A DNA stretch of 64,000 nt, from assembly GCA_000004985.1 (NCBI GenBank), contig GG738922.1. The stretch is one strand, 5' to 3'. The translations under genes and the position numbers were made by a program. Below the pieces are notes generated by a model. That model was not told where the DNA came from and did no database searches. It worked only from the letters and a program-made list of their open reading frames with translations. This stretch comes from Naegleria gruberi (Eukaryota). Positions 1 through 64,000 of this stretch are shown here, one piece after another (positions within the stretch are counted from its first letter, which is position 1; every line of letters starts with the position of its first letter).

Positions 1-346
1 TCATCTTCTTGATGCTATTACTGTTTAAAATATTGTCACGTTTTTACTTAATTATTGGCACAGTTCAACTCATTAAACGAAAATATAGAAGCATGTGAAG
101 AAACAAGGTCCCAGTACACATTACAGATTGTATTATTTGATATATCTAGAAGTTTTAACTGAAATATAGTTTCCGCAAGTAGATACATTTTTATACCAAA
201 TTTGAATTTAAATAATTTTATTTTCTTGAACCAGGTGGTAACAGGTACGAATCTTGCACAATAAATATGTTAGCTTTCCCAGACTTCTGAACTTGAGTTT
301 ATTAATAGAATTTAATAGATCACAAAAAATAATTATTATAAAAAAA

Positions 347-1090
347 ATGTCAGCAACATCTTCATCATCTGATCAACACAATGACACTTCATCATCATCT
401 GATAATAATTTAAATAATAATTTAAATATTTTAAATAATTTAAATATTAAAGAAGAATATAAATTACCTTCATTAATAGAATTTAATAATCCATTATTTA
501 AAGAAATACATTATGGACCAACAGATACATCTAATTGGTTAATACCTAATCGTATTTTAATGTCAGCCTATCCAGGTGATTTAAATTTAGAAAAATCTAA
601 AATTAAAATATCACAATTATTAAAAAGTGGAATTAATTGTTTTGTTTGTTTACAATTAAAAGAAGAATTAAATAGATTTATACCATATAAACCATTAATT
701 GAAGAATATTGTTTATTAAATAATTTAAATATTAATAATTTTACATATTTACATTTAGAAATACCTGATAATTATGTTACAAGTGATGAAAAGGTAATGA
801 ATTTTATAAATCAAGAATTATTACCACAAATTAAAAAAGAAGAAAGTAAATGTTTAATTCATTGTTGGGGTGGACATGGTAGAACAGGTACAATATCAAG
901 TATTTTACTTAGTCACTTGTATCAATTAAATTCACAACAAGCCTTGGAAAGAGTTGCTAAAGTACATTCATGTAGAATTATTAGAAAAAGTAGAGCACCT
1001 CAATCACCTTCTCAATTTAAACAAGTTAAAAGATTATCTTTTGGTTATATTAAAAATAGTGATGATGATAGTGATGATTACGATGAATAA
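347..1090 (+). CDS. Protein-tyrosine / dual-specificity phosphatase-like protein with CX5R P-loop HCWGGHGRTG; Asn-rich N-terminal region
   Basis: ORF 254..1090 begins at TTG; the first in-frame ATG is at 347 in an A-rich context (aaaaaaaATG). The catalytic-loop motif HCWGGHGRTGT is PTEN/DSP-like. Codon usage is TTA/AAT-rich. Confidence 0.7.
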   Translation: MSATSSSSDQHNDTSSSSDNNLNNNLNILNNLNIKEEYKLPSLIEFNNPLFKEIHYGPTDTSNWLIPNRILMSAYPGDLNLEKSKIKISQLLKSGINCFVCLQLKEELNRFIPYKPLIEEYCLLNNLNINNFTYLHLEIPDNYVTSDEKVMNFINQELLPQIKKEESKCLIHCWGGHGRTGTISSILLSHLYQLNSQQALERVAKVHSCRIIRKSRAPQSPSQFKQVKRLSFGYIKNSDDDSDDYDE

Positions 1091-1167
1091 ATTATTTATC
1101 AAAAAAGTAAATTAATCGGAAGAACTTATTAAATTGAATAAATTTTATTAAAATTTAAAATAAAATT

Positions 1168-2412
1168 TTATTTAAACATTAAATCAGTTTTTAAAGTATT
1201 ACTTCTTTTTAATTCAACAGCCTTTTTATAAGGTGGATTAGTAGGAGGTTGAATAACAGGAATACCCAATACTTCATTTGTTCCAATTGAATAAGTTCTA
1301 TCTGAATCAAATCCAGATAAATCACCACATGCTAAAAATGGTACTATATATCTATCTGTTCCTAACATTGGTCCTCCATTATTTTCATTATTTTCATTTA
1401 AATTATTATTATTTTCATTATTTAAATTATTTTCATTATATTGAAAATCTAAAAGTGGATCTACCATTCTAGGAATATAATTTTTAGGTAATTTAAAACC
1501 TTTACAAACAACAAAAGATTCCAATGAAGAATTTCTAGAAGATTTAGGTTTAGCACAATAAACTCTTTCAAAGAAAATAGAACATTGTGAATATAATAAT
1601 GTTATATCTTTGCCTCTAAATATTTTAGATACAAAACTACCTCCCTCTTCTAATACATGACTTGTTATATTTAATGCTGCTAATATTAATTGTAATTGTA
1701 TATATTCATCTATATCATGCATTCCCTATTATTAATTAAATATTAAATATATTATTGTAAAATATTATTAAATATTAAATATTAAATAATATTAAATTGT
1801 AAAGTATTATTAATTAAATATTAAATAATATTATTAAAAACATACAGTAACATCAGGAGCACCATCACATACAACTAATTGAGCCTTTTTACCTTTAAAA
1901 TGATGAACAATTTCCTCTGCAGTTTTTTCACTTGTAATATCTCCTTGAATTTCAATAACTCCTTCCAATGGTGCCATTTCTTGTAAATCAACACTTACTA
2001 TTATAGCATCTTCTTCTTCTATTGTTGTTGATGATGATGTTGTTGTTATTGTATTATTAGTATTATTAGATGATGAATTATCGGATATTATTGTTGTTAT
2101 TAATTTATCATCACTATCATCATTTGTATTTATATTAATTTCATCATCATCATTATTATTTAAATTAATATCATCATTGTTATTGTTATTATTTTGTTCA
2201 TCTAAATGTTTAAATTGTTTTAATAATTTACGTTGTAATACTTGTGACCATGAACCTGGTGCAGCACATAAATCGACTGCTCTCTTAACATTTTCAAATA
2301 TATTAAATTCCTCATCAACTTGTAATAATTTAAAGGCTGATCTTGCTCTCCAACCTTCTTGTTTGGCTTTTCTATAGAATATATCTCTTTTTTCTCTTGA
2401 ATTTCTACCCAT
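1168..2412 (-). CDS. tRNA/rRNA 2'-O-ribose methyltransferase (FtsJ / TRM7 / FTSJ1 family), 2 exons: join(1846..2412,1168..1725)
   Basis: Exon 1 ([36 protein letters not shown]...VCDGAPDVT) and exon 2 ([29 protein letters not shown]...) are together collinear with TRM7/FtsJ. Donor GTATGT at 1845, acceptor aatAG at 1726, 120-nt AT-rich intron. A poly-Asn/Asp insertion sits inside exon 1. Confidence 0.85.
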
Positions 2413-2891
2413 ATTTATTTATTATTATTATTATAATGATGATGATGATGTTTGTTTGAATGTAATGTTGTTATTACTATTAAATATAATACTAGGCTTG
2501 TTATTATTATGTTGATGAAAAAGGCTTGTTGTTATTGTGATGGTGATGATGAAGGTTGGTTCTCGACAAAATTTATTCCAAAAATGCAAAATTTTAATGT
2601 TTTTAAAAAAATTAGCAAAAACATTGTGAAACTAAATGAATGGAATTTAAATTGTTAATTTAAACAAATTGATATTATAATAGTAATTTGATAATGTAAT
2701 GTTAGGATGAAACTATAGTCAACAATATTTTTGACAGTAATAACATGAACAATATATTTAGCCTTCATGTACTTAAAGTTCATGAACAATTTATCCTATC
2801 AATTGAAAAAAAGGATATTAATAATTCACAACATTAAAAAATACATCATCATCATTAACCCATATATTCTCATAATAACAATCACAATAAC

Positions 2892-4541
2892 ATGATGTGC
2901 AACAATTATAATTCAACTTCATCATCATCATCTTGTAAACAAGAACTACAAGAACAAATACAAATACCCAATGATATATGTTATGAAATATTATGTTATT
3001 TAAATTCACAACAAATTATTAAAAGTTGTTTATTAATTTCCAAACAATGGTTAAATGTAATTCTTGAAAGAATTAAAAATTTACAATTTTCATTTTTTAA
3101 AAGAGATGATTCTCCATTTTGGTTTTTAAATAGACAATTATATACTTTTAAATTTAATAACTTTAATAGTTTATTATTTAATAATATATCCTCATTGACT
3201 ATATATGGTAATGAACAATATAATTTATTTTTACCATTATTAAAATATTTTAAAAATTTAAAAATATTAAATGTTAATTGTAATCAATTAAGAGATGAAG
3301 GTACTAAAATTTTAGTTAGTGAAATAGATCAATTAACATGTTTACATTTTTCAAATAATTTTATTACTATAGAAGGAATTAAATATTTAACAAGAATGAA
3401 AAATTTAACATTTTTATCATTAGCATCAAATGCAAATAATTTAACATTAGATTCATTTAAAATATTAAGTGAAAATATGTTAAATTTAAAAATATTAAAT
3501 TTATCTGATAATTATTTATGTCAAGAAGAAGTATTTTACCAAATTAGTAAAATGATAAATATTACTAATTTAGATTTAAGTAGAAATTCTATAAAAGATT
3601 GTGGTATTAAATATATAAGTGAAATGAATGAATTAATATTTTTAAATATAACTAATTGTGAAATTAAAGAAGGTTCAAAATATTTAATCAAATTAAGAAA
3701 ATTAAAAAATTTAATAATTGAACAAAATTGTATTGGAGATGACGGTATTAAATTAATTTCTAACAATTTAAAACAATTAACAAATTTAAATATATATTAT
3801 ACTAATATTACTATAAATGGTGTTAAATATATTTGTAATGAATTAAAAGAATTAAAAGAATTAGATATTAGTAATAATAAAATTGGATTTGAAAGTTTAT
3901 TAGAAATTTCAAAATTAAAAAATTTAACAAGTCTTTCAATTAATTCTATTATTAATAATAATAATAATATTTATAATAATAATAATATTGATTGTAATAA
4001 TAATATTGAAAATATTAAATATATAAGTGAAATGAAACAATTAACATATTTAGATATATCATTTAATGATATAGGTGATGATTATATTAAATTTCTAAAT
4101 AATTTAACAAATTTAACACATCTCTCTATAGCACGTAATAATTTAACACATGAAGGTGTGAAATTTTTAAGTGAAAATATTTTTAAAAATTTAACACATC
4201 TCTCAATTGGATATAATTTAATTGGTATTGAAGGTGTTAAATTAATTACTAATAGTAGTATTGAAAATATGAAATGTTTATATATTAGTAAATCAGGAAT
4301 TGATGATGAAGGTGCTAAATATATTAGTAAATTAACAAATTTAAATAGACTTTTAATTGATGGTAATTATATTACTGAAATTGGTGCTAAATATATTGGT
4401 CAATTGAGTGAATTAACACATCTTAATATTAGTGAAAATTTTATTAAAAATGAAGGAGTTTCTTATTTGAGTAATCTTTGTAAATTAAATACTATTGATA
4501 TTAGAAGAAATGGATTGAGAAAGGAGAAGAAGAATAAATAA
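2892..4541 (+). CDS. F-box-like / leucine-rich-repeat protein (RNI-type LRRs), 549 aa
   Basis: N-terminus IPNDICYEILCYLNSQQIIKSCLLISKQWLNVIL is F-box-like. It is followed by more than 15 LRRs with L..L.L..N.I.D.G motifs typical of ribonuclease-inhibitor-like repeats. ATG at 2892. Confidence 0.8.
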   Translation: MMCNNYNSTSSSSSCKQELQEQIQIPNDICYEILCYLNSQQIIKSCLLISKQWLNVILERIKNLQFSFFKRDDSPFWFLNRQLYTFKFNNFNSLLFNNISSLTIYGNEQYNLFLPLLKYFKNLKILNVNCNQLRDEGTKILVSEIDQLTCLHFSNNFITIEGIKYLTRMKNLTFLSLASNANNLTLDSFKILSENMLNLKILNLSDNYLCQEEVFYQISKMINITNLDLSRNSIKDCGIKYISEMNELIFLNITNCEIKEGSKYLIKLRKLKNLIIEQNCIGDDGIKLISNNLKQLTNLNIYYTNITINGVKYICNELKELKELDISNNKIGFESLLEISKLKNLTSLSINSIINNNNNIYNNNNIDCNNNIENIKYISEMKQLTYLDISFNDIGDDYIKFLNNLTNLTHLSIARNNLTHEGVKFLSENIFKNLTHLSIGYNLIGIEGVKLITNSSIENMKCLYISKSGIDDEGAKYISKLTNLNRLLIDGNYITEIGAKYIGQLSELTHLNISENFIKNEGVSYLSNLCKLNTIDIRRNGLRKEKKNK

Positions 4542-4748
4542 ATAAAATCTTTAGAAAAACCTTAATATTTGTTTAATTGACTCTTATAACCTTAATGTTT
4601 TATAATCTTTGCAAATGAAATTTAAATAATAATAATAAAATTATTGTTTTTTGAAGTATCAAACATTCAATAATTGAAAATGATGAACCTAACCACTAAT
4701 AACAATTAATAATCTGTTAATTCATGTGTGTGAATAAACTAAAAAAAA

Positions 4749-6062
4749 ATGAAAGAAATTCCCTTCACATCTATTGAAGGTATAATAGTAGGACATTGTA
4801 ATGAAGGTAATAGTGGATGTACAGTTGTGTTGAGTGAAAACTCCGAAGGATTTGGATGTGGTGTTGATTGTAGAGGAGGTGCAACTGGTACAAGAGAAAC
4901 TGATTTATTAAAACCTGGAATGTTAGTTGAAAAAATACATGGTGTATGTTTTATGTATATATTTTCTTAATATATTTAATATTTAATTAATATATTTAAT
5001 TTATTAAAAAAGTGTGTAATTTCAGGAGGAAGTGCATTTGGATTAGATGCATCTTCAGGAGTAATGAAATATTTTAGAGAAAAAGGAATTGGATATCATA
5101 CAGATATATTAAATGTTCCAATTGTTTGTCAAGCTGTTTTATATGATTTACAAATGTTAAATAAGAAAGATAATACATCATTATCATTATCATCCAATGA
5201 TAATAATAATAATAATACATCATCAACATCTAATAATCAAAATAATTCAATAATTGATTTACCAAATTATTTTGAATTAGGATATAAAGCATGTAAAAAT
5301 CCAATATCTAATGATATAAATGGAAATATAGGAGCAGGAAATGGATCTACAATTGGTAAATTATTAGGAGCTAAACATTCAATGAAAGGTGGATTAGGAT
5401 GTTATGCAATTCAAGTTGATAATGAATTAAAAATTGGTGCAATGGTTGCTGTTAATTGTTTTGGTGATGTTTATGAAAATGGAAATTTAATTGCTGGATG
5501 TTATAAAATTAATGATGTTGATTCAACATCTGATTCAACAACAACTAATACATCATTATTATCTGATTCAACTATTAGTACAAATAATACTGATGATACA
5601 TCATTTAATTCTAATAATTTTAATAATTCTTCAAATGATAAATTAGTTGAATTTCTTGATAGTGAAAAGATATTAATTAAAGAATATTTACAATCTAAAG
5701 AAGAAGCCAATGCATTTGAATTATCTAAAAGAAAGCATGATATAACAAATACAACTATTGGTATTGTTGTTTGTAATGGAATATTAGATAAATCTCAATT
5801 GAATAGAATTGCAATGATGGCGCATGATGGATATGCACGTTCAATGAAACCATCTCATACTTTATATGATGGTGATACTATTTTTGTAATCTCAACTGGT
5901 ACTATTAATGTTAAACCTCCTACTAATTTAATTGGTACTTTGGCTGCACAAGTTGTTGAAAAGGCAGTTGTTAATGGTGTTAAACATGCTCAATCCATGA
6001 ATGATTTCATTTCTTTTAATGATTTAAATAATATTATTTCTACTAATAATAGTAATAAATAA
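4749..6062 (+). CDS. Peptidase S58 / DmpA (L-aminopeptidase D-Ala-esterase/amidase) family protein, 2 exons: join(4749..4941,5026..6062)
   Basis: Exon 1 IEGIIVGHCNEGNSGCTVVLSE...GVDCRGGATGTRETDLLKPGMLVEKIH plus exon 2 GGSAFGLDASSGVMKYFREKGIGYHTDILNVPIVCQAVLYDL matches the DmpA/S58 consensus. Donor GTGTATGT, acceptor tttcAG, 84-nt intron in phase 1. Asn/Ser/Thr-rich insertions present. Confidence 0.8.
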
Positions 6063-6100
6063 TAAACTCTTAGTTGTTAATAATTTGATTCAATGATTTT

Positions 6101-7147
6101 TTAATCTATTTCAATGATGGTTATATTGTTAAGATGATTATTAGTAGTGTTGTTAATGTTCATCTTTTTAGTAATGTTAGTGTTGATAGTAGTGGTATTG
6201 AGTAGATTAAGAGTGTTATGTTTCAATATAGTTGGTAATGCTACAAGCTCATTGTCATGATGTTGTAATGTGGATTGATTGAGTTTAGAATGAATTGGTT
6301 CTTCCTCAATAACATAATAAGGAATTTCATCTTTGACTATTAGAGGTGTTGGTGATGTATGAGTCATTTCTTCACTGTTAATGTTAGTTGTATCAAAATC
6401 TTCATTATCTTCATCATCTGATTCCGATTGACCAATTAAAAGAAATAATGAATGTGTTGATGGCTTTTCAGATTGTGATATCACAATATTATTAGTAGTA
6501 TCACCATTATTGATAATGACATTAGTAGTGTTAGTAGTATTATTTGTGTTTTGTGAATAATCCAAACTATCTTCACTAGTTGATTCCTGAGTTGTATCAT
6601 TACTCTCTGTAAAGAGTGCACTCAATATTGATGAGGAAAATGATGGTACAATATCACCATCACAACCTAACAAGCCTAATGGTGGTGGAAGTGGTGATGA
6701 AGGTGGTGGTGCTTTCTCTTCTTCTTGACTTGAACCACTAATTAATGCATTATGTGGTGGTAGTGGTGTAGTTATGAATGATTTGGAAGGCTTTAATTTG
6801 TGATGTAAAGTACTATTATTCTTTCGTTTCTTTCTTGGTATTTCAATTAATTCTTCTTCATCATCAGTTTCATAATCCTTATAATTGATTCTTCTTAATC
6901 CCTTTCGTTTCGGATGTTTTCTATTGGATTCGGATTCTAATTCTTCATCTTCTTCCTCATTGGATGAATATTCTTCATCATCATAATCTGAAGAACTACT
7001 ACTATCATCATCAGAAGTGGTGTCAAAATCGTCTTGTCTTATTTGTGGTAATGTATCTTTCCTAACCCAATGATCAGAGCCTTCATTTGATGTTACTACT
7101 GCTACCTTTTTACTTGTTGTCTGACTTCTGGTTACTCTTTGAGACAT
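6101..7147 (-). CDS. Hypothetical acidic Ser/Asp/Glu-rich low-complexity protein, 348 aa
   Basis: Long ORF with ATG at 7147 and Dictyostelium-like codon usage. It has poly-acidic and poly-Ser tracts with basic KR patches suggestive of nuclear localisation. No recognisable domain. Confidence 0.6.
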   Translation of the reverse strand: MSQRVTRSQTTSKKVAVVTSNEGSDHWVRKDTLPQIRQDDFDTTSDDDSSSSSDYDDEEYSSNEEEDEELESESNRKHPKRKGLRRINYKDYETDDEEELIEIPRKKRKNNSTLHHKLKPSKSFITTPLPPHNALISGSSQEEEKAPPPSSPLPPPLGLLGCDGDIVPSFSSSILSALFTESNDTTQESTSEDSLDYSQNTNNTTNTTNVIINNGDTTNNIVISQSEKPSTHSLFLLIGQSESDDEDNEDFDTTNINSEEMTHTSPTPLIVKDEIPYYVIEEEPIHSKLNQSTLQHHDNELVALPTILKHNTLNLLNTTTINTNITKKMNINNTTNNHLNNITIIEID

Positions 7148-7308
7148 TTTATTTGTTAAGGTTTATTGTAGGTAATAAAATACACAGACTTTGTTAGCCT
7201 GTGACTAATTGTAGCCTTGTAAAATCACAGCCTTGATTGAAGGATGAATGTTCTTGTGAATGATGGAAATTATTGCAATCAGTGCCATCCATCAATTCTA
7301 AAAAAAAA

Positions 7309-10300
7309 ATGAGTATTAATAATAGTATTGTTACTACACCCACTAAATCATCAGCATCATCACCAACTGATGGTACATCATTAACACCATCTCCATCATC
7401 ATTATCAACACCTCGGAATAATGTTAGTAGTAGTAGTATTACAACACCATCATCTACAACATCATCAACTTTATCAACTCCATCCACTCCATCTTCATCT
7501 TCTAGAATGACAACAATAGTTTCATCAGCTCCTATTATTAAAAAACTACCAAAACATTTACAAGATACCTTAAAATCTGGAACTAATATATCATCACTCT
7601 CTGATTGTATTAAAGAATTAATAGAAAATGCACTTGATGCACAAGCCACTAATATTGAAATTCAATTACAGGGTAAAGAATGTATCATTATTAAAGATAA
7701 TGGTCATGGTATTCATCAGGATAATTTTGAAACTCTATGTAAACGTTATTATACTCATAAATTTATGAATCATTTTAATACTTTTAATGATAATGATAAA
7801 AATGTAAATAATACCACTGATAATTTAAATAATAATGAATCATCATCTAATAATCATTCTCATAATAATAATGAAAATAATAATTATTACTATGGATATA
7901 AAGGAGAAGCATTAAATAGTATATGTAATTTAAGTAAACAAGTACATATTAAAACTAAATATGGAGATGAATCTGAATTAGGAACATATTTAATATATGA
8001 TACAAGAGGTGAAATTGTATCTAAAACATTAATTAGAATGAATAGAGGTACAATAATAACAATTCAAGATTTATTTTCAACCATTCCAGTTAGAAAGAAA
8101 TGTTTTGTTAATCAATTTGATTCACAATTTACAGATTTAAAAGAAATGTTAAAACAATTAACTTTAATACATTTTAATATTAGATTTACTATTAAGGAAG
8201 GTGAAAAAATATCATTTATTAAAAATGGAAATATTAAAAATTTAAAACAATCATTAAATACTATATTTGGAATACCTAATTTATATGATCATTTATATTT
8301 ATATTCAAATATAATATTAAATGAAGAAAATGAAAATAATATATTTTTAAATAATTTAAATTTATTTAATAATGAATTTTTATTACAAATTCATGTTCCA
8401 AATTATTCAAGTATTGTAAAATCAAATCAAATTGATTCAAATGAAAAGGAAATTAACAAATTTTTTACCACAACTAAACCTTTTATTTATGTTAATAATA
8501 GAATGATTACTAAATATGAAGAAATTCAAAAAACAATGAAAAATATTTTTTCAAATTTTNNNNNNNNNNNNNNNNNNNNNNNNNNNNNNNNNNNNNNNNN
8601 NNNNNNNNNNNNNNNNNNNNNNNNNNNNNNNNNNNNNNNNNNNNNNNNNNNNNNNNNNNNNNNNNNNNNNNNNNNNNNNNNNNNNNNNNNNNNNNNNNNN
8701 NNNNNNNNNNNNNNNNNNNNNNNNNNNNNNNNNNNNNNNNNNNNNNNNNNNNNNNNNNNNNNNNNNNNNNNNNNNNNNNNNNNNNNNNNNNNNNNNNNNN
8801 NNNNNNNNNNNNNNNNNNNNNNNNNNNNNNNNNNNNNNNNNNNNNNNNNNNNNNNNNNNNNNNNNNNNNNNNNNTAATGATTATTCTGATCAAGTTATTG
8901 ATAATCAATTAAATAATACAAGTTTAATTTCTAATAATAATAATACAAGTAAATTAATTTCTAATAATACAAGTTTAATTTCTAATAATAGTAGTAGTAG
9001 TATTATTACACAATCATCACCTTCTTCTTCTATTATGAATAATAGCAATAATAATAATGAAAGTGGTAATCATTATACATCTAATTATAGAACACCATCA
9101 CCTCAATCTAAAAGCCTTATTACCACTCTTCATAATAGTAATCATTCTAATAATACAACAACACCATCACCACCTATATTTAATAAGAGAAGTGTTATTG
9201 TAAATAATAGTGGTGGTAGTAGTGGAAGTGGTAGTGGTGGTTATAGATCTACTATTAGTGGAGGTAGTAATAGTACATCTAATTATAGTACTAATAATAA
9301 TAATAATAATAGTAGTAGAGGTAGACATATAGAATTAGATGATTCATTATTGGATGCTATGGATGATTTAATAGGTGTACCTATTTTACCAAAAAATAAT
9401 AATAATAATTCAACAATAGATTCATCTATTAATAATAATATTACTAATAATAATGGAAATAAATCTAATAATAATAATATGAATTTAAGTGATGATGAAG
9501 ATACAATAATTAAAACAGGTTTAAAAAATACATCTAACAAACAAATATTAATAACTAATAATAATAATAGCAATGATAATAATAGTACTATTAAAACAAT
9601 AGTACAACCCATTGATATAAATAAATATAAAAGTACAACACCTAATAATTCTAAAAAAAGAAAAACAATTCAAACTAAATTAACATTAGATTCATCTCAA
9701 CAACAACAACAACAATATAAATATAAAAATATAGAAATTGAAAATATTAATGAAGAATTAATATTTAAAAAACGTAAAATTTATTCAAATAATGAAAAGA
9801 AAAATTTAAAATTTGATAATGAAAATTATAAAATTAGTAAAAATGATATATTTACAAATATAGAAATTATAGGAGAATTAGAAAATAAAATAGGAATAAT
9901 ATATCATTTAAAATATTTTAAAATATATTATATTAATTTAAATATAATTAAAAGTGATTGTATTTTTAATAATTTAATGAATACATATTCATTTAAAGAT
10001 TCAATTATACCTTTACAACAACCAATTAATTTATTATTATGTAAAAATGAATTATCAAATAAGAATTTAAAATCAATTTGTGTTAAACCTGAATATCAAA
10101 ATATTTTTGAAATGAATGGTTTTAAAATTGAATTTGAAAAACAACCTTTACCAAATGAACCTACTAGAAAGAAAATTACAAAATTAAATTTAATTGGAAT
10201 TATTAATAATAATTCTTTTGGAACAAGAGAACATTATAATTATGGTTTACAAGATTTTATTGAAATTTTACAAAAAATTGAAACTTTTGAAAAGGATTTA

Positions 10301-10663
10301 TTAGAAAATGAAATTATTAAGAATATTTTAAAGGAAAAGAAGGCAACTAAATCTGAATTAATTTCGCAAGCATCAATTCAATTTAGACCCAATACAATGA
10401 TTGAATATTTTAAGAATACTGCTAAACATACTTCTTCATCTTTAGGTACAGATAGAAAATCAATTCATGAAATTTTAATGGACTTGAAAACAACTTGCTT
10501 CTTGAAATTACATCAATTTATGAGTAGACATACAGATGAAAATTTTGATGAAATTATTAATGATATTACTGGTTATTTTCATCCAATGGATTTGGGAGGT
10601 ACTAGTAGTGATACTAGTGCTGATAATAATGGAGATGTACCAAATATTGAAGAAATGATTTAA
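7309..10663 (+). CDS. MutL-family DNA mismatch repair protein (MLH/PMS-like), interrupted by scaffold gap
   Basis: The N-terminal GHKL ATPase motifs IKELIENALDAQATNIEIQL and IIKDNGHGI match MutL. ORF 7273..8877 starts at TTG; the first in-frame ATG is at 7309. The reading frame stays open on both sides of the N-run and continues to 10663. Extensive Asn-rich insertions. Confidence 0.75.
8570..8874. other. Assembly gap (305 N)
   Basis: Run of N characters inside the MutL-like CDS. Confidence 0.99.
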
Positions 10664-13600
10664 TCTTTAATAAATTGAATAGTCTTTTGCTTTGGAACTT
10701 GTGGTGATGGATTACTTGGTCTGAGTACTGGTAATGGATTGAATTTGATAATTTCCTGTGATGAAGAGCTTATCGATGAGGAAGGAGCTGAAAATTTGAG
10801 AATTGATTTTCTTATCATGTTCGTATTATTGGATTGTGCAGCTATTGTTGTTGATTGAGATGGAGAGAATAATTTTGGATTAAAATCATCTGCAATTAAA
10901 TCCTTTCTTGTTGATTCATTCATATCAGCCCATTTCAATGAATTATTCTGATTATCTCTTTTCAATAATTTTAATTTGGAATTATAACTTGGTGAACTAA
11001 CTTCTGTTGGGAATTCAAAATCGTCAAATTTACGTTTTCCTAATTGATTTAATTGATTCATTAATGTATTATTTCTAGTTGTTGGTGTATTAATTAATGA
11101 TTGATTTGAAATTGAACTAATATTTGACTTGGTTGGTGTTATAGAACTTTCACTTATTGAACTCAATGAATTTAATAATGGAACAGGTGAAATAAAAGAT
11201 GAATCTAAATTTGATGATGTTTTCATTGGTGTTTGTTCTCTCTTTGAAATTCTACTCTTAGGTGAAAGTAATAAAGATGAGGATGATAAATCATTTGATT
11301 GTTTTTGTGTTCTAGTTGTTGTTGAACTATTAATCATCATTCTATTTGAAACTAATTTAGAAATACTTGGTGATAAAATAAAACTATCTTCCTTTCTAGT
11401 ATTACGAGTATTAAATGATGGTTTTGAAAGAGGTGATGGTGAAAACATTGAAAATAAACCCAATTCTTTTGTTGATGGAATTGTTTTAGGTGTTCCAATT
11501 AAATCTAATTTTGAAATATCAAATTCAGAATTTCTTCTAGTAATTACTTTTGGTGAATTAGTACTACTAATATCATTCATATTATTATTATTTGTAATAA
11601 TAGTATTATTATTATCAATAGTTGATTTCTTTTGAATCCAATCATTTTGAATTTGTTCAATTGCTAAATCTTGTTGATTTAAAATTTCAATTTGATTCTT
11701 AATTTCATCATCTGTAATTTTATCATCAATATCAAGTAAAATCTTTTGAGTTTCCTCTTTTTGTTTTTTAATTAAAGGTTCAAAATCTAAAACTCTACAT
11801 GTAGAAGTATCAAATAAATCTTTTTCATCCACTTGTTCATCATCTTGTACATCTTCCACTTGTTTTAATTCTTCATTGAAATATTTTAATAAATTATTAT
11901 TACTTTCAAACTCATTTGATGATGCTATATTACTAATACTACTAATATCTGTTAATATATTATTATTATTATTATCAATATTATTATTATTAGCAGTATT
12001 ATTATTAGAATTATTATTAGTATTATTCAAATCATTCTTATGATTCATACTATTATCAATATTTACAACCATTGATGACTCTATAATACTATCATCACCC
12101 AATTCTTCTAATACATCTTCTGTTGTTGTTGTAATTGCTTGTGCTACTTCGCCTGTACTAATATCATCAATTACATCAAGAATATTATCCTCCTCTTCTT
12201 CTTCTTTCTCTGATTGTTTCGTTTGACTATTATCACTTAAAGATGATGAATCTGATAATGGTGATTCAGATATGTTTGCTTCAATATCTTCATTTGTTGC
12301 ACTTGTTATTTCCTTAATGATTTCATCAATTTCATCTGTTTGATCATTCTCTTCTTCAGAGAATTCTTCAATAATCTTTGGTTCTTGTTCTTCAATAATA
12401 TTTTCAAGTTCATTGTCTTCCTCTGAAGATTCCTCAATAACCTTTGGTTCCTGTTCTACAATGATATCATCATCACTTTCTTGTTGTTCCGATTTAGATT
12501 CAACAATTTGTTCAGTAGTTGTCTCTGGAGTTTCATCTTCACTATCAACCATTTCAGGAGTTTCATCAGTTTCATTTTCAATAACAACTTGCTCTTCTGC
12601 TACTTGTTCTTCATTATCAACAACTTGCCCTTCAACTACTTGTTCTTCAGTTGTAGAGTGAGCTATTACTTCTTCTTCTACTACGACCGATGGAGGCGAT
12701 AATATTGGAATTTCTTTATCCACTTCATTATTATTATCATTAACAATATTAGATGATGATTCAATTGATTCTTCGTCTTTTTCAATTGTTGTTGTTGTAG
12801 GTGATGTTACAGTAGTATTAATATTACTATCAATATTAATAATTTTACTTTCTTTAGCAAATTCTTCTTCTATTGTTGGTATTGTTGATTCACTTTCATA
12901 TTCTTCTCTGTTTCTCTTTAATGAATTTTCAGATTCAATAATGGTAGTATTATTATTATTATTAGATTCATTATCATCATCAAATTTAATTTCATTCAAT
13001 TCATCTTCATTTTTCACTATATCAATATTATTATTTACTACTACTTGTTCATTCAACTCCTCTATAATCACATGATCAGTATTTTCTACTTGTTCTTCTT
13101 GTTTCTGAATTAATTCTTGTTTTAATAAATTTAAATTTAATTTATAATCCTTTTCAATTAAATATTTTCTCATCATTGATTGTAAAGTTAAAATTGTATT
13201 TAAATCATTTTTTAAATTTACTTGTTCCATTTTACTTTTTAATAAAGATTGAATTATTAAAGTTGATTCTTTACAATCATTTAAATATTTTCTATTCGAA
13301 TGTCCTTCAATTAAATTTTCTAAATTATTTAATAATTTTAATTTTTCATTCTTTTCTAAATTAGTAAATAATCTAATATGATGTCCATTAAATATTGATT
13401 GTAATGTTGTTATACTTTCATTTAATTGTTTTCTGTTATGTAAAACTAATTGATTTCTATATAAGGATTGAATATTTTCTGAAAATTCTAATTTTGAATT
13501 AAATTCCTTTTTAATTAAATAATTTCTAATTAATGATTGTAAAATAATAATATTATTATTAATATTATTAAAATTAGTATTTTCTATTAAATTTCTAAAT

Positions 13601-14558
13601 TTAGATTGTAATATTATTACATTGAATTTTTCATCGTCTAAATTTTTACGTTCCAAATAATTTTTACATAAATTTTGTAATGAAATTAAATGTTCAACTT
13701 GTTTATCCATTTCATGAATTGAATTATATTGTCTAATTATAGATTGAATACTTGTTATATTAATTTCCTTAGAATTTTCCAAACTTGTTGATTCCGATAC
13801 TGATTCTACCATATTACTAGCATTATTATTTATAGTAGTTTCAATTGTAGTTGGTGTTGATGATATTTCTGTTGTATTAATTAATTCTTCATCATTTGAA
13901 GGCTTTGAATTTTCATTTTCAATTTTTTCTTCCGAATTTTCATTACTTGAATCATTAATTAATTGTTCATCGCTTGAAGGCTTTGAAATTTCCTTATTTT
14001 CTTCTTGATTAGATGATTCCTGTTGTTGATTATTTTCATCTTGTTCTTGCTTAGACGATGATTCATCTTGTTGTTTGTTGATGGTTCTAATTCTGTTTGT
14101 TCTTCATGTTCAGAACTATTTTCATCTTCCTGTTTAGATGAAGAAGAGGAAGCCTTTGGTTGTTCTACTTTTTTTCTTCTCCTTGATGATTGAAGCCTAG
14201 ATCTAACAGGTGTTTTAATAATCTTTTCTTCTTCCTCTGGTTCGGTATTTGCAGTCAAGTCTTCATTTACACTTTTAGATTGATTATTCTTCGTTTTATC
14301 AATTTTCTTACGTTTTTGACGTTCCTTTACTGGTGTTTTTAAAATGTTTGAAATTAATGATGAGGCTGATGATAATGTATTAGAAGAGGAGGCATTTGTT
14401 GTTGTACTATTAGATGTTTCATCATTGGTTGTTGATGTGGTTGAGGAAGAAGAAGTAGCATTTGCCTCGGTATTTGCTGTTGTTGTATTTGATGACCTTG
14501 TATCATCGGAAGGTGATGAAGGAGATAATAATTTTTGTCTTCTAGTTTGTACTGGCAT
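10660..14558 (-). CDS. IQ-motif-containing, acidic low-complexity protein; two ORFs (14558..13959 and 13812..10660) probably one gene disrupted by a frameshift
   Basis: ORF 10660..13812 carries at least five IQ-like calmodulin-binding motifs (ILQSKFRNLIE, LQSLIRNYLIKKEF, LQSMMRKYLIEKDY) followed by long acidic/Ser-rich tracts. The frame that contains Met-13812 stays open upstream to about 14100 with the same acidic repeat style (SKPSSDEQLINDSSNENSEEKIENE...). It overlaps the 3' out-of-frame tail of ORF 13959..14558. Confidence 0.5.
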
Positions 14559-14689
14559 TTTTTTTTAAAGTTTCAATTTAGTGATGTAATACTGATTGTT
14601 TCGAAATGGTAAATAATACTATTTACCAAAGAACTACATTTGTCGTGCACGATTAATAAAACAAATAAATCTCAAGTTCTAAACCAGTA

Positions 14690-14880
14690 TGAGTTTAAAT
14701 TCTATTTTTTGGGACAAAAGCGAGGGAAATACTGTGGCCCACCGGCCTATTGGCGTGATAACACTGCCGTTTGTTGCCGGTTCGAACCGAAGCTACTGCA
14801 TGCGTTTGTTAATACATGCACCCAGAAATTGGGCGAAGTAGAGAGTATGCAGTAGATGGAAGTCGGTCACAGGTTTCTCT
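14690..14880. ncRNA. GC-rich structured island, candidate small ncRNA or Pol III element (identity unknown)
   Basis: Local GC is far above its surroundings. There is a nested inverted repeat CTACTGCATGCG...GTATGCAGTAG enclosing CCCAgaaatTGGG, plus palindromes GGCCcaccGGCC and CGGTTCGAACCG (B-box-like GGTTCGAAcC), with a T-run at 14866-14876. The only overlapping ORF is short and atypical. Confidence 0.25.
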
Positions 14881-14930
14881 TTTAAACATACAACCAATTA
14901 AAATTTTAATGTTTGTAATTTCTATCAGAC

Positions 14931-14943
14931 ATAAAAAAGTAGA
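14931..14943 (-). terminator. Pol III oligo-T terminator downstream of the tRNA
   Basis: TTTTTT run 1-8 nt after the discriminator base on the tRNA strand. Confidence 0.5.
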
Positions 14944-15032
14944 AGGCGACTGAGGGAATTGAACCCTCGACCCTCAGTTATCTCAGCATTACTGCCTACA
15001 AGACTGATGCACTGCCACTGTGCTAAGCCGCC
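14944..15032 (-). tRNA. tRNA gene, anticodon UGU (Thr) with a putative 17-nt intron 3' of position 37
   Basis: The reverse complement folds as GGCGGCU/AGUCGCC acceptor stem (one G-U), GCAC/GUGC D-stem, UCAGU/ACUGA anticodon stem with loop CUUGUA[intron GGCAGUAAUGCUGAGAU]A, variable loop GGGUC, and T-arm GAGGG-UUCAAUU-CCCUC. A T6 run (TCTACTTTTTTAT) follows immediately and serves as a Pol III terminator. Confidence 0.6.
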
Positions 15033-15154
15033 TTACGATTATGATTTTTAAAAATACAATACTGTAATATTCCTGTGCGTTAAGTAATGTGTCACCAAAA
15101 TAATAACACAATTAATATTAATATTATTATGGCGCCAAAAAGAAATAAAAATAC

Positions 15155-15358
15155 ATGACTGCAAGAATTGATGAAACAACAAATAGGTTGGCTGCTACTC
15201 TTGATCATGTTCAATTTAATAATCATCTCAATAATGATATATTCCGATTAATTATTTCCTTTCTAGACATTAAGGATTTATGTCGATTCGAACAAGTAAG
15301 CAAGAATAACCTTCCAATTTGTAAAGTGTGCTCAGAAGATTCTGACTTTTGGAATTAA
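15155..15358 (+). CDS. Small F-box-domain ORF (67 aa)
   Basis: DIFRLIISFLDIKDLCRFEQVSKNNLPICKVCSEDSDFW is a complete F-box-like motif. ATG at 15155, TAA at 15356. The ORF lies 5 nt upstream of the GTPase ATG. Confidence 0.5.
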   Translation: MTARIDETTNRLAATLDHVQFNNHLNNDIFRLIISFLDIKDLCRFEQVSKNNLPICKVCSEDSDFWN

Positions 15359-15363
15359 ATACA

Positions 15364-16246
15364 ATGGTTTCGAAATCTTACAATTATAAAATTACTGAAA
15401 CAGATCGTCAACAAATTGGAATGCTCTTGAAGAAAACTGAAGATTTTAAGAAAACATTGAATCTCGCCTTTAAAATTGTAAATGACATTATTGAACGTAA
15501 TTTCAGACAGAGAATGGAAGAATTGGAAGACAGTATACTAAAATATAACAAAAAAGCTGCAAAGAATCAATTCATGACTAGGGATGAATTACTTAGTGTG
15601 GATATTTCAAATTGTGAAATACCGTTAGATGAAAAGCCTTTCAAAATTATTGTAATGGGTTAGTTTGTAAAATTTAACAATTAATGATTAATTTTCAATA
15701 GGGGATGGAAATACTGGAAAAACATGTTTATTGGAACCTTTATTGAAGGGTCAATTCATACAAGATTATGCACCTACTCTTTTCAAAAAAGAGTTTGCTG
15801 ATTTTAATTGTGGAAATTTTCAAGTTACTTATACTGATATTGTAACAGACATTGATTTCCCAAATAATAGATCTCAATTCTATCCAAATACTAAGGCATT
15901 CATTGCAATGTTTAATGTAATGGAAGATTACACGCTCAGTAATTTATTCACACGATGGATTCCAGAAGCAAGACAATATTGTCCAGAAGCAGCAATTATT
16001 GTTGTTGCTTCCAAAGTTGATTTAAGACATGATTTGAGTGCAGTGGAGACATTGAGGAAAAACCATTTGGAAAAACCAATTTCATTCGATCAGGGAGAAA
16101 GAGCATCTACAATTGCCAACTGTTCGACCTATATTGAAACAAGTTCCCTGCAAAACATTGGATTAGGTGATTTGACAGAGTTGGCACTAAAGGCCTATTT
16201 TGTAAATATTTCAAAGGAAAGAAAGAAAAATTGTTTTTTACAATGA
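15364..16246 (+). CDS. Atypical Rho-family small GTPase with N-terminal extension and C-terminal CAAX-like CFLQ; join(15364..15658,15702..16246)
   Basis: Exon 1 ends ...KIIVMG. Donor GTTAGT, acceptor caatAG, 43-nt intron in phase 1. Exon 2 starts GDGNTGKTCLLEPL (P-loop). The Rho-like regions TRWIPEARQYCPEAAIIVVASKVDLRHD and PISFDQGERAS are present. The DTAGQE switch-II motif is replaced by TDIVTDIDF. Confidence 0.7.
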
Positions 16247-16266
16247 AGGTTTTATTGAATTATTGA

Positions 16267-17394
16267 TTACCATCTTCTTTTATATCTTCTATCAACCATT
16301 TTAGATGAAATTGAGGTATAGATTTTGTGTTTAGAAGATAATGAATAGAATTGAATAACAGGTTGAGGTTCAGGAATATCACAAAAGTCAACTATTAATG
16401 ATTTCTTTGGAATTTGTTTAAGTAATGATGATAAGTCTGCACTTCCATCTTCCAAATAATTGTCATCAGACAAATCCAATCTCAACGAATCCAATCCATG
16501 TATTATACCAGAATTGACAATTTTCTCAACTGAGAAGAATGGAAAGTTCAGTAACTCTAAATGTTCCAACTTTGGAAAGTAGGTCCTATTCACATGATCC
16601 AACAATTTTACGTCTATTACATCATCCATAAATTGAACCTCTGATCTGAGAATTAGCAATCTTACATTAGGAAATACAGTGTTCAATTCTTGCATTTCAT
16701 TGAATGAAATATCCAGAATTAGAATATCCTCATTTACATGACTAACATTTGATTCATGTCCATTTAGACCTATTTTCAACACAAAATCACAAGCTTGATC
16801 GATATTTTTTGTTGAATTCACAAGTAATTGATAACTCTTCACTAACCACTTTGTAAATAAATCATCTTCATCTTGATCAACACAATTCAAGAAATTGAAC
16901 TTTTGTTCAATAAATTCTTCTAAATCAACAAGAGTTTCATTCAATACTTGATCGATTTCTGGATAATCAAATAATTCATCCTTTCCAATCAGCTCTTTTA
17001 AAGATCTTTCAATTCCAATCTCTTTCCATAAAACCAATTTACCAACTCTAACCATCATATTCTTCTCATATCCAACTAAATCTCCATCATGTACATGATC
17101 CATACTCTTTTGATTATATCCATTCAATAAGATGTGAAGTTGTTTATCGGCAGCAAAGAGAGCATTTCTCCAAAATGTGGCGTAACCTTGAAATCTAATA
17201 CCACAACAATTTACCAAATTCTTCATGACCAATAAATTGTCAAGACTTGGAATTGTCAAGTTTTCATTGTTGTTTTGAATAAAATTCTTCCACCATCCTA
17301 TGGTTTTTGTTTTGGAATGGAAATCTCCGATAAGAAACCTGAAAATTTCTTGCAAAATATCATCTGACAGTAAGGTGAAATGGTGTGGAGACAT
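16267..17394 (-). CDS. F-box domain protein, 375 aa
   Basis: N-terminus LLSDDILQEIFRFLIGDFHSKTKTIGWW is F-box-like. ATG at 17394. Single exon. Confidence 0.7.
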   Translation of the reverse strand: MSPHHFTLLSDDILQEIFRFLIGDFHSKTKTIGWWKNFIQNNNENLTIPSLDNLLVMKNLVNCCGIRFQGYATFWRNALFAADKQLHILLNGYNQKSMDHVHDGDLVGYEKNMMVRVGKLVLWKEIGIERSLKELIGKDELFDYPEIDQVLNETLVDLEEFIEQKFNFLNCVDQDEDDLFTKWLVKSYQLLVNSTKNIDQACDFVLKIGLNGHESNVSHVNEDILILDISFNEMQELNTVFPNVRLLILRSEVQFMDDVIDVKLLDHVNRTYFPKLEHLELLNFPFFSVEKIVNSGIIHGLDSLRLDLSDDNYLEDGSADLSSLLKQIPKKSLIVDFCDIPEPQPVIQFYSLSSKHKIYTSISSKMVDRRYKRRW

Positions 17395-17797
17395 TTTTTT
17401 TTCTGGTTCAAAATGAAATGGTCACAATTGACCATTGTGGAATCTCATCAAAGTTTCTTTATTTAAACCAAAGCTGCAGAAATACTTTGCAAATGCAAGA
17501 AAGAGTGGACTGTAAATGATTTGCGTAAAATGATTGAGGGTTTTCAAATTAACCCAGGCTTTCAATTTTTTTTTATTGGAATCTCTTTTATTCGAAATAA
17601 GTATTCTTTAAATTGTATCAATTATTCACCAAGCTCATCCGTTATTTCTAAATGGGCTGATTTAACATCTCCATTGACTATCAATTAATCAATTAAATCT
17701 TCAATTCAATATCATCACTTCTTAACGTTTTTTCTCTTCAAATTCAAAAGTAAAAAATTGACATTGTCGTTAAATTATTAAATCATTTACATAAAGG

Positions 17798-19948
17798 ATG
17801 ATGGCTTTAGAGGCAGCTTCATCACCACCTCAACCACAACAACAACAACAAGGTACCTATGGCAATGGTTCGGAGAGTCTACTAGCAAATGTTCTTGTTG
17901 GTAATTCAGGTCTCCATACAACAACAACATCGAAGGCTTCATCAACTTTATCCCTAGGGAAGGGAACAAGTAAGAAGAAGACACAAAGTAAATCATCAAA
18001 ACATTACGGATCATCTAATAGTAGTAGTAGTAGCAACAACAATAATAGTACTACTCATGCTGGATCGGCGATACAAGAAAGAAAGGATGAGGAAATTTAT
18101 TTAGAGAATTTTGTCAAGTGTAGGTTTAATATATTATTATAATATATATTGACAATAATCAACAATTAATGTTTTTATATTGTCATCATCATGATGGAAT
18201 TTTAATTATTTGCTGATGGTGCAACTTAATAATTGATGATGAATAATTACGTTACTTTTATGATAATGTTGTTGTTACTATGTGGTAATAATGTCATTGA
18301 CGGAAATGATATCATTATCTTAGCAATTGAATATTTACCGACAGAAATTAGGAAAGATTTGGGGACAATCAAGGAATTGGATAAGAAAACATCAAGTATG
18401 TGTTTAATTTATTCATATCATGTAGATTCTTACAATTTTGTGCCAAATATCTTGAATGATTTAAACATTGATAATGATATTTCATGATATTTAATGTGAA
18501 TAATAATCATAATCATAGAAAATGTAACTTTATCTACTGAATTAGCAAGTGATTCATCTAAATCTAATGCTGATAGGAGTGAAGCAATTCGTAAATTAAT
18601 GGACGAATCTATTAATTTGAGTACTGAAAAAGTTGACATTTCACAAAGAACACTCAATAAGATTATTCTTCATATGGAAGATTTGGAAAAGAAAATTGAA
18701 GAATTATCACAAAATATTCAACAAAAACCACAAAATACTCTCAAACTAGAATCGCTCTACATTCCACAACTTTCTGAAGATAATCAAGTTCACTATTTCA
18801 CTCCATCAGATCCTAGTTTACAATCTAGTTCATCAAAGAGTAATAAGAGATTGGTTCAACATTCAGAAAATTTAAAAACACTTAAAAGTGGATCTCTCAA
18901 ATCATATCCAGAAAAGGAGATGCATGCTCATGTATTTAATCACACTCCAGAACAAGAAGGAATTGTCAGAGGAAATTCAACTACAACAAGAAGCTATGCC
19001 AGTAGCAGTAGTTCTACAAAGAAGGCAACAGAAAAAGAACCTCCATCTCAAATTACTGTCAAGACATCAACAGGAAGTGTCATTTCTGTACCAAATGATA
19101 GAATTGGAAATGCAGACATTACACTTGCCTCAATTTCATCTGAACAAAAAATTAAGAAACAGAAAAAGACCTCTAAGCCAGAAAATGCCCCTGTAAATTT
19201 AACACCACTCTCTATTAATACTACCAATACTACTATTAGTAGTAGTAGTACTAATGGTTCTAGAAAGGAGAAATATTCCACTAGCTCTATACCAAAAGAA
19301 AATACTCTTGCTTCATCTGAAATCTCATCAATCAAAATACCAAAGAAAGATTCATCTCACACTTCATCAAGTGCTGCCTCTAGTAGTAACAATTCTCACA
19401 CAACCACTCAATCCTCCACTAAGAAATCTAGATCAGCTGCCAGTAGTAGCAGCAGTGGCTCAACTTCCAATGTCGGCAGCAGTAGCTCAGCATCCACAAC
19501 TACTGCTGCTTCTGCTGCAACATCTACAAGTGGTGAACAGTCAAAGAGTGGTAAGAAGAGAAAAGCAATTGCATCCTCAACTACAAGTGGAAAAACCAAA
19601 AAGCAAAAACAATCATCTGCTGCCTCCTCATCCTCCATTTCAACAAGTGTTGCTGCCACTCCTTCAATAAGCGACCAACAAGCTATTCCATCAGCAGCAG
19701 ATGCTGCTGGTTCAGATGAAAATACTCTCATCTATGAAGAGAATTTACAAGATCCAACACCATATTGCTATTGTAAGAAAACTATGGCTGAGGATTCTTC
19801 TGAAATGGTTGGTTGTGATTCTCCAAAATGTCCAAATAATGGGTGGATTCACAAACATTGTCTTCATCCAGGTGAAGATCCAGATGCACCACAATTTTAC
19901 TGTCTCAATTGTAGTAAAACAATGAGCAAGAAGAAAAAAAAGAAATAA
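17798..19948 (+). CDS. ING-family (inhibitor of growth) PHD-finger protein; join(17798..18119,18324..18395,18519..19948)
   Basis: The ING N-terminal region EIYLENFVK|S|IEYLPTEIRKDLGTIKELDKK is reconstructed across two short introns (GTAGGT..cttAG and GTATGT..catAG). The C-terminal PHD finger is YCYCKKTMAEDSSEMVGCDSPKCPNNGWIHKHCL...YCLNC, followed by a polybasic tail KKKKKK. Confidence 0.8.
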
Positions 19949-19949
19949 A

Positions 19950-20649
19950 ATGTCCATTATTAGAGCAAAGACACCCATCTCATACACACAATCCTATGGA
20001 GATAAGGAATATTGGGATCAACGTTATTCCAAGTGAGTACACTATTCAATTAATTGAATTTGGAAATATATTAAGGTGAAAAAGACAATCGGAACCATTT
20101 GAGTGGTATTTTAATTTTAAGGCTTTGAAACCATTCATTCTCAAATACTTTAAGGAGATGGACTCTCATACTTTATATGTTGGAGGAGGAACATCACAAG
20201 TTCCTTTCAAACTCTATGAAGAAGGATATAAACGTGTGACAACAATTGATTATAGTGAGGGAGCAATGGAATCAATGAGGAGAAAGAATACAAATCCCGA
20301 TTTGGAGTTTTTAACAATGGATGCAAAACATACCAATTTTCCTTCATGGTATTTTGATTATATTGTTGATAAGGCTTGTTTTGAATCGGAATTTTGTGCT
20401 GATTGGACTCATGGAGCAAAAACCTACTTGGATGAAATCAATAGAATTCTAAAACCTGGTGGAATGTACATGATGATTTCACACTTTTCTCCAGATAAAC
20501 GATTACCCTTACTTGAAGTGGACTATTTGCAATGGACAGTACTTGTGGAAAGACAAAACAAACCAAATTTCAGTACAATACCAAACGATGAGAATGACAG
20601 TTTCTATTATTTGTACGTTTGTAAAAAGGCAGACGTAAATAAACGGTAA
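19950..20649 (+). CDS. Class I SAM-dependent methyltransferase, EEF1A-KMT4 / ECE2-like; join(19950..20032,20085..20649)
   Basis: Exon 1 is MSIIRAKTPISYTQSYGDKEYWDQRYS. Donor GTGAGT, acceptor aaaaAG, 52-nt intron in phase 2. Exon 2 is KQSEPFEWYFNFKALKPFILKY...LYVGGGTSQVPFKL...ILKPGGMYMMISH, carrying the methyltransferase motifs. Confidence 0.75.
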
Positions 20650-20710
20650 TCTTTCATGAACTAATCTCAACCATTGTGAAATATTTAAAAATGAAAATTA
20701 AATGATTTAT

Positions 20711-22287
20711 TTAATATCTGTAGTGATCAGCCTTGTATGGACCATTTTGAGAAACACCAATGTAATCAGCTTGGGAGTCAGTCAACTTAGTCAATCTAGC
20801 ACCGAGCTTTTCCAAATGGAGTCTAGCAACTTCTTCGTCCAAAACCTTTGGCAAAGTGTAAACACCAACAGCATAAGTATCCTTCCACAAGGAGATTTGA
20901 GCCAAAGTTTGATTAGTGAATGAAGCAGACATGACGAAAGCTGGGTGACCAGTAGCACAACCCAAATTGACCAATCTACCTTGAGCCAACAAGAGGATGG
21001 TGTGACCATCAGGGAAGACGAATTGATCGACTTGAGGCTTAATGTTAATTTCCTTAACACCTTCACAGGTCTTCAAACCGAGGACATCGATTTCATTGTC
21101 AAAGTGACCAATGTTACAGATGATAGCAGTATCCTTCATCTTCTTCATGTGATCAAGAGTAATGATATCCTTGTTACCAGTAGCAGTGACGTAGACATCA
21201 GCAGTTTCCAAACAATCTTCAATAGTCTTGACAGTGTAACCAGCCATACAAGCTTGGAGAGCATTGATTGGATCAATTTCAGTAACAATAACTCTAGCAC
21301 CTTGACCCTTCAAAGCTTCAGCACATCCCTTACCGACATCACCAAAACCACAGACAACACATTCCTTACCAGCCAACATGACATCAGTAGCTCTGTTCAA
21401 ACCATCCAACAAGGAGTGTCTACAACCATAAATGTTATCGAACTTGCTCTTAGTGACAGAGTCGTTAACGTTAATAGCAGGGAACAACAAAGTACCTTGC
21501 TTTTGCATAGCATACAATCTGTGAACACCAGTAGTAGTTTCTTCAGAAACACCCTTAATGTGTGGAACAATAGCATGGAAGAAACCTGGTTCTTCCTTCA
21601 AAATTCTCTTCAACAAATCATTGACAATTCTCAATTCTTCAACACCACCATCACTTTCCAAAATGCTGGCATCCTTTTCGGCTTGATAACCTCTATGGAC
21701 CAACAAAGTCATATCACCACCATCATCAACAATCAATTGTGGACCCATGTTTGGACCGAACTTGAGAGCCTTCCAAGTACATTCCCAATATTCAACCAAA
21801 GTTTCACCCTTCCAAGCGAAAACTGGGATGTTAGCAGCAGCAATAGCAGCAGCAGCATCATCTTGAGTTGAGTAAATGTTGCAAGAACACCATCTAATGT
21901 TACCACCAACAGTCTTCAAAGTTTCAATGAGGACAGCAGTTTCAACAGTCATGTGGAGAGAACCAGAGATTCTGACATTGTTGAGTGGCTTTTCTTCACC
22001 GTATTTAGCTCTACAAGCCATAAGACCTGGCATTTCCTATATATTAAAATAATGATAATTGATTGTGTGGTGATTATTATGAATATCCATCGGCAAGGGA
22101 AGTTGATGGAAATTGAGCATGATCAAATATTGGATCAGTAGAAATAACAAAATTGTTAGAAATCATTAAAATTATTCTCTATAAAACAAACCTTTTCGGC
22201 CATTTCAATTCTCTTACGACCCAAGGAAGCTTGGCTGATATCCTTGACTTCATAATCAGTAGCAGTAACAGTGACGGTTTGGCTCAT
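20711..22287 (-). CDS. S-adenosyl-L-homocysteine hydrolase (adenosylhomocysteinase), long form; join(22192..22287,20711..22036)
   Basis: Exon 1 is [32 protein letters not shown]. Donor GTTTGT, 155-nt intron, acceptor tatatAG. Exon 2 is [18 protein letters not shown]...[10 protein letters not shown], a near-complete match to SAHH including the NAD-binding motif [10 protein letters not shown]. Strong translational codon bias (TTG, AAG, GGT, GCT, AGA). Confidence 0.95.
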
Positions 22288-22740
22288 CTTGTTGTGGAGT
22301 GTTGTTTTTTTTCAAAAGACAAATTTTTGTTGAGCGTCATGCTGGGCGATTTAAGTCGTTGGCGAGTGTAGACTTGAAAGATTCAATAAGCCACAGCACA
22401 ACAATCGCACAAGCTTCAACGCTGCACAATCCCGAACAAGATTTTCTTCACCGTTGAAGACGCAGAAAAGATTCTTCAAGCTTGTGCACGCCAAAAACTC
22501 GCTGGGACAAGTCTAGAGAAAATTGTAAAAAATTGAGAATGCATCGTTTTAGGGAGGGATCCTTCGCGTTTTCAAGTTTTGCTAGGTGTGGTCAAGCCAA
22601 GATTTGCCAAGCGCCTGTGTGCTTTTGATTGGACAAAAATGAAGTGATGATGCTGGCAATTTGGATTTTACAATGACAAGTTTTATGGTGTGGTAAACAT
22701 GTTCTGCGAATTATTGTGTGGATTGGTTCGGAATGTTGGT

Positions 22741-23137
22741 TTTTGGAAGTATAATAGTATACACATGTTTGAGTAGACGAGGTTTTATATTCGAATCCTT
22801 ACCTTATGGGTATGGCTATTGTGTGGAGTAGTATTCATTGGTAGATTATCGATTAAATGGAGTTGACTGTAATTCTTCTCAATGACCTTTAGGGAAATTG
22901 GAGTAATTGAAAAAATCTAACTACAGTTTTCTCAAAACGAAACCAACAAGAATGATCACAACCTCTTCGGATGAAGATCTTGCTTCAACTTTCTGTAGTG
23001 CTTCCATTACAATTTCACGAATCTTTCGTGTTGTTGAATATTCAAATCAAGAAGGAGAATATTTGGTATTCTTTCTTCAATGAACCAAATTGAATAATTC
23101 GTTTATTATGAAGTATAATAGTATATACATGTTTGAG
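22741..23137. repeat. Pair of about 29-bp direct repeats (AAGTATAATAGTATAyACATGTTTGAG) about 365 bp apart in a large GC-richer intergenic spacer
   Basis: 22741-22770 and 23108-23137 share 27 of 29 nt. They flank a non-coding stretch containing tATTCGAATCC (B-box-like). Confidence 0.5.
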
Positions 23138-23416
23138 GATTACTTCAAAAGGTTGCTTTTCTAGTTGATACCGTTAAATTGTTTTTTTGGAGAGCTAACT
23201 TATTGGGTTGGATTATCAGGTTTAATCTTATTGGAGAAACACATGTACAGTGAGAGAAATCATTTAATATTAAATTTAATTTTTAAAAAAATGTCTATTT
23301 TCTCAAGGGACCTTGAATTATTTTCAAGTTATGCAATAATATCATTCCGATGATTATTTTGCTTGAAGACAAATATTCTTGTTTTCTAGAACAAAGTGCT
23401 ATTTTTGTTTTCATAA

Positions 23417-25999
23417 ATGGGAGCAAACAGTATCACGTTTATTAGAAACAAAAAAATGCAATCATTCCTCTTCTCAAAAACCACTAAAATAGAGAATCGA
23501 TTGAATTCTCTAACTGATTTACAAAATTATCATGGCAAAATTAAAACCTTCATTAGATCAGAGGTTGATAAGAATTTGATCACTTTTCAAAAAAGCCAAA
23601 ATTGTATTACAAAATTATTACAATGCTATGAATTTGATAGTAAACCATTCATAGATGAAGAATTATTCTCTATCAATCCTAAAGATGATAGAAAATTAAC
23701 TTGTATGAAAATTATGATTCTAATATTCCACTTTGATATGATGACTAAATGTGAGAGAATGATTCGTACATTTGATCCATTCTATTGTTTTATTGAAGAT
23801 GAAGCGATTCCTCAAGTATTTGATTGTGTAAAAAGAATAACTAGTTTTGAAAATGATCCAAACTTGCAAAGTCCAGTTTGGTTTGATACTGAATTGAGTT
23901 CTTTAGAAAGGTGGCAACAATTTATTTTGCACCTTCTTATTCGAATGCAGGTGGATGTTTTGAAATGCTATACAAATATTAATTGTTTGAAACATAAGAG
24001 CTCGTACTTTGTACTGGTAATTGCAATAATACTATTGAAATACTTTTATGAAAAGAAGAGGAAATTCTTAAAGTGGAATAGTGGAGAGCTATGGGAACAA
24101 TCCAAGGCAGATTGTAAATTGTTAAATTGTCTCATAGATTATTGGTATCTATTTATTCTTTTAAAAAAGAATTCGCCACGTTTCAATATCATCGTCGAGG
24201 TTTATGGTTATGTGATTACCTGCTGTTTGTACAGCTTTGCAGAGGTGAATGAAGAGAGAGAAATTGACAAACACTCCCATAGAGTAATTCAAACTCTTTC
24301 AAATAGCTATTACTTCCTTCCTGAAGTTTATTGGAAAACTTATGTTGCACTTCTAGTTAGTGATTGTAGATGTTATCAGCATTTGAATGATAATATTACC
24401 ATTATTTCAGATACAGATTTTGGAAAGAATGTATGGGTAATCAAGTACAAATTGCTAGCTTGTATCTGTTCTTTATCAGAGTTGAGATTTATGCTTAATG
24501 ATCTTTCATTATGTGATAGAGCAAGGCACTTTATATCACTTTATCAATTGGAATTGAGAATGAAAGATTTCATAATAGAAAGTTTGAAAAGAGAAGGTGA
24601 AACCAAGTACACACAATGGAAGTTTGGTTCTATAGATACATCTCTTGCTGTTGCATCAATAGATTATTTAAATTATGTTGTTGATATTGGTGAGCATGAA
24701 GAATTTATCAGATCAGTGCTGAACCTATGGAAAGGTTATCTATTTTCAAATAAGGGATTTAGGATATGGATCAATAATACAATTGCAGGTTTTCTCGTTT
24801 CTAACGAGTGTCCTGATGATTTATTAGAAGAAATTATTAGAGCTCACCAAATTAACTTGATAGAAAACAAGAGTTATATTGCCATTCTGAAAGGGGTTGT
24901 TAAAACTTTGAATAGAGAAAATTGTAATCAAACCTTATTGGAGAGTTTCAAAGAATTAGTCATCTATTTGTTTGATTTTTATATTGAGAATGAATCAATG
25001 GATTATTTACAAACATTGAACGTTTCAAATGAGGATTTGGTGAAGATTCATCAACAGAATGTAATTAATTGTTTCAAATTAGTGGGATCCTCTTTCCAAA
25101 TCATTATGGATTGTGGAAAATTGGAAACTATTCTCTCAGAAATTAAGAAAAGGACAGAGATTATGTGGGATAATAACATCTTCAATCACAAGATGATATT
25201 CTCCTTTATTGGTATTCTTGAAGAAATTATCAAATATGTTGATTTTGATAATTTAATGGATGTGTTTAACAAGTTGAATTATAATTCATTTATTATAAGA
25301 TTAATTCATTCCATAATATTTCAACATGAAAGATGTGATGATATTAAACAATCACATAGGAGAACATTTATTGTATTCTTAATTGATAACCCAATTTTGG
25401 GAAATGAATTATTACATGACCATATATCGCCATTTATCATTAATCAATCAATGTTGGCTCTGGAATATTTGACGAATTTACAAACGATTAAGAAAGATGA
25501 TGTTAATATTGAGACATTCGAATATAATATTTGGGCTTTGAGAAGAATGGTTCAAAGTGTGGTTACTAATGGATCTAATCACATTGATTTACATCACTTA
25601 TTAGATTGCCATTTATCAAAATTTATTCCAATCATGGAAAGAATTCAAACACTAAAAGGTGAGAAAATTGAAAATCTATCTGAAACTATTCTAAGTACAT
25701 GCTTAATAATAGGTCAATCACGAATGAATATAATAGCTCCACAATTACTCAAATTCATTCATTTAATTTGCGAAATTTCATTTTCACTCTCCATGGAAAA
25801 TGATGAAGATATCTTGATATTGACTTGTATCTTGAATTTAATTGAATATTTAATTGATAATGAAATGTTAAAGATTGAAATTGGATGGCTAGAGGAATGG
25901 ATCAATGATGAACATCTAGTTGCCTTGATTCGACATTGCACAACATTTCACAAAATCCTATATAGGAGAATACATTGTAAAATATTAATCTCTCAATAG
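23417..25999 (+). CDS. Hypothetical protein, 860 aa, no recognisable domain
   Basis: Uninterrupted ORF with ATG at 23417 and the codon usage of the second compositional domain. Confidence 0.7.
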   Translation: MGANSITFIRNKKMQSFLFSKTTKIENRLNSLTDLQNYHGKIKTFIRSEVDKNLITFQKSQNCITKLLQCYEFDSKPFIDEELFSINPKDDRKLTCMKIMILIFHFDMMTKCERMIRTFDPFYCFIEDEAIPQVFDCVKRITSFENDPNLQSPVWFDTELSSLERWQQFILHLLIRMQVDVLKCYTNINCLKHKSSYFVLVIAIILLKYFYEKKRKFLKWNSGELWEQSKADCKLLNCLIDYWYLFILLKKNSPRFNIIVEVYGYVITCCLYSFAEVNEEREIDKHSHRVIQTLSNSYYFLPEVYWKTYVALLVSDCRCYQHLNDNITIISDTDFGKNVWVIKYKLLACICSLSELRFMLNDLSLCDRARHFISLYQLELRMKDFIIESLKREGETKYTQWKFGSIDTSLAVASIDYLNYVVDIGEHEEFIRSVLNLWKGYLFSNKGFRIWINNTIAGFLVSNECPDDLLEEIIRAHQINLIENKSYIAILKGVVKTLNRENCNQTLLESFKELVIYLFDFYIENESMDYLQTLNVSNEDLVKIHQQNVINCFKLVGSSFQIIMDCGKLETILSEIKKRTEIMWDNNIFNHKMIFSFIGILEEIIKYVDFDNLMDVFNKLNYNSFIIRLIHSIIFQHERCDDIKQSHRRTFIVFLIDNPILGNELLHDHISPFIINQSMLALEYLTNLQTIKKDDVNIETFEYNIWALRRMVQSVVTNGSNHIDLHHLLDCHLSKFIPIMERIQTLKGEKIENLSETILSTCLIIGQSRMNIIAPQLLKFIHLICEISFSLSMENDEDILILTCILNLIEYLIDNEMLKIEIGWLEEWINDEHLVALIRHCTTFHKILYRRIHCKILISQ

Positions 26000-26368
26000 T
26001 CCACATAATTTTCAAACAAATTCAAATTGAGATAATTGTTACAAAAAATCAAAGTTGTTGGATAACAGTAAATTCGGAATTTTCAAGTCCGCCCGATGTT
26101 ATCCAAAACAAACACCTCAATAAATATTTGAACAACCATTTCACAAAATTTTCCAACAAGCTTTTTACAAACTTGCATAAACCATTCCATCCTCAAAATC
26201 TTGCCATTATTATTTTTTCTATTCGATCCTCATGATGTCCTCTTAGTTTTAGATCGTTGGTTAGGAGATTTAAAAAGAGCGCCAACAGCAATCTTCTTTC
26301 AAAAAAACAAAATCACACAACACTCTGCATAAAAACTAACTGACCAGACCAGGAGAGTGTTGAACAAG

Positions 26369-27616
26369 ATGACAAGTCAAAAAGACCAAAAAGAACAAAA
26401 ACAAGAAGGAATGTTCGGAAGAGGTTGCATACTTTTTCTATTAACATGTTCAATAGTGTTTTATTTGTGTTTTGGTTTCTTTGTATATCATGCCATGTTT
26501 AGCTTGTCTGATAATTTCTACATTGAAGGCTATATGAAGAGTAGAAATAATACAATATTTGGATTGGAAACTTTTATAAATTGTAGTGATTGGACTCATT
26601 CAGTGAAAGAAAAACCATTCTTACAAGAATTGATTAGACATTCTAATTCTATTAAAGATAGTATCAATATTACTGATATTAAATTTAAAAGTAGAGCTAC
26701 AAGTGACATTCCATATGAATTAGAAATGAATGGTAGATTATATCAATTACCTAAAAAGAGTAAGAAACTTATTTTACTAGTTCATGGATTTAGAATGAGA
26801 CAAAATCACTATACTATCATTATTCCAATTCAAATGTTATTGAAAGCATTCCCTGATGGTGAATATGATTTCATGACTATGGAATATAGAAATCATGGTT
26901 TTTCACAAAAAGAATATCCAAGTAATCTTCTTCCAGATAAATCGTACAGTACTTATGGAAGTATAGAATATGCTGATGTTTTGGGAGCTATTACCTATGC
27001 TAGAAATCTTGGATATGAAGAAATTGGCCTATATGGTCCATCAATGGGTGGTGCTACAATTATGAATGCCTATTTGAGATCAAATTCACAAGATAATATT
27101 AGAGCTCTATTCTTGGATAGTCCTGCTTGTGATATTGAATTCACTTTACAATCTAATTTATATAGAGTTTTGGGATATGCTCTTGGTCACTCGGATAAAT
27201 TATATGTTGAATCAAAGAGAATGAAAATTGGTCAATACTTGTTGTGGCCAGCTGTCAAACTTATGGGTACAATTTTGAAAGGAAATCATCCACATGGTCC
27301 TTATCCTCCATTCCTCAATGATGCTTATCATTTATGGGTTAAAGAAGCAAAGAGTCCAAGATCATCTGACAAGTCAGTTGCTCTTCATTTTGATCATCCT
27401 GAAAGTGATATTCTCGTTCCAAAAGAAAATTCTGAAAGATGCTCAGCTCTTGCCTCCTCCATCTCAAATCTCAAGGTTACTTCATATTATGGAACAGTTA
27501 ACTCTAAAGCTGCCAAGAGAACATTCTCTGAATGTAAAGACCATTGTATCTTACCATTATCTGAGCCTGAACAATATTATGAAAGATTGGTTAAATTCTT
27601 TAAAGAAAATTTATAA
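26369..27616 (+). CDS. Membrane-anchored alpha/beta-hydrolase fold protein (GxSxG = GPSMGG)
   Basis: ORF 26357 starts at GTG; the first ATG is at 26369. There is an N-terminal hydrophobic segment ILFLLTCSIVFYLCFGFFVY, then LVHGF...GLYGPSMGG, typical of the serine hydrolase fold. Confidence 0.7.
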   Translation: MTSQKDQKEQKQEGMFGRGCILFLLTCSIVFYLCFGFFVYHAMFSLSDNFYIEGYMKSRNNTIFGLETFINCSDWTHSVKEKPFLQELIRHSNSIKDSINITDIKFKSRATSDIPYELEMNGRLYQLPKKSKKLILLVHGFRMRQNHYTIIIPIQMLLKAFPDGEYDFMTMEYRNHGFSQKEYPSNLLPDKSYSTYGSIEYADVLGAITYARNLGYEEIGLYGPSMGGATIMNAYLRSNSQDNIRALFLDSPACDIEFTLQSNLYRVLGYALGHSDKLYVESKRMKIGQYLLWPAVKLMGTILKGNHPHGPYPPFLNDAYHLWVKEAKSPRSSDKSVALHFDHPESDILVPKENSERCSALASSISNLKVTSYYGTVNSKAAKRTFSECKDHCILPLSEPEQYYERLVKFFKENL

Positions 27617-28969
27617 AACCAAGTAAAATAGATGGCTTTCATCCTTGTAAACAAAATCAAAGAGTGTTGAATGCTTGACACTCTCTCCATCTTTTGTTTC
27701 CTTTAAAATCTTGGCAAATGAATCTCTTACTCTCGGTAGTTCACTTCCTAACTTGATTAAAGATAGTAAATTCTTAGTTATTGGCTCACAAAACTCGGCA
27801 TAGTCTTTAGAGTGTGTTAATCTGTACAGTATAGAGTGTTTGTCTCGTAATAAATTAAGGCATTTACAAATGATAGGAACAGAGCTAATGACATCCCTTC
27901 TAGAGTCAGAATTATTAATGTTATGCAATAGGAATTCTTTGCTTGCTTCAAATACAAGGATTGCTGCCAAAGCTCCTGTTGAATATTGAAGAGCTGATAA
28001 CAAGTCAATCGCATGAATATCTCTTTCTGGAAGACCTTCAATATCTAAATTATCAATATGCTTTAAGCAAAATTCTATTACTCTCCCTAGTTTAGGAATT
28101 AATTCCTTTGAATACTTTTTCCCTTCGCCGTCGAGAGAAACATTCCAGATTAATAAACATGCATTTGAAATTAATGAGATTGGGTAGATCTCAAACATAT
28201 CAAGAATAGATGAGAGTGAGTTGACAATATTTAAACTGGCTGCTCTTTCTCTTCCTTTTGGGTTAACCTCACAAAGATTAGAAATTGTTCTAATGCACCA
28301 CTCGCATAAACTCTCATTAGTTGTTTGAGTTATTGTGTAAATAAGAGTATCCAGGACCTTATTGTGATCCGTCCTCTCATCATCATACGATATAATTACT
28401 TTACAACCTTCATGGCACATCGTAAATTGACACAATGCCATAGCAGCAGCTATTTTATCTCTATAGTGGGTGGTGTGTTTCAGTTTTGTTGAAGAACCTT
28501 TCATAATATCTCCAGTTACTATATGAACAAGAGGTAAAACTAGTGGTTTAAGCATTTCCTTAAAGGTTGAAATGTAAGCTAGAGTTTGTACTATTTTACT
28601 TCCCCACTCATTGATGAGAATTCTGTGGGAAACGGTCGATATGGTATTTTGAAAAGTGGATCCAAAGATATGTGCAAGTCCATCTACAATATTAAATTGT
28701 GTCATTGCTCTTGCTTTTAGATCGGGATTTGTACATGAATTATAAATTAATTTTAAGGCTTTGATCCTCTCCTCGTTGGAAAACTTATTGTCCTTCAGAA
28801 TATTAATATTCCTTTGAAGGCCTAAATAACCATAGGAATCGTAGGCAACATTTTGAGGTCTTTCATTGAATGGAATTTCCTTGTAAGGATACCGTTTAGC
28901 AAGTGCTTCATCAACTTTAAATACGGATTGATGAGAGCCTAGCGATTGCTGCACGGTTGCCCTTAACAT
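27611..28969 (-). CDS. Hypothetical ARM/HEAT-like helical repeat protein, 452 aa
   Basis: Uninterrupted ORF with ATG at 28969. Its stop overlaps the 3' end of the convergent hydrolase gene by 6 nt. Confidence 0.6.
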   Translation of the reverse strand: MLRATVQQSLGSHQSVFKVDEALAKRYPYKEIPFNERPQNVAYDSYGYLGLQRNINILKDNKFSNEERIKALKLIYNSCTNPDLKARAMTQFNIVDGLAHIFGSTFQNTISTVSHRILINEWGSKIVQTLAYISTFKEMLKPLVLPLVHIVTGDIMKGSSTKLKHTTHYRDKIAAAMALCQFTMCHEGCKVIISYDDERTDHNKVLDTLIYTITQTTNESLCEWCIRTISNLCEVNPKGRERAASLNIVNSLSSILDMFEIYPISLISNACLLIWNVSLDGEGKKYSKELIPKLGRVIEFCLKHIDNLDIEGLPERDIHAIDLLSALQYSTGALAAILVFEASKEFLLHNINNSDSRRDVISSVPIICKCLNLLRDKHSILYRLTHSKDYAEFCEPITKNLLSLIKLGSELPRVRDSFAKILKETKDGESVKHSTLFDFVYKDESHLFYLVL

Positions 28970-29158
28970 TTTTTTTAATTATTAAAAAACAACAATATCA
29001 AATTCTGGCGGGCAAAAATTTACTGTTTCATTTTGGCGGGAGAACCTCATAACCTTTAACTGGACTATTGACATTTTCAATTTTACTATTTTAGAACTAT
29101 TTACAATTAATTGAGATCAATGTTTATTGAAAATCCAATTAAAGACAAATGTCAGAAC

Positions 29159-30691
29159 CTATCTAACAGCACGGTTTGAAATATTTACAAGTGCACCATC
29201 CAATCTTTGTATCGATTTGGCGCGCAAATCATTATGATCTGATTTCTTTACAATTCCAACATTCTTATGAAGATTTCCCTTTGATAATGCAGGTTTTTTC
29301 ATTGCTTGATTCGATTGCTTATTGACTGGTTCTTGATTTACATTTTCCTTATTTGAAACCTTAATATTATTTGTATTTGAAGATTTCAATGTTGATGTCG
29401 AGGATAATGCAGGTGGTAATTGAACAGGATTGAAATCTTCATCATTGGTTGGAGTTTGTGGTGTCATGAATGGAGTGGAGCTTGTTGTGGTTGAGCATGA
29501 AATGTTAGAATTATCATTGTGTTGAGCTAGGGCATTTTGTAATGGAGATGGTGAAACGTAACCTTTCATTGTGGTTGGATTGAGTGAATTCTTTCTCTTT
29601 GGTGTTCTTAGGGTGTTGGAAGTACTTGGTAAATCTCTTTGTCTATTAATCATTAATTTTGGAGTTGTGGATTGAGTCAATTTGGTCATTGGCTTTGAAT
29701 TGTCCAAATCCAAATTGAGAATATCAATTGCATCCAATCCAAACACGTCATCATCCAAAACTAATTGAATTCCATCATCTGCCAAAATATTGAGTGCTTC
29801 TTGTCTTGTCATGATTTGTGGAGGTAGAAGATTTGATAATCTTGGTGGGGAAGGAGGTAAATCTTCCAATTCATATTCTTTCATATTCGAATGCAGATTA
29901 TTTGGATCGTATGGTTGAATTGGAGATGGTAAAACAAATACCTTCTTAATTAAATCATCATCTTCATCAAAGAGTGAATTATTTACCATAACATCATCAT
30001 CCAATTGAATATCTGTACAATCTAGTATATCTATTATATTGTGTCTTGTATTCGAAAGCACAACAATGGACTCTTTCTTATTCGAATGTTTGTCAAGTTG
30101 CAAATTTAATGGAGTCAATTCCATAAATTTGTTTAAATCTGCAAATGGTTGAAGAGATTCTCTTGTAATTGGATTTCTCTTAACAGTAGGTGATCTTGGA
30201 TCAAAGAAAATTTCATCAATGTCATCTTGTGGTTGACTCTTAGGTTTGACAGGTGCATTTTGACTTAATTGATCTAGGTCAATATTTAATTGAGGTGTTA
30301 TAAACATGTTAGCAATTAAATCTCTCTTCAATTGTTCATTATGCGGAGTAACTGGCGTAGTGCCATTTGGCCTAGAATTTGTTGCATTACCATTTTGTTT
30401 AATATTTTGTAATAGAATATCATTAATAGTATTCTTTTGTATAACATTTAAATTTCTATTGATTGCTGCTGTTGAATCCTTGTTGTGTTGTAAATCTACA
30501 ACAATGGGTCCACTATTGACGATATGGAAATCACCATTTGTATTCATTGGATATGAGGTAACCATTATATTCGAATCTAGAGTTTCGGCTTGAAATAATT
30601 GTTTCAAATTCTCTTTTGATGATTGTACCTTCTCCTTGAATGATTTACCCTTCTTCAAAGAGTTTTTAGATGAAGATTGTTTATTTCCCAT
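29159..30691 (-). CDS. Hypothetical Ser/Asn/Pro-rich protein with N-myristoylation consensus (MGNKQSS), 510 aa
   Basis: Long ORF with ATG at 30691 and low-complexity sequence. Gly2/Ser6 fits the NMT substrate rule. Confidence 0.6.
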   Translation of the reverse strand: MGNKQSSSKNSLKKGKSFKEKVQSSKENLKQLFQAETLDSNIMVTSYPMNTNGDFHIVNSGPIVVDLQHNKDSTAAINRNLNVIQKNTINDILLQNIKQNGNATNSRPNGTTPVTPHNEQLKRDLIANMFITPQLNIDLDQLSQNAPVKPKSQPQDDIDEIFFDPRSPTVKRNPITRESLQPFADLNKFMELTPLNLQLDKHSNKKESIVVLSNTRHNIIDILDCTDIQLDDDVMVNNSLFDEDDDLIKKVFVLPSPIQPYDPNNLHSNMKEYELEDLPPSPPRLSNLLPPQIMTRQEALNILADDGIQLVLDDDVFGLDAIDILNLDLDNSKPMTKLTQSTTPKLMINRQRDLPSTSNTLRTPKRKNSLNPTTMKGYVSPSPLQNALAQHNDNSNISCSTTTSSTPFMTPQTPTNDEDFNPVQLPPALSSTSTLKSSNTNNIKVSNKENVNQEPVNKQSNQAMKKPALSKGNLHKNVGIVKKSDHNDLRAKSIQRLDGALVNISNRAVR

Positions 30692-31762
30692 TCGAAAGTT
30701 CTATAATTCAGCAGTTTCTTCTTGTTGTATTAAGGAAGATATTGGAAGTTTTTTTGTGTCGGCTTTTAATTATTATTTGATGCTAAATGATTATTGTAGA
30801 AGAAACAGCTACAGTAATGTGCATCTTCCTTTCGTACCAGTTAAATTCAGTTTGACAGAGATGGACGCCTTAATTGATGACTTTTGAAGTGTATAATGAA
30901 AAGGTCTGACAAGGAGAGCCAGCAAATACAACTTTTAATAACTGCCTTTAAAGTTGTTTATTACATCTAAGAATGATGAAGATGACTTCTTTTAGCTTGT
31001 CCAGTGTAATTCATTTCCATTATCTTTGGAAGATTTGAAATTCTGTTAGAGTTATCAAAGGATAATGAGCTGAAACAATACAAATAGAATCCAAATAGTC
31101 ATCGTACGTAGGTCAAAGTAATTCTGTGAATTTGGTGCAATCATTGTCATGTTGATAATCTTCCTTAATTAAATGCACACATAACATTATTCCTTTGTTT
31201 CCAAATCATCATTCAAAATTTAATCAAAAACAATTAAATGTCTTTAGAATCATCCTTGATGGATTCCAATGCTCGTTAATTCACGGGCCAAATTAGCAAA
31301 GATTATGTAAGCAAAACCACAAATAATCAGCTTACCAAAAGACTACAAGTAAGTTCAAAGCTGTGTTTAGTATACTAACCCAACTAGCAACAAGGGATTT
31401 TTGGATATTTTAGAATCTTTTGGTATGACCTTTGCAAATTTGAAATTCCCTTGTACCATATGGACTTGAAAGATACAAGCTCTTTTGCCTATCATATCTA
31501 TCAATGTATTTTTTCAAATTTAACTCCACTGATTATTTCAGATATTTCCTATGAAAACTGTTTTGATTCTGAATTAATAACAAATAGCAAAACATTGAAA
31601 AAGTTAAGGGAATTGGATATTTCTGACATTACCATGACAAGAGACTTTTCAAAGGAAGAATTACAAAGAAATTCAACCTTTGCAAATTTGAAACCTCTTT
31701 AATTACCTAAGGAATAATGAGAAAATAATGAAATAATAATGAAAAACAATTGCCAACCTTAA

Positions 31763-32422
31763 TTATTTCAAATTTGCCAAACGAGCTCTCAATACATCAT
31801 CCTCTGCATTTGAAGAATGTGATGATGATAAATTACCCATCATCACATTGTGAGAATAACTATCACTTGGATAAACAATTGGCATTCCCATCTTTTCCCT
31901 AACAATTTGTTCCCAATCATCTTCCTCATCTTCATCGCAACATTCTGGAAAATCATCCACTGTGTACTCTTCTGATGAAGGGATCACTGAAATAGCATCA
32001 CTACTTCCTTCCATAAATTCATGAATAATTCCGTCCAACAAGTTTGGTGTATGGTTATTCGTCTTGATCAATTGAGTCAAGATTTTGTTCATTACTTGTT
32101 TCATTTCGTCACCATTCGAATAATTGATCGATTCAAATTTCAAACAATGAACCTGCAATGAAACTTTTAATTCGTGCATTTTCCTGGATAGTTTTCTCAA
32201 CTTCATGATTTGATGGGCGATGGATTTTGTTTCTGGGATTTGAAACCGATTGACTGATCGTTTTAATTGTAAGGTACTTGATGCTTCTTCTCTTTCTAAT
32301 TTTAGACATTGTCTTTCAACGAATCGAATAGTACGTTGGATATTTCGTTTGTTTGTTTTGTGCTGAACAATATCAGGATCGGGAGTATTTTGATTGAAAA
32401 TGAGTTGAACAAGTGCAGACAT
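31763..32422 (-). CDS. ESCRT-III (Snf7/CHMP)-like protein with C-terminal MIM1-like motif
   Basis: Basic helical N-half and acidic C-half ending EDDVLRARLANLK, matching the MIM1 consensus (D/E)xxLxxRLxxL(K/R). 219 aa. Confidence 0.45.
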   Translation of the reverse strand: MSALVQLIFNQNTPDPDIVQHKTNKRNIQRTIRFVERQCLKLEREEASSTLQLKRSVNRFQIPETKSIAHQIMKLRKLSRKMHELKVSLQVHCLKFESINYSNGDEMKQVMNKILTQLIKTNNHTPNLLDGIIHEFMEGSSDAISVIPSSEEYTVDDFPECCDEDEEDDWEQIVREKMGMPIVYPSDSYSHNVMMGNLSSSHSSNAEDDVLRARLANLK

Positions 32423-32471
32423 TTTTTTTGAACTTTTTTGTAATGGTTTTGTAAAAAATATTTAAAAAAAA

Positions 32472-33428
32472 ATGTCTGAACTGTTGCATCGAACCCTTTC
32501 GCACGATGCCCTGATCGACATTCTCATTTTTTGCCACGACGATTTAAAATCAGTGATGAATTTGGCATCAACTTGTACAACACTTTATGCTGCAATTACA
32601 GAATGCTCTGAACGGTTGTGGATTTACATTTTGAATAAGAAGTTCATGGGTAGTAGAAGGGAGAAGAAGGGATCCAACAAGAGGAAGAATAGAAAGCCAT
32701 TGGTAAAAGAAAAGACACTTTCGATATTGGAAAATAGTACTGGACTTTCGGATAGAAGTAAACAAATAATTTCCATAATAAGAACACAAGTAAGATTTGA
32801 AAGGAAACATCAAATTTTGAAAGGATATTATGAGGAAAGAGATTTTGCTAAATACAAATACTTTTCAAATTTGAATATTAAGGATGATTATATTTGGAAA
32901 TTGCTTAAAAGGGAAATGGTAGAATCTAAGGCAATTTACTCACCAGAAAATATAATTAAGGAGAAATTTGGAAATTCACCAATTCAACTGATTTATTTAT
33001 ACTTTAACGGTAGCATGTACACTGTGAAAGAATTCATAGATGCCATATTTAGGAAAGAAAATGCTCATCTTGAATTAAATATTCATAACAGAACCATTTC
33101 TTCATATCTTTACGATTATTGGAAAGAAAACCGCAAGTCAAAACTGGATTTCAACCAGGAGCTATCCAACTTTATACGTTACACACGTATTTGTCAAGAC
33201 ACCAACGATTCTTTATTATTTATCAAATTAATCTATTTAGAATTTCCAAATGTAATGAATGGTTCAAATCAAGAAACAGCATACGAACAAGAGAAACACA
33301 CTAAAGGAAGTTTCAAAAACACATTACTCTACTTTAAAAATTATCTTGCCAATGTGCAAGAGGCAGTGAATATTTTCGCAAAGGAGCTCTATGGAAACAA
33401 TATTGATTTAAAAGTTTACAATCGATAA
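32472..33428 (+). CDS. F-box domain protein, 318 aa
   Basis: N-terminus LSHDALIDILIFCHDDLKSVMNLASTCTTLYAAITECSERLW is F-box-like. ATG in aaaaaaaaATG context. Confidence 0.7.
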   Translation: MSELLHRTLSHDALIDILIFCHDDLKSVMNLASTCTTLYAAITECSERLWIYILNKKFMGSRREKKGSNKRKNRKPLVKEKTLSILENSTGLSDRSKQIISIIRTQVRFERKHQILKGYYEERDFAKYKYFSNLNIKDDYIWKLLKREMVESKAIYSPENIIKEKFGNSPIQLIYLYFNGSMYTVKEFIDAIFRKENAHLELNIHNRTISSYLYDYWKENRKSKLDFNQELSNFIRYTRICQDTNDSLLFIKLIYLEFPNVMNGSNQETAYEQEKHTKGSFKNTLLYFKNYLANVQEAVNIFAKELYGNNIDLKVYNR

Positions 33429-33495
33429 ATTTGTTCTAAATTAATTGGACAGAGTAACAGAGATATTGTTGTTTTATTCCTTTGAATAATACCAA

Positions 33496-34341
33496 TTAAT
33501 CAGCTTCTTCTTTTTCTCCATCCTCACCTCCTTCTTCTTCATCATCATCTCCTCCAAGTCTCAGCTCAATTGAGACACCAACAGCATGATACAAATAGGA
33601 AGCAATAAATCCAATCAAACAAGTGATGAGCATACTTCTCATAATTGTTGGATAATAATATCTAAAGAATGAAATCTTTCCATCCAAATTTCTTTCAAGA
33701 TCATCAATAAAATCCAATGTTACACTATCAATTTCACGCAACTTATCGTGAATATCCATAGCCAAATATTCCTTTGACTCTTTCAAATTTTGTAAATGAT
33801 AACCTTGAGCATCAAGTCTATATCTCAATGAATCAATAATTTCATTTGTTTTGGCATATCTGAATTCATTCTTGAGATGAGAGACCACCATTTCAACATG
33901 GAGAATATCACAACCCAAGTTTTCTAATTTAGCTTCCATGGAATCAACTTGATATTGCAAACGATTAGCCTTTTGATTAAATTGCATCTCCATGCGATCA
34001 AATTCCTTCAATTCAAACTCTAATTCATCAATTTCTTTCTTTAAATACAATTGAGAATGATCATATGAATACATGCTTTTAAGATTGTTCAATCGGGAGG
34101 TTAAGTCTTCTCTATATTGTTGATAAATCCAGAAATATCTGTGGAAGTGTAATCTATTAACATTGTTAGAATCTACAATGGATGATTTTGTTATTAATGA
34201 TACATGGAAATTTGATTGTTGTTGTTGTTGATGACGATTATTTAAAAATCTATTTTTTATGATGATATTATTGTTTGATGATGATCTAGAACTTGCCTTC
34301 ATGAGGGAAGACAAGATTTGCTTGGCGCCAAATCTTTTCAT
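33496..34341 (-). CDS. Coiled-coil protein with C-terminal transmembrane segment and acidic tail (tail-anchored type), 281 aa
   Basis: Gln-rich N-terminus, heptad-rich middle, then hydrophobic ITCLIGFIASYLYHAVGV and DDDEEEGGEDGEKEEAD. The ATG lies only 116 nt downstream of the CCT gene stop. Confidence 0.55.
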   Translation of the reverse strand: MKRFGAKQILSSLMKASSRSSSNNNIIIKNRFLNNRHQQQQQSNFHVSLITKSSIVDSNNVNRLHFHRYFWIYQQYREDLTSRLNNLKSMYSYDHSQLYLKKEIDELEFELKEFDRMEMQFNQKANRLQYQVDSMEAKLENLGCDILHVEMVVSHLKNEFRYAKTNEIIDSLRYRLDAQGYHLQNLKESKEYLAMDIHDKLREIDSVTLDFIDDLERNLDGKISFFRYYYPTIMRSMLITCLIGFIASYLYHAVGVSIELRLGGDDDEEEGGEDGEKEEAD

Positions 34342-34457
34342 TTTTTGTATTTTTAATAACTTTTGATTTTTAACAACAGTTCATCATTATGAAGAGATTG
34401 ATACATTTCGAATAACAAGTTATCTCGATTAATAATTAAATAGGTTTTTATAATAAT

Positions 34458-36160
34458 TTATTTCTTTTCCTTAGGTTTTAATGAAGACAAAACATCATCA
34501 ATACGGAGAATTAAACAAGAAGATTCAATAGCAGTCTTCATAGTTTGGACCTTAACTTCATATGGTTCCCAAATCTTGAGTTCAGCAGTGTCAGCGATAA
34601 CACCCTTGACACCATCAACACCCAAGTTGAGGTTTTGGTCATTGGCATGCTTGGATCTCAATTCAGTAATAATACGAATAGTATTAGCACCACAGTTTTC
34701 AATCAAAGTTCTTGGTATCACTTCCAAAGCAGTAGCAACAGCTTGATATGGGAGTTGTTCAATACCCTTGATAGACTTTGACTTTTGCATCAAGTGTTGT
34801 GAGACACTCATTTCAACAGCACCACCACCTGGAACAACACGTGGATCAACAAAGATATTCTTAACAACGTGCAAAGCATCTTCCAAATTTCTTTCAATTT
34901 CATTCAAAATATCCTTACTACCACCTCTCAAAAGAATAGTACAGGCCTTTGGATCCTTACATTCTTCAATGAATGAGAAGTATTCATCACCAATCTTTCT
35001 AACTTCGAACAAACCAGCACCATTACCAATGTCGGATTCCTTAATTTCTGAAGTTCTAGAAACAATAGTAGCACCAGTAGCACGAGCAATACGATTGTTA
35101 TCAGTCTTTCTAACACGACGGAGACAACTGATGTTATTCTTGATAAGATAATATTGAGCCAAATCAGAACATCCCTTTTCGGTAACGACAAGGTCTGGCT
35201 TGAATTTGATGATATCGTCACAAACTCTCTTAATCCATTCGTCTTCCATTTTAAGCAAAGTTTCAAAGTCTTCTTCCTTTTCCAAAACAACATTAGTTTC
35301 ACTTTCACCCTTCTTATATTCAAGAGGGCAATCCAAAAGCAAAACTCTTGGATTTTCAATTCTTCTTCTCATCTTTGGATGGAGGATATCCTTGTTAATC
35401 ATGACACCATTCAAAACTCGTGATTCATTCAACAATCCACCTGGAATCTTTTCAATACGAGCATATCTCTTAACATCAATATCCTTCTTTCCATTTTCCA
35501 TATCAGTTGCTACAGTTTTAACAGCTTGAATAGCCAATTTACACATCAAATCACTGTAACGATGAGTGAATTTTGTTCCTATACTTGTATTTACGATTTC
35601 AGCAACTTCTTCATAGTTATTTACGTCGATCTTTCTTGACATCTTTTCTGAAATAAAGTCAACAGCGTCTTCAAGAGCCTTCAAGAAACCCTTGACAATA
35701 CGAGTTGGGTGAATCTTACGTTGCAACAATGGTTCGGCAACTGTAAGAATTTCACCAGCAAGAATAATTACTGAAGTAGTACCATCACCAACTTCTTCAT
35801 CTTGTGTTCTACTCAATTCAATCATACTCTTAGCAGCTGGGTGAGTAACATCACATTCTCTCAATATTGCGTTTCCGTCGCTAGTAAGTTGTACAGTACC
35901 CATTTGATCGAGAATCATTTTCAACATAGCCTTTGGTCCTAATGTAGTTCTTACAATAGAAGCAATAGCCTTGGCAGCTTGAATGTTAGCCAATTGGGCC
36001 TTTGTACCTTGTTCTCTCTTGGAGTTACCCTCTATATAACATTAAAAACATTAAATGTTGAAATGATGATGGAAAGGTTATTCATATTGTTATTATTGTT
36101 GTATTCAATATGTTGTTGTAGTGTAAAATCAGTGATACAAAAATGAACGGAAAATTCATG
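34458..36160 (-). CDS. CCT3: T-complex protein 1 subunit gamma (CCT3/Cct3p chaperonin); join(36140..36160,34458..36029)
   Basis: Exon 2 (GNSKREQGTKAQLANIQAAKAIASIVRTTLGPKAM...GDGTTSVIILAGE...) is about 65% identical to CCT gamma over its full length. A putative 7-codon exon 1, MNFPFIF (compare yeast MQAPVVF), joins through donor GTATCA and acceptor tatagAG across a 110-nt intron. Confidence 0.85.
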
Positions 36161-36649
36161 ATGATGAAAATTATCAACATTTCAACAAGTGGTATATTAT
36201 GTATAGTTCGTATACAATCATTCCTACAATTGATAGTTTAATACATACTAAGAACGTAAATTTGTGGTTTGGCTTGGGCAAACATTGTGTGTTGTATTTT
36301 TTTTAATTTTTATTACAAATCACTTCCGCTACCTTTCCGTCTGTTTGACAAGGGTAATCTTCTTGCTACAAAATTGCCTCAAACAACACCAAAGCCAACA
36401 ATACCTAAGAATAATTTCAAATAAGTTGAACAACACAAGTTAAATTATCATTGAAATGTATGGAGACCTATAAAATTGGTTACGGCCACAACTACAAGGC
36501 TTTCAATATTTTTACAAGACAAAATCTGGCAAGTAATTGAACATGTTACCAAAACTATTCTTTGTAAAATTGAGAAAGACAAGTTTACCATGAGGCATTA
36601 CATGATGAAGTTTTGAGAGCATTTCTTCAGGTTTGAAAAGAAACTAATG

Positions 36650-37393
36650 TTAAATAGTACAGTTTTGGTACAACATTTTGAGAAAATAACTTACTTCTCT
36701 TGGGTCAATTGGTGTATTAACATCTTTCTTACTGAATGCTGTATGATTAATCAAATGATTTATGATATATTCTGCATAAGACATGTTACATCTCATTGTA
36801 CAAACAAGTGAATAACAGAATGAACATTTTGGTGGTATTTTCCACATGATTGTATGTGATTCATTATTAATAGTTCTTTGCAAATATCCAGAATTTGAAC
36901 TGAATTCTTCTCCTAATGGTACAGTGAATGAATTTTGAGATTTCCAATCTTCTTGAACACTGCTAATAATTTGTGAAATTACTTGCTTATTGTGTGCTGA
37001 TGGAATTTCTGTATCAATTTCATCAACTTCCACTTTTTCATAAGATTGAGCAAACCAACATGTTCCCTTGTCAATTGAGTGAATTATAAAATATAAAACA
37101 TCTGTAACTCCACTTTGTAATTTTGAAATATTATCATTCATTAATTTAGCATCATGTTTCATAAATTGTAAATATTGTTGTACGTGAGGAGGTATGTGAG
37201 CCTCTGAATTATTGTTACCTCCTGAGGTATCATTTGACATTCTCCGATTATGTTTTGTATCTACAATATTAAATATATCATCATCACGTGTTTGATATAA
37301 ATCTGTTGGAGTTGTCGCCGAGGAAATACTCTTTGGTGAGAGGGGAGTTGTTGGATTTGATCGTGATGGAAATGGTGTGTGAGGTTGTTGCAT
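36650..37393 (-). CDS. Hypothetical protein, 247 aa
   Basis: ORF with ATG at 37393 in caaaaaaATG context, 63 nt downstream of the DLIC stop codon. No recognisable domain. Confidence 0.5.
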   Translation of the reverse strand: MQQPHTPFPSRSNPTTPLSPKSISSATTPTDLYQTRDDDIFNIVDTKHNRRMSNDTSGGNNNSEAHIPPHVQQYLQFMKHDAKLMNDNISKLQSGVTDVLYFIIHSIDKGTCWFAQSYEKVEVDEIDTEIPSAHNKQVISQIISSVQEDWKSQNSFTVPLGEEFSSNSGYLQRTINNESHTIMWKIPPKCSFCYSLVCTMRCNMSYAEYIINHLINHTAFSKKDVNTPIDPREVSYFLKMLYQNCTI

Positions 37394-37456
37394 TTTTTTG
37401 TAATAAACACTAAAACATTATTAAATATTGAAATATTTGAAAATAAAAAAGCAATT

Positions 37457-38975
37457 TTATTGTTTCGTAGGAGTTTGTTGAGGAGTTTTTGAAGAGTATC
37501 TTTGTAAAAGTTGATGGAAGAAATGTTCTGCATTCTCAACCTGATCTGATGTTGTTGAGCCTGGTGTGGAAGGTTTTAAAATGATATTTTCTGACGAATC
37601 ACTTCTAAAGAATTCTGGAGTGGCAGGTGTTAAGGCAGGAATTCCAGAAGATCTTGGACTCAGGTCATATTTTCCTCTAGGCGTTTGATTTCCTTTGCTT
37701 GTTCCTCGGTTGTAAGCTCTGAATGGAGAAGACATTGATGATGGTGAAAGTAATGGTGTGATATCAATGTCTGTTGGTCTTTGCATCATGTTTCTCACTT
37801 TCTGTTGCTTTTTGAGAAACACTTCAAAATCCTCGAATGGATCTGAAAATTCAATACTTTTTTCAGACGATGACGATAAATCGAAATCGCTAATTAAGGT
37901 GTCAAAATCTACTCCTTCAGGATCGTTCGTAACTGTTGAGCAATCTATTGACTTTACTTTAGCTACAGTGTCACATCCACTTGGAATAACAATACAAGAA
38001 TGCTCTCTTGATTCCATACATTCTGCAAATTCAAAAGGTGTATTGTAACAAATATTCATAATATATTTCTTCAATAGTAAGCAATTAATATTAGACGAGG
38101 AAGATGTATAAAATAGTGAAGCTCCATCTTGATGATTGAGAAGAATATTAATTTTGTGACAATCAAACAATCTACTTACATCTGTAACATAATTTTCTCA
38201 ATTTAAAAAGTATGAAATTAAGGAAGTGGTGTGGAATGATATTGATAATGGATTTTTTGGTACAGAATGAATCAGCAATTTTCTCTGCCATATCTGATTT
38301 TGTAATTGCAAGCACAATTGGTATTCCAAGATTAGTATCAATAACCGTAAATTCATTTGGATTTTCAGATGTGGATTGCTCTCCCTTCTTGAATGTTGAT
38401 TTTACTCTATCATAACATCTTTGCATTCCTTCTTCCTTCAATTCGGGAATGATTTTTTCATCGATATGATCCTGAAGTATCCTTATCCACTTTTTAGTTC
38501 TCGAAATTATATTCTTTGTGTTTGATATATCTACAGTAATAACTACAACAGTCTTTTCAAATGTGGTAGGATTAATTGCAAAATCCAGCAAGTATGAAAA
38601 GTACTGATTTTCCATTTGATAAATATTAAGATATTTGTCTCTATCATTTCTTGTAGAGTCTGAGAAATCATCATGTTTTGTAGAATCAATTGCTTTAAAG
38701 TATGTATACTCAATAGAAAGGGTATCATGATAAACATCTCCAGCAATTTCCTTTCCCTGAAATCTTCTAACAAGACTCCTTTGACCATTCTTTGCATCTC
38801 CCAAAAACACAATACTATAACTATCCTCAATCCCTTCCTGCAGTTTCGGATCTATTTTCTGTTGTTTCAATAAACTACCCCAGACATTATTTCGTTCCTT
38901 TTGATGATTAGTTGGAGTGCTTGGAGTTGTTTTTAAGGAATTATTGAAGGTTGTTGTTTGTTGAATACTCGTCAT
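37457..38975 (-). CDS. Dynein light intermediate chain (DLIC family); join(38180..38975,37457..38127)
   Basis: Exon 1 NVWGSLLKQ...IVFLGDAKNGQRSL...NLGIPIVLAITKSD...FILFKLRKLCYR joins through a GTAAGT donor and 52-nt intron to exon 2 YGASLFYTSSSS...YIMNICYNTPF...IVIPSGCDT. The whole is collinear with DYNC1LI/D2LIC. The P-loop is degenerate (GDAKNGQRS instead of GxxGSGKT). Confidence 0.75.
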
Positions 38976-39139
38976 TTTTTTGTAGAATGATTGAGCGCCA
39001 AACCTTCATATCTATTAACAATAATTATCAGCTTATTCAAATAATCTTTTCAAATAGATCAAGAATTGGAATCAAAATTCGATATTAATTTTGTTTTTTA
39101 ATTACAAATTTAGTTTTTTATGAGGATAACTCTCGGAAT

Positions 39140-39668
39140 TTATTCTTGAGAAGATGAAACAACCTTGGAGGCCTTCTTATAGTATTTATAAATCTTGCTT
39201 TCCTTTGGTGGTTCAGCAACCATGATAGCACAAGCTGGTCTCTTTGTCAATGTAGCCTAATATTGGTTATTGTTATTATTAATATTATTTTAAAATAAAT
39301 AATTAAAATTTGTGATGACGATGAATGATACTAACCTTGCCTAATTCAACTTTAGATTCAACAAAAACATATTCAACACCTTCGGTACTCTTGATGAGTT
39401 CTGGGAAGTGAGCAATAATATCCATAGGATAACTATCACCAGCCAAAACAACGAATCCCTTGGTTTGTTTTCTGATGGCTCTATTAACGTTCTTAATTCC
39501 TCTATGTAAAACATTCTTTTCCTTTGATTGAACAGCTTTAGAAATTACTTTGAAGATCTTGCTAACATCCTTTTCTGATGAGACCAATGGTGAAGCAAAT
39601 GGCAGCAGAGGAAGTCTAATTTGTTGTTCAGTTGATGTTGTTGTAGTTTCAGTTTCAGAGTCACTCAT
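39140..39668 (-). CDS. NHP2: H/ACA snoRNP protein NHP2 (L7Ae/L30e family); join(39336..39668,39140..39256)
   Basis: RGIKNVNRAIRKQTKGFVVLAGDSYPMDIIAHFPELIKSTEGVEYVFVESKVELGK joins through donor GTTAGT and an 80-nt intron to ATLTKRPACAIMVAEPP. ATG at 39668 in aaaaaaaATG context. The ORF-track upstream Met at 39695 is less likely. Confidence 0.8.
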
Positions 39669-40156
39669 TTTTTTTGTTGAACGAAAAAAATTCAAAAAAC
39701 AAGAGCAAAAAAGTTTTATGACCTTCAGATAGTCTGTTTAGTAGTACAAGCATTGTTATATTGTGTTATTGTGTGCAGTGATCACTGTGCATGAATATAG
39801 GAAGGATAGGAAGGTGAGCGAAAAGATTAACTAGAGGTGAAAAAATTGCAAGGAACGATAAAGAATTGCGAGCGTGTGAATTGGTTCATCAAATATTTTT
39901 AACATTTTTGAGCTTCAATGAAGTGAAAATTATCAGAAGTGTTTGAGTAAAAGCCAATTTTAGAGTAAGGATGAAACATTTGCTCTCATGGAATGAATTT
40001 ATCTTCACAAAGAATAATATGATGAGATAACAAATCGATTGAATTGATTAAAATTTGTAAAATTTTTGAAAGATATCTCTGCAACAATTAGTTCAATGAA
40101 ACTTGAGTTTATTGAAAAATGATTCAGGATTGGAATTGAAACTCTATTAGAAATAA

Positions 40157-40747
40157 TTATTCCTCTTCTTGATCAAATTCTTCTTCTTCATCGAAGGCTT
40201 CCATGATAACTTCATCAGCAAGATTATCAAAAATTTCACTGGATGAATCACTTGCAGAATAAAAAGATGGACAAAGGCTTTCAAAGTAAAGAATATTCTT
40301 GGACTAAACGCTATTAGAAATTAAACTATTTTGAAAAACAAACCTTGTGGGCAAGACAAATTTGTTGTCTCTTGACACAAACACTTCTGGACAATTGATT
40401 TACATGCTAATGATAACGGCATGTTTAATTTCGAATAATTCATAAAATAAACTTACTCTATTAGAATCAGAAACACATTTTGGAATCTTCTTGAGACAAG
40501 TATATTCAATATGAGCAGCCAAACATTCCTTTGAAACATTTTCAGGTGAGGCAGCAAAAGCAGCAATTTCCTTGCAGACACTTCCTTCTAAATCCTTGAT
40601 GTAATCAACATTGACTTTAAAATCAATATTTGGACAACAAGAGAATGAATGAGCAACACATGCATTAGTAGGGGTATAAATTGCTGTTACTTGAGTAACA
40701 ACAAATAACAAAACAACAAGGCAACCTGCCAAAAACAAATTCTTCAT
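40157..40747 (-). CDS. Small secreted Cys-rich protein with acidic C-terminal tail, 3 exons: join(40457..40747,40344..40406,40157..40303)
   Basis: Signal peptide MKNLFLAGCLVVLLFVVTQVTA, then 10 Cys in exon 1. The GTAAGT donor has a 50-nt intron; exon 2 is 63 nt; the GTTTGT donor has a 40-nt intron. Exon 3 ends in the acidic tail DEEEEFDQEEE. Confidence 0.5.
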
Positions 40748-40960
40748 ATTTTTTTGATGTTTGAAAGCGATACTTCCATTGTGTACAGTTTAAGTAGCTG
40801 ATATAGAATGTTTCATGGTTGGGTTTGTTCATTCGAGTTAGGTCATGATGTGTATGGGTAAATCGGGATTGTTCTTTGATTTTACAATGAAAAATAATAA
40901 TTTTCCTATTTTTCTTCAATTTACAAGAAATTTAAAGATTTTTTTAAATTTAAAGAAAAA

Positions 40961-42109
40961 ATGTCGATAAGTGGGGATGGGAAAAGAATACGGATGGATG
41001 AATTGGCTCCATCATTGAAGAAGATGAAAACAAATGCATCAAAAGCTATAGCTTCTCAATTGTGTCATGATGAAATATTAAATATTTTACAATTTTTAAA
41101 TGTTAAACAAATTGTGAAATGTTTATTAATCAATACGAATTGGAATATTATAGGATCATCAAATATTATATGGAAACCATTATATAATCACTTTTTCATG
41201 AATGAATTTTTCAAGTGGGATCAACAATTGCAAGATATTTCCAAACTCGAAAGTAATACTTTCCTTCCCGAACTTAAATTGCATTCTCACAGGAAGAAAG
41301 AAGATTCAGATATTAAGGATTTGAAAAAAGAAACCAATAATTTATTGGAAAAATTCAAGGATAAGAATGGAAATGTTAATTATTATCAATTATTTCAATT
41401 TGATTGTCATTATCCTCAAATTAATGAATCAAATGTTGATATTGTTGATCAGTTGAGGAATGTTGATTCCATTTCTAATATTGAAACTTTGAAACAATTA
41501 ATCAAGCATATTTGGAAAGATAAAGATAAGTCTGAATGGTACAGAATTATTGGAACATCTGAAATGATTCTTGACAAGTCGAACAAATTGTGGAAAAGAA
41601 AGCCAATTCTCACCTTTATAGCCATTACCTTATTAGTATTATTCAATAAGAAGAGAATTAATTATGTAGACGGAATTATTGTGCTGACCAATGTAAAAAA
41701 CAGTTATACACAAGAGCAAATTTGCGAAATGCCAATTTTGGCTTTTTGTAAAATGATTTCCTCAAACGAGGAAAATATTTCCAAATTATGCTCCAAACAC
41801 AATTATAAGAAAATGACTTTGGGTGCATTTCTAAAAGTTTCTGATAAACAAACAGGTAAGATTTCTTCCAGACATCCACCCAAGCCAGATATAAATCTAA
41901 CAAATCTCAAACTCTGTTTCAGATCAAAGAATGACGAAACATTTATTGCAGTACAATCAGTTTCTGATAACATGAATCCTGATGTGTTAGAGTTTGCTCC
42001 CTCGTTTTTTAATGCTGGAGGAAGTTTACAATGTGTTCAAGAGGTGAAAGCTGTTTTGGTTGAGAATGGAATCAGGTTTGAAATTAAGAATGGAGCTAAA
42101 TATTGTTAA
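40961..42109 (+). CDS. F-box domain protein, 382 aa
   Basis: N-terminus LCHDEILNILQFLNVKQIVKCLLINTNWNIIGSSNIIWKPLY is F-box-like. Confidence 0.7.
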   Translation: MSISGDGKRIRMDELAPSLKKMKTNASKAIASQLCHDEILNILQFLNVKQIVKCLLINTNWNIIGSSNIIWKPLYNHFFMNEFFKWDQQLQDISKLESNTFLPELKLHSHRKKEDSDIKDLKKETNNLLEKFKDKNGNVNYYQLFQFDCHYPQINESNVDIVDQLRNVDSISNIETLKQLIKHIWKDKDKSEWYRIIGTSEMILDKSNKLWKRKPILTFIAITLLVLFNKKRINYVDGIIVLTNVKNSYTQEQICEMPILAFCKMISSNEENISKLCSKHNYKKMTLGAFLKVSDKQTGKISSRHPPKPDINLTNLKLCFRSKNDETFIAVQSVSDNMNPDVLEFAPSFFNAGGSLQCVQEVKAVLVENGIRFEIKNGAKYC

Positions 42110-42286
42110 CTTTTCAAAAATTGTTGTAAAGTTTTCAATATAATTAATATCATGTATTGGTGAAATACGAATTGCTTTGAGTTGTTTCAATGCAACACTG
42201 AGTTTGTATCATAAAATTAATAGCCAATGAAAAGACCTGAATAGTGGAATAAAGAGAGATGGCTGTCACTCATCAAATTTTAAAAA

Positions 42287-45200
42287 ATGTCTAAAGAGAA
42301 CGATGACTTGGACTTTCTTGCCGATGACTATGATCAACCATCACAGTCCCCAAGAACAACATCAACCCGTCGATTATCTACAAGACCTCGTGTCGTCCTC
42401 AAGAAAACCTCCAATTCATCATCAAATTCGACAAGTGGCAGAAGAGACAGCATCAACTCTAATGATGAATTAACTTTAGATCAAATACAATCACCACCTT
42501 CTTCTTCATCATCAGCTACTACTTCACCACAATCAATTTCCTCTCCTCCAGAGCCAACATCAATCAACCCAACAAGAAGTGGCAGCAGTAAAATAATAAT
42601 TGGCTCCAAGATACAAAAACCAATCAATAACAATAATTCAACAACAACAAACAAACCAAGTCTCATTACTGAAAGCTCCAGTAAAGTTCAAACTAAAAAG
42701 TTTATGAGTAATTTATTGAAAAGTGTTCAGACCACACAAAATAATTCATCTCAACCTTCCTCTCCAACCAATGAATCTCAACAACAACAACAATTGAATG
42801 GATCTGGTGGAGTTGCTACTGCTACTACTGCCAATGCTAATAATTCCGAAGGTATTGTTATTGATGAAGCAGAAGAGAAGAGAAGAGATTTTGATGAATT
42901 GATGATGAAATCCTCAAAGAGACAACAACAACAATTATTCAGTGATAATGATAAGAAACAAATTACATTGGATAAACTTGAGAGTTTGATGCAAACATTG
43001 GATAGACATGATAGAGTGCCACTGTTGGATGAAAATATTAATATTGTTGATTTGTATAGTAGTGATCCATCTCAGATTGATGCAAAACAGGGAATTATCA
43101 AATCAAATCCTCCACTCTTTCAGAAACATGATCAACCATTAGATATTGACTTGTTTGAGGAGATTACAAGTTTCAGTACCATTCAGAGAAGATATCTTTC
43201 ACAAGATGAAATGGTTAAAGGTGATTTCAAGACAAGTCATGAATTCCAATTGAAACCAACTGTTGGAAATTTATCAAGTGCAGTTGATGAAGTGAGAGAA
43301 TTTGTAAAGAAAGAGAAGGAACGTCATCAAATCATGATGGGTGGTGAAGAAAAATCAACACAAAATGAATCTTCTTCATCTCTAACTGGTGGTGGTGTGC
43401 CTGGAGCCAGTTCTTCCTCATCTGATTTGAAATCAAATTTAGAAAAACAAGTTGAACATGAATCACATATGGAAAAAGCTAAGAAAATTTTCAGAAAGAT
43501 TGAATATCGACATGTTTTCAAAGATTTAGTTAATAGATTGGTTATGGAAAAGATTGGTATTCCTACAATTTTACGTGTCAATTCAAAATTTATTGCAGTT
43601 GGTACATCGAATGGTCTCATTGTTTTATATCACAGAAAGACTGAAAATCGTTTGGCAATTTTGGGTTCCATTCAAAATGAAGAAATTACAAATTTGAGTG
43701 GTGGAAAAGTTGTTAGACCTATTCAAGTTACTGCTCTCGATTTTGGTTCTAAAATGACATTACCTTATGAAGAGTTTAGTGCCAAATCAGAACAAGATTT
43801 ATTAATGTTATATTATAGAATTTCAACTGATCAAGATGATTATACTGTTAATGCTACAACTGGAGGTGATAAGCAACAAGATGAAGAAAATATTGAAGTA
43901 TTGAGTCAAACTTCACGTGTACTTGTCAGTGGTCATTCAGATGGTTCTATTAACATTTGGAATTTATCAACATTTAAACCTGTCAAACCACTTAAGGGAT
44001 ATTTCACAAAACCTGTTCAGAAAATTGTAAATTTACACAAAACTAGCAAGCAATATAATGCCATTGAATTTTTGGCAGTTGATACAAGTGGTAGAATGAA
44101 ACTTTTCAATGTGAGAAAGATTATGTTTGCTTACTATGTTGATGTTCAACCTATTTTATGGGCAAACATTCCAAAAGAAATGACTTCCTTCAAGTCAACC
44201 AATAATTTAGAAAGTGAAAATGGTGAATCCAATTCTTCTCAATTAATTGCTAGTAGTATGACTCCAGAACAACAATTAAAGATGAAAGAATTAGAAAAGA
44301 GACAACAACAAGAAAAGATTCTTTCCACCTTTTCAGAATTCCAAGTATTACCAAAATCAGAGGGTAGACATCCATTGGATAGATTTGTTTTGGCTGCTGT
44401 TGCTACTGAAAGTGAAGTTACCATTCACTCTGTTAAGCCATCAAGTAGACAAATTGCAACACTTTACAATAATAGTGTTTTAGATATGGCTAGTGGTGCT
44501 GCTTCATCTGCAGGTTCATTCATGAGAAAGAAGATTACTCCAAAGATTGCATGGAAAGCAAGTCAAATGGTTGATGGTGATCATAGAGGATTAACTGTTT
44601 CTCTCAATGATCAAACTAATCCTTATTTGGCAGTTGCTTGGGGCAACAGAATTGCATTCTATCATGTTGAAGTTCAACAACCTTCATCCTTCTTTAATTT
44701 CATGTTTGGAGGTAATTCTAACAGTGCTTCAACCAATGGTCAAGCTAACATCAATGGAACACAAAATGGTTCTTCTCAAAATGGTAATTCAAATGCCAAT
44801 ACACCAAATGGATCATCAAATATGAATGTTAATATGGGAGGAAGTGATTTGCCAAATATTTACTTTGCTTCTGAAATGTTTGTTCCATTCAATATTGAAC
44901 ATATTCACTGGTTGACTGACGATTTATTCATCGTATTGGACTCCAAACAAAGCAAGATGCTATTGATTGATAGAAAATTGGAAAGCTCAACCAATTGGAT
45001 AGAAGAAGTTAATTGTAAAGATTTAATGTTGGACTATATCTCTGATCCAATGATGAACATTCCAAATAATTTGAAAAAGAAATATGGTTTACAATATGGT
45101 GGTGGTTTTACAAGAGGTAGCTTTGATGTTTCTGCATTCCAATATATTGAAATCTTACGTCACTCTTCAATTACTCCACAAAGCTTGAAGCATTCCATGT

Positions 45201-48200
45201 ATAATTCTTCAGATAGTGATGATACTGTCAGTATTCCAAGTACAACTCACTCATTTGCATCCGAAATGTATAGAGCTAGCTATGGAGGTGGTGGCATTGT
45301 TACTGTCAAACATCGTAGTCCAACTATTTACATGTTGGGCGCTTCCGAGTTGAGAGCTATGCGTTGCTTGTCTTGGGATGAAAGAGTTGTTGCTCTTCAA
45401 ACTATTGGAGAGTATGAAGAAGCTTTGAATATGTCTGTTGAAATGTTCAACGATCCAACCTCTATTGGTGCTCTTGTTGGGCTTCCAAACAAGGAAGAAA
45501 TTCAAAGACATCAAGCTGTTAGTGCACTCATTTCTTCTATCCTTGTTGATTACAGAGATACAAAATTGCATCAACTTCAACTTGATAATGGTTTAACTCA
45601 TCAAAAAGTGGAAAGTTTAGTTCAAGTTGCCAGAAATTGTTTACAAAGAGCAATTGAAATTAACGATATTGAATTGATTGAAGGAACTTTCATGTCTTTT
45701 GAACATTATGGTTGCGAACACATTTTCTTCCAATTGTTGGTTGAAGAGCTTATTTTGAACGGTGCCCTATCAAGAATGATGACAATTGACTCTAAGAAAG
45801 CTTCATATGACTTTATTCAATCTCAATTCATGAAGATCAAGGATTTGTACACATCAGATGCTGATCCAGAGAAGGGTGAAAAGGGGTTGATTGATCTTTC
45901 AAGATATATCAAGTATCACAACAATATTGATAACGAAATAGCATACGATTCCAGTTCAATTCATCCACTTTCTCCAAAGGTCAGATTCGAAAGACTCGAA
46001 AGTATTATTCTCAATCTGGATATTTCCAAATTGCAAATTGAATATGAAATTTTCTTGGAATTGAATGAAAAGTGCAAGAGATACAACTTGTACAGAATGC
46101 ATATTTATTCAAACTGTGTATTGAACTCTGATTTCATCACACCAGTTAGAGATTATTTGGAAGACATTACAATCTCTGATTTGTCTACTGTTGAAACAAA
46201 GGAAAAGGCAGATGCAATTTTGGAATACTTTAAGAATATCGTCACAAAGGGAACAATCTTTACTGATGCTTATCACATTACCGATGTTGAAGTATTGAAG
46301 AAGGTTAAACGTTTGATTGTTGACTTTTTGTTTGAACAAACAAGAGTTGTCAGAATGTCGTCTAACTCACAAGAAAAACACAAGAATAATGGAATTGCTA
46401 TGTTGAATTTGGAAAAATTGATCAAGTACAATCCAAAGGAAACATTTGATGTATTGAAATTATACTTTGAAGAAATTGCTGTCGAAGGATCAACTGTTAC
46501 CTCACCATTTTATACCACATTCCCAAGACCAATCAAGAACCCACTTACAAAGGAAGAAAAGGGAAGTATTTTGGAAGAATTTATTGTTACATCCTTTGCT
46601 GATTGTGTCAATGAGGGAACTGGTTCCAACATGTCACTTCGTAAATGGGTTCCAAAGTTGAACCGTGAAGAATTGATTGAGGCAATGAAGAGTTACATTC
46701 TTGATCCTCCACAAGGTGAATTAGATATTGAAATTGATAGTCCAACCTTCACATTGAGAGAAAAGAAATACTTGTACGAATTTTTGGGAGAAATGATTGC
46801 CAGAAATATTTTGGCAGAAGACAAGGGTCAAATTAAGAGAATTTACACTCACTTGTGTCATGACAATGTATTTACCTCTGATGAAACCAAAGAGTTGCTG
46901 AAACAATTCAAGGAGCACGAAAAGGCATCCACTGAAACAAAGAAGGGTAAATCACTCCACTTGACAGAACAAGCAAGACAAGAAAGTGTTGAAAGAATTA
47001 TGAAGCAAACATCATATCTCAATGAGAGAAAGGAATATTTGATCAAAGAATATGATTTCAAACGTCACAGACAAAATATTTTGATGAAAATTCTTGAAAA
47101 ACTTGAAAGTTCCAATGAGCAAACCATCTCAACTATTCTTGTTCGTTTGATTGACTATGCCCAAGAAAATAACTGTTATCAAGCTGCTGTATATTTGAAT
47201 AGAAAGAAGAAAGATTACAAAGCTGTTATTAAGAATTATATTGATGATCTCAAATTGAAGAAAGCAATCGGTCATAGTCAACTTGACACACCTGTATTCA
47301 GTTATATTTCTGAATTGGCAAATGATTCTGAAGTTATTACTATTAGTATTCATGATGCTATTTTGGACCATTTCCTTGATTTGATGAAAGCTGACAGTGA
47401 AGAAATGACATTACTCATTGTGAAATACTTCCCAACTCTCCATCCTCAAGTTTTGAATACTCTCATCACTTCAAGCATCAAACACATTGAAGATGAAAGA
47501 CTCTTATTCAATTACTTGTCAAAGATTATTAATATTTATGAAGGAAATAATGATTTGATTGACGTTAAGGCCAACACTAGTTCTAGTACAATGTCTCAAT
47601 TCTTTACAAGCATGACAAGAACAAAGATTGATGTTGATATGGAATTACAATATCAATACATTAGATTATTATGTAAATTTGAACCACACAAAGTTTGTGA
47701 TTGGTTACAAACTCATCAATTCCCAGGTGAGAAGGCAGAAGAAATTTTAGAATATTGTAGAAATATTCCAGATGCTGTTAGTTTCCTCCTTGAAAGAAAT
47801 GGTGAAGTTATGGAAGCTCTTAACATTGTTTTGAAGAATATTTCAAGAGAAACAAGTATTTTGGAAGAAACTCTTTCGAATATTTCTAAAAAGTTTGATC
47901 CAGAAAATATTAGATTCTCCAAATATAGACATGTTAAAGATATCAAAGAGAGAACAAGACTTCAAAAGGGTGTTACTTATACAGATGCTGAAGAACAAGC
48001 AGAACAAAAGGGTATCAAATTCTTTAATGTAGAACGTATTCTTGGTTTGGTTGACTTGGAAGAAATTCCACTTGATGTCTATTTGGAAGCAAGAAGAAAA
48101 GTCTTAGATGGACGTGGATTACTTCCAAATACTTCTAATGTAGATAAGGATGATGCTAGTGTACACTCAGTAAATCCTCTCCATTATGGTTTGGATGAGG

Positions 48201-49624
48201 AATTCATTGGACGTGGATCAATCTTCCTCCAAGTTGAAGATTTGCCAGAATCTAAAAAGATTCGTAAGGAATTAGCTGTTGCTATTTCAATGTGTAAGAG
48301 AAATACTACAAGAAAGACAGTTGATGAAAAGCAAGTCAAGCAATTGTGGTTCAAATTATTGGATCAATTCAATCTTCCATTCAGTGAATATTTCAAATCT
48401 TACAAACTTGGTATTGAAGATTCATCAGTTTCAATGAAGAGAGATGATGAAGGTGGTGAAGGAGAAAGACTTCAAGCCAATGAAGAAACCGATGTTGAAC
48501 AATTGAAATCCAAGATTGAAAAAACCAGAGAAGCAAGAAAAACAAAGGAAAATGAATTGCTTGAAAAGGAAAAGGAGCTCTCTGAATGTGTCGATGAAGA
48601 AGAAAGAAAGGGACTTCAAAAGACGGTTGAAAATTCAAAGAAATATATTGCTCAGCAGATTAAGAAAGAAAAAACAATTCAAAAGCAAATTCAAGACATT
48701 CGTGATAAGAGCAAGATGGAAAAGGAGAAATCTAATCAAATGCACAATTTAGCCAAGTTGTGGCTCCAATTATTGGAATTCAAATTATTGAGAGTTGTTG
48801 TCTTGTCAGCTATTGGCAGTTTACCAATTCCTGAAATTTTGAAGAAATTAACCAAGGAAAATGCCAAATCAGATTTCTCAATGTACAGACAAATTTTACT
48901 TCATTTACTTGACAAGTACAAGTATGATTTGAAATTGTTACAAAATGCCAACAATGTGGTTGAGGAAGACACTTTCACATTGAGCAAGAAATTCACTGAC
49001 AGATTAATGAGAGGATTATGTCCAACCGTTCCAAAATGTATGCTCACTGATACATTACTTACACCTGAAGTAGATGACAATGAAGATGAAGAAAAGACCA
49101 ACTCAAAGAAGGGAAGAAGAGAAAAGAAGTTTGATGTTATCAGATTATTTGATACTGGATATGGTTATAGATTATCTGCTCTTGGTAATGTGACACGTTG
49201 TCCAACTACAACCACCTCTGTAAAGAAGAAGAAATTCGAAGTTGAAAAGACAAAATCAATTACAGAAGTTAAAAAGATCACTAACGAATTGTCAAGACTT
49301 TCACAAGTTGAATCTCAAGTCAAGAAGAAGCCAACTATGAAACTTTACAGAACTGCTCTCAAGGAATCTCAAATGGTTCGTTCTTCTACAAAGAAAGCTG
49401 GATCACTCGATTTGGTGTTCAGTGGACTTGACAGACCATTACTTCCTCCTATTGCCGAAGAGTTGACCAATATGGTTCCTAATTTGTTTACTACCACAAC
49501 ATCTAGAGATATTTCTGCTTCCAATGTTGAGACTAATGTTGAAAATTCAATCGTTTTTGAAGGAAGATATGTTTCACAAGAACAAATTATTGACTCTTTA
49601 CTTGACAATGCCATTCAATTCTAA
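42287..49624 (+). CDS. Very large (2445 aa) single-exon WD40 / alpha-solenoid / coiled-coil protein, possibly vacuolar-sorting (Vps8/Vps41-like) or Rav1-like
   Basis: Uninterrupted 7.3-kb ORF. WD40 signatures include LVSGHSDGSINIWNL, followed by long helical-repeat regions and a C-terminal coiled coil (KSKIEKTREARKTKENELLEKEKEL). No C-terminal RING. Confidence 0.8.
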   Translation: MSKENDDLDFLADDYDQPSQSPRTTSTRRLSTRPRVVLKKTSNSSSNSTSGRRDSINSNDELTLDQIQSPPSSSSSATTSPQSISSPPEPTSINPTRSGSSKIIIGSKIQKPINNNNSTTTNKPSLITESSSKVQTKKFMSNLLKSVQTTQNNSSQPSSPTNESQQQQQLNGSGGVATATTANANNSEGIVIDEAEEKRRDFDELMMKSSKRQQQQLFSDNDKKQITLDKLESLMQTLDRHDRVPLLDENINIVDLYSSDPSQIDAKQGIIKSNPPLFQKHDQPLDIDLFEEITSFSTIQRRYLSQDEMVKGDFKTSHEFQLKPTVGNLSSAVDEVREFVKKEKERHQIMMGGEEKSTQNESSSSLTGGGVPGASSSSSDLKSNLEKQVEHESHMEKAKKIFRKIEYRHVFKDLVNRLVMEKIGIPTILRVNSKFIAVGTSNGLIVLYHRKTENRLAILGSIQNEEITNLSGGKVVRPIQVTALDFGSKMTLPYEEFSAKSEQDLLMLYYRISTDQDDYTVNATTGGDKQQDEENIEVLSQTSRVLVSGHSDGSINIWNLSTFKPVKPLKGYFTKPVQKIVNLHKTSKQYNAIEFLAVDTSGRMKLFNVRKIMFAYYVDVQPILWANIPKEMTSFKSTNNLESENGESNSSQLIASSMTPEQQLKMKELEKRQQQEKILSTFSEFQVLPKSEGRHPLDRFVLAAVATESEVTIHSVKPSSRQIATLYNNSVLDMASGAASSAGSFMRKKITPKIAWKASQMVDGDHRGLTVSLNDQTNPYLAVAWGNRIAFYHVEVQQPSSFFNFMFGGNSNSASTNGQANINGTQNGSSQNGNSNANTPNGSSNMNVNMGGSDLPNIYFASEMFVPFNIEHIHWLTDDLFIVLDSKQSKMLLIDRKLESSTNWIEEVNCKDLMLDYISDPMMNIPNNLKKKYGLQYGGGFTRGSFDVSAFQYIEILRHSSITPQSLKHSMYNSSDSDDTVSIPSTTHSFASEMYRASYGGGGIVTVKHRSPTIYMLGASELRAMRCLSWDERVVALQTIGEYEEALNMSVEMFNDPTSIGALVGLPNKEEIQRHQAVSALISSILVDYRDTKLHQLQLDNGLTHQKVESLVQVARNCLQRAIEINDIELIEGTFMSFEHYGCEHIFFQLLVEELILNGALSRMMTIDSKKASYDFIQSQFMKIKDLYTSDADPEKGEKGLIDLSRYIKYHNNIDNEIAYDSSSIHPLSPKVRFERLESIILNLDISKLQIEYEIFLELNEKCKRYNLYRMHIYSNCVLNSDFITPVRDYLEDITISDLSTVETKEKADAILEYFKNIVTKGTIFTDAYHITDVEVLKKVKRLIVDFLFEQTRVVRMSSNSQEKHKNNGIAMLNLEKLIKYNPKETFDVLKLYFEEIAVEGSTVTSPFYTTFPRPIKNPLTKEEKGSILEEFIVTSFADCVNEGTGSNMSLRKWVPKLNREELIEAMKSYILDPPQGELDIEIDSPTFTLREKKYLYEFLGEMIARNILAEDKGQIKRIYTHLCHDNVFTSDETKELLKQFKEHEKASTETKKGKSLHLTEQARQESVERIMKQTSYLNERKEYLIKEYDFKRHRQNILMKILEKLESSNEQTISTILVRLIDYAQENNCYQAAVYLNRKKKDYKAVIKNYIDDLKLKKAIGHSQLDTPVFSYISELANDSEVITISIHDAILDHFLDLMKADSEEMTLLIVKYFPTLHPQVLNTLITSSIKHIEDERLLFNYLSKIINIYEGNNDLIDVKANTSSSTMSQFFTSMTRTKIDVDMELQYQYIRLLCKFEPHKVCDWLQTHQFPGEKAEEILEYCRNIPDAVSFLLERNGEVMEALNIVLKNISRETSILEETLSNISKKFDPENIRFSKYRHVKDIKERTRLQKGVTYTDAEEQAEQKGIKFFNVERILGLVDLEEIPLDVYLEARRKVLDGRGLLPNTSNVDKDDASVHSVNPLHYGLDEEFIGRGSIFLQVEDLPESKKIRKELAVAISMCKRNTTRKTVDEKQVKQLWFKLLDQFNLPFSEYFKSYKLGIEDSSVSMKRDDEGGEGERLQANEETDVEQLKSKIEKTREARKTKENELLEKEKELSECVDEEERKGLQKTVENSKKYIAQQIKKEKTIQKQIQDIRDKSKMEKEKSNQMHNLAKLWLQLLEFKLLRVVVLSAIGSLPIPEILKKLTKENAKSDFSMYRQILLHLLDKYKYDLKLLQNANNVVEEDTFTLSKKFTDRLMRGLCPTVPKCMLTDTLLTPEVDDNEDEEKTNSKKGRREKKFDVIRLFDTGYGYRLSALGNVTRCPTTTTSVKKKKFEVEKTKSITEVKKITNELSRLSQVESQVKKKPTMKLYRTALKESQMVRSSTKKAGSLDLVFSGLDRPLLPPIAEELTNMVPNLFTTTTSRDISASNVETNVENSIVFEGRYVSQEQIIDSLLDNAIQF

Positions 49625-49661
49625 AATAATATTCAAAAATTGTAAAACAAACATAAACATC

Positions 49662-52039
49662 TTAATTTTTAATAGAAGTAATGAGTTTTGTAAGAGTTTT
49701 GTTTGCAAATCTGAAAAGTGATAGAGCAAATGGATGTAAGAATTCATTCTCATTGTCGTTAACTGGAATTTTCAAAAGTCCACTCTCGGCATGGTAATAT
49801 TGTTTTGTTCTATCAGTAATTCTTTTCATTAATTCTTCTGCATCAACCCAAGAAAGATCAACCTTTTCAGTAAAAGGAACAGAGCTATCAATTATTGATC
49901 TTTCTTGAATTTCTTCGCTGGTAAGATACTCGAGCTCAGTAATAAATAAATTATACTTTCCATTTTCGAAATAATATCCCTCGGAGGTTGACAATTTGTC
50001 ATAAATGTTGCCAAAAGCAGCCTTCGTTTCTTCGTAAAATTCTCTTGCAGCTGTTTCTGCAGAGTTGGTATCAGCCTTTTCCCTCTTTCCACCGAATTCT
50101 GACCATGTAAACATTTGCTTGGCAATCTTGTATGGACTCAAACCTTTCTCAAAATTGATATTAGGATTTACATCGCCCTTTCCTCCTCTATTTTCTTTTC
50201 CAAGAAGGAAATAAACTTTTCCTTGGTGGATAGAATATGCAATAACACCTGCTGACTTATAATTTTGTTCAACTACAGGATCTCTTTCAATAATATCAGT
50301 ACTTTCTTGATTGGCTGCAATATCATAATGTGGTGAGTAGACTGGTTGAGTTGGATAGAATGAAGGATAATAACTGTAATAATTTGGCATTGGTGGATAA
50401 TATCCTGCAGCTGGAGCATAAACATTATGTTCTCCTGGTATAACTTCAACATAGTATGGGTAATAATAGACAGGTGGTTCTGGTTGATATGGATATCCAT
50501 AAACTGGTTGTGGAACATTCTCATGTTCAACATAGTTTTCTTCATTTTGATAGTTGGAACCTTGTTTAAACATTTTTGTCAAATTTCTTTGACGGGATTG
50601 TAAAATCTGCTTGATAAATTCATCTGAGGAATTAGCATTATCTATTCTCTCTTTATGATCGCAATCTCTACATTGAATAGTGAAAAATGTAAAATCATCT
50701 AAACGTTCAATTAATTGTTCTTCTTGATATTCTGTCAACTCATCAACATTATTATCATCTTTGAATTCTTGTAATATTCTTTGTTGTTGATCATGATCCA
50801 CAACTATTGGATTGGTTGTCTTGATCGACTTACAACTTGGACATACCATGTAATTTGAAATATATGATTGTAAAACTTGATCAATTAGTTTTGACATTTG
50901 ATTTTCTTCGTTCATAGAGATGGTTCCTCCATTCAATGTTTTAACTTTTACATCTTTTTCTTCATATTTTCCATTATTTTCTGTGAGTTCCTTTTTAACT
51001 TCAGAAATATGTTCATGAAGAATATATCCAATTTCATCATTTACATCAAAAAAGCATGTCTTTTCTGTTTTGAATCCGATATATTTCATAAGATCTTTGA
51101 AATTCAAATAAATATAAAATTATTATGAAACAACTTACATTGAGCTCTTCTATTCATTAAATTGGCAATTTCTGCCATATTAATAATTGATGTCTTTTTC
51201 ATTGTCAACTCTTGTTCAGCCTGACCCTCGGAATCTAAACACTTGTATTTTACAACTTGTGAAAAGTTTACAGTAGAAACTTTTGACCTAATCTTCTTTA
51301 ATAATTGTCTATGTGTTGGAGATTTAGACTCCTGATTATTAACATGAATTTCCTTGTTTGTAGATAATGTACCCTTCTTCTTTCTATCGACGAAATTTTG
51401 TTGTTGTTGACCAGCAGTACTTCCTCTCAATGATCCAGCCTTTGAATTGGTACCACCCACTATTGTAGTAGTAGAATTGTATTGATTATTCTTTGAGGTA
51501 GAAGATGATGATGATGAAACAGAGGAGGAACGTGATGTTGATTGTTGCTTATTTTTTTTGGAGGCTTGTTTTTGATTGTTATTGTTGTTGTTGTTGGTGT
51601 GATGATTGGAAGAAGAAGAGGCTGATGCTGATGAATGGTTATTTGATGATTTGTTATTGTTGTTGTTATTACCATTTGAAGGATGGTTAGATCCCTTTGA
51701 ATGATGAGCAGCATGATTAGTATTGTTGCCATTGTTATTACTTCTTGTGGATAATGGAAGTGAAGAGTTATTGATTGAATCATTGTGTGGTTGTTGTTGT
51801 TGATCGGCAGCAGTAACACTTCCATTATTGTGATGATTGTGCATCGCTATTGATGAACCATTGTTGTTGCTATTATTGTTAACACTGGAAGTAGCAGTCG
51901 TAGTGGTTGTGGTAGATAATGATGAAGAGGAGGACTTGTTTTTTCTCTTACGTCTATTCTTCTTTGAAGGACTTGTTGCTCCTCCATTGGTAGAAGAATT
52001 AGAATCAATACTTGTAGTAGATGTTGATGATTGTAACAT
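49662..52039 (-). CDS. Nudix hydrolase, Dcp2-like (candidate mRNA-decapping enzyme) with long N-terminal Ser/Asn-rich extension; join(51139..52039,49662..51094)
   Basis: ORFs 51104..52039 and 49662..51107 join in frame through donor GTAAGT at 51138 and acceptor caaAG at 51095 (42-nt intron, phase 1). The downstream part carries the Nudix box GGKREKADTNSAETAAREFYEETKAAFG. A Tyr/Pro-rich low-complexity insert is also present. Confidence 0.6.
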
Positions 52040-52354
52040 TCTTTGGTGTCAAATAGAATTTGATCATCAAATAGTCTGTTGTGATTGATCAATTCGTCAC
52101 GTAAATTGTGTACACACGACTGTAAACAAATGACAAGGGATGAAAGGATAAAACTAATTTGAAAATTTGTGAATTGTAACAAACAAGGAATGTGTGTAAA
52201 GTTGTTGAATATCAATCAATGCACAAACTCTTCACAGCAATGAAGAGAGATTGATGAGATCAATTTTTTTCTTTAAAAATAGGTGAAAAGTGCAAATTTG
52301 TTGATTTGAAAAAGTATGGCGCCACTTTACAAAAATTGAATTGTGAAAGATCTT

Positions 52355-55300
52355 TTACTTTTTCTTTCTCTTCTTCTTGTCGTTATGTTTCTTCTTGTTT
52401 GATGCTGATGATGAGGTAGTAGTAGTTGATGGACGTATTGGAAAAGTATATGGTATCTGACCATTGATTTTCCACATGAGAGGAATATAGGGCATTATTT
52501 GGGTTTCTGTTATTGCTCCATGCTTCTCATAGTCTGAGTGAAGATCATAGTAGAATTTCTGTGGTAGCCCTCTCGGAATGTGGTCAGGAGTTGATTTCCT
52601 GTATTCAACAAGCAAATGAACCAAGGACTCATTAGGCATCTTTTGAATTAAAAATCTGTAGTCCTTCAAGTTGAACTTTTGGAAGAGGGTGATCAATTTA
52701 GTCACTTCTGTTAGAATTCCATAAACCATTTGTACAGATAATTGAGGTTGGAAACCAATATTGGACCCTCCAAGCACAGCCAGTGAGGATAAGTTTGAGG
52801 TTAACATATTGGACCAATATCTTTCATTTTCTTCTTCTTCATCTTCATTGCTTGGAAGAATGTCTTTGATTCTTTTGAATTCAGTTCTGCAAACTCTGTT
52901 CTGGGCTACATCGACACGAGTGAGTACAGCTGCAGAAGCTGGCCTCATGAAAACAACAGACCACCACTTGGCAAGTTCACTCTGTGTAGATAACTCTAAA
53001 CCTTTTTCAGTTTGATATTCCAATTTGGTCATTAGCTTGATAGCAGTTGGCCTATCCGTTTTTACATCCATATTAGCTCCATCGAGTTTGGTTCTGATCA
53101 ACAATTTCAAATTTGCAAGTGTAAACAAATTGTAAGTTATTGGCTCTCCATCTCTGTGTAAGAGTTCATATTGTGAATAACTATCATTCTCATTGTATTC
53201 AGCCTTAGAAATGAGTGGATTGCAAGGTATGTGTATGAGTGGTTCCTTCAATGCAAGTGTCTTAATTGTGTATTTGTAATAAATTTGATTGTTATCTCTG
53301 AGAGTCCAGGCCTTTTTAATCATGGGCTTGTCAATAAATACTGTGAACTGTGATTCATCTGATTTTGGCTTGGCAATGACAGGTAAGCACCACTCCTCAG
53401 AAAATGTTGGGCCTAGTGTGTTGATCATTGCAGTGAGAGCACTGCTAGCACAAACGAAATCAATATCTGTGCATTGAGGAAGGATGGATTGTAAAATGAT
53501 AGGATCCTCGCTTACATTTGGAAGAATACGATGATGATAAAGGTTGGCTGTTGGTGTACTCTTCTTTTTTGATTCCTCAAATGGATTATATACATTTTCT
53601 GTAGGTGGAACAATTAATTCTTGTGTTTGATCTTCTAAATTATTTGGATTTAAAGATGGATCATTAACTTGGTAAACATTTGTTCCTATTGGGAATTTAG
53701 GAAGCTTTACAGGCTTGGAAGGTGTTTGTGTCTCAGATTCCTCATTGTTATCTTCATCAGCTGAGGCAACATCTTCATCTTGTGCCTGGTATAATATTTG
53801 ATTTCTGTGGAATTGGAAATATTTATCTGTGGTCTGATAAATGAGTTTTGAAAATCGAAGAATAGGGTCAGCAAATGAATTTCCAAGGGCTTGCTTGGTT
53901 TGTTGGAGTTGAGCAATACCAAGTGTTTGCCAAAGTTCAAAATGTCTTGGTAGGGCTCCAGTATTTTCCAAACTGGTTGCATTTGTGGGTAAAATTCTTT
54001 CAAATTTTCTCTTCTTTTTCATCTTGTCCACTTGATCAGAAATATATGGATCAATAAAAAAGTATCTAGTTTGTCTATTATTCCAAGCATCGTCAAATAG
54101 AGCTTTTCTAAAGGCAGCTTGCTCTTCCTCAACAACTTTCTTTAATTTGAAAAAGTATGCAGATGGAGGTGAAACCTGTTTTGAAAGGGCATTCTGATTT
54201 TGGAATAATTTAAATTGTTTGAGTCCCTTCATGTAAATATCTTGGTCATTCTCATCCAAACTTGATACTTTGCCTAGGTGAAAGAGTGGATTCTTTTCAG
54301 GTTGAAGAGGTTTCTTCTTTTGCTTCTTCTCTTTCTTGTTCTTTTGTGATTTGGATGAATTAGAATTTGGCTGTTGTGATTGGGGTTGTTGAGCAGGAGT
54401 ATAGCTATCAATAATAGGATTAGATTCTTCGGCACTATTTTCTTTCTTCTTTTCCTTTTTCTTTCGTTTCCTTTTCTTTGAATTACTTTCTTCCACTTTC
54501 TCTGCAACAATAGGTTGAATAGTTTGCTGAGTTTTTAGATTGAAAACAAGAGGTGCTGGAGGAGGTTTCGTCCTTGCAAGAAGTGGAATAAGTGGATTAT
54601 ACTCAATAATTTGATTCATATCTTTTTCTTCTACTGGTTTAGTTTCAGTAATAATTGTTTGAAATACCGGTTGGCTTGAGATAACCTCCTTATTTGGAGT
54701 ATTCTGTTCTGTAACTATTTTCAAGGGAACAGATTCTCTTTCAGTTGGCTCTAATGGTGGAATAATTCTAGTTTGCTCTGAAAGAGTTTCAATTCTATTC
54801 TCCTGATTATTAGATACTATTGGTGTTAGTTCATCTTGAACTGAATCAAGCCCTCCGATTTCATAATTGTCATCTATCATGTATAAATTCTCTGGTTCCT
54901 CCTCACTATCGGAATCTTGTGATGAAAAATCAACTCTTTCTTGTTGTTTAATATTAGTAATATCACTCCTTTCCTCATCAGTTATTAAAGTATGAACAAG
55001 TTCTTGTTCCTGAACGATTTCCTTCTTCTTTAATAAATCTTTAGAATATTCGAAAAGCCTTTCCAATTGTTGCTTTCTATCTGGTTTTAAAGAAGGCTCT
55101 ATTGAGAAATGTTTCAACAATTTACTTTCCATGTTTGGTGTTACATCTTCAATATAGTTATGCTCCTGACTATAATTCATCCAATGAAATAAATATTTAG
55201 AATTTGATGCACTCGAAGCTGTTGAATAATTTCTTGTTAATCTTTTAATTGGTTCCACATTCGGTAAATCAGACAATGATTTTAAATAATCAAAGTCAAC

Positions 55301-55525
55301 CTCATAATTTTCAACATTTTCCAATTTTTCCTCGTTACTATTAGAATTAAATCCGTTAATTGTTCTTCTAATACTTTCGCTTGGTATTTCCAAATTTGCT
55401 GGCAAAGGAGAGAGTACTCTTCTTCCTTCATTCATTAGTTTAAATTCACTAGAAATTTCCTCTAAATTAATTATCATCTCTCCATTATCTTCCGTTCTAT
55501 GATTTGCTTCATCCTGACTCATCAT
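52355..55525 (-). CDS. Large hypothetical protein, 1056 aa (basic KKRK-rich middle, conserved-looking C-terminal half)
   Basis: Uninterrupted ORF with ATG at 55525. Contains a polybasic NLS-like stretch. No confidently recognised domain. Confidence 0.7.
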   Translation of the reverse strand: MMSQDEANHRTEDNGEMIINLEEISSEFKLMNEGRRVLSPLPANLEIPSESIRRTINGFNSNSNEEKLENVENYEVDFDYLKSLSDLPNVEPIKRLTRNYSTASSASNSKYLFHWMNYSQEHNYIEDVTPNMESKLLKHFSIEPSLKPDRKQQLERLFEYSKDLLKKKEIVQEQELVHTLITDEERSDITNIKQQERVDFSSQDSDSEEEPENLYMIDDNYEIGGLDSVQDELTPIVSNNQENRIETLSEQTRIIPPLEPTERESVPLKIVTEQNTPNKEVISSQPVFQTIITETKPVEEKDMNQIIEYNPLIPLLARTKPPPAPLVFNLKTQQTIQPIVAEKVEESNSKKRKRKKKEKKKENSAEESNPIIDSYTPAQQPQSQQPNSNSSKSQKNKKEKKQKKKPLQPEKNPLFHLGKVSSLDENDQDIYMKGLKQFKLFQNQNALSKQVSPPSAYFFKLKKVVEEEQAAFRKALFDDAWNNRQTRYFFIDPYISDQVDKMKKKRKFERILPTNATSLENTGALPRHFELWQTLGIAQLQQTKQALGNSFADPILRFSKLIYQTTDKYFQFHRNQILYQAQDEDVASADEDNNEESETQTPSKPVKLPKFPIGTNVYQVNDPSLNPNNLEDQTQELIVPPTENVYNPFEESKKKSTPTANLYHHRILPNVSEDPIILQSILPQCTDIDFVCASSALTAMINTLGPTFSEEWCLPVIAKPKSDESQFTVFIDKPMIKKAWTLRDNNQIYYKYTIKTLALKEPLIHIPCNPLISKAEYNENDSYSQYELLHRDGEPITYNLFTLANLKLLIRTKLDGANMDVKTDRPTAIKLMTKLEYQTEKGLELSTQSELAKWWSVVFMRPASAAVLTRVDVAQNRVCRTEFKRIKDILPSNEDEEEENERYWSNMLTSNLSSLAVLGGSNIGFQPQLSVQMVYGILTEVTKLITLFQKFNLKDYRFLIQKMPNESLVHLLVEYRKSTPDHIPRGLPQKFYYDLHSDYEKHGAITETQIMPYIPLMWKINGQIPYTFPIRPSTTTTSSSASNKKKHNDKKKRKKK

Positions 55526-56487
55526 GGAGCATGTCTATTGTTTTATTTTTTTGTGAAGTTTTTTGCTTCATCTTCAATTTTAGGATTTGCTTTTTGGAGA
55601 GTTGTTTGATGATTCCAAACAAAAATCACTAGTAATAGTAAATAGATGATGTTGTGAAAAGTTTGGTAGCTTCAGTATGTTAAATAATTGAAACCACTCG
55701 AAGAACTCGAAGAATCATTAAAGTACATCCGTACTTGATGTTGAAATGTTTTTTTCATTTTCTTCTTTATTCCATTAGACCTTTTACAATCACAACCTTA
55801 CCTGTCAAATCTGATGATTTCAGTAACTCTTCATTGAAATTAGACCTTTAAAATACATTCTAGCAAACTTAATGCCAACACTTTCATTTATGAATTTGGC
55901 TTGTTCTATAGAGTCATTAATGGATTTTCAAAATCTAGTCTGCTTCGTTTGATCATTTTTTTGACAGTTTTCTTCGTCATACAATTATTAAGAAATAATC
56001 AAAGTGGTTGCCCTTCTTATAGTTTCCTGTGATTTCTCGCTCTGTTAAATAATAAAAACCACTTTTGAAAAACTCTCAAATTGACTAACACACATTTCCT
56101 CTCAATGCTAAATGCACAACAATAACAGAGGTTAACTAAAAAACACAGAAAATAAGGAAAAAAAAGACTACAGCACCACAGGTTCCCAAGTTGTCTCCAA
56201 CCTCAGTACTGATGTGGCTCGACGATGCTTAACTTCTCAAATCGGACGGGATGAGGTGCATTCATCGTGATATGGCCGTAGCCATTTATTTCCTTAATGC
56301 GATGAATAAAAAGAAGTTTGTGACACAAAACAAGAAAACATGAACTTATCAAGCTTGTTACAGCTACACAATACTCTCGGTTTGTCAAATTCTTCAAAAA
56401 CTGGCTTGTCCTGAGCTGAATTGCAAAGATTGGGAGCAGTAAATTGAAAAATTAATTTGGTGTTTGGTTGAAGAGGAATGAAATAAT

Positions 56488-57954
56488 TTATTCATCATAG
56501 TCTTCATCTTCTTCATCTTCATCGTTGGAGTAAACTTCATCTTCGTCATCTTCATCAAAGGTTGGAATCTGCTCGGGAGTTGTGTTATTTTGTAAAGATT
56601 TCAAACCCTCCAAATCATGCAAGTAAATGGAAAGCAGTTCATCATTAGCCTCAATACATGAGTTGTGGTTTGGATTACTCGAGTTGATTGTTTTCACAGA
56701 AGGCATTGTAAAGCATTGAGATTGTGAAAATGGACAAATGTACTTCTTGTCAATGAATTCTTCATACTTGTTTTCCTTATTCTTGACAGCTCTAGATTCG
56801 TCATCATCTTCATCGTTTCTGTTAGAGTTCATTAGGGGTGAGCGAATTTGTACTGTTCCAGCTTCCTTCTTCTTGTTAAATAAGGTGTATTCATTGTAAG
56901 GACCTGGAGCATTTAGGAAAATGATAGTGTCTCTTTTTGAAAGAGAATCAGACCACATGGTCAAGTACTTTCTTGTCTTGAGTTTAAAGTGTTCTTCTTG
57001 CATTCTACGAATTTGACTACCAACGGACTTGGCTCTCTTACTTTGATCTTTGGAAACTTGTCTTTTTCCTTGCTTTTTTCTAGTGACATACTTGTGGAAA
57101 GTTTTGTGTACAGTGGCGACCATTGGCTCTGCATTCTTTTGCTTTCTTCCATTTTTCTGGAACACACAACCACTGAAAGAACCACCATGACAGAAAATAA
57201 CACAAAATCCCTTCTCCAAAAAGTGATTCTTCAAATCTCTCAAAAAGAATTGGAAATCGTGATGATAATTCAAAGACATGATCATCTTGATACGATCTGT
57301 TGAATTTTCAAACACTTCTCTCAGCTCAGTGTCCATTCTCTGGTTGATTGAATGATTTTTACAATCTTCATAAATATACTTGAAAATTTCATAATAAATC
57401 TTGAAACATGAAATAAATAGTGGAATTTGTGTATCAACTTGCAAAACAATTTTTGTCTGATTTACGCCTGAAATTGAATGAAACTTGCAAGGAATCTTCA
57501 AAAGTAATGATGATGTTGAACAGAGTGGATTCTTACCATAGAAGGAATTTTCAACACCTTCCTTCATCAATTCATATAATTGATGATGAGCAGATACTAA
57601 TTCATACCATTGCTTGTTCACCAGAATTAATGAAAGTAATTCTTCAGATATTTTCTTTTCGGAAGCCTTTTTCTTCTTCTTTTTCTTTTTTACTTCCACT
57701 TCATTATCATCATAAATTGAAAAATCCATCAAATATAATAATATATGATTAATCACTCTCCGATTATGAGACAAAATTAAACCCTTTTCTTTACGTTCTT
57801 CCATAAACATGAATGTTTTTTGTGAGGGAGATTGATCAAAATCCTCATCATCATCGTCCTTGTATTTGATCCTCTCTCGCATCAGAGTAAATTGTTTACG
57901 GTCATAGGTTTTATTCACTCGATCGACAAAATTTGATAAATGTTCAAAACTCAT
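56488..57954 (-). CDS. VLRF1-domain protein (Vms1/ANKZF1-like peptidyl-tRNA hydrolase of ribosome quality control) with F-box-like N-terminus and acidic tail
   Basis: VIFCHGGSFSGCVFQKNG...VHKTFHKYVTRKKQGKRQVSKD...GSQIRRMQEE aligns to the Vms1/ANKZF1 catalytic core (HAGrFAGaiF ... HKTFHRYTVRAKRGGSQ ... LRRYNE). The N-terminal LLYLMDF...ISEELLSLILVNKQWYELV is F-box-like. ATG at 57954 in aaaaaaaATG context. Confidence 0.65.
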   Translation of the reverse strand: MSFEHLSNFVDRVNKTYDRKQFTLMRERIKYKDDDDEDFDQSPSQKTFMFMEERKEKGLILSHNRRVINHILLYLMDFSIYDDNEVEVKKKKKKKKASEKKISEELLSLILVNKQWYELVSAHHQLYELMKEGVENSFYGKNPLCSTSSLLLKIPCKFHSISGVNQTKIVLQVDTQIPLFISCFKIYYEIFKYIYEDCKNHSINQRMDTELREVFENSTDRIKMIMSLNYHHDFQFFLRDLKNHFLEKGFCVIFCHGGSFSGCVFQKNGRKQKNAEPMVATVHKTFHKYVTRKKQGKRQVSKDQSKRAKSVGSQIRRMQEEHFKLKTRKYLTMWSDSLSKRDTIIFLNAPGPYNEYTLFNKKKEAGTVQIRSPLMNSNRNDEDDDESRAVKNKENKYEEFIDKKYICPFSQSQCFTMPSVKTINSSNPNHNSCIEANDELLSIYLHDLEGLKSLQNNTTPEQIPTFDEDDEDEVYSNDEDEEDEDYDE

Positions 57955-58410
57955 TTTTTTAAATTTGTTTTTTGAAATGTAAAAATAGAAAACTCTCAAG
58001 ATTATCCTTGAAATTGAAATAAATGTTAAAGTATTTTTAGATATTCATGTTCACTTCTAAAGTTGAACTCTTCATTTCCAATTGGAATAAAATTATAGAA
58101 ATCATAAATTCCAGGTTCTAATAACATTTAACATTTGGTCAACCATGTTTGACATGAGTTTCATCTTCACAATTTAATTATAATGTGTTTCAATATTAAC
58201 ATTATAATTCGTTAAATTGCTTCTTGTTAGAATGAAATTAAAACTGTTCTTTATTAGTGCTGATATGTTCCTGCTGTAAGAAAAGGTCGAGCTATTTATT
58301 TTTAACAATAACAGTCATTATAATCAATTGCGTCCAAATAATCTATTGGACAGGCAAAATTAAACTCAACGAAAGTAGACTATTGAACGGAGCCATCTTT
58401 AAAAAAAAAT

Positions 58411-60944
58411 ATGAAGTTATCCTCAAGATATTCTCTTGCCATTGCCTTGGCAACGATTCTTGCCGTCTGTTTGACATGTTCTTGGTCACTTCGTGCAGTT
58501 CACGCCTCTCGTCAACCTATTCGTTACGAAGCTTTCCAAGAATTATTCGAACCTACTTCTGATGCTTGGTCAAACGAAGCATTTATGGTAGAAATGGCTT
58601 CACATCCATCCTTTGATGCTCATTTAGATAACGTTCTTGCTGATTTACAAGATTTTGAATTTGATATCGAGTCAGATGATGCCATTCTCGAATACATGTC
58701 AACTTTATCTGATTCACAAGCTAGAGCTGAATGGAGAAGATTTAGAAGAGCTTTTAGAAGAGTTGGAAGAGCTTTCAGAAAGGTAGCAAGAGGTGTTGTA
58801 AAGGTTGTTAAAAAGTATGGAGCTATTATTGCACCAATTGCTTTGACAATTGCTACTGGTGGTCTTGGTGGTAAGTTTATTATTGTTATTGTTATTGGAG
58901 GATTGATTCAAATTTTGAATATTGAATTTTAAAATAACCTTCCTTCTCATTGGATTGTTAATAATTCTGTCAATTACTATTTTTGGAATATAGCTCCTTC
59001 TTTGGCTGGAAGTTTGGGAAGTATTGGAAGTACTGTTGCAAAGGGAGCTGCCATGTTGGCTAAAGTTTCTTCTATTGCTTCAAAGGCTAACATGGTCATT
59101 GGTGGACTCAATGCTGTTACAGGTTTGTTATCTTTAATTTTCTTTTTATGGTAACAATTGAAACATTTTGAAAATTAGGTGGTAAATCTAAACTCCTCAA
59201 CAAGCTTTCCAATTTTTCCAATAAGGTTACCAATGTTTTGGGTAAGGGTGGTATGATCTTGAATGCAGGTGGTTCTATTGCTAAGGGACTTTCTGGATTG
59301 AGTAATTTGAGTGTTAAGGGAATTGCTGCTCAACTCAAACCAGGAAATTTATTCAAGGGAGCTACATTGTTGGAGAAGGGTACAAACTTTTTGAACAAGG
59401 CCTCTGGATTTATTAAGAAGGGACAAGAAATTACCTCCTCATTGAATAACTTGACAGGTAAGTATTTTAATTGATTATTTCTTATGTAACGTTGATGATG
59501 TGTTATAGGTGGTAAAATCAAGGCACTTAATAAGATTTCTTCAGGTTTAGACAAGGCCCAAAAGATTGCCGGAATTGGATCTGGAGCTTTGAATGGATTG
59601 GGTAAAGGATTGGATTCTCTCAAGAATTTGAAGAATTTTAAGAATATTGATATGAAGAAGTTGTTAACTTCTGAAAATATCAAGAAGGGTTTAGGTAAAC
59701 TTGATTCCACTATTGGAAAGACTAAGGATATCCTTTCCAGTGTTAATGAAGTCACTGGTGGAAAGAGCAAAAAATTGAACAAGATTATTAATGCTCTCGA
59801 TAAGACTCAAAATATTGTTTCTGTTGGTTCAAACGCAGTTGACAGAATTAAAGGTATTAAGAATTCAATTGCTGATTTGAAGAATTTCCAAAGCTCAAAG
59901 ATTAAGGATCTCTTCACCAATGAAGGAATTCAAAAGGCATTGGGTAAGCTCGATAATTCCTTGGGTAAAGGAAAAGATTTCCTCCAACAAGTCAATGCAA
60001 TTAATGGTGGAAAGAGTAAGACTTTAAATAAGTTAATTCAAAAATTAGAAAAGGGTCAACAAGCAGTTGCTATTGGAAGTACTGCTGCTAAAAGATATGA
60101 AGGAATCAAATCATCAATTGAGAAATTATCCAACATGAAGTCAGGTGATTTGAAGAATCTCTTGAATTTTGAAAATGTTCAAACTGGTTTGGGAAAGGCC
60201 AAGAATGCTATGGCTAACGCTGAAGATTTTGTTTCTCAACTCAATACATTCACTAATGGAAGAAGTAAGACTTTGGTTTCCCTTGTTGAAAAGTTAAAGA
60301 AGGGTCAAAAAGTCACATCTGTCACATCTAAAATTTTAGATGGAGCCAAGGGTATTAAGGGAAGTCTTGAACAATTGAAGAATCTCAAGAAGGAAGACAT
60401 GCAAAAGGTATTAGATGCTGAACATCTTCAAGGAGTTTTGAACAGAGTTGCTGGTGCCTTCTCAAAGGGAGAAAATATTGTCTCTGAATTGAACGAAATT
60501 TCCAATGGAAAGAATAAGAATCTTGCCAAGTTATTACAATCCTTGAGAAAGGGTCAAATGATTGCCAATACAGCCTCATCTGGTGTTGGTACTTATAAGA
60601 GCGCTAAGAATTCAATTGAAGAAATGAAGAAACTCAAAGGAAAGAATTTGGAAGAAATCTTAAAATCAGACGAATTGAATGAAGTTATTGATTCATGGAG
60701 AGGAACCATTAAACAAGGAAAGGAATTTACTTCTCAATTTAAGGAATTGAAGAATGAATTAAAGAAGAAAGAAACTCCAATTGAAGATGAACCAGCTCCT
60801 GTAGATGATGCTCAAGGAGAACCATCCAATGAAGAACCAGTTGATAGTGCACAAGGAGAACCAGATCAATCATCACCAGTTGAAGAACCAGTTGATAACA
60901 ATGAAGAACCAGCTGATTTTGATCCATCTACTGCTATGGGATAA
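58411..60944 (+). CDS. Secreted Arg/Lys/Gly-rich tandem-repeat protein (about 767 aa), 4 exons: join(58411..58870,58994..59122,59179..59457,59509..60944)
   Basis: Signal peptide MKLSSRYSLAIALATILAVCLTCSWS; acidic pro-region; cationic amphipathic RRFRRAFRRVGRAFRKVARGVVKVVKKYG; Gly/Ala-rich hydrophobic glycine-zipper stretch. Then six repeats of about 84-93 aa, each starting GGKSK/GRSK/GKNK...LNKLI...KGQ..V..GS.A..R.KGIK.SI..LKN, and an acidic Pro/Glu tail. Three introns (GTAAGT/GTTTGT..AG) are all in phase 1, at the Thr-Gly junction that precedes the Lys-rich repeats. Confidence 0.7.
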
Positions 60945-61220
60945 ATAAAATGTTTTTACTTTTGTAAAGTATTTTAACAAGTTTAGTCAACTTGAAAAAC
61001 ATTACCTTCCAAATCATACACAATGGATTGATTTCGATGATAGGCCGAGAACTGAATTTTTATTATACTATGATCAACTGGGTTAAATGTTCAATATACA
61101 ACGATGCAATGGTTGACAAGTTTTTGTGTTCCTTGACACAAAATTTAGAACTCGAGTTGATTTTGCATTCAAATTCTATATTAAAAATTGGAAACTGGCA
61201 AACTGATCAAAAAAAAAATC

Positions 61221-62645
61221 ATGACCATGATTCGATCAATCACCAGAAGAAAACATCAAGAGGAAGCATTCTACAACTCTCTCAAGCAATTTCCAACCGA
61301 AATTATACTCTACATTCTGTCATTTGCCTTTCCAGATTCTGCTTTGATAAGATTTAAATTTTCATATCCAAACTTTAAAATTTGCAACCTTATTAGAACA
61401 GTTACTATATCACCAGAGGCTAACATTGCTGGTCTGAAACGATATCCCTTCCTAGAAACTGTTGTAATTACAAGAAATGGACCCAATGATGATGATGTAT
61501 TGAGTGAACGTGTACATCCAACCAAGGTTGTCGATATTACTCAAGATGGAATTGATATGACAGATGAACGGGTAGAATATCCAGAAACTGTTAAGAATTT
61601 CGAAGTAGAGGGTGTTGACTTGGAAGAGATTCAAACATTTCCTCCAAATATGGAAAGACTTTCAATAATTTGCAATTATCACCATAGATTCAAGCTTCTC
61701 CAACTTTCAAATCTTAAAACGTTGAAATTACATAGAGTGAAAATAATAGGTACTAATCTCGATTTTAGTAGTATTGAGGATTTGGAATTGGTTAATATTC
61801 AAATATCATATCCACTTCGTTGGAGAGCTGTTGGTTCTTCAAAACCTGTGCTAAAAATTGTAATTTCTCCAAATACCAGGAGGCTTGTGCTTTTTGATTT
61901 CAAAATTATCAATATCCTTTTTGCAAAATATCAACTACTGGATCATTTGAAATATCTGCATGTTGAAGGTAATGAAACAAAAAAGGTAAATCTTACTAAA
62001 TTAGATGCGTCAGAATTAGAGACCTTGATAATTAATAGAATGACCTCTGTAAATCTTAATCTTAATTGTTACAACAAGTTGAGAAAACTTCAAATTACCA
62101 AATGCAAGAATATAGAACAGGTGAAAGGTATTGATACATTGAGTCAATTGGAATGTGCTGTACTGAAGAATAGTCCTTTTGAATCATCTCACTTTGAAAG
62201 CATGTCATCTTTAGCCCAATTGAAATTTGTTGACCTATCCTATACTAAGTGCACTAACTTTGATTCCATCAAGACCATTTTTAAATTACCAAAGTTAGCT
62301 GTATTGTTGTGTGTCTCAGAGCGTTATGTTAATGTTCACGACACTAAATCCAACAAGTTACTGATGAGAAAAGGTTTAGAGAACCACAGCAATCTCAAAC
62401 TCTTCACTTTTAATGCCTCATGGATTAAGGAGAAGGAAAAGGGCAAGGTTTATCTTGAACTTCCAATGGATTCTGAGGAGAGAGCACAAGTTATTGATCT
62501 ATTGTTTAACAAGCCAACACATCCAAGAGTGGACGAAACTTTCCAAGTCCCACCCACAAACTTTTGGGATAATTTTCATTACAAAGACAATGACTATTAT
62601 TATACCAATAGTATCCTTGATAAATATAAATCACAATTCAAATAA
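61221..62645 (+). CDS. F-box / LRR-like protein
   Basis: ORF 61188 starts at TTG; the first ATG is at 61221. FPTEIILYILSFAFPDSALIRFKFSYPNF is F-box-like, followed by repeated L..L.L motifs. Confidence 0.65.
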   Translation: MTMIRSITRRKHQEEAFYNSLKQFPTEIILYILSFAFPDSALIRFKFSYPNFKICNLIRTVTISPEANIAGLKRYPFLETVVITRNGPNDDDVLSERVHPTKVVDITQDGIDMTDERVEYPETVKNFEVEGVDLEEIQTFPPNMERLSIICNYHHRFKLLQLSNLKTLKLHRVKIIGTNLDFSSIEDLELVNIQISYPLRWRAVGSSKPVLKIVISPNTRRLVLFDFKIINILFAKYQLLDHLKYLHVEGNETKKVNLTKLDASELETLIINRMTSVNLNLNCYNKLRKLQITKCKNIEQVKGIDTLSQLECAVLKNSPFESSHFESMSSLAQLKFVDLSYTKCTNFDSIKTIFKLPKLAVLLCVSERYVNVHDTKSNKLLMRKGLENHSNLKLFTFNASWIKEKEKGKVYLELPMDSEERAQVIDLLFNKPTHPRVDETFQVPPTNFWDNFHYKDNDYYYTNSILDKYKSQFK

Positions 62646-62743
62646 ATTCCAATCACTGCGAGTATTCCTATTGCAATTCATTGACTTTATTCCAATATTT
62701 TGGAAATCAACTTTCCACAAAATTCTAAAAAAAATGAAAAAAA

Positions 62744-64000
62744 ATGAAAAAACACAAGTCTGTTACTTCATCAAAGAAAAAAGATAAATCATCAAAGGCA
62801 TTGAATAAGGAGGACGATGGTGATCAGTGCCATGCCATTTCATGTGTTCGCTGTCGACGTCTACATAAAAAGTGTAACAAGAAATTGCCTTCTTGTTCAA
62901 AATGTATTTCCGATGGAGTGGAATGTAGTGTATGTTTGGATTAGAATACAAAATTATATAACTGATAATTGTGTTGTGGGACCGATTGTAGTATAGTGCT
63001 CCTTTAAAAAGAGGAAAGGCTTCGGAAACCTATTTGAAAAAAGTAATGAACAAGTCATCACCCTCAGCTGATACTAGTAATACAACAACTGATTTGGAAT
63101 CACCAAGTACAGAGGCAATAATTCCTCAAACTATTCCATTACCACCATCAAATCAAATAATTGAAATTTATTTTACGTTTTTATGTGGTGTTAATCCGCT
63201 GATTGAGAAGGAAAAGCTAAAATATTTCACTAATAATTATTTATTTCAAATTGATGAGGAAAAAATTGAATTGGAAGAAAATGAATGGATAAAATCTAAG
63301 GAGGAAATGAAAAGTGTTCATTGTTTCTACTTGGCCATATCAGCCTATGCTAAGCAAGCAACGGAAGGTTTGGATGAAACGATTTTGAAAAAAGCAGAAA
63401 AAGAATTTGCAATAATGTCAATGGACTATTCAACAGAATTTTATTGGGCCGCCAGTGCACTCATACTTTTAATTGTATATATCGGTGAAGGTAATCTCTA
63501 CAAATTGAATTATTATCTAGCAATTGTTAATTTTTACATTGAGAATAATAAGGATTGTAAGGAACACAAATTTTTCAAACCACTCGAAAGGTATCGCGAT
63601 CAAATTGCAAGCAGATTTAAAAATAATGTTCAGAGCTTGGGAAATACTTTAGAGAGTCTGAGCAAGATATTTTTCCACTCAACCTCAATGAAATTGGAAG
63701 ATTTTCTTTTACCTGGTGTATGGGAGCATATGAAAACTTCCCCAGTAACTCCACAAAATTTTATTCTTTTCAAACAGGTGCTTGATATTATATTTCAAAC
63801 AATGGTGAAATTTAAACAAACAGTGACTGAATCTCTTGTTGATTGTCATAACGAAATATTTTTTCAATCTCAGCGTTTGTACACAACCATTATAACAGAA
63901 GGATATATACTGTTATTCTTGAAACAAATCCAAGAGGTGTCATTCCCTGCAATGGAGGAAATTGCATTGAAAATTACACTACTAACTGAGAATGAATTAT
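62744..64000 (+). CDS. Zn(II)2Cys6 binuclear-cluster transcription factor (partial, runs off window); join(62744..62929,62992..>64000)
   Basis: CHAISCVRCRRLHKKCNKKLPSCSKCISDGVEC fits C-x2-C-x6-C-x6-C-x2-C-x6-C. A GTATGT donor after ...ECS and a 62-nt intron lead to the acceptor ttgtAG, then YSAPLKRGKAS (compare Gal4 RYSPKTKRS). The frame stays open for 1 kb to the window end. Confidence 0.65.

Follow-up and report, generated by a model that had tools for sequence, protein, structure and literature searches.

Carlton et al. in 2008 reportedly described the chromosomes of Plasmodium vivax as isochore-like, with GC-richer cores that switch abruptly to AT-rich ends. Ostreococcus, Bathycoccus and Micromonas carry a “big outlier chromosome” with a low-GC region, with suppressed recombination as a proposed cause, and Leptosphaeria maculans and other fungi contain AT-isochores generated by RIP. 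The left arm of chromosome C of Lachancea kluyveri is compositionally deviant, and GC3 domains in yeasts are tied to recombination and GC-biased gene conversion. In Vermamoeba vermiformis, with GC3 from 0.23 to 0.80, mutational bias has been inferred to vary by region, and for Naegleria clarki and Willaertia magna only a low overall GC3 has been reported (PMC11702301). No description of AT-rich domains in Naegleria gruberi was found in the literature searched.

The window analyzed here is a stretch of 64,000 nucleotides from the N. gruberi contig GG738922.1 (assembly GCA_000004985.1), the left part of which is an AT-rich block at least ~13.6 kb long, with the window beginning inside the block or at its edge (Table 1). 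Because both sides of the discontinuity are ordinary N. gruberi nuclear DNA, the change in composition marks the edge of an AT-rich block and is not a join between two organisms. Our reading, to which we assign a probability of roughly three in four, is that the block is a native, gene-dense, isochore-like AT-rich domain, seen up to its right edge and subject to a regional AT-biased substitution regime. As in P. vivax, a protist shows sharp intrachromosomal GC switches between native gene-bearing domains that are visible at synonymous sites, although the AT-rich parts in P. vivax are subtelomeric and contain variant gene families, whereas the N. gruberi block contains housekeeping genes (TRM7, MutL-family). 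The big outlier chromosomes likewise present a native low-GC block with deviant codon usage in an otherwise homogeneous genome, but those blocks extend over hundreds of kb with distinctive introns and many transposons, while in N. gruberi ~14 kb are visible, with GT-AG introns and no transposons seen. The AT-isochores of fungi are similar in being AT-rich blocks with sharp edges beside GC-equilibrated DNA, and differ in that genes are dense in the N. gruberi block, conserved ORFs are intact, RIP indices are negative and there are no transposon-type repeats. The RIP process itself was ruled out from these indices (TpA/ApT of 0.80 and (CpA+TpG)/(ApC+GpT) of 1.45 in the block; 0.59-0.67 and 1.54-1.58 on the right). 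The Lachancea and yeast cases share the regional GC3 gap among native neighboring genes, there ascribed to recombination history or introgression, and differ in direction and scale, a 1-Mb GC-rich arm as opposed to an extreme AT block of at least 14 kb. Classical vertebrate isochores are far longer than the ~13.6 kb visible here. Vermamoeba is also a free-living amoeba with a wide within-genome GC3 spread put down to regional mutation bias, but it belongs to another supergroup, and no mapped domain boundaries are described for it (PMC11702301).

Table 1. Coordinates of the features discussed, as positions in the 64,000-nucleotide window.
Feature	Start	End	Strand	Evidence or detail
AT-rich compositional domain	350	13975	.	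GC 23.2%, mean ORF GC3 8.3%
Named genes of the block: DSP-type phosphatase, TRM7/FtsJ, F-box/LRR, S58 peptidase, acidic protein, MutL-family, IQ-motif	350	13975		Pfam
TRM7/FtsJ tRNA 2'-O-methyltransferase	1168	2412	-	exons 2412-1846 and 1725-1168; intron 1845-1726
MutL-family gene (GHKL ATPase + S5 domain)	7273	10663	+	interrupted by N run 8560-8874
IQ-motif low-complexity protein gene, ~1300 aa	10660	14558	-	Pfam IQ match; two overlapping frames
Transition zone between two compositional regimes	13500	15100	.	change point, 4-mer JS maximum, GC3 ramp
GC-rich structured island, candidate small non-coding RNA	14722	14880	+	tRNA-like internal promoter motifs; TTTT end
tRNA-Thr(UGU) gene	14942	15033	-	ARAGORN; Rfam RF00005, 58.5 bits (threshold 29)
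Normal N. gruberi composition domain	15101	64000	.	GC 32.9%, no further change point
Ras/Rho-family GTPase gene	15364	16246	+	Pfam Ras 3.3e-18; 43-nt intron GTTAGT...AATAG
S-adenosylhomocysteine hydrolase (SAHH), main exon	20711	22033	-	100% identical to EFC37073.1/XP_002669817.1

An earlier note on this DNA had reported an abrupt discontinuity in composition and codon usage at 14,560-15,100. The discontinuity was confirmed by GC, GC3 and tetranucleotide profiles, but the center of the shift lies at ~14.0 kb, ~0.6 kb further left. Binary segmentation of the 64 kb yielded this as the sole change point (likelihood 13,960-13,975), and the tetranucleotide Jensen-Shannon peak falls at 14,000. GC content is 23.3% to the left (1-13,975) and 32.9% to the right (13,976-64,000), with a log-likelihood gain of 243 nats, and in 1-kb windows it spans 14.9-29.5% and 27.6-41.1%, respectively. 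The block is a long and fairly homogeneous segment with a sharp edge, distinct from its flank, in which the shift is seen at the GC3 and introns of native genes and secondarily in amino acids. GC3 is 5.4-18.4% in left ORFs (mean 8.3%, n=9) and 18.4-36.8% in right ORFs (mean 26.7%, n=26), and no left ORF exceeds any on the right (Mann-Whitney U=0, p=1.1e-5). At the edge, between 13.5 and 15.7 kb, GC3 rises over a ramp ~1-1.5 kb wide from 0.05-0.10 through 0.13-0.16 (up to 0.30) to 0.19-0.26. The rise takes place inside the minus-strand IQ gene, toward its 5' end, and the final values are those of the next gene, the Ras/Rho-family GTPase, which is the first gene of normal composition. Tandem repeats are concentrated on the left, with 27 of the 36 TRF rows in the first 14 kb. 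After normalization for GC, the 4-mer profiles of the three thirds of the right side correlate with one another at r = 0.93-0.94 and with the left block at 0.71-0.72, and the dinucleotide delta* is 88-123 across the two sides compared with 22-64 inside the right side. By k-mer criteria taken alone, the left block looks like a different genome. The dinucleotide pattern is qualitatively alike on both sides, with CpG and TpA depleted and CpA/TpG enriched.

Codon usage differs strongly between the two sides (summed chi-square 870, 41 df). The preference for AAT, TTA and AAA codons noticed earlier on the left holds, with AAT encoding 96% of Asn (78% on the right), TTA 81% of Leu (28%) and AAA 82% of Lys (52%). 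Asn makes up 13.2% of residues on the left and 6.8% on the right, the FYMINK residues 38% and 33%, and the GARP residues 10.6% and 15.7%. Highly expressed right-side genes do favor TTG, AGA, GGT and AAG as proposed (31/42, 14/14, 38/39 and 28/29 in SAHH), but coding GC on that side measured 29-41.5% where 35-40% had been given, and the description of right-side genes as mostly single-exon must allow for introns in the Rho-like GTPase and SAHH. Introns of 120 nt (5% GC) and 70 nt were found on the left, and those of the block are of the ordinary GT-AG kind. The strong bias of SAHH and the CCT chaperonin toward optimal codons might suggest that translational selection created the contrast, if highly expressed genes were concentrated on the right. 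We consider this scarcely tenable, as right-side genes of low expression still have a GC3 of 0.2-0.3, right-side non-housekeeping genes without an assigned function fall at 0.2-0.33, with all nine left ORFs at or below them, intron and amino-acid composition shift too, and the shift forms one uninterrupted stretch of the chromosome, with a single change point. Because the introns, and position rather than gene class, explain the pattern, expression-driven codon bias was rejected. Neither translational selection nor foreign origin is the cause of the shift.

The block consists almost entirely of intact ORFs and holds at least eight nuclear genes, mostly assigned through Pfam, and one of these allows the direction of change to be read directly. 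The left-side TRM7 is N. gruberi EFC37069.1/XP_002669813.1, from a 209,908-bp contig, and its sequence identity over 219 gap-free columns falls from 92% with N. fowleri and N. lovaniensis through 87% with Willaertia to 73% with Acrasis. Its intron site is common to N. gruberi and N. lovaniensis, and the orthologous introns have a GC content of 5% and 31.5%, respectively; at codons for identical residues, GC3 is 8.4% versus 31.8%. At third positions, 42 of 56 ancestral G/C sites have changed from GC to AT, with 2 of 139 changing from AT to GC, and at first positions there are 15 changes from GC to AT and one in the reverse direction. The third bases are now 49% A, 42% T, 6% G and 2% C. Replacements specific to N. 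gruberi (G41N, A235S, V239I, G271N, R173K) also lead mostly to AT-rich codons. On the right side, SAHH (EFC37073.1, an N. gruberi model on the 209,908-bp contig) has a GC3 of 36.7% compared with 44.6% in another Naegleria, a deficit of 8 points as opposed to 24-32 points for TRM7. The shift is real, region-specific, lineage-specific and directional (GC to AT), and it occurs in native genes. Of the possibilities raised by the earlier note, that of a genuine isochore-like segment is upheld, the GC-to-AT change being region-specific and falling on synonymous sites, introns and unconstrained parts of proteins.

The note had also raised a chimeric scaffold joining two genomes, for instance a Dictyostelium-like or other AT-rich contaminant and Naegleria. 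Dictyostelium-like features of the block, namely its 23% GC, poly-Asn tracts and codon usage, would fit such a join, as would a 4-mer signature correlation with the right side of just 0.72, but the gene evidence leaves it hardly credible. TRM7 follows the species tree, is 70% identical to its Acanthamoeba counterpart as against 92% to N. fowleri and N. lovaniensis, and carries a Naegleria-type C-terminal extension in addition to the common intron site. SAHH shows the same identity ladder of Naegleria over Willaertia over Acrasis (92% N. fowleri, 83% Willaertia, 75% Acrasis). Searching the halves separately, as had been suggested, gave N. gruberi matches for both, contrary to the suggestion of two genomes. 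The nearest relatives of TRM7, the MutL-family gene and SAHH are in each case Naegleria and then Willaertia, and all three lie on one public N. gruberi scaffold. The TRM7 and SAHH accessions are neighboring, with the UniProt order D2W1D6 < D2W1D9 < D2W1E4 matching the order in the window. No host copies duplicating the suspect genes appeared among the matches listed, which include a single N. gruberi TRM7. As the block is native, screens for contamination based on k-mers or GC would misflag it as foreign, which calls for caution in decontamination and wherever horizontal transfer is claimed for Naegleria.

The MutL-family gene is interrupted by the only N run of the window, and its two parts map to the same proteins on either side of this gap. 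The ORF at 7273-8559 matches residues 6-380 of Willaertia KAL9646695.1 (E 8e-86) and residues 61-415 of N. fowleri XP_044568544.1 (E 3e-102). Beyond the gap the frame is open from 8876, and the ORF at 8876-10660 matches KAL9646695.1 again, at residues 702-1072 (E 2e-58), while the ORF at 9035-10660 matches XP_044568544.1 at residues 523-1015 and found just 7 matches among 1.84 billion representatives. The only close, full-length relatives are those in N. fowleri and Willaertia, which also argues against a two-organism chimera, and the sole N. gruberi match of the C-terminal ORF is a 419-aa partial model on the 209,908-bp contig. Orthology was assigned from an exhaustive HMMER search and pairwise BLASTP; a MutL C-terminal domain was not recognized in the ORF at 9035-10660 in Pfam and PDB sequence searches. 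As sequence 8875-64000 is free of Ns, the AT-rich C-terminal half of this gene shares one gap-free stretch with the boundary and the right side, which again opposes a chimera.

A foreign insertion, whether horizontal DNA, an endogenous giant virus, a mitochondrial piece or the rDNA plasmid, would account for a block of ~14 kb with 23% GC. Naegleria hosts AT-rich mimivirids, and it has a mitochondrial genome of 22% GC and an rDNA plasmid of ~14 kb. Giant viruses of Naegleria have been reported (PMC11702301), and FtsJ-type methyltransferases, dual-specificity phosphatases and F-box/LRR proteins are types also found in giant viruses. The genes of the block are nevertheless cellular orthologues of Naegleria type with conserved spliceosomal introns, including a MutL-family gene of heterolobosean type, and TRM7 and the MutL-family gene agree with the species tree; we therefore regard an insertion, another suggestion of the note, as extremely improbable. 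Pfam and Rfam searches of the block found no viral hallmark, rRNA or mitochondrial genes, and neither foreign phylogeny nor a loss of host introns was seen. An endogenous giant virus was ruled out by the intron-bearing cellular orthologues, and a mitochondrial or rDNA-plasmid origin by the absence of rRNA and organellar genes.

A different kind of error would be a mis-assembly within the genome, in which two true N. gruberi loci, one of them belonging to an AT-rich domain elsewhere, were misjoined at ~14.0-14.1 kb of a Sanger assembly. The IQ gene runs through the compositional transition, its reading frame is broken by one base near 14,070-14,076, ~100 bp from the change point, and there is a draft scaffold gap 5.5 kb off. 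In addition, there is no orthologue by which the IQ gene could be shown to be a single gene, a homologue search with the reconstructed 1301-aa protein being without any match, N. gruberi models included. Against these points, the junction lies within the gap-free 8875-64000, with the change point ~5-5.5 kb from the N run, and a repeat unit (TCnTCTAAnCAnGAA..GATGAAAAT, coding for SSKQE(Q)DEN) is present on both flanks of the frame break (~14,073). GC3 also climbs over ~1 kb with no step. We consider a misjoin quite unlikely, and even if it were true, the AT-rich block would remain native N. gruberi DNA in need of the same explanation. The gene order near TRM7 in N. lovaniensis has nothing in common with the window except TRM7 itself, so the junction cannot be validated, nor the block dated, from synteny between species.

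The block could also be native to the genus yet introgressed, a hybrid segment contributed by a Naegleria lineage of higher AT content, comparable to the left arm of L. kluyveri chromosome C. The boundary is sharp, the whole k-mer signature deviates beyond GC, and AT-richness is also seen in the sister genus, Willaertia, whose TRM7 locus has 12-31% GC. N. gruberi is moreover reported to be heterozygous and recombining (PMC9928731). The 92% identity of TRM7 to other Naegleria is, however, the value expected of N. gruberi and equals that of SAHH; donor-like sequence was not found, and a GC3 of 8% in the block is far under every Naegleria sequence retrieved. Taken together, this makes introgression very unlikely.

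With the block read as a native domain, we infer that a regional difference in substitution bias is its cause. Weakly constrained sites of every class in the block have been pushed toward A/T: synonymous positions are at ~8% GC and introns at ~5% GC, AT micro- and minisatellites have expanded, and unconstrained protein loops are now rich in Asn, Ile and Lys (AAT tracts), with catalytic cores kept by purifying selection. In its most plausible form, this would be a strong GC-to-AT mutation pressure not balanced by GC-biased gene conversion, an offset that may be missing as a result of low recombination in the block. Alternatively, a mutational environment specific to the domain, such as its chromatin state or replication timing, might produce the same effect. 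Near-total loss of synonymous G/C in conserved genes directly beside normal DNA provides a clean natural example of regional substitution bias reshaping proteins, here through poly-Asn inserts and through replacements in which, for instance, Gly gives way to Asn, Ala to Ser or Val to Ile. Should such blocks prove widespread and follow recombination, domains of recombination or chromatin could be mapped indirectly from them. The block also seems to be under-annotated, as the IQ gene is without a model, the TRM7 protein model removes an in-frame Asn-rich segment as an intron, and the MutL-family gene has a partial model only.

The domain edge lies in or beside the intergenic region that contains the tRNA-Thr gene and a GC-rich element. 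Both had been proposed to coincide with the switch, and both elements exist. By chance, one tRNA gene within 1 kb of the sole change point in 64 kb would be expected in about 3% of cases, by a post hoc estimate. The island has a GC content of 46.8% (14,700-14,885), and its plus strand is predicted to fold at -64.1 kcal/mol (z = -3.6, equaled by 0 of 200 shuffles), compared with z = -1.5 for the minus strand. The motifs GGTTCGAACCG at 14,781-14,791 and TGGCCCACCGG at 14,737-14,747 lie within it. No Rfam family was found for the island at gathering thresholds and none was credible at E <= 10, with the tRNA as the only hit in 14,400-15,200, and tRNA-like ARAGORN calls in the island appeared at very relaxed thresholds only and are unreliable. 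It is single-copy within the window. Two scans of JGI metagenomes gave no match for a 22-mer from the island, nor for the Rho-like GTPase as a protein query. The tRNA-Thr(UGU) gene has a canonical 17-nt intron after position 37 and is followed by a T6 run.

Speculatively, the tRNA-Thr gene and the GC-rich element might act as a domain boundary. In a more specific version, which we regard as unlikely, the block would be recombination-cold or heterochromatin-like (centromere-proximal or mating-type-like, for example) and almost purged of synonymous G/C by unopposed GC-to-AT mutation, with the Pol III elements (tRNA-Thr and the structured RNA) forming a chromatin boundary. If true, a compositional-domain boundary would thereby be mapped for the first time in a heterolobosean, and it would offer a handle on the sexual recombination of Naegleria, in which sex has been inferred and, to our knowledge, never observed. 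At the opposite end of the block, its left limit may lie near position 350, as judged from a short sequence. Up to there, over the opening ~350 bp, GC content is 27-29%.

A single GC change point was found in the 64 kb, at ~13,960-13,975 (likelihood scan, gain of 243 nats), with 23.3% GC on its left versus 32.9% on its right, and recursive segmentation of the 64 kb yielded no second change point. A tetranucleotide Jensen-Shannon scan reached its maximum at 14,000, and GC3 was 5.4-18.4% (mean 8.3%) in nine ORFs on the left versus 18.4-36.8% (mean 26.7%) in 26 ORFs on the right (Mann-Whitney U=0, p=1.1e-5). These measures show that the abrupt compositional discontinuity described in an earlier note from the sequence alone is real and strong. 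The switch, which that note had placed at 14,560-15,100, is instead centered at ~14.0 kb and forms a ramp of ~1-1.5 kb rather than a step, within the 5' part of the minus-strand gene for an IQ-motif protein (IQ gene). The codon contrast it described was borne out, with TTA making up 81% of leucine codons on the left versus 28% on the right, AAA 82% versus 52% of lysine codons, and asparagine 13.2% versus 6.8% of residues (summed chi-square for codon choice 870, 41 df). So was the preference of highly expressed right-side genes for TTG, AGA, GGT, and AAG, which the S-adenosylhomocysteine hydrolase gene (SAHH) uses nearly exclusively. Right-side coding GC, given as 35-40%, measured 29-41%, and introns do occur on the left (120 nt and 5% GC in the TRM7/FtsJ tRNA methyltransferase gene, TRM7; 70 nt in an S58 peptidase gene), but the genes on the right carry introns too. 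The left 14 kb also holds 27 of the 36 tandem-repeat rows.

Both sides share a qualitative dinucleotide pattern, with low CpG and TpA and high CpA/TpG. As the signatures differ quantitatively (dinucleotide delta* 88-123 between left and right versus 22-64 within the right side; 4-mer correlation 0.72 versus 0.93), sequence-only screens would class the AT-rich block as foreign. CpG depletion is strong throughout the window and deepest in the block (observed/expected 0.23 on the left, versus 0.32-0.48 on the right), and it fits cytosine methylation, which has been reported in Naegleria. Positions 1-350 have 27-29% GC, near the level of right-side non-coding DNA (30.6%), so the block may be a discrete island of ~13.6 kb ending just inside the start of the window, where there is too little sequence to tell.

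Because the contigs given in the TRM7 and SAHH records are equally long (209,908 bp), and the UniProt accessions follow the order of the window (D2W1D6 for TRM7, D2W1D9 for a fragment of a MutL-family gene, D2W1E4 for SAHH), the window is a piece of one public N. gruberi NEG-M scaffold.

Coordinates of the features discussed in the text
Feature	Position	Strand	Remark
TRM7/FtsJ tRNA methyltransferase gene	1168-2412	-	N. gruberi EFC37069.1/XP_002669813.1
MutL-family gene (GHKL ATPase + S5 domain)	7273-10663	+	Split by the assembly gap
Assembly gap (N run)	8560-8874		Sole one in the window
IQ-motif low-complexity protein gene	10660-14558	-	~1300 aa
Intergenic stretch with two elements	14,559-15,363
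GC-rich island	~14,722-14,880	+	46.8% GC; converges on the tRNA-Thr gene
tRNA-Thr(UGU) gene	14,942-15,033	-	Canonical 17-nt intron; sole tRNA gene in 64 kb
SAHH (adenosylhomocysteinase) ORF	20711-22033	-	100% identity to N. gruberi EFC37073.1/XP_002669817.1
Uninterrupted single ORF	42284-49621	+	2446 codons
5S rRNA gene	56165-56283	-	Dispersed; Rfam 105 bits

The join of two genomes that the earlier note had suggested is rejected on four lines of evidence: the TRM7 identity ladder, the site of its intron, the lone TRM7 copy, and the MutL-family gene across the assembly gap. On 219 gap-free alignment columns, TRM7 was 92.2% identical to N. fowleri, 91.8% to N. lovaniensis, and 91.3% to a further Naegleria transcript, followed outside the genus by Willaertia (87.2%), Acrasis (73.1%), and Acanthamoeba (69.9%). 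Right-side SAHH follows the same ladder, its matches after N. gruberi being N. fowleri (92%), Willaertia magna (83%), and Acrasis kona (75%). The left TRM7 carries the Naegleria-type C-terminal extension, and the codon boundary of its intron is identical in N. lovaniensis (...GAT GTT ACT/GTATGT...TAATAG/GGA ATG CAT). No second N. gruberi TRM7 was present among the matches listed in a homologue search, which argues against a contaminant, beside which the host's own TRM7 should also be present. In the public model of the gene (303 aa), an in-frame Asn-rich segment of ~70 aa is spliced out as an intron; a homologous insert, rich in Glu/Asp, is retained in the proteins of N. fowleri, N. lovaniensis, and Willaertia, so this part of the model is probably wrong.

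As the gap parts TRM7 from the contig that contains the boundary, an anchor was sought between 8875 and 14,000. The ORF at 9035-10660, searched exhaustively with HMMER against 1.84 billion representatives, yielded only 7 matches, the full-length ones being N. fowleri XP_044568544.1, named "DNA mismatch repair protein S5 domain-containing protein" in its record, and W. magna KAL9646695.1. To the right of the gap, where the reading frame is open as far back as 8876, the ORF matches the C-terminal halves of these proteins (Willaertia residues 702-1072, N. fowleri 523-1015), and on the left the ORF at 7273-8559 matches Willaertia residues 6-380 and N. fowleri residues 61-415. As the two align to opposite parts of the same two proteins, a single MutL-family gene bridges the gap. 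The scaffold join is thereby validated, and AT-rich Naegleria coding DNA lies in the gap-free contig that also contains the boundary and all of the right side. Pfam MutL_C was not recognised in its C-terminal half. Public annotation of this gene consists only of a 419-aa partial model (EFC37031.1); its orthologues have 1017 aa (N. fowleri) and 1078 aa (Willaertia).

At the junction itself, the reading frame of the IQ gene is broken by one base near 14,070-14,076, perhaps through a sequencing error, perhaps as a true frameshift. A mis-join within the N. gruberi genome near the change point would be in keeping with the closeness of this break and with the IQ protein, which had no match in a 5.8-billion-protein database including the N. 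gruberi models and whose gene seems to be unannotated. However, one and the same DNA repeat, which encodes SSKQE(Q)DEN, lies on both sides of the break and GC3 climbs gradually along the gene (0.05, 0.08, 0.13, then 0.16-0.30), which, as far as sequence can tell, argues for one continuous locus and makes such a mis-join very improbable. Even with a mis-join of this kind, the AT-rich block would still be native Naegleria DNA.

The change in the block is a directional, region-specific drift to A/T at neutral sites in native genes, which upholds the isochore-like segment that the earlier note had also considered. Over those TRM7 codons whose residue N. gruberi shares with N. lovaniensis, the two species have 8.4% and 31.8% GC3, respectively, and the orthologous introns have 5% versus 31.5% GC. 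When changes were polarised with two other Naegleria sequences, 42 of 56 ancestral G/C third positions had become A/T, with 2 of 139 A/T positions changed to G/C, and first positions showed 15 G/C to A/T changes versus 1 in reverse. Present TRM7 third bases are 49% A, 42% T, 6% G, and 2% C. Replacements specific to N. gruberi TRM7 (G41N, G271N, A235S, V239I, R173K) run toward AT-rich codons, and variable loops are Asn-rich in proteins of the block versus Glu/Asp-rich in other species. TRM7 GC3 lies 24-32 points under its orthologues; in the control, right-side SAHH has 36.7% versus 44.6% in another Naegleria. Translational selection was rejected as the cause of the GC3 contrast because GC3 is 0.2-0.33 even in right-side genes that show no sign of being highly expressed. 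A RIP isochore was rejected on negative RIP indices, and endogenous virus, organellar DNA, and contaminant were likewise rejected for the block.

The TRM7 locus of N. lovaniensis (33-41% GC) does not share the gene order of the window, so this comparison is uninformative on the age of the block. The TRM7 locus of Willaertia, the AT-rich sister genus of Naegleria, has 12-31% GC, placing extreme AT bias within the mutational repertoire of the clade. Within the native block, weakly constrained sites have been driven nearly to A/T fixation and protein cores are conserved. As the cause we favour a substitution regime peculiar to the region: strong mutation pressure from GC to AT would go without an offset from GC-biased gene conversion, recombination presumably being low in the block. 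Alternatively, the domain may have a mutational environment of its own, set for example by chromatin state or replication timing. The block behaves like isochore-like or compositional domains of other eukaryotes, such as those that set the chromosome ends of P. vivax apart from its cores, the Ostreococcus low-GC outlier region, the recombination-linked GC3 domains of yeasts, and the regional bias that has been inferred for Vermamoeba (PMC11702301). Our literature search found no account of such domains in N. gruberi, for which the published summaries report no more than a genome-wide GC content of 33-35%. The value of the block is practical, for decontamination and annotation, and otherwise modest; it could grow if a genome-wide scan connected blocks of this type with domains of recombination or chromatin.

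The GC-rich island at the domain edge folds on its plus strand at -64.1 kcal/mol (z = -3.6 versus shuffles; minus strand z = -1.5), with its 5' and 3' ends paired. It has tRNA-like motifs resembling A and B boxes and a terminal TTTT, is single-copy within the window, and matched no Rfam family. By these features, it may be a hitherto undescribed Pol III small RNA of Naegleria. The position of island and tRNA gene at the edge is suggestive but post hoc. The 5S rRNA gene lies amid ordinary protein-coding DNA, and composition is unchanged around it. A metagenome contig from a different Naegleria (ERZ27315067) keeps the methyltransferase gene close to SAHH, the two being separated by a TPR-repeat gene, and an environmental metagenome contig (ENA ERZ929261) matches 3 kb of the window around SAHH (20290-23284) at 98% identity, indicating a close relative of NEG-M in that sample.

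Follow-up and report, generated by a model that had tools for sequence, protein, structure and literature searches.

We propose, with moderate confidence, that positions 14722-14883 on the plus strand of the DNA analysed here hold the gene of a small, structured orphan RNA of ~162 nt, putatively outside the described families. The window, as we call the whole stretch, comprises 64,000 nucleotides of contig GG738922.1 from Naegleria gruberi NEG-M, an AT-rich heterolobosean amoeba. We infer that the candidate RNA is transcribed, the probable polymerase being Pol III, directed by A- and B-box-like elements inside the gene, and that it ends in oligo-U. The proposal draws on composition, fold stability, strand asymmetry, the geometry of promoter-like motifs and invariance in one relative, and the rival explanations considered below each account for fewer of these observations.

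The G+C content of the candidate block is 49%, against ~27-31% in its flanks. In windows of 100 nt, G+C is 0.51 and 0.48 across 14700-14849 and 0.27-0.31 on both sides; in windows of 120 nt, the island forms the highest G+C peak of the 64 kb (0.52), followed by a 5S rRNA gene (0.51). The two other intergenic peaks of this kind that were found are tRNA and 5S rRNA genes. A sequence-only reading of this DNA had described a GC-rich, highly structured island at 14690-14880, next to a tRNA gene. The enrichment and the position are borne out by both window sizes, while the limits need to be moved, the functional boundaries lying nearer 14722-14883. The coordinates of the candidate and its surroundings are collected in Table 1.

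Table 1. Features of the candidate RNA gene and its immediate surroundings.
Feature	Position	Strand	Remarks
AT-rich conserved upstream block, possible promoter region	14638-14721	+	TTTAAAT at about -28 to -22; 2 substitutions vs L001
Candidate small RNA gene, ~162 nt	14722-14883	+	Predicted three-way junction, terminal stem, UUUU end; fold, invariance in L001
P1, 5' strand, GAGGGAAAT-A-CTGTGGCC, A14731 bulged	14722-14739	+	Pairs with 14865-14881 in MFE and centroid structures
A-box-like TGGCCCACCGG (consensus TRGCNNAGTGG, 2 mismatches)	14735-14745	+	+14 from predicted 5' end
Arm P2: ACCGGC/GCCGGT helix around 7-bp hairpin TGGCGTG-ATAA-CAC-T-GCCG (14751-14769)	14741-14781	+	MFE and centroid structures
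B-box-like GGTTCGAACCG (consensus GGTTCGANNCC, 1 mismatch)	14779-14789	+	+58; part of CGGTTCGAACCG palindrome
Arm P3: 11-bp stem 14793-14803/14845-14855, extended by CCG/TGG	14787-14859	+	Sequence, predicted fold
P1, 3' strand, GGTCACAGGTTTCTCTT	14865-14881	+	Pairing in predicted fold
TTTT, candidate Pol III terminator	14880-14883	+	Directly after terminal stem; kept in L001
tRNA-Thr(UGU) gene, 17-nt intron 14980-14996	14942-15033	-	Convergent with candidate RNA, 58 bp away; own T6 terminator

The plus strand of 14722-14883 folds with a minimum free energy (MFE) of -62.2 kcal/mol (z = -4.66), a stability reached by 0 of 200 dinucleotide shuffles, and the centroid structure coincides with the MFE structure. 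When 790 non-overlapping windows of 162 nt, covering both strands of the 64 kb, were folded as background, the island had the lowest MFE by 12.7 kcal/mol, the next value being -49.5 kcal/mol. Background z-scores, which are noisy at 20 shuffles per window, were at or below -3 in 9 of the 790 windows (~1%). The most extreme of them (-4.85, from 20 shuffles) belongs to 3403-3564 on the plus strand, a segment with a G+C of 0.15 within the span of an ORF for an LRR protein (2892-4541); the segment is possibly intronic or an AT-rich inverted repeat.

In the predicted structure, the two ends of the island are joined by a 17-bp stem, P1, of which the sequence-only reading made no mention. Written as RNA, GAGGGAAAU-A-CUGUGGCC pairs with GGUCACAGGUUUCUCUU, after which comes UU; one A is left bulged. 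The nested long hairpin of that reading is recovered as arm P3, where CTACTGCATGC (14793-14803) pairs with GTATGCAGTAG (14845-14855) and the stem opens to a large internal region with a small apical hairpin, CCCA-GAAAT-TGGG (14821-14833). Its two palindromes are also present, as GGCC-CACC-GGCC (14736-14747) and CGGTTCGAACCG (14778-14789). The octamer CGUUUGUU occurs twice, at 14768-14775 and 14803-14810, and is mostly unpaired at both places; by our estimate, a repeat like this has a chance expectation of about 1 in 5. Since the island is identical in the sole relative compared, the structure is so far a purely thermodynamic prediction.

The two strands of the island, which the sequence-only reading had suggested folding separately, behave very differently. 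The plus strand is exceptionally stable, whereas the minus strand reaches -46.8 kcal/mol (z = -2.1), 15 kcal/mol worse. Of the 17 pairs in P1, 4 are plus-strand G.U or U.G wobbles, which the minus strand would present as A.C mismatches; across the main helices P1, P2 and P3, the plus strand has no A.C opposition, and G.U accounts for all departures from Watson-Crick pairing. Moreover, the A>T change at 14716 in the related contig L001, described below, converts the only minus-strand TTTT to TTTA and leaves the plus-strand TTTT unchanged. Because of the modelled energy gap, the G.U pairs and the loss of the minus-strand T4 in L001, the evidence points to the plus strand as the likely sense strand of the candidate RNA.

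A B-box-like element and a T-run, as expected of a Pol III gene with an internal promoter, are present on this strand, together with an A-box-like string, and a probable Pol III transcript, as first suggested from the letters, is the best-supported reading of the island. An A box would be sought about 10-20 bp from the start, and TGGCCCACCGG lies at +14, but matches of its quality are common (104 in the 64 kb, 111 expected) and weak when taken alone; this one is notable only by its position, 44 bp 5' of the B-box-like element. The latter, GGTTCGAACCG, departs from the consensus at a single position and lies within the palindrome CGGTTCGAACCG, as had been noticed, and this palindrome occurs nowhere else in the 64 kb, with 0.08 occurrences expected. 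B-box matches number 7 in the 64 kb, against 2.3 expected. The B box of the tRNA-Thr gene (14955-14965) matches GGTTCGANNCC as well as GGTTCGAACCG does, and the four other matches with one mismatch, including GGTTCGATGCA at 32485-32495, look like chance occurrences. Measured from start to start, 44 bp separate the A-like box from the B-like box; this is the spacing of tRNA genes and falls within the 30-60 bp looked for between such boxes, and TTTT follows at +159. Boxes and TTTT stand in the correct order on the plus strand only, the order of the boxes being wrong on the minus strand. The TTTT, which is the terminal T-run of the sequence-only reading, is of a kind that can act as a Pol III terminator, although it is weaker and shorter than the T6 of the tRNA-Thr gene and the T8 of the 5S rRNA gene.

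Other short motifs were seen around the Pol III genes. Upstream of both the tRNA-Thr and the 5S rRNA gene (15034-15093 and 56284-56340, minus strand), a 7-mer, GTGACAC/GTGTCAC, is found at about -35 to -63, and the block preceding the island has, at about -78 to -71, the palindrome CGTGCACG, which is related to it; sharing of this type of motif is probably due to chance. A match to the dictyostelid DUSE promoter motif (PMC3188802), TCCCAAAA on the minus strand from 14718 to 14711, was dropped because the host is Naegleria. The candidate RNA and the tRNA gene are separated by 58 bp, of which 14897-14910 form a perfect 14-bp AT palindrome, ATTAAAATTTTAAT, flanked by AAACAT...ATGTTT; it is unchanged in L001 despite 4 substitutions elsewhere in the spacer.

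Searches with the flanking proteins returned a single contig, near-identical to the locus. This relative, L001, is a 4.3-kb metagenome contig from ENA with ~94% identity to 13584-17912. Between the two, the island shows 0 differences in 162 nt, and the 734 nt of flanking intergenic DNA carry 42 events, counting substitutions and indels. The intergenic rate predicts 9.3 events in the island, and the Poisson probability of finding none is 9e-5; when the rate of the coding regions, 0.018 per nt, is taken instead, the invariance falls short of significance (P = 0.056). Therefore, the sequence of the candidate RNA element appears to be constrained at least as strongly as the adjoining exons. The near-invariant block, 14638-14915, exceeds the island and contains only two substitutions, at 14716 and 14721, which lie 6 nt and 1 nt before the predicted 5' end. 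To the left of 14638, L001 lacks the 17 bp of 14621-14637 and has 4 bp inserted at 14593.

The same comparison revealed changes at the neighbouring tRNA-Thr(UGU) gene. Its 17-nt intron, at the canonical position 37/38, is precisely missing from the otherwise identical tRNA of L001 (2912-2986), and to judge from these sequences there has been a recent gain or loss of the intron between close strains. In addition, L001 carries a 23-bp insertion (~2875-2897; after 15043), 10-35 bp upstream of the 5' end of the tRNA-Thr gene, which contains the 15-mer CCGGTTCGAACCGAA. This 15-mer is found inside the island at 14777-14791 and otherwise nowhere in the 64 kb or in the N. lovaniensis and Willaertia loci.

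Combining these features, we can outline how the putative gene would work. TFIIIC would recognise the A-box-like element at +14 and the B-box-like one at +58, whose 44-bp spacing is that of tRNA genes, and Pol III would start near G14722 and stop within the TTTT at 14880-14883. The ends of the transcript would then pair as the 17-bp stem with its bulged A, closing a three-way junction that would carry the short arm P2 and the long arm P3, with a 3' oligo-U tail left over.

A small structured non-coding RNA, as opposed to a protein-coding sequence, is the part of the sequence-only reading that remains best supported, by the fold, the strand asymmetry, the invariance in L001, the A- and B-box-like elements at tRNA spacing with TTTT after them, and an ORF without real protein relatives. 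The longest ORF across the island has 71 aa and, among 1.84 billion protein representatives, has only chance matches to repeat proteins, one of which is apparently a translated tRNA-like repeat; since it lacks real protein relatives, the island is taken as not coding. The specific RNA classes named in that reading fared less well. All 4227 covariance models of Rfam 15 were run over the 64 kb at gathering thresholds, where only 5S rRNA and tRNA were found, and then at E<=10, where no match within 14400-15100 overlapped the island core and 0 matches fell in 14700-14900 (201 nt). The absence of a covariance-model match even at E<=10 is an outcome that the earlier reading had counted against itself.

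The proposals of an snRNA- or snoRNA-like gene are not upheld by these scans. Sm-class snRNAs (U1, U2, U4, U5, U11 and U12) were rejected, there being no Rfam snRNA match and no ACUUAC. Such RNAs would show a single-stranded RAU3-6GR between stems near the 3' end and, in U1, a 5' ACUUACCU. The Sm-like AAUUUCUGG pointed out in the sequence-only reading does exist, from 14830 to 14822 on the minus strand only, that is, on the strand that folds worse; it lies in the loop of the CCCA/UGGG hairpin and not in a single-stranded linker, with ~100 nt on its 3' side. A C/D snoRNA was rejected by eye, as no C (RUGAUGA) or D (CUGA) boxes lie near the ends of either strand, and an H/ACA snoRNA, for which nothing convincing was seen, because a 17-bp stem from end to end is incompatible with the two-hairpin layout, in which an ANANNA hinge joins the hairpins and an ACA stands 3 nt from the 3' end. 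The U4 5' stem-loop, SRP RNA, hammerhead and GIR1 ribozymes, 6S RNA, tRNA-Sec, telomerase RNA and RNase P/MRP were also rejected for lack of an Rfam match. Where one of the rejected families was also compared by eye, its defining sequence motifs were missing too.

A tRNA-derived element finds as little support. ARAGORN makes no tRNA call on the island at its default or at an 80% threshold; at 70% it makes a tRNA-like call with a 3-bp T-stem and 5/7 acceptor pairs. A tRNA was rejected, there being no credible cloverleaf and the Rfam tRNA model being silent; a true cloverleaf would have a 7-bp acceptor stem, D, anticodon and T arms, and a 7-nt T-loop on a 5-bp stem. Further, SINE-like copies, which had been suggested as a check, were not found either: no second copy was detected in the 64 kb by BLAST, nor in 146 kb of Naegleria and Willaertia DNA by a covariance model built from the island. 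With respect to SINE traits, there is no A-rich tail, the only flanking repeat is a trivial TTTAAA, and the island is single-copy in the 146 kb searched. A scan of JGI metagenomes with the A-box/B-box pattern gave 23 matches, all on contigs with 52-75% G+C, which are probably bacterial and have nothing beyond the pattern in common with the island. Exact pieces of the island were absent from the prokaryote genomes and viral contigs scanned. At the CCT-gamma loci of N. lovaniensis and Willaertia magna, nhmmer, BLAST and the covariance model found no copy of the island; these loci are syntenic with 34-47 kb only and stop short of it. In the literature on annotated Naegleria ncRNAs, nothing was found that covers the locus.

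Several explanations compete with a plus-strand RNA gene. The island might act as DNA, through an ETC-like or other protein site at CGGTTCGAACCG and GGCC-N4-GGCC that bounds or organises the stretch from the tRNA gene to the divergent protein gene, or it might be part of the latter's promoter. We consider this unlikely, although the B-box-like motif is part of a perfect 12-bp palindrome unique in the 64 kb, which counts against the RNA gene in that CGGTTCGAACCG could equally be a DNA-level protein site. The second CCGGTTCGAACCGAA near tRNA-Thr in L001 suggests that the motif has an independent life beside Pol III genes, and conservation does reach into the AT-rich flanks (14638-14915). However, a protein site would leave unexplained the 162 invariant nt at 49% G+C, the 17-bp end-to-end stem and the one-strand G.U bias, since a DNA palindrome would be strand-symmetric. 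The decayed remains of a tRNA-derived or mobile element (a SINE-like insertion, for instance, or a tRNA pseudogene) that came to lie beside a tRNA gene, with little or no transcription and no function of its own, would account for the box motifs at tRNA spacing, the weak ARAGORN call at 70% and the TTTAAA hexamers on either side (14695-14700 and 14880-14885), in a locus that is prone to indels, as the tRNA intron and the 23-bp insertion that differ between strains indicate. Nevertheless, the lack of a credible cloverleaf (3-bp T-stem, 5/7 acceptor pairs) and of any match to the Rfam tRNA model, together with the failure to find a second copy in the 64 kb and a further 82 kb of heterolobosean DNA, makes this origin improbable. 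It also leaves the island invariant where the flanking intergenic DNA changes, and an A-rich tail is missing, while the TTTAAA repeat is trivial in AT-rich DNA.

An RNA read from the minus strand is a very doubtful alternative, whether it is taken as an Sm-class snRNA-like molecule whose Sm site would be AAUUUCUGG or as a product transcribed together with tRNA-Thr from the DNA downstream of it. The Sm-like string at 14830->14822 is real, the island is downstream of tRNA-Thr on that strand, a TTTT follows the stem there as well, and the U1 of N. gruberi was hard to find in a 2008 screen, requiring an unfiltered Infernal search (PMC2396436). Yet the minus-strand fold (-46.8 kcal/mol, z = -2.1) has helices broken by A.C mismatches, and the Sm-like string is confined to a 5-nt hairpin loop; the ~100 nt and two hairpins that follow on its 3' side are not what snRNAs show. 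Neither an ACUUAC-type 5' end nor a match to the Rfam models of U1, U2, U4, U5, U11 and U12 at E<=10 was found. Read-through from tRNA-Thr would have to pass its T6 terminator, which precedes the island, and the minus-strand TTTT is lost in L001. Finally, it is highly improbable that the island owes its high G+C and its self-complementarity to chance and is functionless. Some 1% of background windows do reach z <= -3 and no RNA family matches, but the island is an extreme outlier in both G+C and MFE over 64 kb, has 0 changes where ~9 are expected at the intergenic rate, and presents a coherent motif geometry.

The candidate RNA gene lies in a wider locus, parts of which were compared with other species. 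The ORF at 16267-17394 (minus strand) is identical over 375/375 residues to N. gruberi XP_002669816.1. The CCT-gamma ORF at 34458-35993 (minus strand) is 92% identical to the protein of N. lovaniensis and 88% to that of Willaertia magna, and N. lovaniensis contig PYSW02000002.1 runs collinear with 34.4-47.1 kb. On the minus strand, 56165-56283 is a stand-alone 5S rRNA gene (Rfam, 105 bits), which ends in a T8 terminator and is located between a bVLRF1-like gene (56488-57999) and a gene with a NARG2_C domain (52355-55525). In N. lovaniensis, the bVLRF1 gene adjoins CCT-gamma, and five other genes lie between the bVLRF1 and NARG2_C genes. The order of these genes differs; therefore, this part of the region has been rearranged between N. 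gruberi and N. lovaniensis.

Inventories of ncRNAs in Heterolobosea are based almost wholly on Rfam homology, and because of this, lineage-specific RNAs are invisible in them. If the candidate is a real and abundant Pol III transcript, it would represent a new RNA family in a deep-branching eukaryote that is used for the reconstruction of LECA, and the first small RNA gene of Naegleria with an internal promoter besides tRNA. The RNA itself would then be a handle for the pull-down of protein partners. If it is untranscribed, TFIIIC-type sites in N. gruberi could still be pursued from the recurrence of CCGGTTCGAACCGAA beside Pol III genes.

Comparison with known systems shows partial likenesses of different kinds. 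The telomerase RNA of ciliates is a Pol III transcript of ~150-200 nt, with a closing stem and a 3' U-run. The candidate is similar in size, closing stem, oligo-U and likely Pol III origin; unlike telomerase RNA, it has no single-stranded complement of ~1.5 copies of common telomere repeats and no recognised pseudoknot. Its 5' GAGGGAAAU-A-CUGUGG resembles CR-I and the 5' strand of P4 of RNase P (bacterial GAGGAAAG-U-CCGGG), including the one-base bulge and a 3' CACAGG partner. However, the RNaseP_nuc and RNase_MRP models give no match at E<=10, and at 162 nt the candidate is far too short for RNase P or MRP, of which it has only the CR-I-like string; P3, P8/P9 and an ordered CR-II, CR-III and CR-IV were not recognised. 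Moreover, P4 is an internal, long-range helix, whereas the matching helix of the candidate is terminal. With tRNA genes, SINEs and BC1-like RNAs, it shares the 44-bp box spacing, adjacency to a tRNA and a tRNA-like G+C. Unlike these, it has no cloverleaf, no match to the tRNA model and a single copy in the DNA searched, and its ends pair where those of SINEs do not.

The closest architecture is that of the vault and Y-type RNAs, even though no test placed the candidate in those families. Y RNA and YrlA, which are bound by Ro60/Rsr, have in common with the candidate a long end-to-end stem, a single bulge and a 3' oligo-U. YrlA further includes a tRNA-like module, in which GGUUCGA is the T-loop sequence; the GGUUCGAACC of the candidate forms no T-arm. 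The bulge of Y RNA is a conserved C in the Ro-binding helix, whereas that of the candidate is an A outside such a helix sequence, and the Y_RNA and YrlA models, if among those of Rfam, gave no match. Vault RNA (RF00006, Pol III type-2), which is associated with MVP and TEP1 in the vault particle, is likewise small, with A- and B-box elements inside, paired ends and a 3' oligo-U. The Rfam Vault model does not match the candidate at E<=10, and vault RNA has a length of ~84-141 nt (PMC8287541), against 162 nt for the candidate, whose B box is separated from the 3' strand by an additional arm of ~70 nt. Outside the boxes, vault RNA sequences are little conserved (PMC3762200). Naegleria shares its place in Discoba with the trypanosomes, and Trypanosoma brucei has a vtRNA (PMC12547018). 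The MVP of Naegleria is present in short forms only, of ~530 aa, with no full-length MVP (PMC12547018, PMC3762200).

We regard it as rather unlikely, at this level of detail, that the island encodes an undescribed, heterolobosean-specific Pol III RNP RNA that is either a vault- or Y-type counterpart, bound by a TROVE protein, in spite of the truncated MVP of this lineage, or a highly divergent stand-in for an essential RNA missed in Naegleria by the standard models. In more general terms, a closed terminal stem with an oligo-U tail is shared by vault, Y and 7SL RNAs among other stable RNP RNAs made by Pol III, and for this reason the candidate RNA, by analogy, would most likely be a protein-bound scaffold rather than a base-pairing guide.

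What the first reader, a model, noticed from the sequence alone, without database searches (positions are those of the whole stretch)
15155..16246. F-box mini-ORF abutting an atypical Rho GTPase (possible F-box-GTPase unit)
A complete F-box-like ORF of 67 aa stops 5 nt before the ATG of a Rho-family GTPase. That GTPase has a 98-aa non-GTPase N-terminal extension, has lost the DTAGQE switch-II motif (probably GTPase-deficient), and ends in a CAAX-like CFLQ. An alternative splice (GTAAAG at 15321 to cAG at 15403, phase-compatible) would fuse the two. Either way the arrangement suggests a coupled or fused F-box plus Rho module, reminiscent of RhoBTB-type ubiquitin-ligase-linked atypical Rho proteins.
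Basis: partly seen in the sequence, partly recalled or inferred. Interest (0 to 1): 0.55.

Follow-up and report, generated by a model that had tools for sequence, protein, structure and literature searches.

The report
Frameshift-severed F-box–Rac gene in Naegleria
The small F-box reading frame and the odd Rho-type GTPase next to it are two halves of one Naegleria gruberi gene of an already described F-box–Rac fusion family, cut apart here by a 28-base deletion, so the locus is most likely a recently broken gene copy and not a new coupled system.

Summary
A 67-codon ORF scores as an F-box above Pfam's own cut-off. It ends 5 nt before the ATG of a two-exon Rho-family GTPase that has lost switch II and ends in CFLQ.

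The window is Naegleria gruberi. A 94%-identical contig from a close relative carries 28 extra bases at the junction, bounded by an 8-bp direct repeat (TTTTGGAA). These bases join the two ORFs into one frame and encode a motif (FW-K-x-Y-Y-x-x-K-I-x-x-L) that is conserved in intact F-box–linker–Rho–CAAX proteins of N. gruberi, N. lovaniensis and N. fowleri. The window therefore holds a frameshifting deletion. The "ATG of the GTPase" is an internal Met, and the "98-aa extension" is the family's conserved linker.

The relative's copy has its own nonsense codon and a 13-bp frameshift in the GTPase part, so the gene appears to be decaying in both lineages.

The proposed rescuing splice is only one of 26 phase-compatible GT..AG pairs, and it would delete the best-conserved part of the F-box. 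TAA readthrough cannot fuse the frames.

F-box–Rho fusions in Naegleria are already published (Herman et al. 2021, supplement). That paper lists this gene as a plain 279-aa "Rac". Interest is low to moderate.

The parts
15155..15358 (+). Severed 5' part of the gene: F-box ORF of 67 codons, ending in a TAA created by the frameshift.
   Evidence: ORF listed. Pfam F-box E=1.2e-5, above the gathering score. It aligns over its whole length with the F-box of Naegleria F-box-Rho paralogs.
15347..15354 (+). Deletion scar: a single copy of the 8-bp repeat TTTTGGAA. The relative L001 has TTTTGGAA + 20 nt + TTTTGGAA, which is 28 nt more and encodes KIYYETKI(L).
   Evidence: Pairwise DNA alignment, indel list and junction sequences printed.
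15356..15358 (+). TAA stop that comes into frame only because of the 28-nt deletion.
15364..15658 (+). Exon-1 remainder. It encodes the family's conserved linker (motifs DFKKxL and F-x-T-R-D/E-E-L/I-L) and GTPase strand beta-1 (KIIVMG). The ATG at 15364 is an internal Met of the ancestral protein.
   Evidence: In L001 this stretch is read continuously from the F-box. The linker aligns with paralogs.
15659..15701 (+). 43-nt spliceosomal intron (GTTAGT...AATAG, phase 1) inside the P-loop glycine codon.
   Evidence: Splicing restores GDGNTGKT and the Ras-family match. GC is 0.16. The intron is identical in L001. The published curated model uses the same splice.
15702..16246 (+). Exon 2: Rho/Rac-type GTPase domain with Rho insert, polybasic stretch, CAAX box CFLQ (16232-16243) and a TGA stop.
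   Evidence: The PDB search returns only Rho-family proteins at E about 1e-25. Pfam Ras match.
15836..15853 (+). Degenerate switch II, D-I-V-T-D-I in place of D-T-A-G-Q-E (G60T and Q61D in Cdc42 numbering).
   Evidence: HMMER alignment to Cdc42. The change is shared with L001. Most paralogs keep DTAGQ or DTAGP.
16067..16079 (+). 13 nt in the Rho-insert region that are deleted in the relative L001, causing a frameshift there. They are intact in the window.

Best explanation
The locus is one gene of the Naegleria-specific F-box-Rac family: an N-terminal F-box, a helical linker of about 100 aa, a Rho-family GTPase and a CAAX box.

Shown:
- Ancestrally it encoded a single protein of about 358 aa.
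- In the N. gruberi reference sequence, a 28-bp deletion between two copies of TTTTGGAA shifts the frame two codons after the F-box's conserved Trp and creates the TAA.
- What remains is a 67-codon F-box stub, 5 nt of spacer, and an internal Met that now heads a 279-aa Rac-only ORF.

Inferred from domain identity, not shown:
- The intact protein would have acted as a Skp1/Cul1 (SCF)-binding adaptor.
- Its 'substrate-recognition' module would be a farnesylated, switch-II-defective (GTPase-dead or pseudo-GTPase) Rac domain. This would bring ubiquitin-ligase activity to membranes or Rac partners, or control its own turnover.

Inferred for the present copy:
- It can no longer make that fusion.
- On an mRNA starting upstream of 15155, the F-box stub would be translated first. 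The Rac ORF would depend on inefficient reinitiation, and the early stop lies upstream of an intron.
- Together with two independent disabling lesions in the sister lineage's copy, this makes a recently inactivated, decaying gene (birth-and-death turnover of an expanded family) the most likely state.
For: - Organism: N. gruberi, from exact matches of neighbouring proteins.
- Relative contig L001 is collinear at 94% identity. It has 28 extra nt bounded by an 8-bp direct repeat, giving one ORF, MTTR...SEDSHFWKIYYETKILELNTMVSKS....
- The extra residues align with the conserved FW-(K/Q/R)-x-x-Y-x-x-x-x-x-(L/F) of paralogs from N. lovaniensis, N. fowleri, N. gruberi and environmental contigs.
- The reconstructed 358-aa protein gives single BLASTP alignments from F-box to CAAX with these paralogs: 29-33% identity over 345-363 aligned columns, E 1e-37 to 1e-56.
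- Paralogs P0028 and P0157 come from metagenome collections (JGI/IMG and ENA) and are each a single 326-aa protein. If such collections call plain ORFs, as is usual, the fusion there needs no splicing model; the caller itself was not checked.
- L001 carries TTA to TGA just before beta-1 and a 13-nt frameshifting deletion in the Rho insert. That makes three disabling lesions in 1.1 kb between two alleles, against none in the adjacent 1.1-kb gene.
- dN/dS is about 0.55 for this gene and 0.16 for the neighbour. Fisher p = 0.06.
- Published curation lists this exact 279-aa model as a newly created 'Rac' model. The same supplement describes F-box-Rho fusions and disrupted copies in related F-box-GTPase clades.
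Against: - The window's Rac ORF is fully open (279 codons, intron intact, CAAX intact), and so is the 67-codon stub. At about 2% divergence this is uninformative, but it also does not prove decay.
- The gene has fewer indels (2 per 1.09 kb) than flanking intergenic DNA (about 10 per kb), so it was constrained for much of the divergence time.
- The dN/dS contrast rests on about 20 substitutions per gene and is not significant.
- No transcript, read-level or protein data could be examined.
- The deletion could be confined to one haplotype.
- The SCF-adaptor mechanism is inferred from domain identity only. The AlphaFold model of a paralog was too poor to use.
Confidence: 0.75

Rival explanations
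1. Functional gene fission. After the deletion, the 279-aa linker-Rac-CAAX protein is still made, from an internal transcription start or by reinitiation, and works as a stand-alone atypical Rac. The F-box stub is either an inert relic acting as an upstream ORF or a small Skp1-binding peptide.
For: - The Rac ORF, its intron and its CAAX box are intact.
- Herman et al. curated exactly this 279-aa model and did not flag it as a pseudogene.
- Indel density is lower than in intergenic DNA.
Against: - The sister lineage has destroyed precisely the GTPase part with a nonsense codon and a 13-nt frameshift, so that part is dispensable there.
- The first AUG of any transcript starting in the 120-nt promoter region is the F-box AUG. 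A 67-codon upstream ORF with 5-nt spacing is a poor context for reinitiation (general knowledge of eukaryotic translation).
- No independent promoter-like AT-rich gap exists between the two ORFs.
- ORF intactness is expected by chance at this divergence, since only about 5% of substitutions would create a stop.
Confidence: 0.17
2. One reading: an intron (GTAAAG at 15321 to AG at 15403, or a similar one) is spliced out and fuses the F-box to the Rac in frame, so the gene still makes a fusion protein.
For: The splice is phase-compatible and gives an open 331-aa frame. The indel between the two alleles would then lie inside an intron and be harmless.
Against: - 26 different GT..AG pairs are equally phase-compatible.
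- All have exon-like GC of 0.28-0.32, against 0.16 for the real intron.
- The removed segment encodes CKVCSEDSDFW plus the start of the linker. This aligns with the most conserved F-box segment of all paralogs (C-Q-L-x-E-E-D-x-F-W-K).
- In the relative the same stretch is an uninterrupted ORF collinear with paralogs, so no intron is needed there.
- The curated model does not use this splice.
Confidence: 0.03
3. Assembly artefact or single-haplotype variant: the organism actually carries an intact fused 358-aa allele, and the reference sequence misrepresents it.
For: - Only one reference sequence exists for this strain in the data available here.
- The deletion lies between short direct repeats.
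- The closest relative has the intact junction.
Against: - A clean 28-bp loss is not a typical base-calling error.
- The independent curators worked from the same contig and found no F-box in frame.
- No second N. gruberi allele could be found.
- Even if heterozygous, the deletion would be a real null allele.
Confidence: 0.05

Closest known systems
Naegleria F-box-Rac/Rho fusion proteins (Herman et al. 2021, BMC Biol, PMC8296547, Additional file 4 Suppl. Material 4 and Table S8). Examples: N. gruberi XP_002678060.1 and ACER01000078.1 model, N. lovaniensis XP_044542084.1 (358 aa), N. fowleri XP_044568862.1 (Kelch-F-box-Rho).
   Same: - F-box signature: L-N-D-D-I-F-R-x-I-L-S-F-L ... V-S-K ... 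S-E-D-x-F-W-K-x-Y-Y.
- Linker motifs: (D/N)FKKxL and F-x-T-R-(D/E)-E-(I/L)-L.
- A Rho domain with Rho insert, and a polybasic stretch plus CAAX ending in Q.
- The reconstructed protein is collinear with them from F-box to C-terminus.
- In Table S8 the gene sits directly next to F-box-Rac entries.
   Different: - Here the reading frame is broken by a 28-bp deletion, so F-box and Rac are separate ORFs.
- Switch II is more degenerate than in most members.
- No one-to-one orthologue exists in N. fowleri or anywhere in 1.8 billion representative proteins apart from the near-identical relative.
- Table S8 lists it without an F-box and not as a pseudogene.
RhoBTB (atypical Rho GTPases fused to BTB domains; Cul3 adaptors).
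   Same: The concept is the same: a divergent, probably non-cycling Rho domain is covalently tied to a cullin-RING-ligase adaptor domain. Naegleria also has true RhoBTB genes.
   Different: - The adaptor is an F-box (Skp1/Cul1 type), not BTB (Cul3 type).
- It lies N-terminal, not C-terminal, to the GTPase.
- Pfam finds no BTB domain.
- It has a CAAX box, which RhoBTB lacks (own knowledge).
TbFRP, the FYVE-F-box-GTPase of Euglenozoa (PMC3593210).
   Same: An F-box placed N-terminal to a Ras-superfamily GTPase in a discoban protist. The authors likewise infer a link to ubiquitylation and turnover.
   Different: TbFRP has a FYVE domain, and its GTPase is closest to Rab18. The authors found no orthologue in N. 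gruberi. The two are independent fusions.
GTPase-deficient Rho proteins (Rnd1-3, RhoH).
   Same: Loss of the catalytic Gln61 equivalent. Rnd3/RhoE is among the best PDB matches.
   Different: Rnd and RhoH keep Gly60 of DxxG (own knowledge). Here Gly60 is also replaced (Thr), and most of switch II is rewritten, so even GTP-dependent switching is doubtful.

Membership tests
Rho family of small GTPases | P-loop GxxxxGK[ST]. | tested here: met
   GDGNTGKT spans the 15658|15702 splice.
Rho family of small GTPases | Rho insert helix between beta-5 and alpha-4. | tested here: met
   DLRHDLSAVETLRKNHLEKPIS aligns with Cdc42 [21 protein letters not shown] with only a one-residue gap.
Rho family of small GTPases | Best sequence matches are Rho, Rac or Cdc42 rather than Ras, Rab or Arf. 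| tested here: met
   All 60 best PDB sequences are Rho family, E about 1e-25. Curated as 'Rac' by Herman et al..
Rho family of small GTPases | Switch II D-x-x-G-Q-E (G60, Q61) needed for GTP sensing and hydrolysis. | tested here: not met
   D-I-V-T-D-I at 15836-15853. By sequence it is a Rho-fold protein, probably not a working GTPase switch.
Rho family of small GTPases | C-terminal CAAX prenylation box preceded by basic residues. | tested here: met
   KERKKN-CFLQ*. Actual prenylation is not testable here.
F-box proteins (SCF substrate receptors) | F-box motif recognised by the family profile above its curated threshold. | tested here: met
   PF00646 scores 25.5 bits against a cut-off of 20.5, E=1.2e-5. 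tblastn with an N. fowleri F-box gives E=2e-6.
F-box proteins (SCF substrate receptors) | F-box joined in one polypeptide to a target-binding module. | tested here: not met
   A TAA at 15356 and a frame change separate it from the Rac domain in the window. The junction is intact in relative L001.
F-box proteins (SCF substrate receptors) | Binds Skp1. | not testable with these tools
   The AlphaFold model of paralog P0088 had mean pLDDT 46. No interaction test was possible.
Naegleria F-box-Rac fusion family (Herman et al. 2021) | Collinear F-box, conserved linker, Rho domain and CAAX. | tested here: met
   The order, the motifs and full-length alignments after restoring the 28 nt all fit.
Naegleria F-box-Rac fusion family (Herman et al. 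2021) | Single uninterrupted coding sequence. | tested here: not met
   A 28-bp deletion shifts the frame. The locus is therefore filed as a disrupted member.
RhoBTB | Tandem BTB domains C-terminal to the Rho domain. | tested here: not met
   Pfam finds no BTB match, and the protein ends at the CAAX box directly after the GTPase domain.
TbFRP (FYVE-F-box-GTPase) | N-terminal FYVE domain and a Rab-like GTPase. | tested here: not met
   No FYVE match. The GTPase is Rho-type.

The most novel reading that the evidence does not exclude
The split is not decay but a working arrangement. One transcript would yield a free 67-aa F-box micro-protein and, by termination-reinitiation across the 5-nt gap, a farnesylated pseudo-Rac. 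The two would either still cooperate non-covalently or act as a Skp1 decoy plus an independent membrane scaffold. This would be a natural, very recent fission of a GTPase-coupled SCF adaptor caught in the act.
Probability: 0.06. Interest if true: 0.55.

Novelty: new member of a known kind. Interest (0 to 1): 0.25.

Why it matters
The result corrects a curated gene model. The N. gruberi 'Rac' on ACER01000717.1 is a frameshifted F-box-Rac, not a plain Rac with an unexplained N-terminal extension.

With the sister allele, it gives a dated snapshot of birth-and-death turnover in Naegleria's greatly expanded F-box-GTPase families. There are three independent disabling lesions within about 2% sequence divergence, and two of them are deletions between short direct repeats.

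It also shows that the family's linker and the FWK-x-YY extension of the F-box are conserved coding features.

It does not reveal a new mechanism. The broader idea of GTPase-coupled ubiquitination in Naegleria is already published and remains experimentally untested.

Tried and rejected
Exon 2 alone was used instead.
- Word-indexed homology searches were nearly blind to this divergent family. They returned 1 hit and 4 hits with the family profile.
- A scan of JGI metagenome contigs with the relative's fused ORF found no further allele, so only two alleles could be compared.
- An AlphaFold2 model of intact paralog P0088 from a 12-row alignment had mean pLDDT 46. It showed only a plausible secondary-structure pattern: three short helices, two long linker helices, then alternating strands and helices. 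It was not used for fold searching.
- The bacterial promoter/terminator scan is irrelevant for a eukaryote and did not exceed shuffled controls.
- TAA readthrough is rejected: the frames differ, and 23 codons lead to the next stop.
- Programmed -1 frameshifting is rejected. The only overlap of open frames is 15346-15355 (CTTTTGGAAT), which holds no X-XXY-YYZ slippery heptamer (read from the sequence).
- The GTAAGC at 15296 is the best-looking donor in the ORF, but it lies before the conserved V-S-K of the F-box, and its in-phase acceptors delete even more conserved sequence.
- An insertion in the relative, as opposed to a deletion here, is rejected because the 28 nt encode residues conserved in paralogs.

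Full report
**What is there.** On the + strand, 15155-15358 is a 67-codon ATG-to-TAA ORF. Residues 24-51 match the Pfam F-box model above its gathering score (25.5 against 20.5 bits, E=1.2e-5). Five bases after the TAA, an ATG at 15364 opens a second ORF in a different frame. That ORF runs to 15658. A 43-nt, very AT-rich intron follows (15659-15701, GTTAGT...AATAG, GC 0.16), and then exon 2 (15702-16246). The spliced 279-aa product matches Pfam Ras (E=1.3e-19). Against all PDB sequences, its 60 best matches are exclusively Rho-family proteins (Cdc42, Rac1, RhoA, Rnd3, RhoD; E about 1e-25), and the Rho insert aligns with only a one-residue gap. The P-loop (GDGNTGKT), Thr35 and the G4 Lys/Asp (SKVD) are kept. 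Switch II reads D-I-V-T-D-I where Cdc42 has D-T-A-G-Q-E. The protein ends in KERKKN-CFLQ.

**Where it comes from.** Two neighbouring ORFs are identical to annotated Naegleria gruberi proteins (XP_002669816.1 and XP_002669782.1) on a 209,908-bp scaffold. The window is eukaryotic, gene-dense and about 32% GC.

**The decisive comparison.** The only close relative of the GTPase in 5.8 billion clustered proteins is a 166-aa ORF from an ENA metagenome contig (P0001 on L001). L001 is collinear with the window at 94% identity over 4.3 kb. In L001 the F-box ORF does not stop. It reads ...CKVCSEDSHFWKIYYETKILELNTMVSKSYNYK..., running straight into what the window presents as the N-terminal extension of the GTPase. 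The base-level alignment shows why. L001 has TTTTGGAA-AATTTATTATGAAACCAAGA-TTTTGGAA, while the window has a single TTTTGGAA (15347-15354). That is a 28-nt difference bounded by an 8-bp direct repeat, it shifts the frame, and it brings a TAA into frame two codons after the Trp.

**Polarity of the indel.** An exhaustive HMMER search with exon 2 against 1.84 billion representative proteins found no closer orthologue. It did recover proteins of 326-358 aa, and Kelch-containing ones of 731-734 aa, from N. lovaniensis, N. fowleri and environmental contigs. These have an N-terminal F-box, a linker of about 100 aa, a Rho domain and a CAAX box. In the family alignments, the residues encoded by L001's extra 28 nt (K-I-Y-Y-E-T-K-I-L) fall on a conserved block, FW-(K/Q/R)-x-x-Y-x-x-x-x-x-(L/F). 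The protein reconstructed by restoring the 28 nt gives single BLASTP alignments from F-box to C-terminus with these paralogs and with N. gruberi F-box-Rac proteins from the literature (29-33% identity, E 1e-37 to 1e-56). The 28 nt are therefore ancestral coding sequence, and the window carries a deletion. It follows that the "ATG of the GTPase" is an internal methionine. The "98-aa non-GTPase extension" is the family's conserved linker, with shared motifs (D/N)FKKxL and F-x-T-R-(D/E)-E-(I/L)-L. The 5-nt abutment is a mutational scar, not an operon-like coupling.

**State of the gene.** The relative's copy is broken as well, at other places. A TTA-to-TGA change lies ten codons before the exon-1 end, and a 13-nt deletion between imperfect direct repeats in the Rho insert throws the C-terminal third out of frame. 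That makes three independent disabling lesions in 1.1 kb between two alleles that differ by only 2% in substitutions. The adjacent 1.1-kb gene has none. Nei-Gojobori counts give dN/dS of about 0.55 for this gene (14.5 non-synonymous and 6.5 synonymous changes, plus one nonsense) against 0.16 for the neighbour (8 and 12). This is suggestive but not significant (Fisher p = 0.06). The gene has fewer indels than intergenic DNA (2 against about 10 per kb), so any loss of constraint is recent. Open reading frames cannot settle the question at this divergence, because only about 5% of possible substitutions would create a stop. I therefore rate [quoted passage not shown] as most likely. A still-functional Rac-only gene is the main rival.

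- The 15321-15403 splice is phase-compatible and yields an open 331-aa frame.
- An enumeration finds 26 GT..AG pairs that do the same. All have exon-like GC (0.28-0.32) and all delete the conserved C-x-L-x-(S/E)-E-D-x-(F/Y)-W-K segment.
- In the relative the same stretch is plain ORF.
- TAA readthrough stays in the wrong frame and stops after 23 codons.
- The 10-nt overlap of open frames contains no slippery heptamer.

**What is known.** Herman et al. 2021 (PMC8296547) re-annotated the Ras superfamily of N. gruberi and N. fowleri. Their supplement makes several relevant statements. The Rho family has more than 80 genes in N. gruberi. [quoted passage not shown] This points "to GTPase-dependent ubiquitination". 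[quoted passage not shown] Their Table S8 contains this very gene. It is a newly created model on ACER01000717.1, annotated "Rac", with a sequence identical to my 279-aa model. The pseudogene and additional-domain columns are empty, and the entry sits directly after F-box-Rac entries. At least eleven N. gruberi Rac entries in that part of the table are marked F-box. A different, independent F-box-GTPase fusion (TbFRP: FYVE-F-box-Rab-like) is known in Euglenozoa and has no N. gruberi orthologue.

**Mechanism.**
- Shown: domain identities, their ancestral fusion, the deletion, and the degenerate switch II. The switch II change is shared by both alleles and so predates the lesions. Some intact N. 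gruberi paralogs show a similar change: DTAIHE, DTSGAD and IDLSDIG.
- Inferred from established knowledge of F-box proteins and Rho GTPases: the intact protein would dock to Skp1-Cul1 through the F-box. It would attach to membranes through a farnesylated CAAX (X = Q) plus a basic patch. It would use a non-cycling Rac-like domain as the recognition or localisation module. This is functionally analogous to RhoBTB-Cul3 but built from different parts.
- Not shown: Skp1 binding, nucleotide binding, prenylation, expression. An AlphaFold model of an intact paralog was too uncertain to add anything (pLDDT 46).

**Verdict.** The unit is real and is already described as a family. The particular arrangement in this window is a frameshift scar in a probably decaying copy. 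The result is useful as an annotation correction and as an example of rapid turnover in an expanded gene family, but it is not a new kind of system.

Noticed in passing
window 14942-15033 (-), intron at 14980-14996; L001 1329-1403 (-): The tRNA-Thr(UGU) gene 120 nt upstream of the F-box ATG is 92 nt long in the window and 75 nt in the 94%-identical relative. The 17-nt difference sits at the canonical 37/38 intron position, so this is a tRNA intron presence/absence difference between very close Naegleria lineages.
   Followed up: partly
window 16267-17394 (-): The convergent neighbour NAEGRDRAFT_75184 (375 aa, 'predicted protein') starts with LLSDDILQEIFRFL, which looks F-box-like by eye. Pfam reports nothing at E<=1. 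It is under clear purifying selection against the relative (dN/dS 0.16, no indels).
   Followed up: partly
window 40961-42109 (+), hit at 41051-41191: Another ORF (382 aa) has a weak tblastn match (E=0.003) to the F-box of the environmental F-box-Rho protein P0028. It is possibly a further F-box protein in the window.
   Followed up: no
window 1-14000 versus 14001-64000: The first 14 kb are markedly more AT-rich (GC 0.15-0.29 per 2 kb) than the rest (0.29-0.38). The cause was not examined.
   Followed up: no
window 13959-14558 (-) and L001 2-958 (-): The upstream Ser/Thr/Asn-rich low-complexity ORF differs from the relative by several 3-nt and 9-nt indels and one 20-nt indel (14059-14078). The ENA gene call there is 319 aa against 199 aa here, so the gene structure (an intron?) is unresolved.
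   Followed up: no
N. gruberi paralogs from Table S8 of PMC8296547 (not in the window): Intact F-box-Rac paralogs also have degenerate switch II: XP_002678060.1 DTAIHE, ACER01000078.1 model DTSGAD, ACER01000199.1 model IDLSDIG. Loss of the catalytic Gly/Gln is therefore recurrent in this family and not in itself a sign of pseudogenisation.
   Followed up: partly
window 16067-16092: The Rho-insert region contains an imperfect tandem repeat, AAAAACCATTTGG followed by AAAAACCAATTTC. The relative has lost one unit (13 nt). Like the 28-nt event, this fits slippage between short direct repeats as the mechanism of gene death at this locus.
   Followed up: yes

Follow-up and report, generated by a model that had tools for sequence, protein, structure and literature searches.

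We found that positions 49662..52039 of the 64,000-nucleotide stretch of Naegleria gruberi DNA analysed here (the window; contig GG738922.1) hold, to judge from the sequence, one two-exon gene of a Naegleria-type heterolobosean. With high confidence we describe its 777-aa product as, in order, a disordered Ser/Asn-rich N-terminus, a domain resembling the N-terminal domain (NTD) of eIF5, a disordered Tyr/Pro-rich linker and a divergent Nudix hydrolase domain. Two known domains are combined here in a new, lineage-restricted architecture. Our best explanation as a whole, which adds to this architecture an inferred mechanism linking it to translation initiation, has in our estimate a probability of about 40%.

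The spliced gene and its surroundings

The gene is spread over two ORFs in different frames of the minus strand, 52039..51104 (311 aa) and 51107..49662 (481 aa). The preliminary description had joined them in frame through an intron, and this holds: excision of 51095..51138 fuses both ORFs into a CDS of 2334 nt, that is 777 aa and a stop codon. The boundaries it gave were right, the length of 42 nt was not, since the intron (minus-strand letters GTAAGTTGTTTCATAATAATTTTATATTTATTTGAATTTCAAAG) measures 44 nt. Exon 1 (51139..52039) starts at the ATG at 52039, which has a stop codon in the same frame 4 codons 5' of it, and covers residues 1-300 and the first base of codon 301; exon 2 (49662..51094) runs from the last two bases of codon 301 to residue 777, followed by the stop codon at 49662-49664. 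The predicted intron is spliceosomal and of phase 1 (GTAAGT...CAAAG), splitting Tyr301 between T and AT, and the predicted junction 51138/51095 reads CAAT followed by ATCTTATG. Without splicing, the reading frame ends 11 codons inside the intron. The G+C content of the window is 30.7%.

Across the junction the spliced product reads NRRAQ-Y-LMKYIGF, which aligns with NRPAPYIVKYFGF of yeast eIF5 and is uninterrupted in the annotated proteins of N. lovaniensis (P0001), N. fowleri (P0153, XP_044568536.1) and Willaertia magna (P0004). Three other genomes have a GTAAGT...AG intron at this very codon and in the same phase; it measures 98 nt in an N. fowleri-like contig (L001), 42 nt in a metagenomic contig (L002) and 37 nt in contig JAESGV010000087.1 of assembly GCA_016850925.1 (L003). 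The family member on the last of these (about 2700-3010) is a distant one, at 35% identity. Since the conserved motif is restored exactly and the position and phase of the intron recur in other genomes, we conclude that the predicted splice is real, well beyond chance. The very short length of 44 nt might speak for an artefact, either two separate genes or a frameshift error with no spliced gene. However, such an artefact would have to rebuild a conserved motif exactly, in the face of four genomes whose introns at this codon and phase differ in length and sequence and of full-length orthologues annotated at 784-794 aa, and we consider its probability negligible.

Two of the short introns, that of the window (51095-51138, 44 nt) and that of L002 (about 748-789, 42 nt), both contain TAATAAT some 20-25 nt 5' of the 3' AG, and the 98-nt intron of the N. 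fowleri-like contig contains a classical TACTAAC. These elements are possible branch sites.

On its 3' side the gene is convergent with a VPS8-like gene (42287-49624, plus strand, 2445 aa, with Pfam matches to the Vps8 TPR and beta-propeller), with 37 bp from stop codon to stop codon. A VPS8-like gene is convergent on the 3' end in the N. fowleri-like contig too, so that the synteny is kept. The upstream neighbour, separated from the start codon by 315 bp of intergenic DNA, is a 1056-aa ORF (52355-55525, minus strand) with a NARG2_C domain (PF10505, E 3.1e-13). Elsewhere in the window, the ORF listed at 7273-8877 is untrustworthy as listed because an assembly gap of 315 N (8560-8874) lies inside it, and ARAGORN places at 14942-15033 (minus strand) a tRNA-Thr(TGT) of 92 nt, which is long for a tRNA and may have an intron inside.

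Domains of the predicted protein

The eIF5-NTD-like domain covers residues 256-471 (50583..51274, minus strand, interrupted by the intron). Pfam PF01873, the eIF5/eIF2beta domain, matches it with E 6.7e-10 and 39.3 bits (cutoff 27), a score that reaches 48.7 bits among the relatives, all of which have the PF01873 and NUDIX pair. A profile of the N-terminal domain matches human and yeast eIF5-NTD as well as archaeal and eukaryotic IF2beta at E 1e-7 to 1e-5. An alpha/beta core followed by a C4 zinc ribbon is present, as in the PF01873 family, and the eIF5-NTD fold is supported by a predicted structure, the model being that of the N. lovaniensis orthologue and not of the window protein. The AlphaFold models of this domain and of the Nudix domain used alignments of 6-7 sequences each. 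The cysteines of the ribbon (C385-x2-C388 and C442-x2-C445; 50661..50843, minus strand) are invariant among the family members aligned. Between the two knuckles lies a helical insertion of about 40 residues, confined to the Naegleria/Willaertia clade, and a second insertion of about 35 residues precedes the ribbon helix.

The C-terminal domain of eIF2beta/aIF2beta belongs to the same Pfam family, and the zinc-ribbon half of the window-family domain has its best scores to aIF2beta and eIF2beta (E 1.4e-7 to 1.4e-5). We consider that the domain is, by its sequence, nearer eIF5 than eIF2beta, because the relatives retain an eIF5-specific N-terminal motif (QRFKPRLE, ARFRPKLE and HRIKRPRAV vs YRYKMPRL of eIF5). 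Compared with the eIF5 NTD (PDB 6FYX chain m, 2E9H, 2G2K), the window protein carries the two insertions and differs at residues of known function. The Arg15 finger of eIF5 is essential for GAP activity (PMC6298780). Its position is occupied by Lys264 in the window protein and by Lys in N. lovaniensis, N. fowleri and Willaertia; Arg is kept in Acrasis, in two environmental members (P0008 and P0010) and in L003, whose motif is HRIKRPRAV. Likewise, the Gly-rich beta-hairpin 1 of eIF5 (G27, R28, G29, N30, G31), which packs on the anticodon stem-loop of the initiator tRNA (PMC6298780), is aligned with Q/E/L/T/M in the window protein, and the hairpin loop varies in length, with a 19-residue insert at its tip in Willaertia. 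Unlike eIF5, the window protein has no Pfam match to a W2/HEAT domain (PF02020), and its C-terminus is the Nudix domain instead. The eIF5-mimics 5MP/BZW1/2 may serve as a conceptual analogue, in that one eIF5 domain is reused to influence initiation; this analogy comes from the literature, and the 5MPs copy the C-terminal W2 domain and not the NTD, and have no enzyme domain (PMC12776414).

The low-complexity N-terminus of the preliminary description was found again as residues 1-255 (51275..52039, minus strand; S 24%, N 19%, T 10%), of which residues 26-33, KKNRRKRK, form a basic cluster. Its sequence is poorly conserved, while its length and composition are alike in Naegleria and Willaertia; it is short in Acrasis and the environmental relatives. 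We compared composition across 26 of the 27 long ORFs of the window, one being left out. A 100-residue stretch with at least 50% S+N+T+Q occurs in 8 of the 25 other ORFs, and the N-terminal extension, at 70%, is the extreme. We therefore downgraded the idea of a special prion-like domain, S/N/T/Q-rich stretches being common in window genes.

The Tyr/Pro-rich insert was also correctly noted. This low-complexity linker (residues 472-578; 50262..50582, minus strand; Y 19%, P 16%) reaches 18 Y and 14 P per 60 residues, and its Tyr density is singular among the 26 ORFs, the next best having 9 per 60. An enrichment of 14-22 Tyr per 60 residues recurs in 9 of the 10 members examined, down to 35% identity, the linker of P0008 having 10. 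The linkers cannot be aligned with one another despite this common enrichment, and the composition looks as if it were under selection. We rejected a PPxY motif (PPVY at residue 507) as a WW-domain ligand: it is in 7 of 10 members, absent in 3, and chance alone should produce it where Y and P are so frequent. Immediately ahead of the Nudix domain, the linkers of P0008 and P0010 share a short motif, MYTS[DE][AS]LEK[EQ]VFEQ. Two other environmental members, P0009 and P0011, begin with a motif like this one; both probably have the same architecture, with gene models that are truncated.

Residues 579-777 (49665..50261, minus strand) constitute the divergent Nudix domain with a C-terminal helical extension. 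The Pfam NUDIX score (PF00293) is 21.6 bits against a cutoff of 21.1. The Nudix box GGKREKADTNSAETAAREFYEETKAAF (residues 635-661; 50013..50093, minus strand) has the form G636-x5-D642-x8-R651-E-F-Y-E-E-T-K-A. Against the consensus GX5EX7REUXEEXGU, the first Glu is replaced by Asp, one residue is added and the final Gly is replaced by Lys, and the RE(U)xEE core is kept. Calling the box canonical, as had been done, is thus justified for its REFYEE core and not for these departures or for a score so close to the cutoff. The R, E, E and E of RExxEE are invariant in a 32-sequence alignment, the motifs FGGK, LLGKE, GKY, EK and W.D are strongly conserved in the subfamily, and we regard the catalytic helix as intact in the predicted protein. 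In one relative, P0005, a catalytic Glu is replaced by His. The Nudix alpha/beta/alpha fold is present in the model of window residues 569-777 (pLDDT 84), which also predicts the C-terminal helical extension.

A six-member profile reached only the decapping enzyme g5R of African swine fever virus (ASFV) in the sequence search (E 0.11). The 32-member subfamily profile, run against the PDB, matched MTH1 at E 5.7e-5 over the Nudix-box region only (~48 residues), g5R at E 0.014 over about 95 residues and Dcp2 at E about 0.06 over 28 residues. MTH1/NUDT1, an oxidised purine nucleoside triphosphatase, is the best PDB match of this wider profile and has the pattern LLG...RG....W..FGGK....REL.EE in common with the subfamily, but it is a single-domain enzyme of 156 aa. 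[quoted passage not shown] An NCBIfam scan of the Nudix domain returned sub-threshold matches only (YtkD, 16 bits vs a cutoff of 154).

Relatives, giant viruses and Dcp2

The window protein belongs to a small family, as yet uncharacterised, with members in Naegleria fowleri, N. lovaniensis, Willaertia magna, Acrasis kona and some environmental eukaryote sequences. It is about 53% identical to the N. lovaniensis member over the part of the protein that is conserved. When 1.84 billion representatives were searched exhaustively with a profile, 2007 relatives were found at E<=1e-3, 9 of them at E<=1e-30. Four of the top-scoring long proteins beyond the queries (P0006, P0007, P0008, P0010), which originate from Acrasis kona and environmental samples, combine Nudix with PF01873, and cluster look-ups link the query proteins to N. 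fowleri. We encountered the fusion of an eIF5-like and a Nudix domain solely in amoebae of the Heterolobosea and in a few environmental sequences. The wider Nudix subfamily includes stand-alone uncharacterised proteins from protist transcriptomes, Dictyostelium purpureum (DICPUDRAFT_78457), metagenomes and giant viruses. Databases label the family as hypothetical, 'Nudix hydrolase domain-containing' or 'IF2/IF5 domain-containing', and searching the literature for the fusion or its locus tags turned up no paper. Among the metagenomic relatives we observed tandem double-Nudix proteins (P0013, P0020, P0030; also P0012, P0022, P0041), P0013 having a signal-peptide-like N-terminus.

Foldseek comparison with viral structures (BFVD) matched the whole Nudix domain to Nudix proteins of Clandestinovirus, Pithovirus, Marseillevirus and Pandoravirus (E 2.4e-11 to 1e-8, 20-23% identity). 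These viral proteins are stand-alone and uncharacterised. The subfamily profile also found the Clandestinovirus protein A0A8F8KUI1 in UniRef (E 2.3e-21). Since a scan of IMG/VR for relatives of the Nudix domain gave 34 pattern matches and none confirmed, the giant-virus link rests on the BFVD matches and this one UniRef match. In mimivirus, L375 is a proven decapping Nudix enzyme similar to g5R and Dcp2 (PMC8478210). Kago and Parrish describe a second Nudix protein, L534, as non-decapping-like and similar to Nudix proteins from giant viruses and protists that are themselves uncharacterised (PMC8478210), and the window subfamily may correspond to this group.

The preliminary description had placed a Dcp2-like region upstream of the Nudix domain. 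We found no such region: the stretch is an eIF5/eIF2beta-type domain with PF01873 and the eIF5-NTD fold, and Box A (PF05026), the Dcp1-binding regulatory domain that precedes the Nudix domain in Dcp2, the m7GpppN-mRNA hydrolase, had no match at E<=1 in the window protein or in five relatives. Nor is the Nudix domain specifically nearer Dcp2 than other subfamilies, its sequence affinity to Dcp2 being no better than to generic Nudix proteins. Furthermore, a survey of mRNA metabolism assigned N. gruberi XP_002682818.1 as Dcp2 (BLAST 1e-50) and XP_002672484.1 as Dcp1 (PMC5862402 S5 Table), and an E-value of 1e-50 does not fit the window gene because its similarity to Dcp2 is weak. Kramer likewise reports a detectable Naegleria DCP2 (PMC5491325), which a later paper calls merely 'possible' (PMC8220851). 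With a separate Dcp2 and a Dcp1 reported for N. gruberi, we therefore regard the window gene as an additional Nudix protein. That it could be a Dcp2 orthologue, the catalytic subunit of the Dcp1/Dcp2 complex with lineage-specific extensions, is highly improbable and effectively refuted by the missing Box A, the absence of Dcp2-specific Nudix affinity and the separate Dcp2 reported. Since Dcp1 and Dcp2 are both reported for N. gruberi, we also rejected a role as the principal decapping enzyme of a Dcp2-less lineage. The label 'Dcp2' is unfit for the annotation of this gene.

A possible link between initiation and hydrolysis

Both domains and the linker are co-conserved among the members, and we tentatively favour a mechanism in which the eIF5-derived module brings an active pyrophosphatase to initiating mRNPs, to act on the RNA 5' cap or a cap-related guanine nucleotide. 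The Nudix domain would be an active Mg-dependent pyrophosphatase. Because the Arg15 finger and the tRNA-contacting Gly-rich hairpin are lost, we propose that the eIF5-derived domain would act neither as a GAP nor as a start-codon monitor. It may rather be a targeting module for eIF2, the 40S subunit or RNA, by which the hydrolase would be delivered to initiating mRNPs, the RNA cap and cap-related guanine nucleotides being the likeliest substrates there. Through its conserved Tyr-rich linker the protein could self-associate in a multivalent way or partition into granules. It would work alongside the canonical Dcp1/Dcp2 reported for Naegleria and would not replace them.

The enzyme could instead be a nucleotide-pool Nudix hydrolase tethered to the GTPase eIF2. 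Its substrates would be guanine nucleotides, either free or factor-bound, such as oxidised or methylated GTP/GDP, or dinucleoside polyphosphates such as Np4N, and it would sanitise or modulate the initiation nucleotide with no cleavage of the RNA cap. The best PDB profile matches, to MTH1/NUDT1 with the pattern LLG.x.RG....W..FGGK, would fit this, but they span the surroundings of the Nudix box only. The closest named relative, Clandestinovirus A0A8F8KUI1, is labelled 'diadenosine tetraphosphate hydrolase', by annotation only. Moreover, eIF2gamma, the nucleotide-binding subunit, is the usual partner that the eIF5-NTD and eIF2beta folds have in common (PMC6298780), and the Arg-finger position is still Arg in several relatives; the eIF2 tether is nevertheless putative, and a long Tyr-rich linker with low-complexity tails is more typical of RNP/granule proteins than of housekeeping nucleotide hydrolases. 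We hold this alternative to be serious and, on balance, rather doubtful.

A different alternative dispenses with catalysis: as a decoy of the eIF5-NTD, the protein would compete for the binding sites of eIF5, eIF1 or eIF2beta and repress or remodel initiation, with the Nudix domain as a ligand sensor or scaffold. A non-GAP mimic predicts what is seen in Naegleria and Willaertia at the Arg15 position and in the tRNA-contact hairpin, which is not conserved, and mimics of the other eIF5 domain (5MP/BZW) exist (PMC12776414). The off-consensus Nudix box, barely above the Pfam cutoff, and the His of P0005 point in the same direction. Against it stands the pattern of an active enzyme: all 32 subfamily members aligned share the R, E, E and E in the catalytic helix, and the FGGK, LLGKE, GKY, EK and W.D motifs are strongly conserved. 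For this reason we consider the decoy quite unlikely.

To our knowledge, no proteins other than the core initiation factors eIF5 and eIF2beta/aIF2beta were known to have the eIF5-NTD/eIF2beta fold. Its stable fusion with an apparently active Nudix domain, which is shared by Naegleria, Willaertia, Acrasis and environmental relatives and in which the intron and the Tyr-rich linker are conserved, suggests a lineage-specific link from translation initiation to nucleotide or cap hydrolysis. Our searches found no animal counterpart of the architecture, and the protein is present in the pathogen Naegleria fowleri (XP_044568536.1). We see as unlikely, yet worth stating, the broader possibility that Heterolobosea evolved a third paralogue of the eIF5/eIF2beta family which would deliver a pyrophosphatase to initiation complexes for initiation-coupled decapping or quality control. 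If true, eIF2 or the 40S platform would be physically tied to hydrolysis of the mRNA cap or of the initiation nucleotide, with no counterpart in animals, fungi or plants. Discoba are unusual in their decapping, which is poorly understood, kinetoplastids having swapped Dcp2 for an ApaH-like phosphatase (PMC5491325, PMC8220851), and for this reason an extra, differently targeted Nudix protein in their sister lineage is a concrete candidate.

Follow-up and report, generated by a model that had tools for sequence, protein, structure and literature searches.

The window, a 64,000-nucleotide stretch of the Naegleria gruberi contig GG738922.1, carries on its minus strand an intronless open reading frame (ORF) that starts with the ATG at position 57954 and whose stop codon ends at position 56488, encoding 488 amino acids. 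The features read from this locus are as follows, with the basis of each in parentheses.

56488-57954, minus strand: coding sequence, 488 amino acids plus stop, single exon (ORF list and full-length colinear orthologs)
57865-57954, minus strand: conserved N-terminal helix, residues 1-30, MxFExLSxFVDxVNK...RER (heterolobosean conservation)
57718-57780, minus strand: first half of the F-box-like segment, residues 59-79 (LILSHNRRVINHILLYLMDFS), corresponding to LPxE plus helix 1 (hhalign, MAFFT and a predicted helix at 65-75)
57646-57717, minus strand: Naegleria-specific disordered insert of 24 residues, 80-103, between F-box helices 1 and 2 (ortholog alignment and pLDDT)
57667-57690, minus strand: the lysine run K89-K96 within this insert, codons AAAAAGAAAAAGAAGAAGAAAAAG (codon reading)
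57562-57645, minus strand: second half of the F-box-like segment, residues 104-131 (ISEELLSLILVNKQWYELVSAHHQLYEL), equivalent to helices 2-3 and bearing the V-[CN]-K-x-W signature (sub-threshold Pfam and PDB F-box matches)
57205-57540, minus strand: beta/alpha region preceding the Pfam core, residues 139-250 (AlphaFold, Foldseek and the FELP motif of relatives)
56866-57204, minus strand: VLRF1 catalytic core with an RNase H fold, eRF1-like, residues 251-363 (Pfam, Vms1 matches in PDB and conserved residues)
57058-57069, minus strand: GxxQ loop, codons G296-K-R-Q299, in which Gln299 is equivalent to Vms1 Gln295 (residue-by-residue alignment with Vms1)
56752-56865, minus strand: Naegleria/Willaertia-specific insert of 38 residues within VLRF1, 364-401, mostly disordered (alignment gap and pLDDT)
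56584-56751, minus strand: C-terminal strand-helix part of VLRF1, residues 402-457, CPF..CFTMP...NSSNPNH...ELLSIYL (alignment and pLDDT)
56491-56580, minus strand: acidic disordered tail, residues 459-488 (composition and pLDDT below 50)

Orthologs that are colinear over the full length were found in Naegleria lovaniensis, N. fowleri, Willaertia magna and Acrasis kona, and they start at the same Met (MFENLS...). Those in three other heterolobosean genera or species are 46-59% identical across 91-99% of the length, with more distant ones besides, and a metagenome copy of the protein is 99% identical. In at least nine sequences, taken from separate assemblies, the ORF is unbroken and colinear between Met1 and the C-terminal domain. 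Because the orthologs share the start Met and full-length colinearity, both the coordinates and the reading as a single exon are correct, and the ORF delimited in a preliminary description made from the sequence, also present in the ORF list, stands unchanged; a fused gene model is ruled out by the colinear orthologs. At the very N-terminus, AlphaFold predicts a helix at residues 4-30 with modest pLDDT, and a Pfam scan gave no match to residues 1-30.

The assignment of residues 251-363 to VLRF1 is secure. The Pfam family bVLRF1 (PF18826) matches the protein with an E-value of 2.6e-27 and 96 bits (cutoff 27), the match ending at model position 105 of 145, and the same family is matched by 10 of 10 family members. 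When PDB sequences were searched with phmmer, only yeast Vms1 (5whg, 6r84 and 6r86) was retrieved, with E-values of about 3e-9. Foldseek with the full-length AlphaFold model, whose mean pLDDT is only 66 with 80-90 in the core, placed three Vms1 structures on top (6r84_R, 6r87_R and 5whg; probability 1.00, E-values from 2e-5 to 9e-5), followed by aRF1/eRF1 and other RNase H-fold proteins. Profile, sequence and structure searches thus bear out the release-factor domain that had been claimed. The three motifs quoted for it were all located, HGGSFSGCVF at 256-265, HKTFHKYVTRKKQGKRQ at 283-299 and GSQIRRMQEE at 312-321. Likewise upheld is the Gln said to match the glutamine of the catalytic GSQ, as phmmer pairs HKTFHKYVTRKKQGKRQ with HKTFHRYTTRRKQGGSQ of Vms1, setting Q299 opposite the catalytic Q295.

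Opposite G296-K-R-Q299 stand the Vms1 residues G-G-S-Q295. The other candidate, GSQ at 312-314, is ruled out as the catalytic motif, since its Vms1 counterpart is the GSA of the helix that follows. Among 150 relatives, G296 and Q299 are nearly invariant, as are G257, G258, H283, Y289, R292 and K294 and, further on, S310, G312, R316, R317, E320, P350 and N354, and all of these are kept in the protein. R316 and R317, in GSQIRR, open the helix that follows the catalytic loop, a place at which conserved arginines are a described VLRF-1 feature (PMC6514570). Low pLDDT at 290-297 in the AlphaFold model is consistent with a flexible catalytic loop. The published VLRF-1 loop motif is GxuQ, with a tiny residue before the Gln (PMC6514570). 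In the Vms1 alignment, that tiny residue (Ser or Ala) is absent from the protein, the position being taken by Arg298. Among the 83 relatives with a readable motif, the residue before Gln is Arg in 41, Lys in 11 and Ala, Ser or Gly in 26, so that GxRQ or GxKQ is found in 52. Judged from these alignments, Arg or Lys before the catalytic Gln is common in this subgroup, among the closest relatives.

The conserved fold reaches beyond the Pfam core on both sides. In the region 139-250, AlphaFold predicts helices as well as high-confidence strands (residues 140-184), Foldseek pairs about 285 columns with yeast Vms1, and the FELP motif is present in relatives P0006-P0009 and P0147. Bacterial and eukaryotic VLRF-1 have an N-terminal extension in common (PMC6514570), and residues 139-250 correspond to it, with the FELP-type strand in relatives. 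On the C-terminal side, the insert at 364-401 is a gap in Acrasis, P0006, P0008 and P0009, and pLDDT is below 50 for 363-401. Residues 402-457 regain a pLDDT of about 80-90 and match the PF/T..P...L domain end of relatives. The acidic tail, noted before, was found as described, 18 of the last 30 residues being Asp or Glu, and is confined in the alignment to the Naegleria-type orthologs.

We looked for the modules of crown-group members, namely a Rei1-like C2H2 finger, three ankyrin repeats, the Vms1 treble clef and the VIM. The Pfam scan of the protein at E ≤ 10 returned no ankyrin repeat, zinc finger or treble clef, and pattern searches returned no VIM (RX5AAX2R), C2H2 or CxxC match; with both kinds of search empty, the reported absence of ankyrin and VIM modules was confirmed. 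Such modules are later additions by which the family is not defined (PMC6514570). Compared with Vms1/ANKZF1 (5whg, 6r84, 6r86 and 6r87), the protein shares the GxxQ catalytic Gln, HKTFH.Y..R.KQG, the GS..RR helix and the N-terminal extension, but lacks the Rei1-like C2H2 finger, ankyrin repeats, treble clef, coiled coil and VIM, and has instead an F-box-like N-terminus, Arg before the Gln and the 38-residue intradomain insert. With the Bacteroidetes bVLRF-1 proteins, the seed family of PF18826, which are stand-alone (PMC6514570), it shares the core, the N-terminal extension and the lack of crown-eukaryote accessory domains, whereas it has in addition the acidic tail and, at the N-terminus, about 135 residues that include the F-box-like segment.

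The protein thus has an intact VLRF1 domain and represents the eukaryotic VLRF-1 (Vms1/ANKZF1) family in Heterolobosea, and its residues 59-131 are most probably a diverged F-box split by the 24-residue poly-Lys insert. This reading was weighed against another, which we consider unlikely, that the segment is a helical module peculiar to the lineage, or else an F-box that has decayed and no longer binds Skp1, so that the protein is a stand-alone release factor like bVLRF-1. In such a non-F-box version, the N-terminus might help to bind the ribosome, its poly-Lys loop touching rRNA, or might be autoinhibitory, and could be likened to the leucine-rich N-terminus of yeast Vms1 or to the alpha-helical N-domain found in kinetoplastid VLRF-1.

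The direct Pfam scan favors the latter reading. With the F-box profiles PF00646 and PF12937, the F-box-like N-terminus proposed in the preliminary description remained at noise level, the native sequence reaching 11.9 bits for F-box-like (E 0.2; gathering cutoff 24.3) over residues 104-127 only. When the insert was removed, F-box-like and F-box became the top two Pfam families, still sub-threshold at 21.2 bits (E 2.5e-4; cutoff 24.3) and 16.2 bits (E 0.0099; cutoff 20.5), respectively. Sub-threshold Pfam F-box matches are seen in 4 of 10 family members. Iterative HMMER from ten reference F-boxes, run on the N-termini of 97 relatives, matched four relatives but no heterolobosean sequences, making no link from the latter to true F-boxes. 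A heterolobosean N-terminal HMM gave only weak matches to the N-termini of other relatives (E from 0.003 to 1), at consistent positions.

On the other hand, the profile of heterolobosean N-termini retrieved five PDB sequences at E ≤ 10, all of them F-box proteins (FBXO42, TIR1, FBXW21 and Skp2 twice) and each matched at its F-box, which argues against a non-F-box module. So does hhalign, which aligned the segment with ten Pfam-verified F-boxes over 36 columns with 87% probability, a P-value of 3.9e-6 and a score of 30.8, well over the controls (8.5 on average for column shuffles and 9.2 for the reversed alignment). One of 300 shuffles exceeded the observed score, at 134.5, and is a program artefact, an 11-column alignment with negative similarity. 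P-values were 1e-4 and 5e-4 with unedited natural alignments, and none of 150 shuffles reached the score of an insert-free subset. Distant heterolobosean sequences also keep the hydrophobic pattern and the V-[CN]-K-x-W signature, a further point against this other reading. Trp116 does not vary at all in the insert-removed N-terminal alignment (A2) and hardly varies in the full-length alignment (A1), in which MAFFT misplaces the insert of P0006.

Leu-Pro at the start of the F-box is a main contact with Skp1. It is not kept in Naegleria, where the position reads LS in the MAFFT register or HN in the hhalign register, or in Acrasis-like members, where it reads ED or ND, and this loss speaks for decay, as does the splitting of the domain by the insert; however, F-boxes of the beta-TrCP type also tolerate insertions after the Leu-Pro. 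Kinetoplastid VLRF-1, whose N-domain is alpha-helical and not an F-box, offers a precedent for a helical module (PMC6514570).

More distant relatives with bona fide F-boxes at the equivalent position weigh in the opposite direction. P0147 has an F-box (31.3 bits) and P0127 an F-box-like match (34.1 bits), both above the gathering score and both followed by a FELP-type extension and VLRF1; for P0127, the precomputed Pfam annotation agrees. Sub-threshold F-boxes occur at the same place in P0028, P0131, P0034 and P0105, and Leu-Pro is retained in P0127, P0147 and P0028. The layout is found as well in Willaertia, Acrasis and many metagenomic or SRA-derived relatives. A word-index search yielded one candidate with the VLRF1 core alone and three proteins with the alignment of the F-box-VLRF1 relatives. 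Checking the orthologs for the N-terminus showed that the F-box-like segment is shared and colinear from Met1.

F-boxes are three-helix bundles of about 40-50 residues. In the full-length AlphaFold model, helices are predicted at 65-75, 104-110 and 114-131, flanking the disordered insert, the latter two with a pLDDT of about 57-77. Modeling the isolated N-terminal 81 residues gave a poor model with helices 2 and 3 merged (pLDDT 65, pTM 0.37), for which Foldseek found zero matches in PDB. Taken at face value, the empty search would favor a non-F-box module, but isolated F-boxes are often unfolded without Skp1, so it is uninformative rather than negative. With canonical F-boxes (Skp2, beta-TrCP, Fbw7, Cdc4, TIR1 and FBXO42), the segment shares ..IL.yL in helix 1, LL.L in helix 2 and V-C/N-K-x-W-y-x-L, while differing in the missing Leu-Pro, the insert between helices 1 and 2 and the sub-gathering scores. 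Downstream of it lies an enzyme domain, where canonical F-box proteins have a WD40, LRR or Kelch substrate receptor.

In 2019, Burroughs and Aravind already described eukaryotic VLRF-1 proteins of Naegleria and some ciliates that are fused to an F-box, devoting a single sentence and a cartoon to them (Int J Mol Sci 20:1981, section 2.2 and Fig. 3H; PMC6514570), and the bVLRF-1-type core, the N-terminal extension and the F-box in front are the same here. The F-box-like N-terminus claimed for the locus is backed by the insert-removed Pfam scan, the PDB profile search, hhalign, the relatives and this report, and fails in the direct scan. The claim of an unusual architecture holds in comparison with yeast and human Vms1 but not as a novelty, the combination having been known since 2019 (PMC6514570). 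What is observed beyond that report is that the F-box is sub-threshold for Pfam, has lost the Leu-Pro and is split by poly-Lys in Naegleria, that the loop reads GKRQ instead of GxuQ, and that the layout is common to Willaertia, Acrasis and further relatives.

How the protein might work can be conceived from the biochemistry and cryo-EM of yeast Vms1 and human ANKZF1. By analogy, the VLRF1 domain would dock on the 60S subunit that still bears peptidyl-tRNA after splitting of a stalled ribosome, and the Gln loop would extend into the peptidyl-transferase centre. The nascent chain would then be freed either through ester-bond hydrolysis or through a cut that takes the 3'-CCA off the tRNA, the two published versions of Vms1/ANKZF1 chemistry being peptidyl-tRNA hydrolysis and endonucleolytic 3'-CCA removal (PMC7026593). 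The predicted F-box N-terminus may bind Skp1 and tether the release factor to a Skp1-Cul1 ligase, the SCF recruitment envisaged in the preliminary description; release would therefore be coupled directly to ubiquitylation, not via VIM-recruited Cdc48 as in fungi and animals. Extended further, and here we are tentative and on balance doubtful, the F-box-VLRF1 protein could be an SCF substrate receptor that sees the obstructed 60S via its release-factor domain, one complex both ubiquitylating and releasing the chain, in a quality control independent of Listerin and Cdc48-VIM in Heterolobosea, some ciliates and other protists.

A working F-box could also act on the release factor itself. Skp1-Cul1 would then bring about auto-ubiquitylation and rapid turnover, the nascent chain not being the target, and a potentially toxic peptidyl-tRNA-cleaving enzyme would be kept scarce. 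Many F-box proteins are unstable through autoubiquitylation, VLRF1 is the sole candidate substrate-binding domain recognisable with Pfam, and the lysine-rich loop and the acidic tail are disordered, all in keeping with such self-control; however, the architecture is kept across very distant protists, which fits a pathway role equally well as regulation, and we regard self-control, including its use in keeping the enzyme scarce, as improbable. That two genes or exons were read as one ORF, or that VLRF1 is an inactive pseudo-enzyme, is hardly credible, because the general risk of ORF tools on a eukaryotic genome and the Arg before the catalytic Gln are outweighed by the uninterrupted colinear ORFs of separate assemblies, the retention of all nearly invariant catalytic-core residues and the prevalence of GxRQ/GxKQ.

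Vms1/ANKZF1 carry out the release step of ribosome-associated quality control, whose coupling to ubiquitylation varies between lineages. An F-box attached to the release factor suggests that early-branching protists have a direct SCF link where fungi and animals rely on a VIM that binds Cdc48. Such a link, if true, would have implications for the evolutionary assembly of the pathway in eukaryotes, an idea already in the comparative-genomics literature, to which the window contributes a clean full-length example and detail on F-box divergence.

The poly-Lys insert, correctly noted before, invites a speculation of its own, namely that the conserved tract, encoded by an A-rich run, might make translation of the protein sensitive to the very pathway in which it would act. 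A similar self-sensitivity was at one time suggested for yeast Rqc1 and its polybasic tract. The insert is present in four Naegleria-type orthologs and missing from Willaertia, Acrasis, P0008 and P0009, and pLDDT is below 50 for residues 80-101. K89-K96 is the sole run of at least seven lysines among the 30 long ORFs of the window, so that mere AT-rich background was rejected as its explanation.

The window, which holds the gene for the Vms1/ANKZF1-type VLRF1 (release-factor domain) protein, is AT-rich (15-38% GC). Features used in the following are listed here.

Features annotated in the window
56488..57999, minus strand: VLRF1 open reading frame, opening with a TTG (57999) and closed by a stop codon ending at 56488; the first ATG, at 57954, gives 488 residues
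57667..57690, minus strand: eight-lysine run K89-K96, encoded by AAAAAGAAAAAGAAGAAGAAAAAG
56165..56283, minus strand: complete 5S rRNA gene (Rfam RF00001, 105 bits, E 2e-23), with a T-run after it
52355..55525, minus strand: 1056-aa ORF, the downstream neighbour, with NARG2_C (PF10505, E 3e-13) and abundant Lys/Glu low-complexity stretches
58411..58932, plus strand: 173-aa ORF adjoining the 451-aa ORF, resembling a protein with a signal peptide, its C-terminus basic and hydrophobic
59589..60944, plus strand: 451-aa ORF with repeats of roughly 95 residues (...GKSKxLNKLIxxLxKGQ...) and no significant Pfam family
14942..15033, minus strand: tRNA gene of about 90 nt, the single one called; tRNA-Thr(TGT) by ARAGORN, Rfam tRNA 58.5 bits

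When 5.8 billion proteins were searched, the closest copy (99% identical) was found on a metagenome contig (ENA metagenome ERZ929261). Orthologs at 46-59% identity and 91-99% of length come from Naegleria lovaniensis, N. fowleri, Willaertia magna and a metagenome sequence (P0002), and more distant ones include Acrasis kona. These matches place the window in a Naegleria-type heterolobosean. Because the aligned orthologs have the same start methionine and are colinear throughout, a single-exon gene at 56488-57954, as placed in the preliminary description, is supported, and a gene-fusion artefact is effectively excluded.

Residues 251-363 match Pfam bVLRF1 (PF18826) with an E-value of 2.6e-27 (96 bits vs a cutoff of 27), and yeast Vms1 is the sole match among all PDB sequences (E about 3e-9). 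In the latter match, HKTFHKYVTRKKQGKRQ of the window protein pairs with HKTFHRYTTRRKQGGSQ of Vms1, which puts Gln299 at the catalytic Gln295 of Vms1, and GSQIRRMQEE pairs with the Vms1 helix GSALRRYNES. An AlphaFold model built from a ten-sequence alignment has a mean pLDDT of 66, yet 80-93 across much of the core; its disordered parts are the tail, the catalytic loop at 290-297 and an internal insert at 363-401. When the model is compared with the PDB by Foldseek, three Vms1 structures (6r84, 6r87 and 5whg) rank highest, ahead of aRF1/eRF1 and other RNase H-fold proteins. Thus, both the VLRF1 assignment and the placing of a glutamine on the catalytic one, proposed from the sequence alone, hold.

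An exhaustive HMMER search gave 1429 relatives at E<=0.001, and all residues nearly invariant in the best 150 of them are kept in the window protein; with the VLRF1 core intact, an inactive enzyme is effectively excluded. While the published motif GxuQ has a tiny residue before the catalytic Gln (PMC6514570), the window protein has Arg there (loop GKRQ). Yet most of the closest relatives also have R or K at this position (52 of 83 with a readable motif). The Pfam match ends at model position 105 of 145, and a 38-residue insert (residues 364-401), specific to Naegleria and Willaertia, breaks the domain, which continues at 402-457.

The ankyrin and VIM (Cdc48-binding motif) modules of Vms1 are missing, in agreement with the preliminary description: a Pfam scan as permissive as E<=10 gave no ankyrin repeat, zinc finger or treble clef, and no pattern match to VIM (RX5AAX2R), C2H2 or CxxC occurs in the protein. 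Whereas a Vms1-family protein of fungi and animals is tied to the ubiquitin system via its VIM, the window protein lacks this link. Among 117 scanned relatives, ankyrin repeats with the Vms1 treble clef are found in only about ten, an F-box passing E 0.001 in two, and an AZUL domain (known from the ubiquitin ligase E3A, where it forms the zinc-binding N-terminus) in two. Leucine-rich repeats and a RanBP-type zinc ribbon each occur in one of the 117. Fusion of VLRF1 with modules of the ubiquitin system has thus happened repeatedly.

The F-box-like N-terminus (residues 59-131) did not pass the direct Pfam test suggested in the preliminary description, where F-box-like scored at noise level (E 0.2, 11.9 bits vs a cutoff of 24.3, residues 104-127 only), because in Naegleria sequences a Lys-rich 24-residue loop splits the segment, parting LILSHNRRVINHILLYLMDFS from ISEELLSLILVNKQWYELV. 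The poly-Lys insert described earlier is present, with the K89-K96 run lying within this loop. In the alignment, Willaertia, Acrasis and the relatives P0008 and P0009 do not have the loop. Once the insert is taken out of the sequence, the two best matches among 24,736 Pfam families are F-box-like (E 2.5e-4, 21.2 bits) and F-box (E 0.0099), both still under their gathering cutoffs.

Searched against the PDB at E<=10, a profile of nine heterolobosean N-termini matched five sequences, every one an F-box protein aligned at the F-box (FBXO42, TIR1, FBXW21 and Skp2 twice), with individual E-values of only 0.15-1.1. Using hhalign, this profile aligned over 36 columns with ten reference F-boxes (each confirmed by Pfam at E 1e-9 to 1e-22) at 87% probability, P 3.9e-6 and a score of 30.8; column shuffles averaged 8.5 (SD 7.5) and the reversed alignment scored 9.2. 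A single shuffle scoring above 30.8 was an evident program artefact. The unedited, insert-containing alignment gave P 1.1e-4, and the four natural insert-free members alone gave P 5.4e-4 and a score of 21.4, reached by 0 of 150 shuffles (mean 8.4, SD 2.1). In two relatives (P0147 and P0127), an F-box or F-box-like domain over the Pfam gathering cutoff precedes the same FELP-type extension and VLRF1; sub-threshold F-boxes occupy the same place in P0028, P0131, P0034 and P0105, and several other relatives carry V-C-K-x-W-type motifs near the N-terminus. In the full-length AlphaFold model, the disordered loop is flanked by helices (65-75, 104-110 and 114-131). An F-box on the VLRF-1 proteins of Naegleria and some ciliates is also stated in PMC6514570.

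Four results argue against an F-box. Iterative HMMER seeded with true F-boxes halts at four relatives, a model of the N-terminus by itself is of low quality and returns nothing in Foldseek, and no single-sequence F-box score exceeds a curated threshold. The canonical opening Leu-Pro is LS or HN, depending on register, and is absent from Acrasis-like members. All in all, homology to the F-box is probable, while for Skp1 binding the chances appear about even.

The action of Vms1/ANKZF1 is summarised in PMC7026593, and the most likely model for the window protein follows by analogy. The VLRF1 domain would bind 60S subunits keeping peptidyl-tRNA once a stalled ribosome has been split, and the Gln299 loop would be inserted towards the peptidyl-transferase centre, with release of the nascent chain. 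Whether the chemistry is ester hydrolysis or 3'-CCA removal leaving a cyclic phosphate is debated (PMC7026593). The F-box-like N-terminus would tether Skp1-Cul1 in place of the VIM link. Alternatively, the N-terminus may be an F-box that controls only the factor's own turnover, or a decayed, Skp1-independent helical module.

Across the 30 window ORFs that are at least 200 aa long, K89-K96 is the only run of seven or more lysines. Other Naegleria-type orthologs have K-rich runs at the same place, which Willaertia and Acrasis lack. Ribosomes can stall on A-rich poly-Lys tracts, and a tract of this type is curious in a ribosome-quality-control gene. A role in nuclear localisation or in rRNA binding would be just as plausible for the run.

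The architecture, regarded at first as unusual, is not new: F-box plus VLRF1 has already been described for Naegleria (PMC6514570), and no experiments on it are reported in the literature searched. The observation is correct, belongs to a known kind and is of modest interest. The points added are small, namely a sub-threshold F-box without the Pro, a conserved poly-Lys loop inside the F-box of Naegleria species, the GKRQ catalytic loop, the lineage-specific insert in the VLRF1 domain, and the sharing of this layout by Willaertia, Acrasis and numerous environmental eukaryote sequences, of which some have canonical F-boxes.

No 5S gene was found at the more distant ortholog locus L002. The window has only one 5S copy, which shares the strand of the VLRF1 gene and is located 204 nt downstream of its stop codon. 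On the metagenome contig with the 99% identical copy (L001), the same 5S gene follows the stop at 118 nt. The length of the tRNA gene allows an intron or a long variable arm. Positions 1..14000 are markedly more AT-rich (15-29% GC vs 29-38% elsewhere), with a minimum of 15.4% at 8001-10000.
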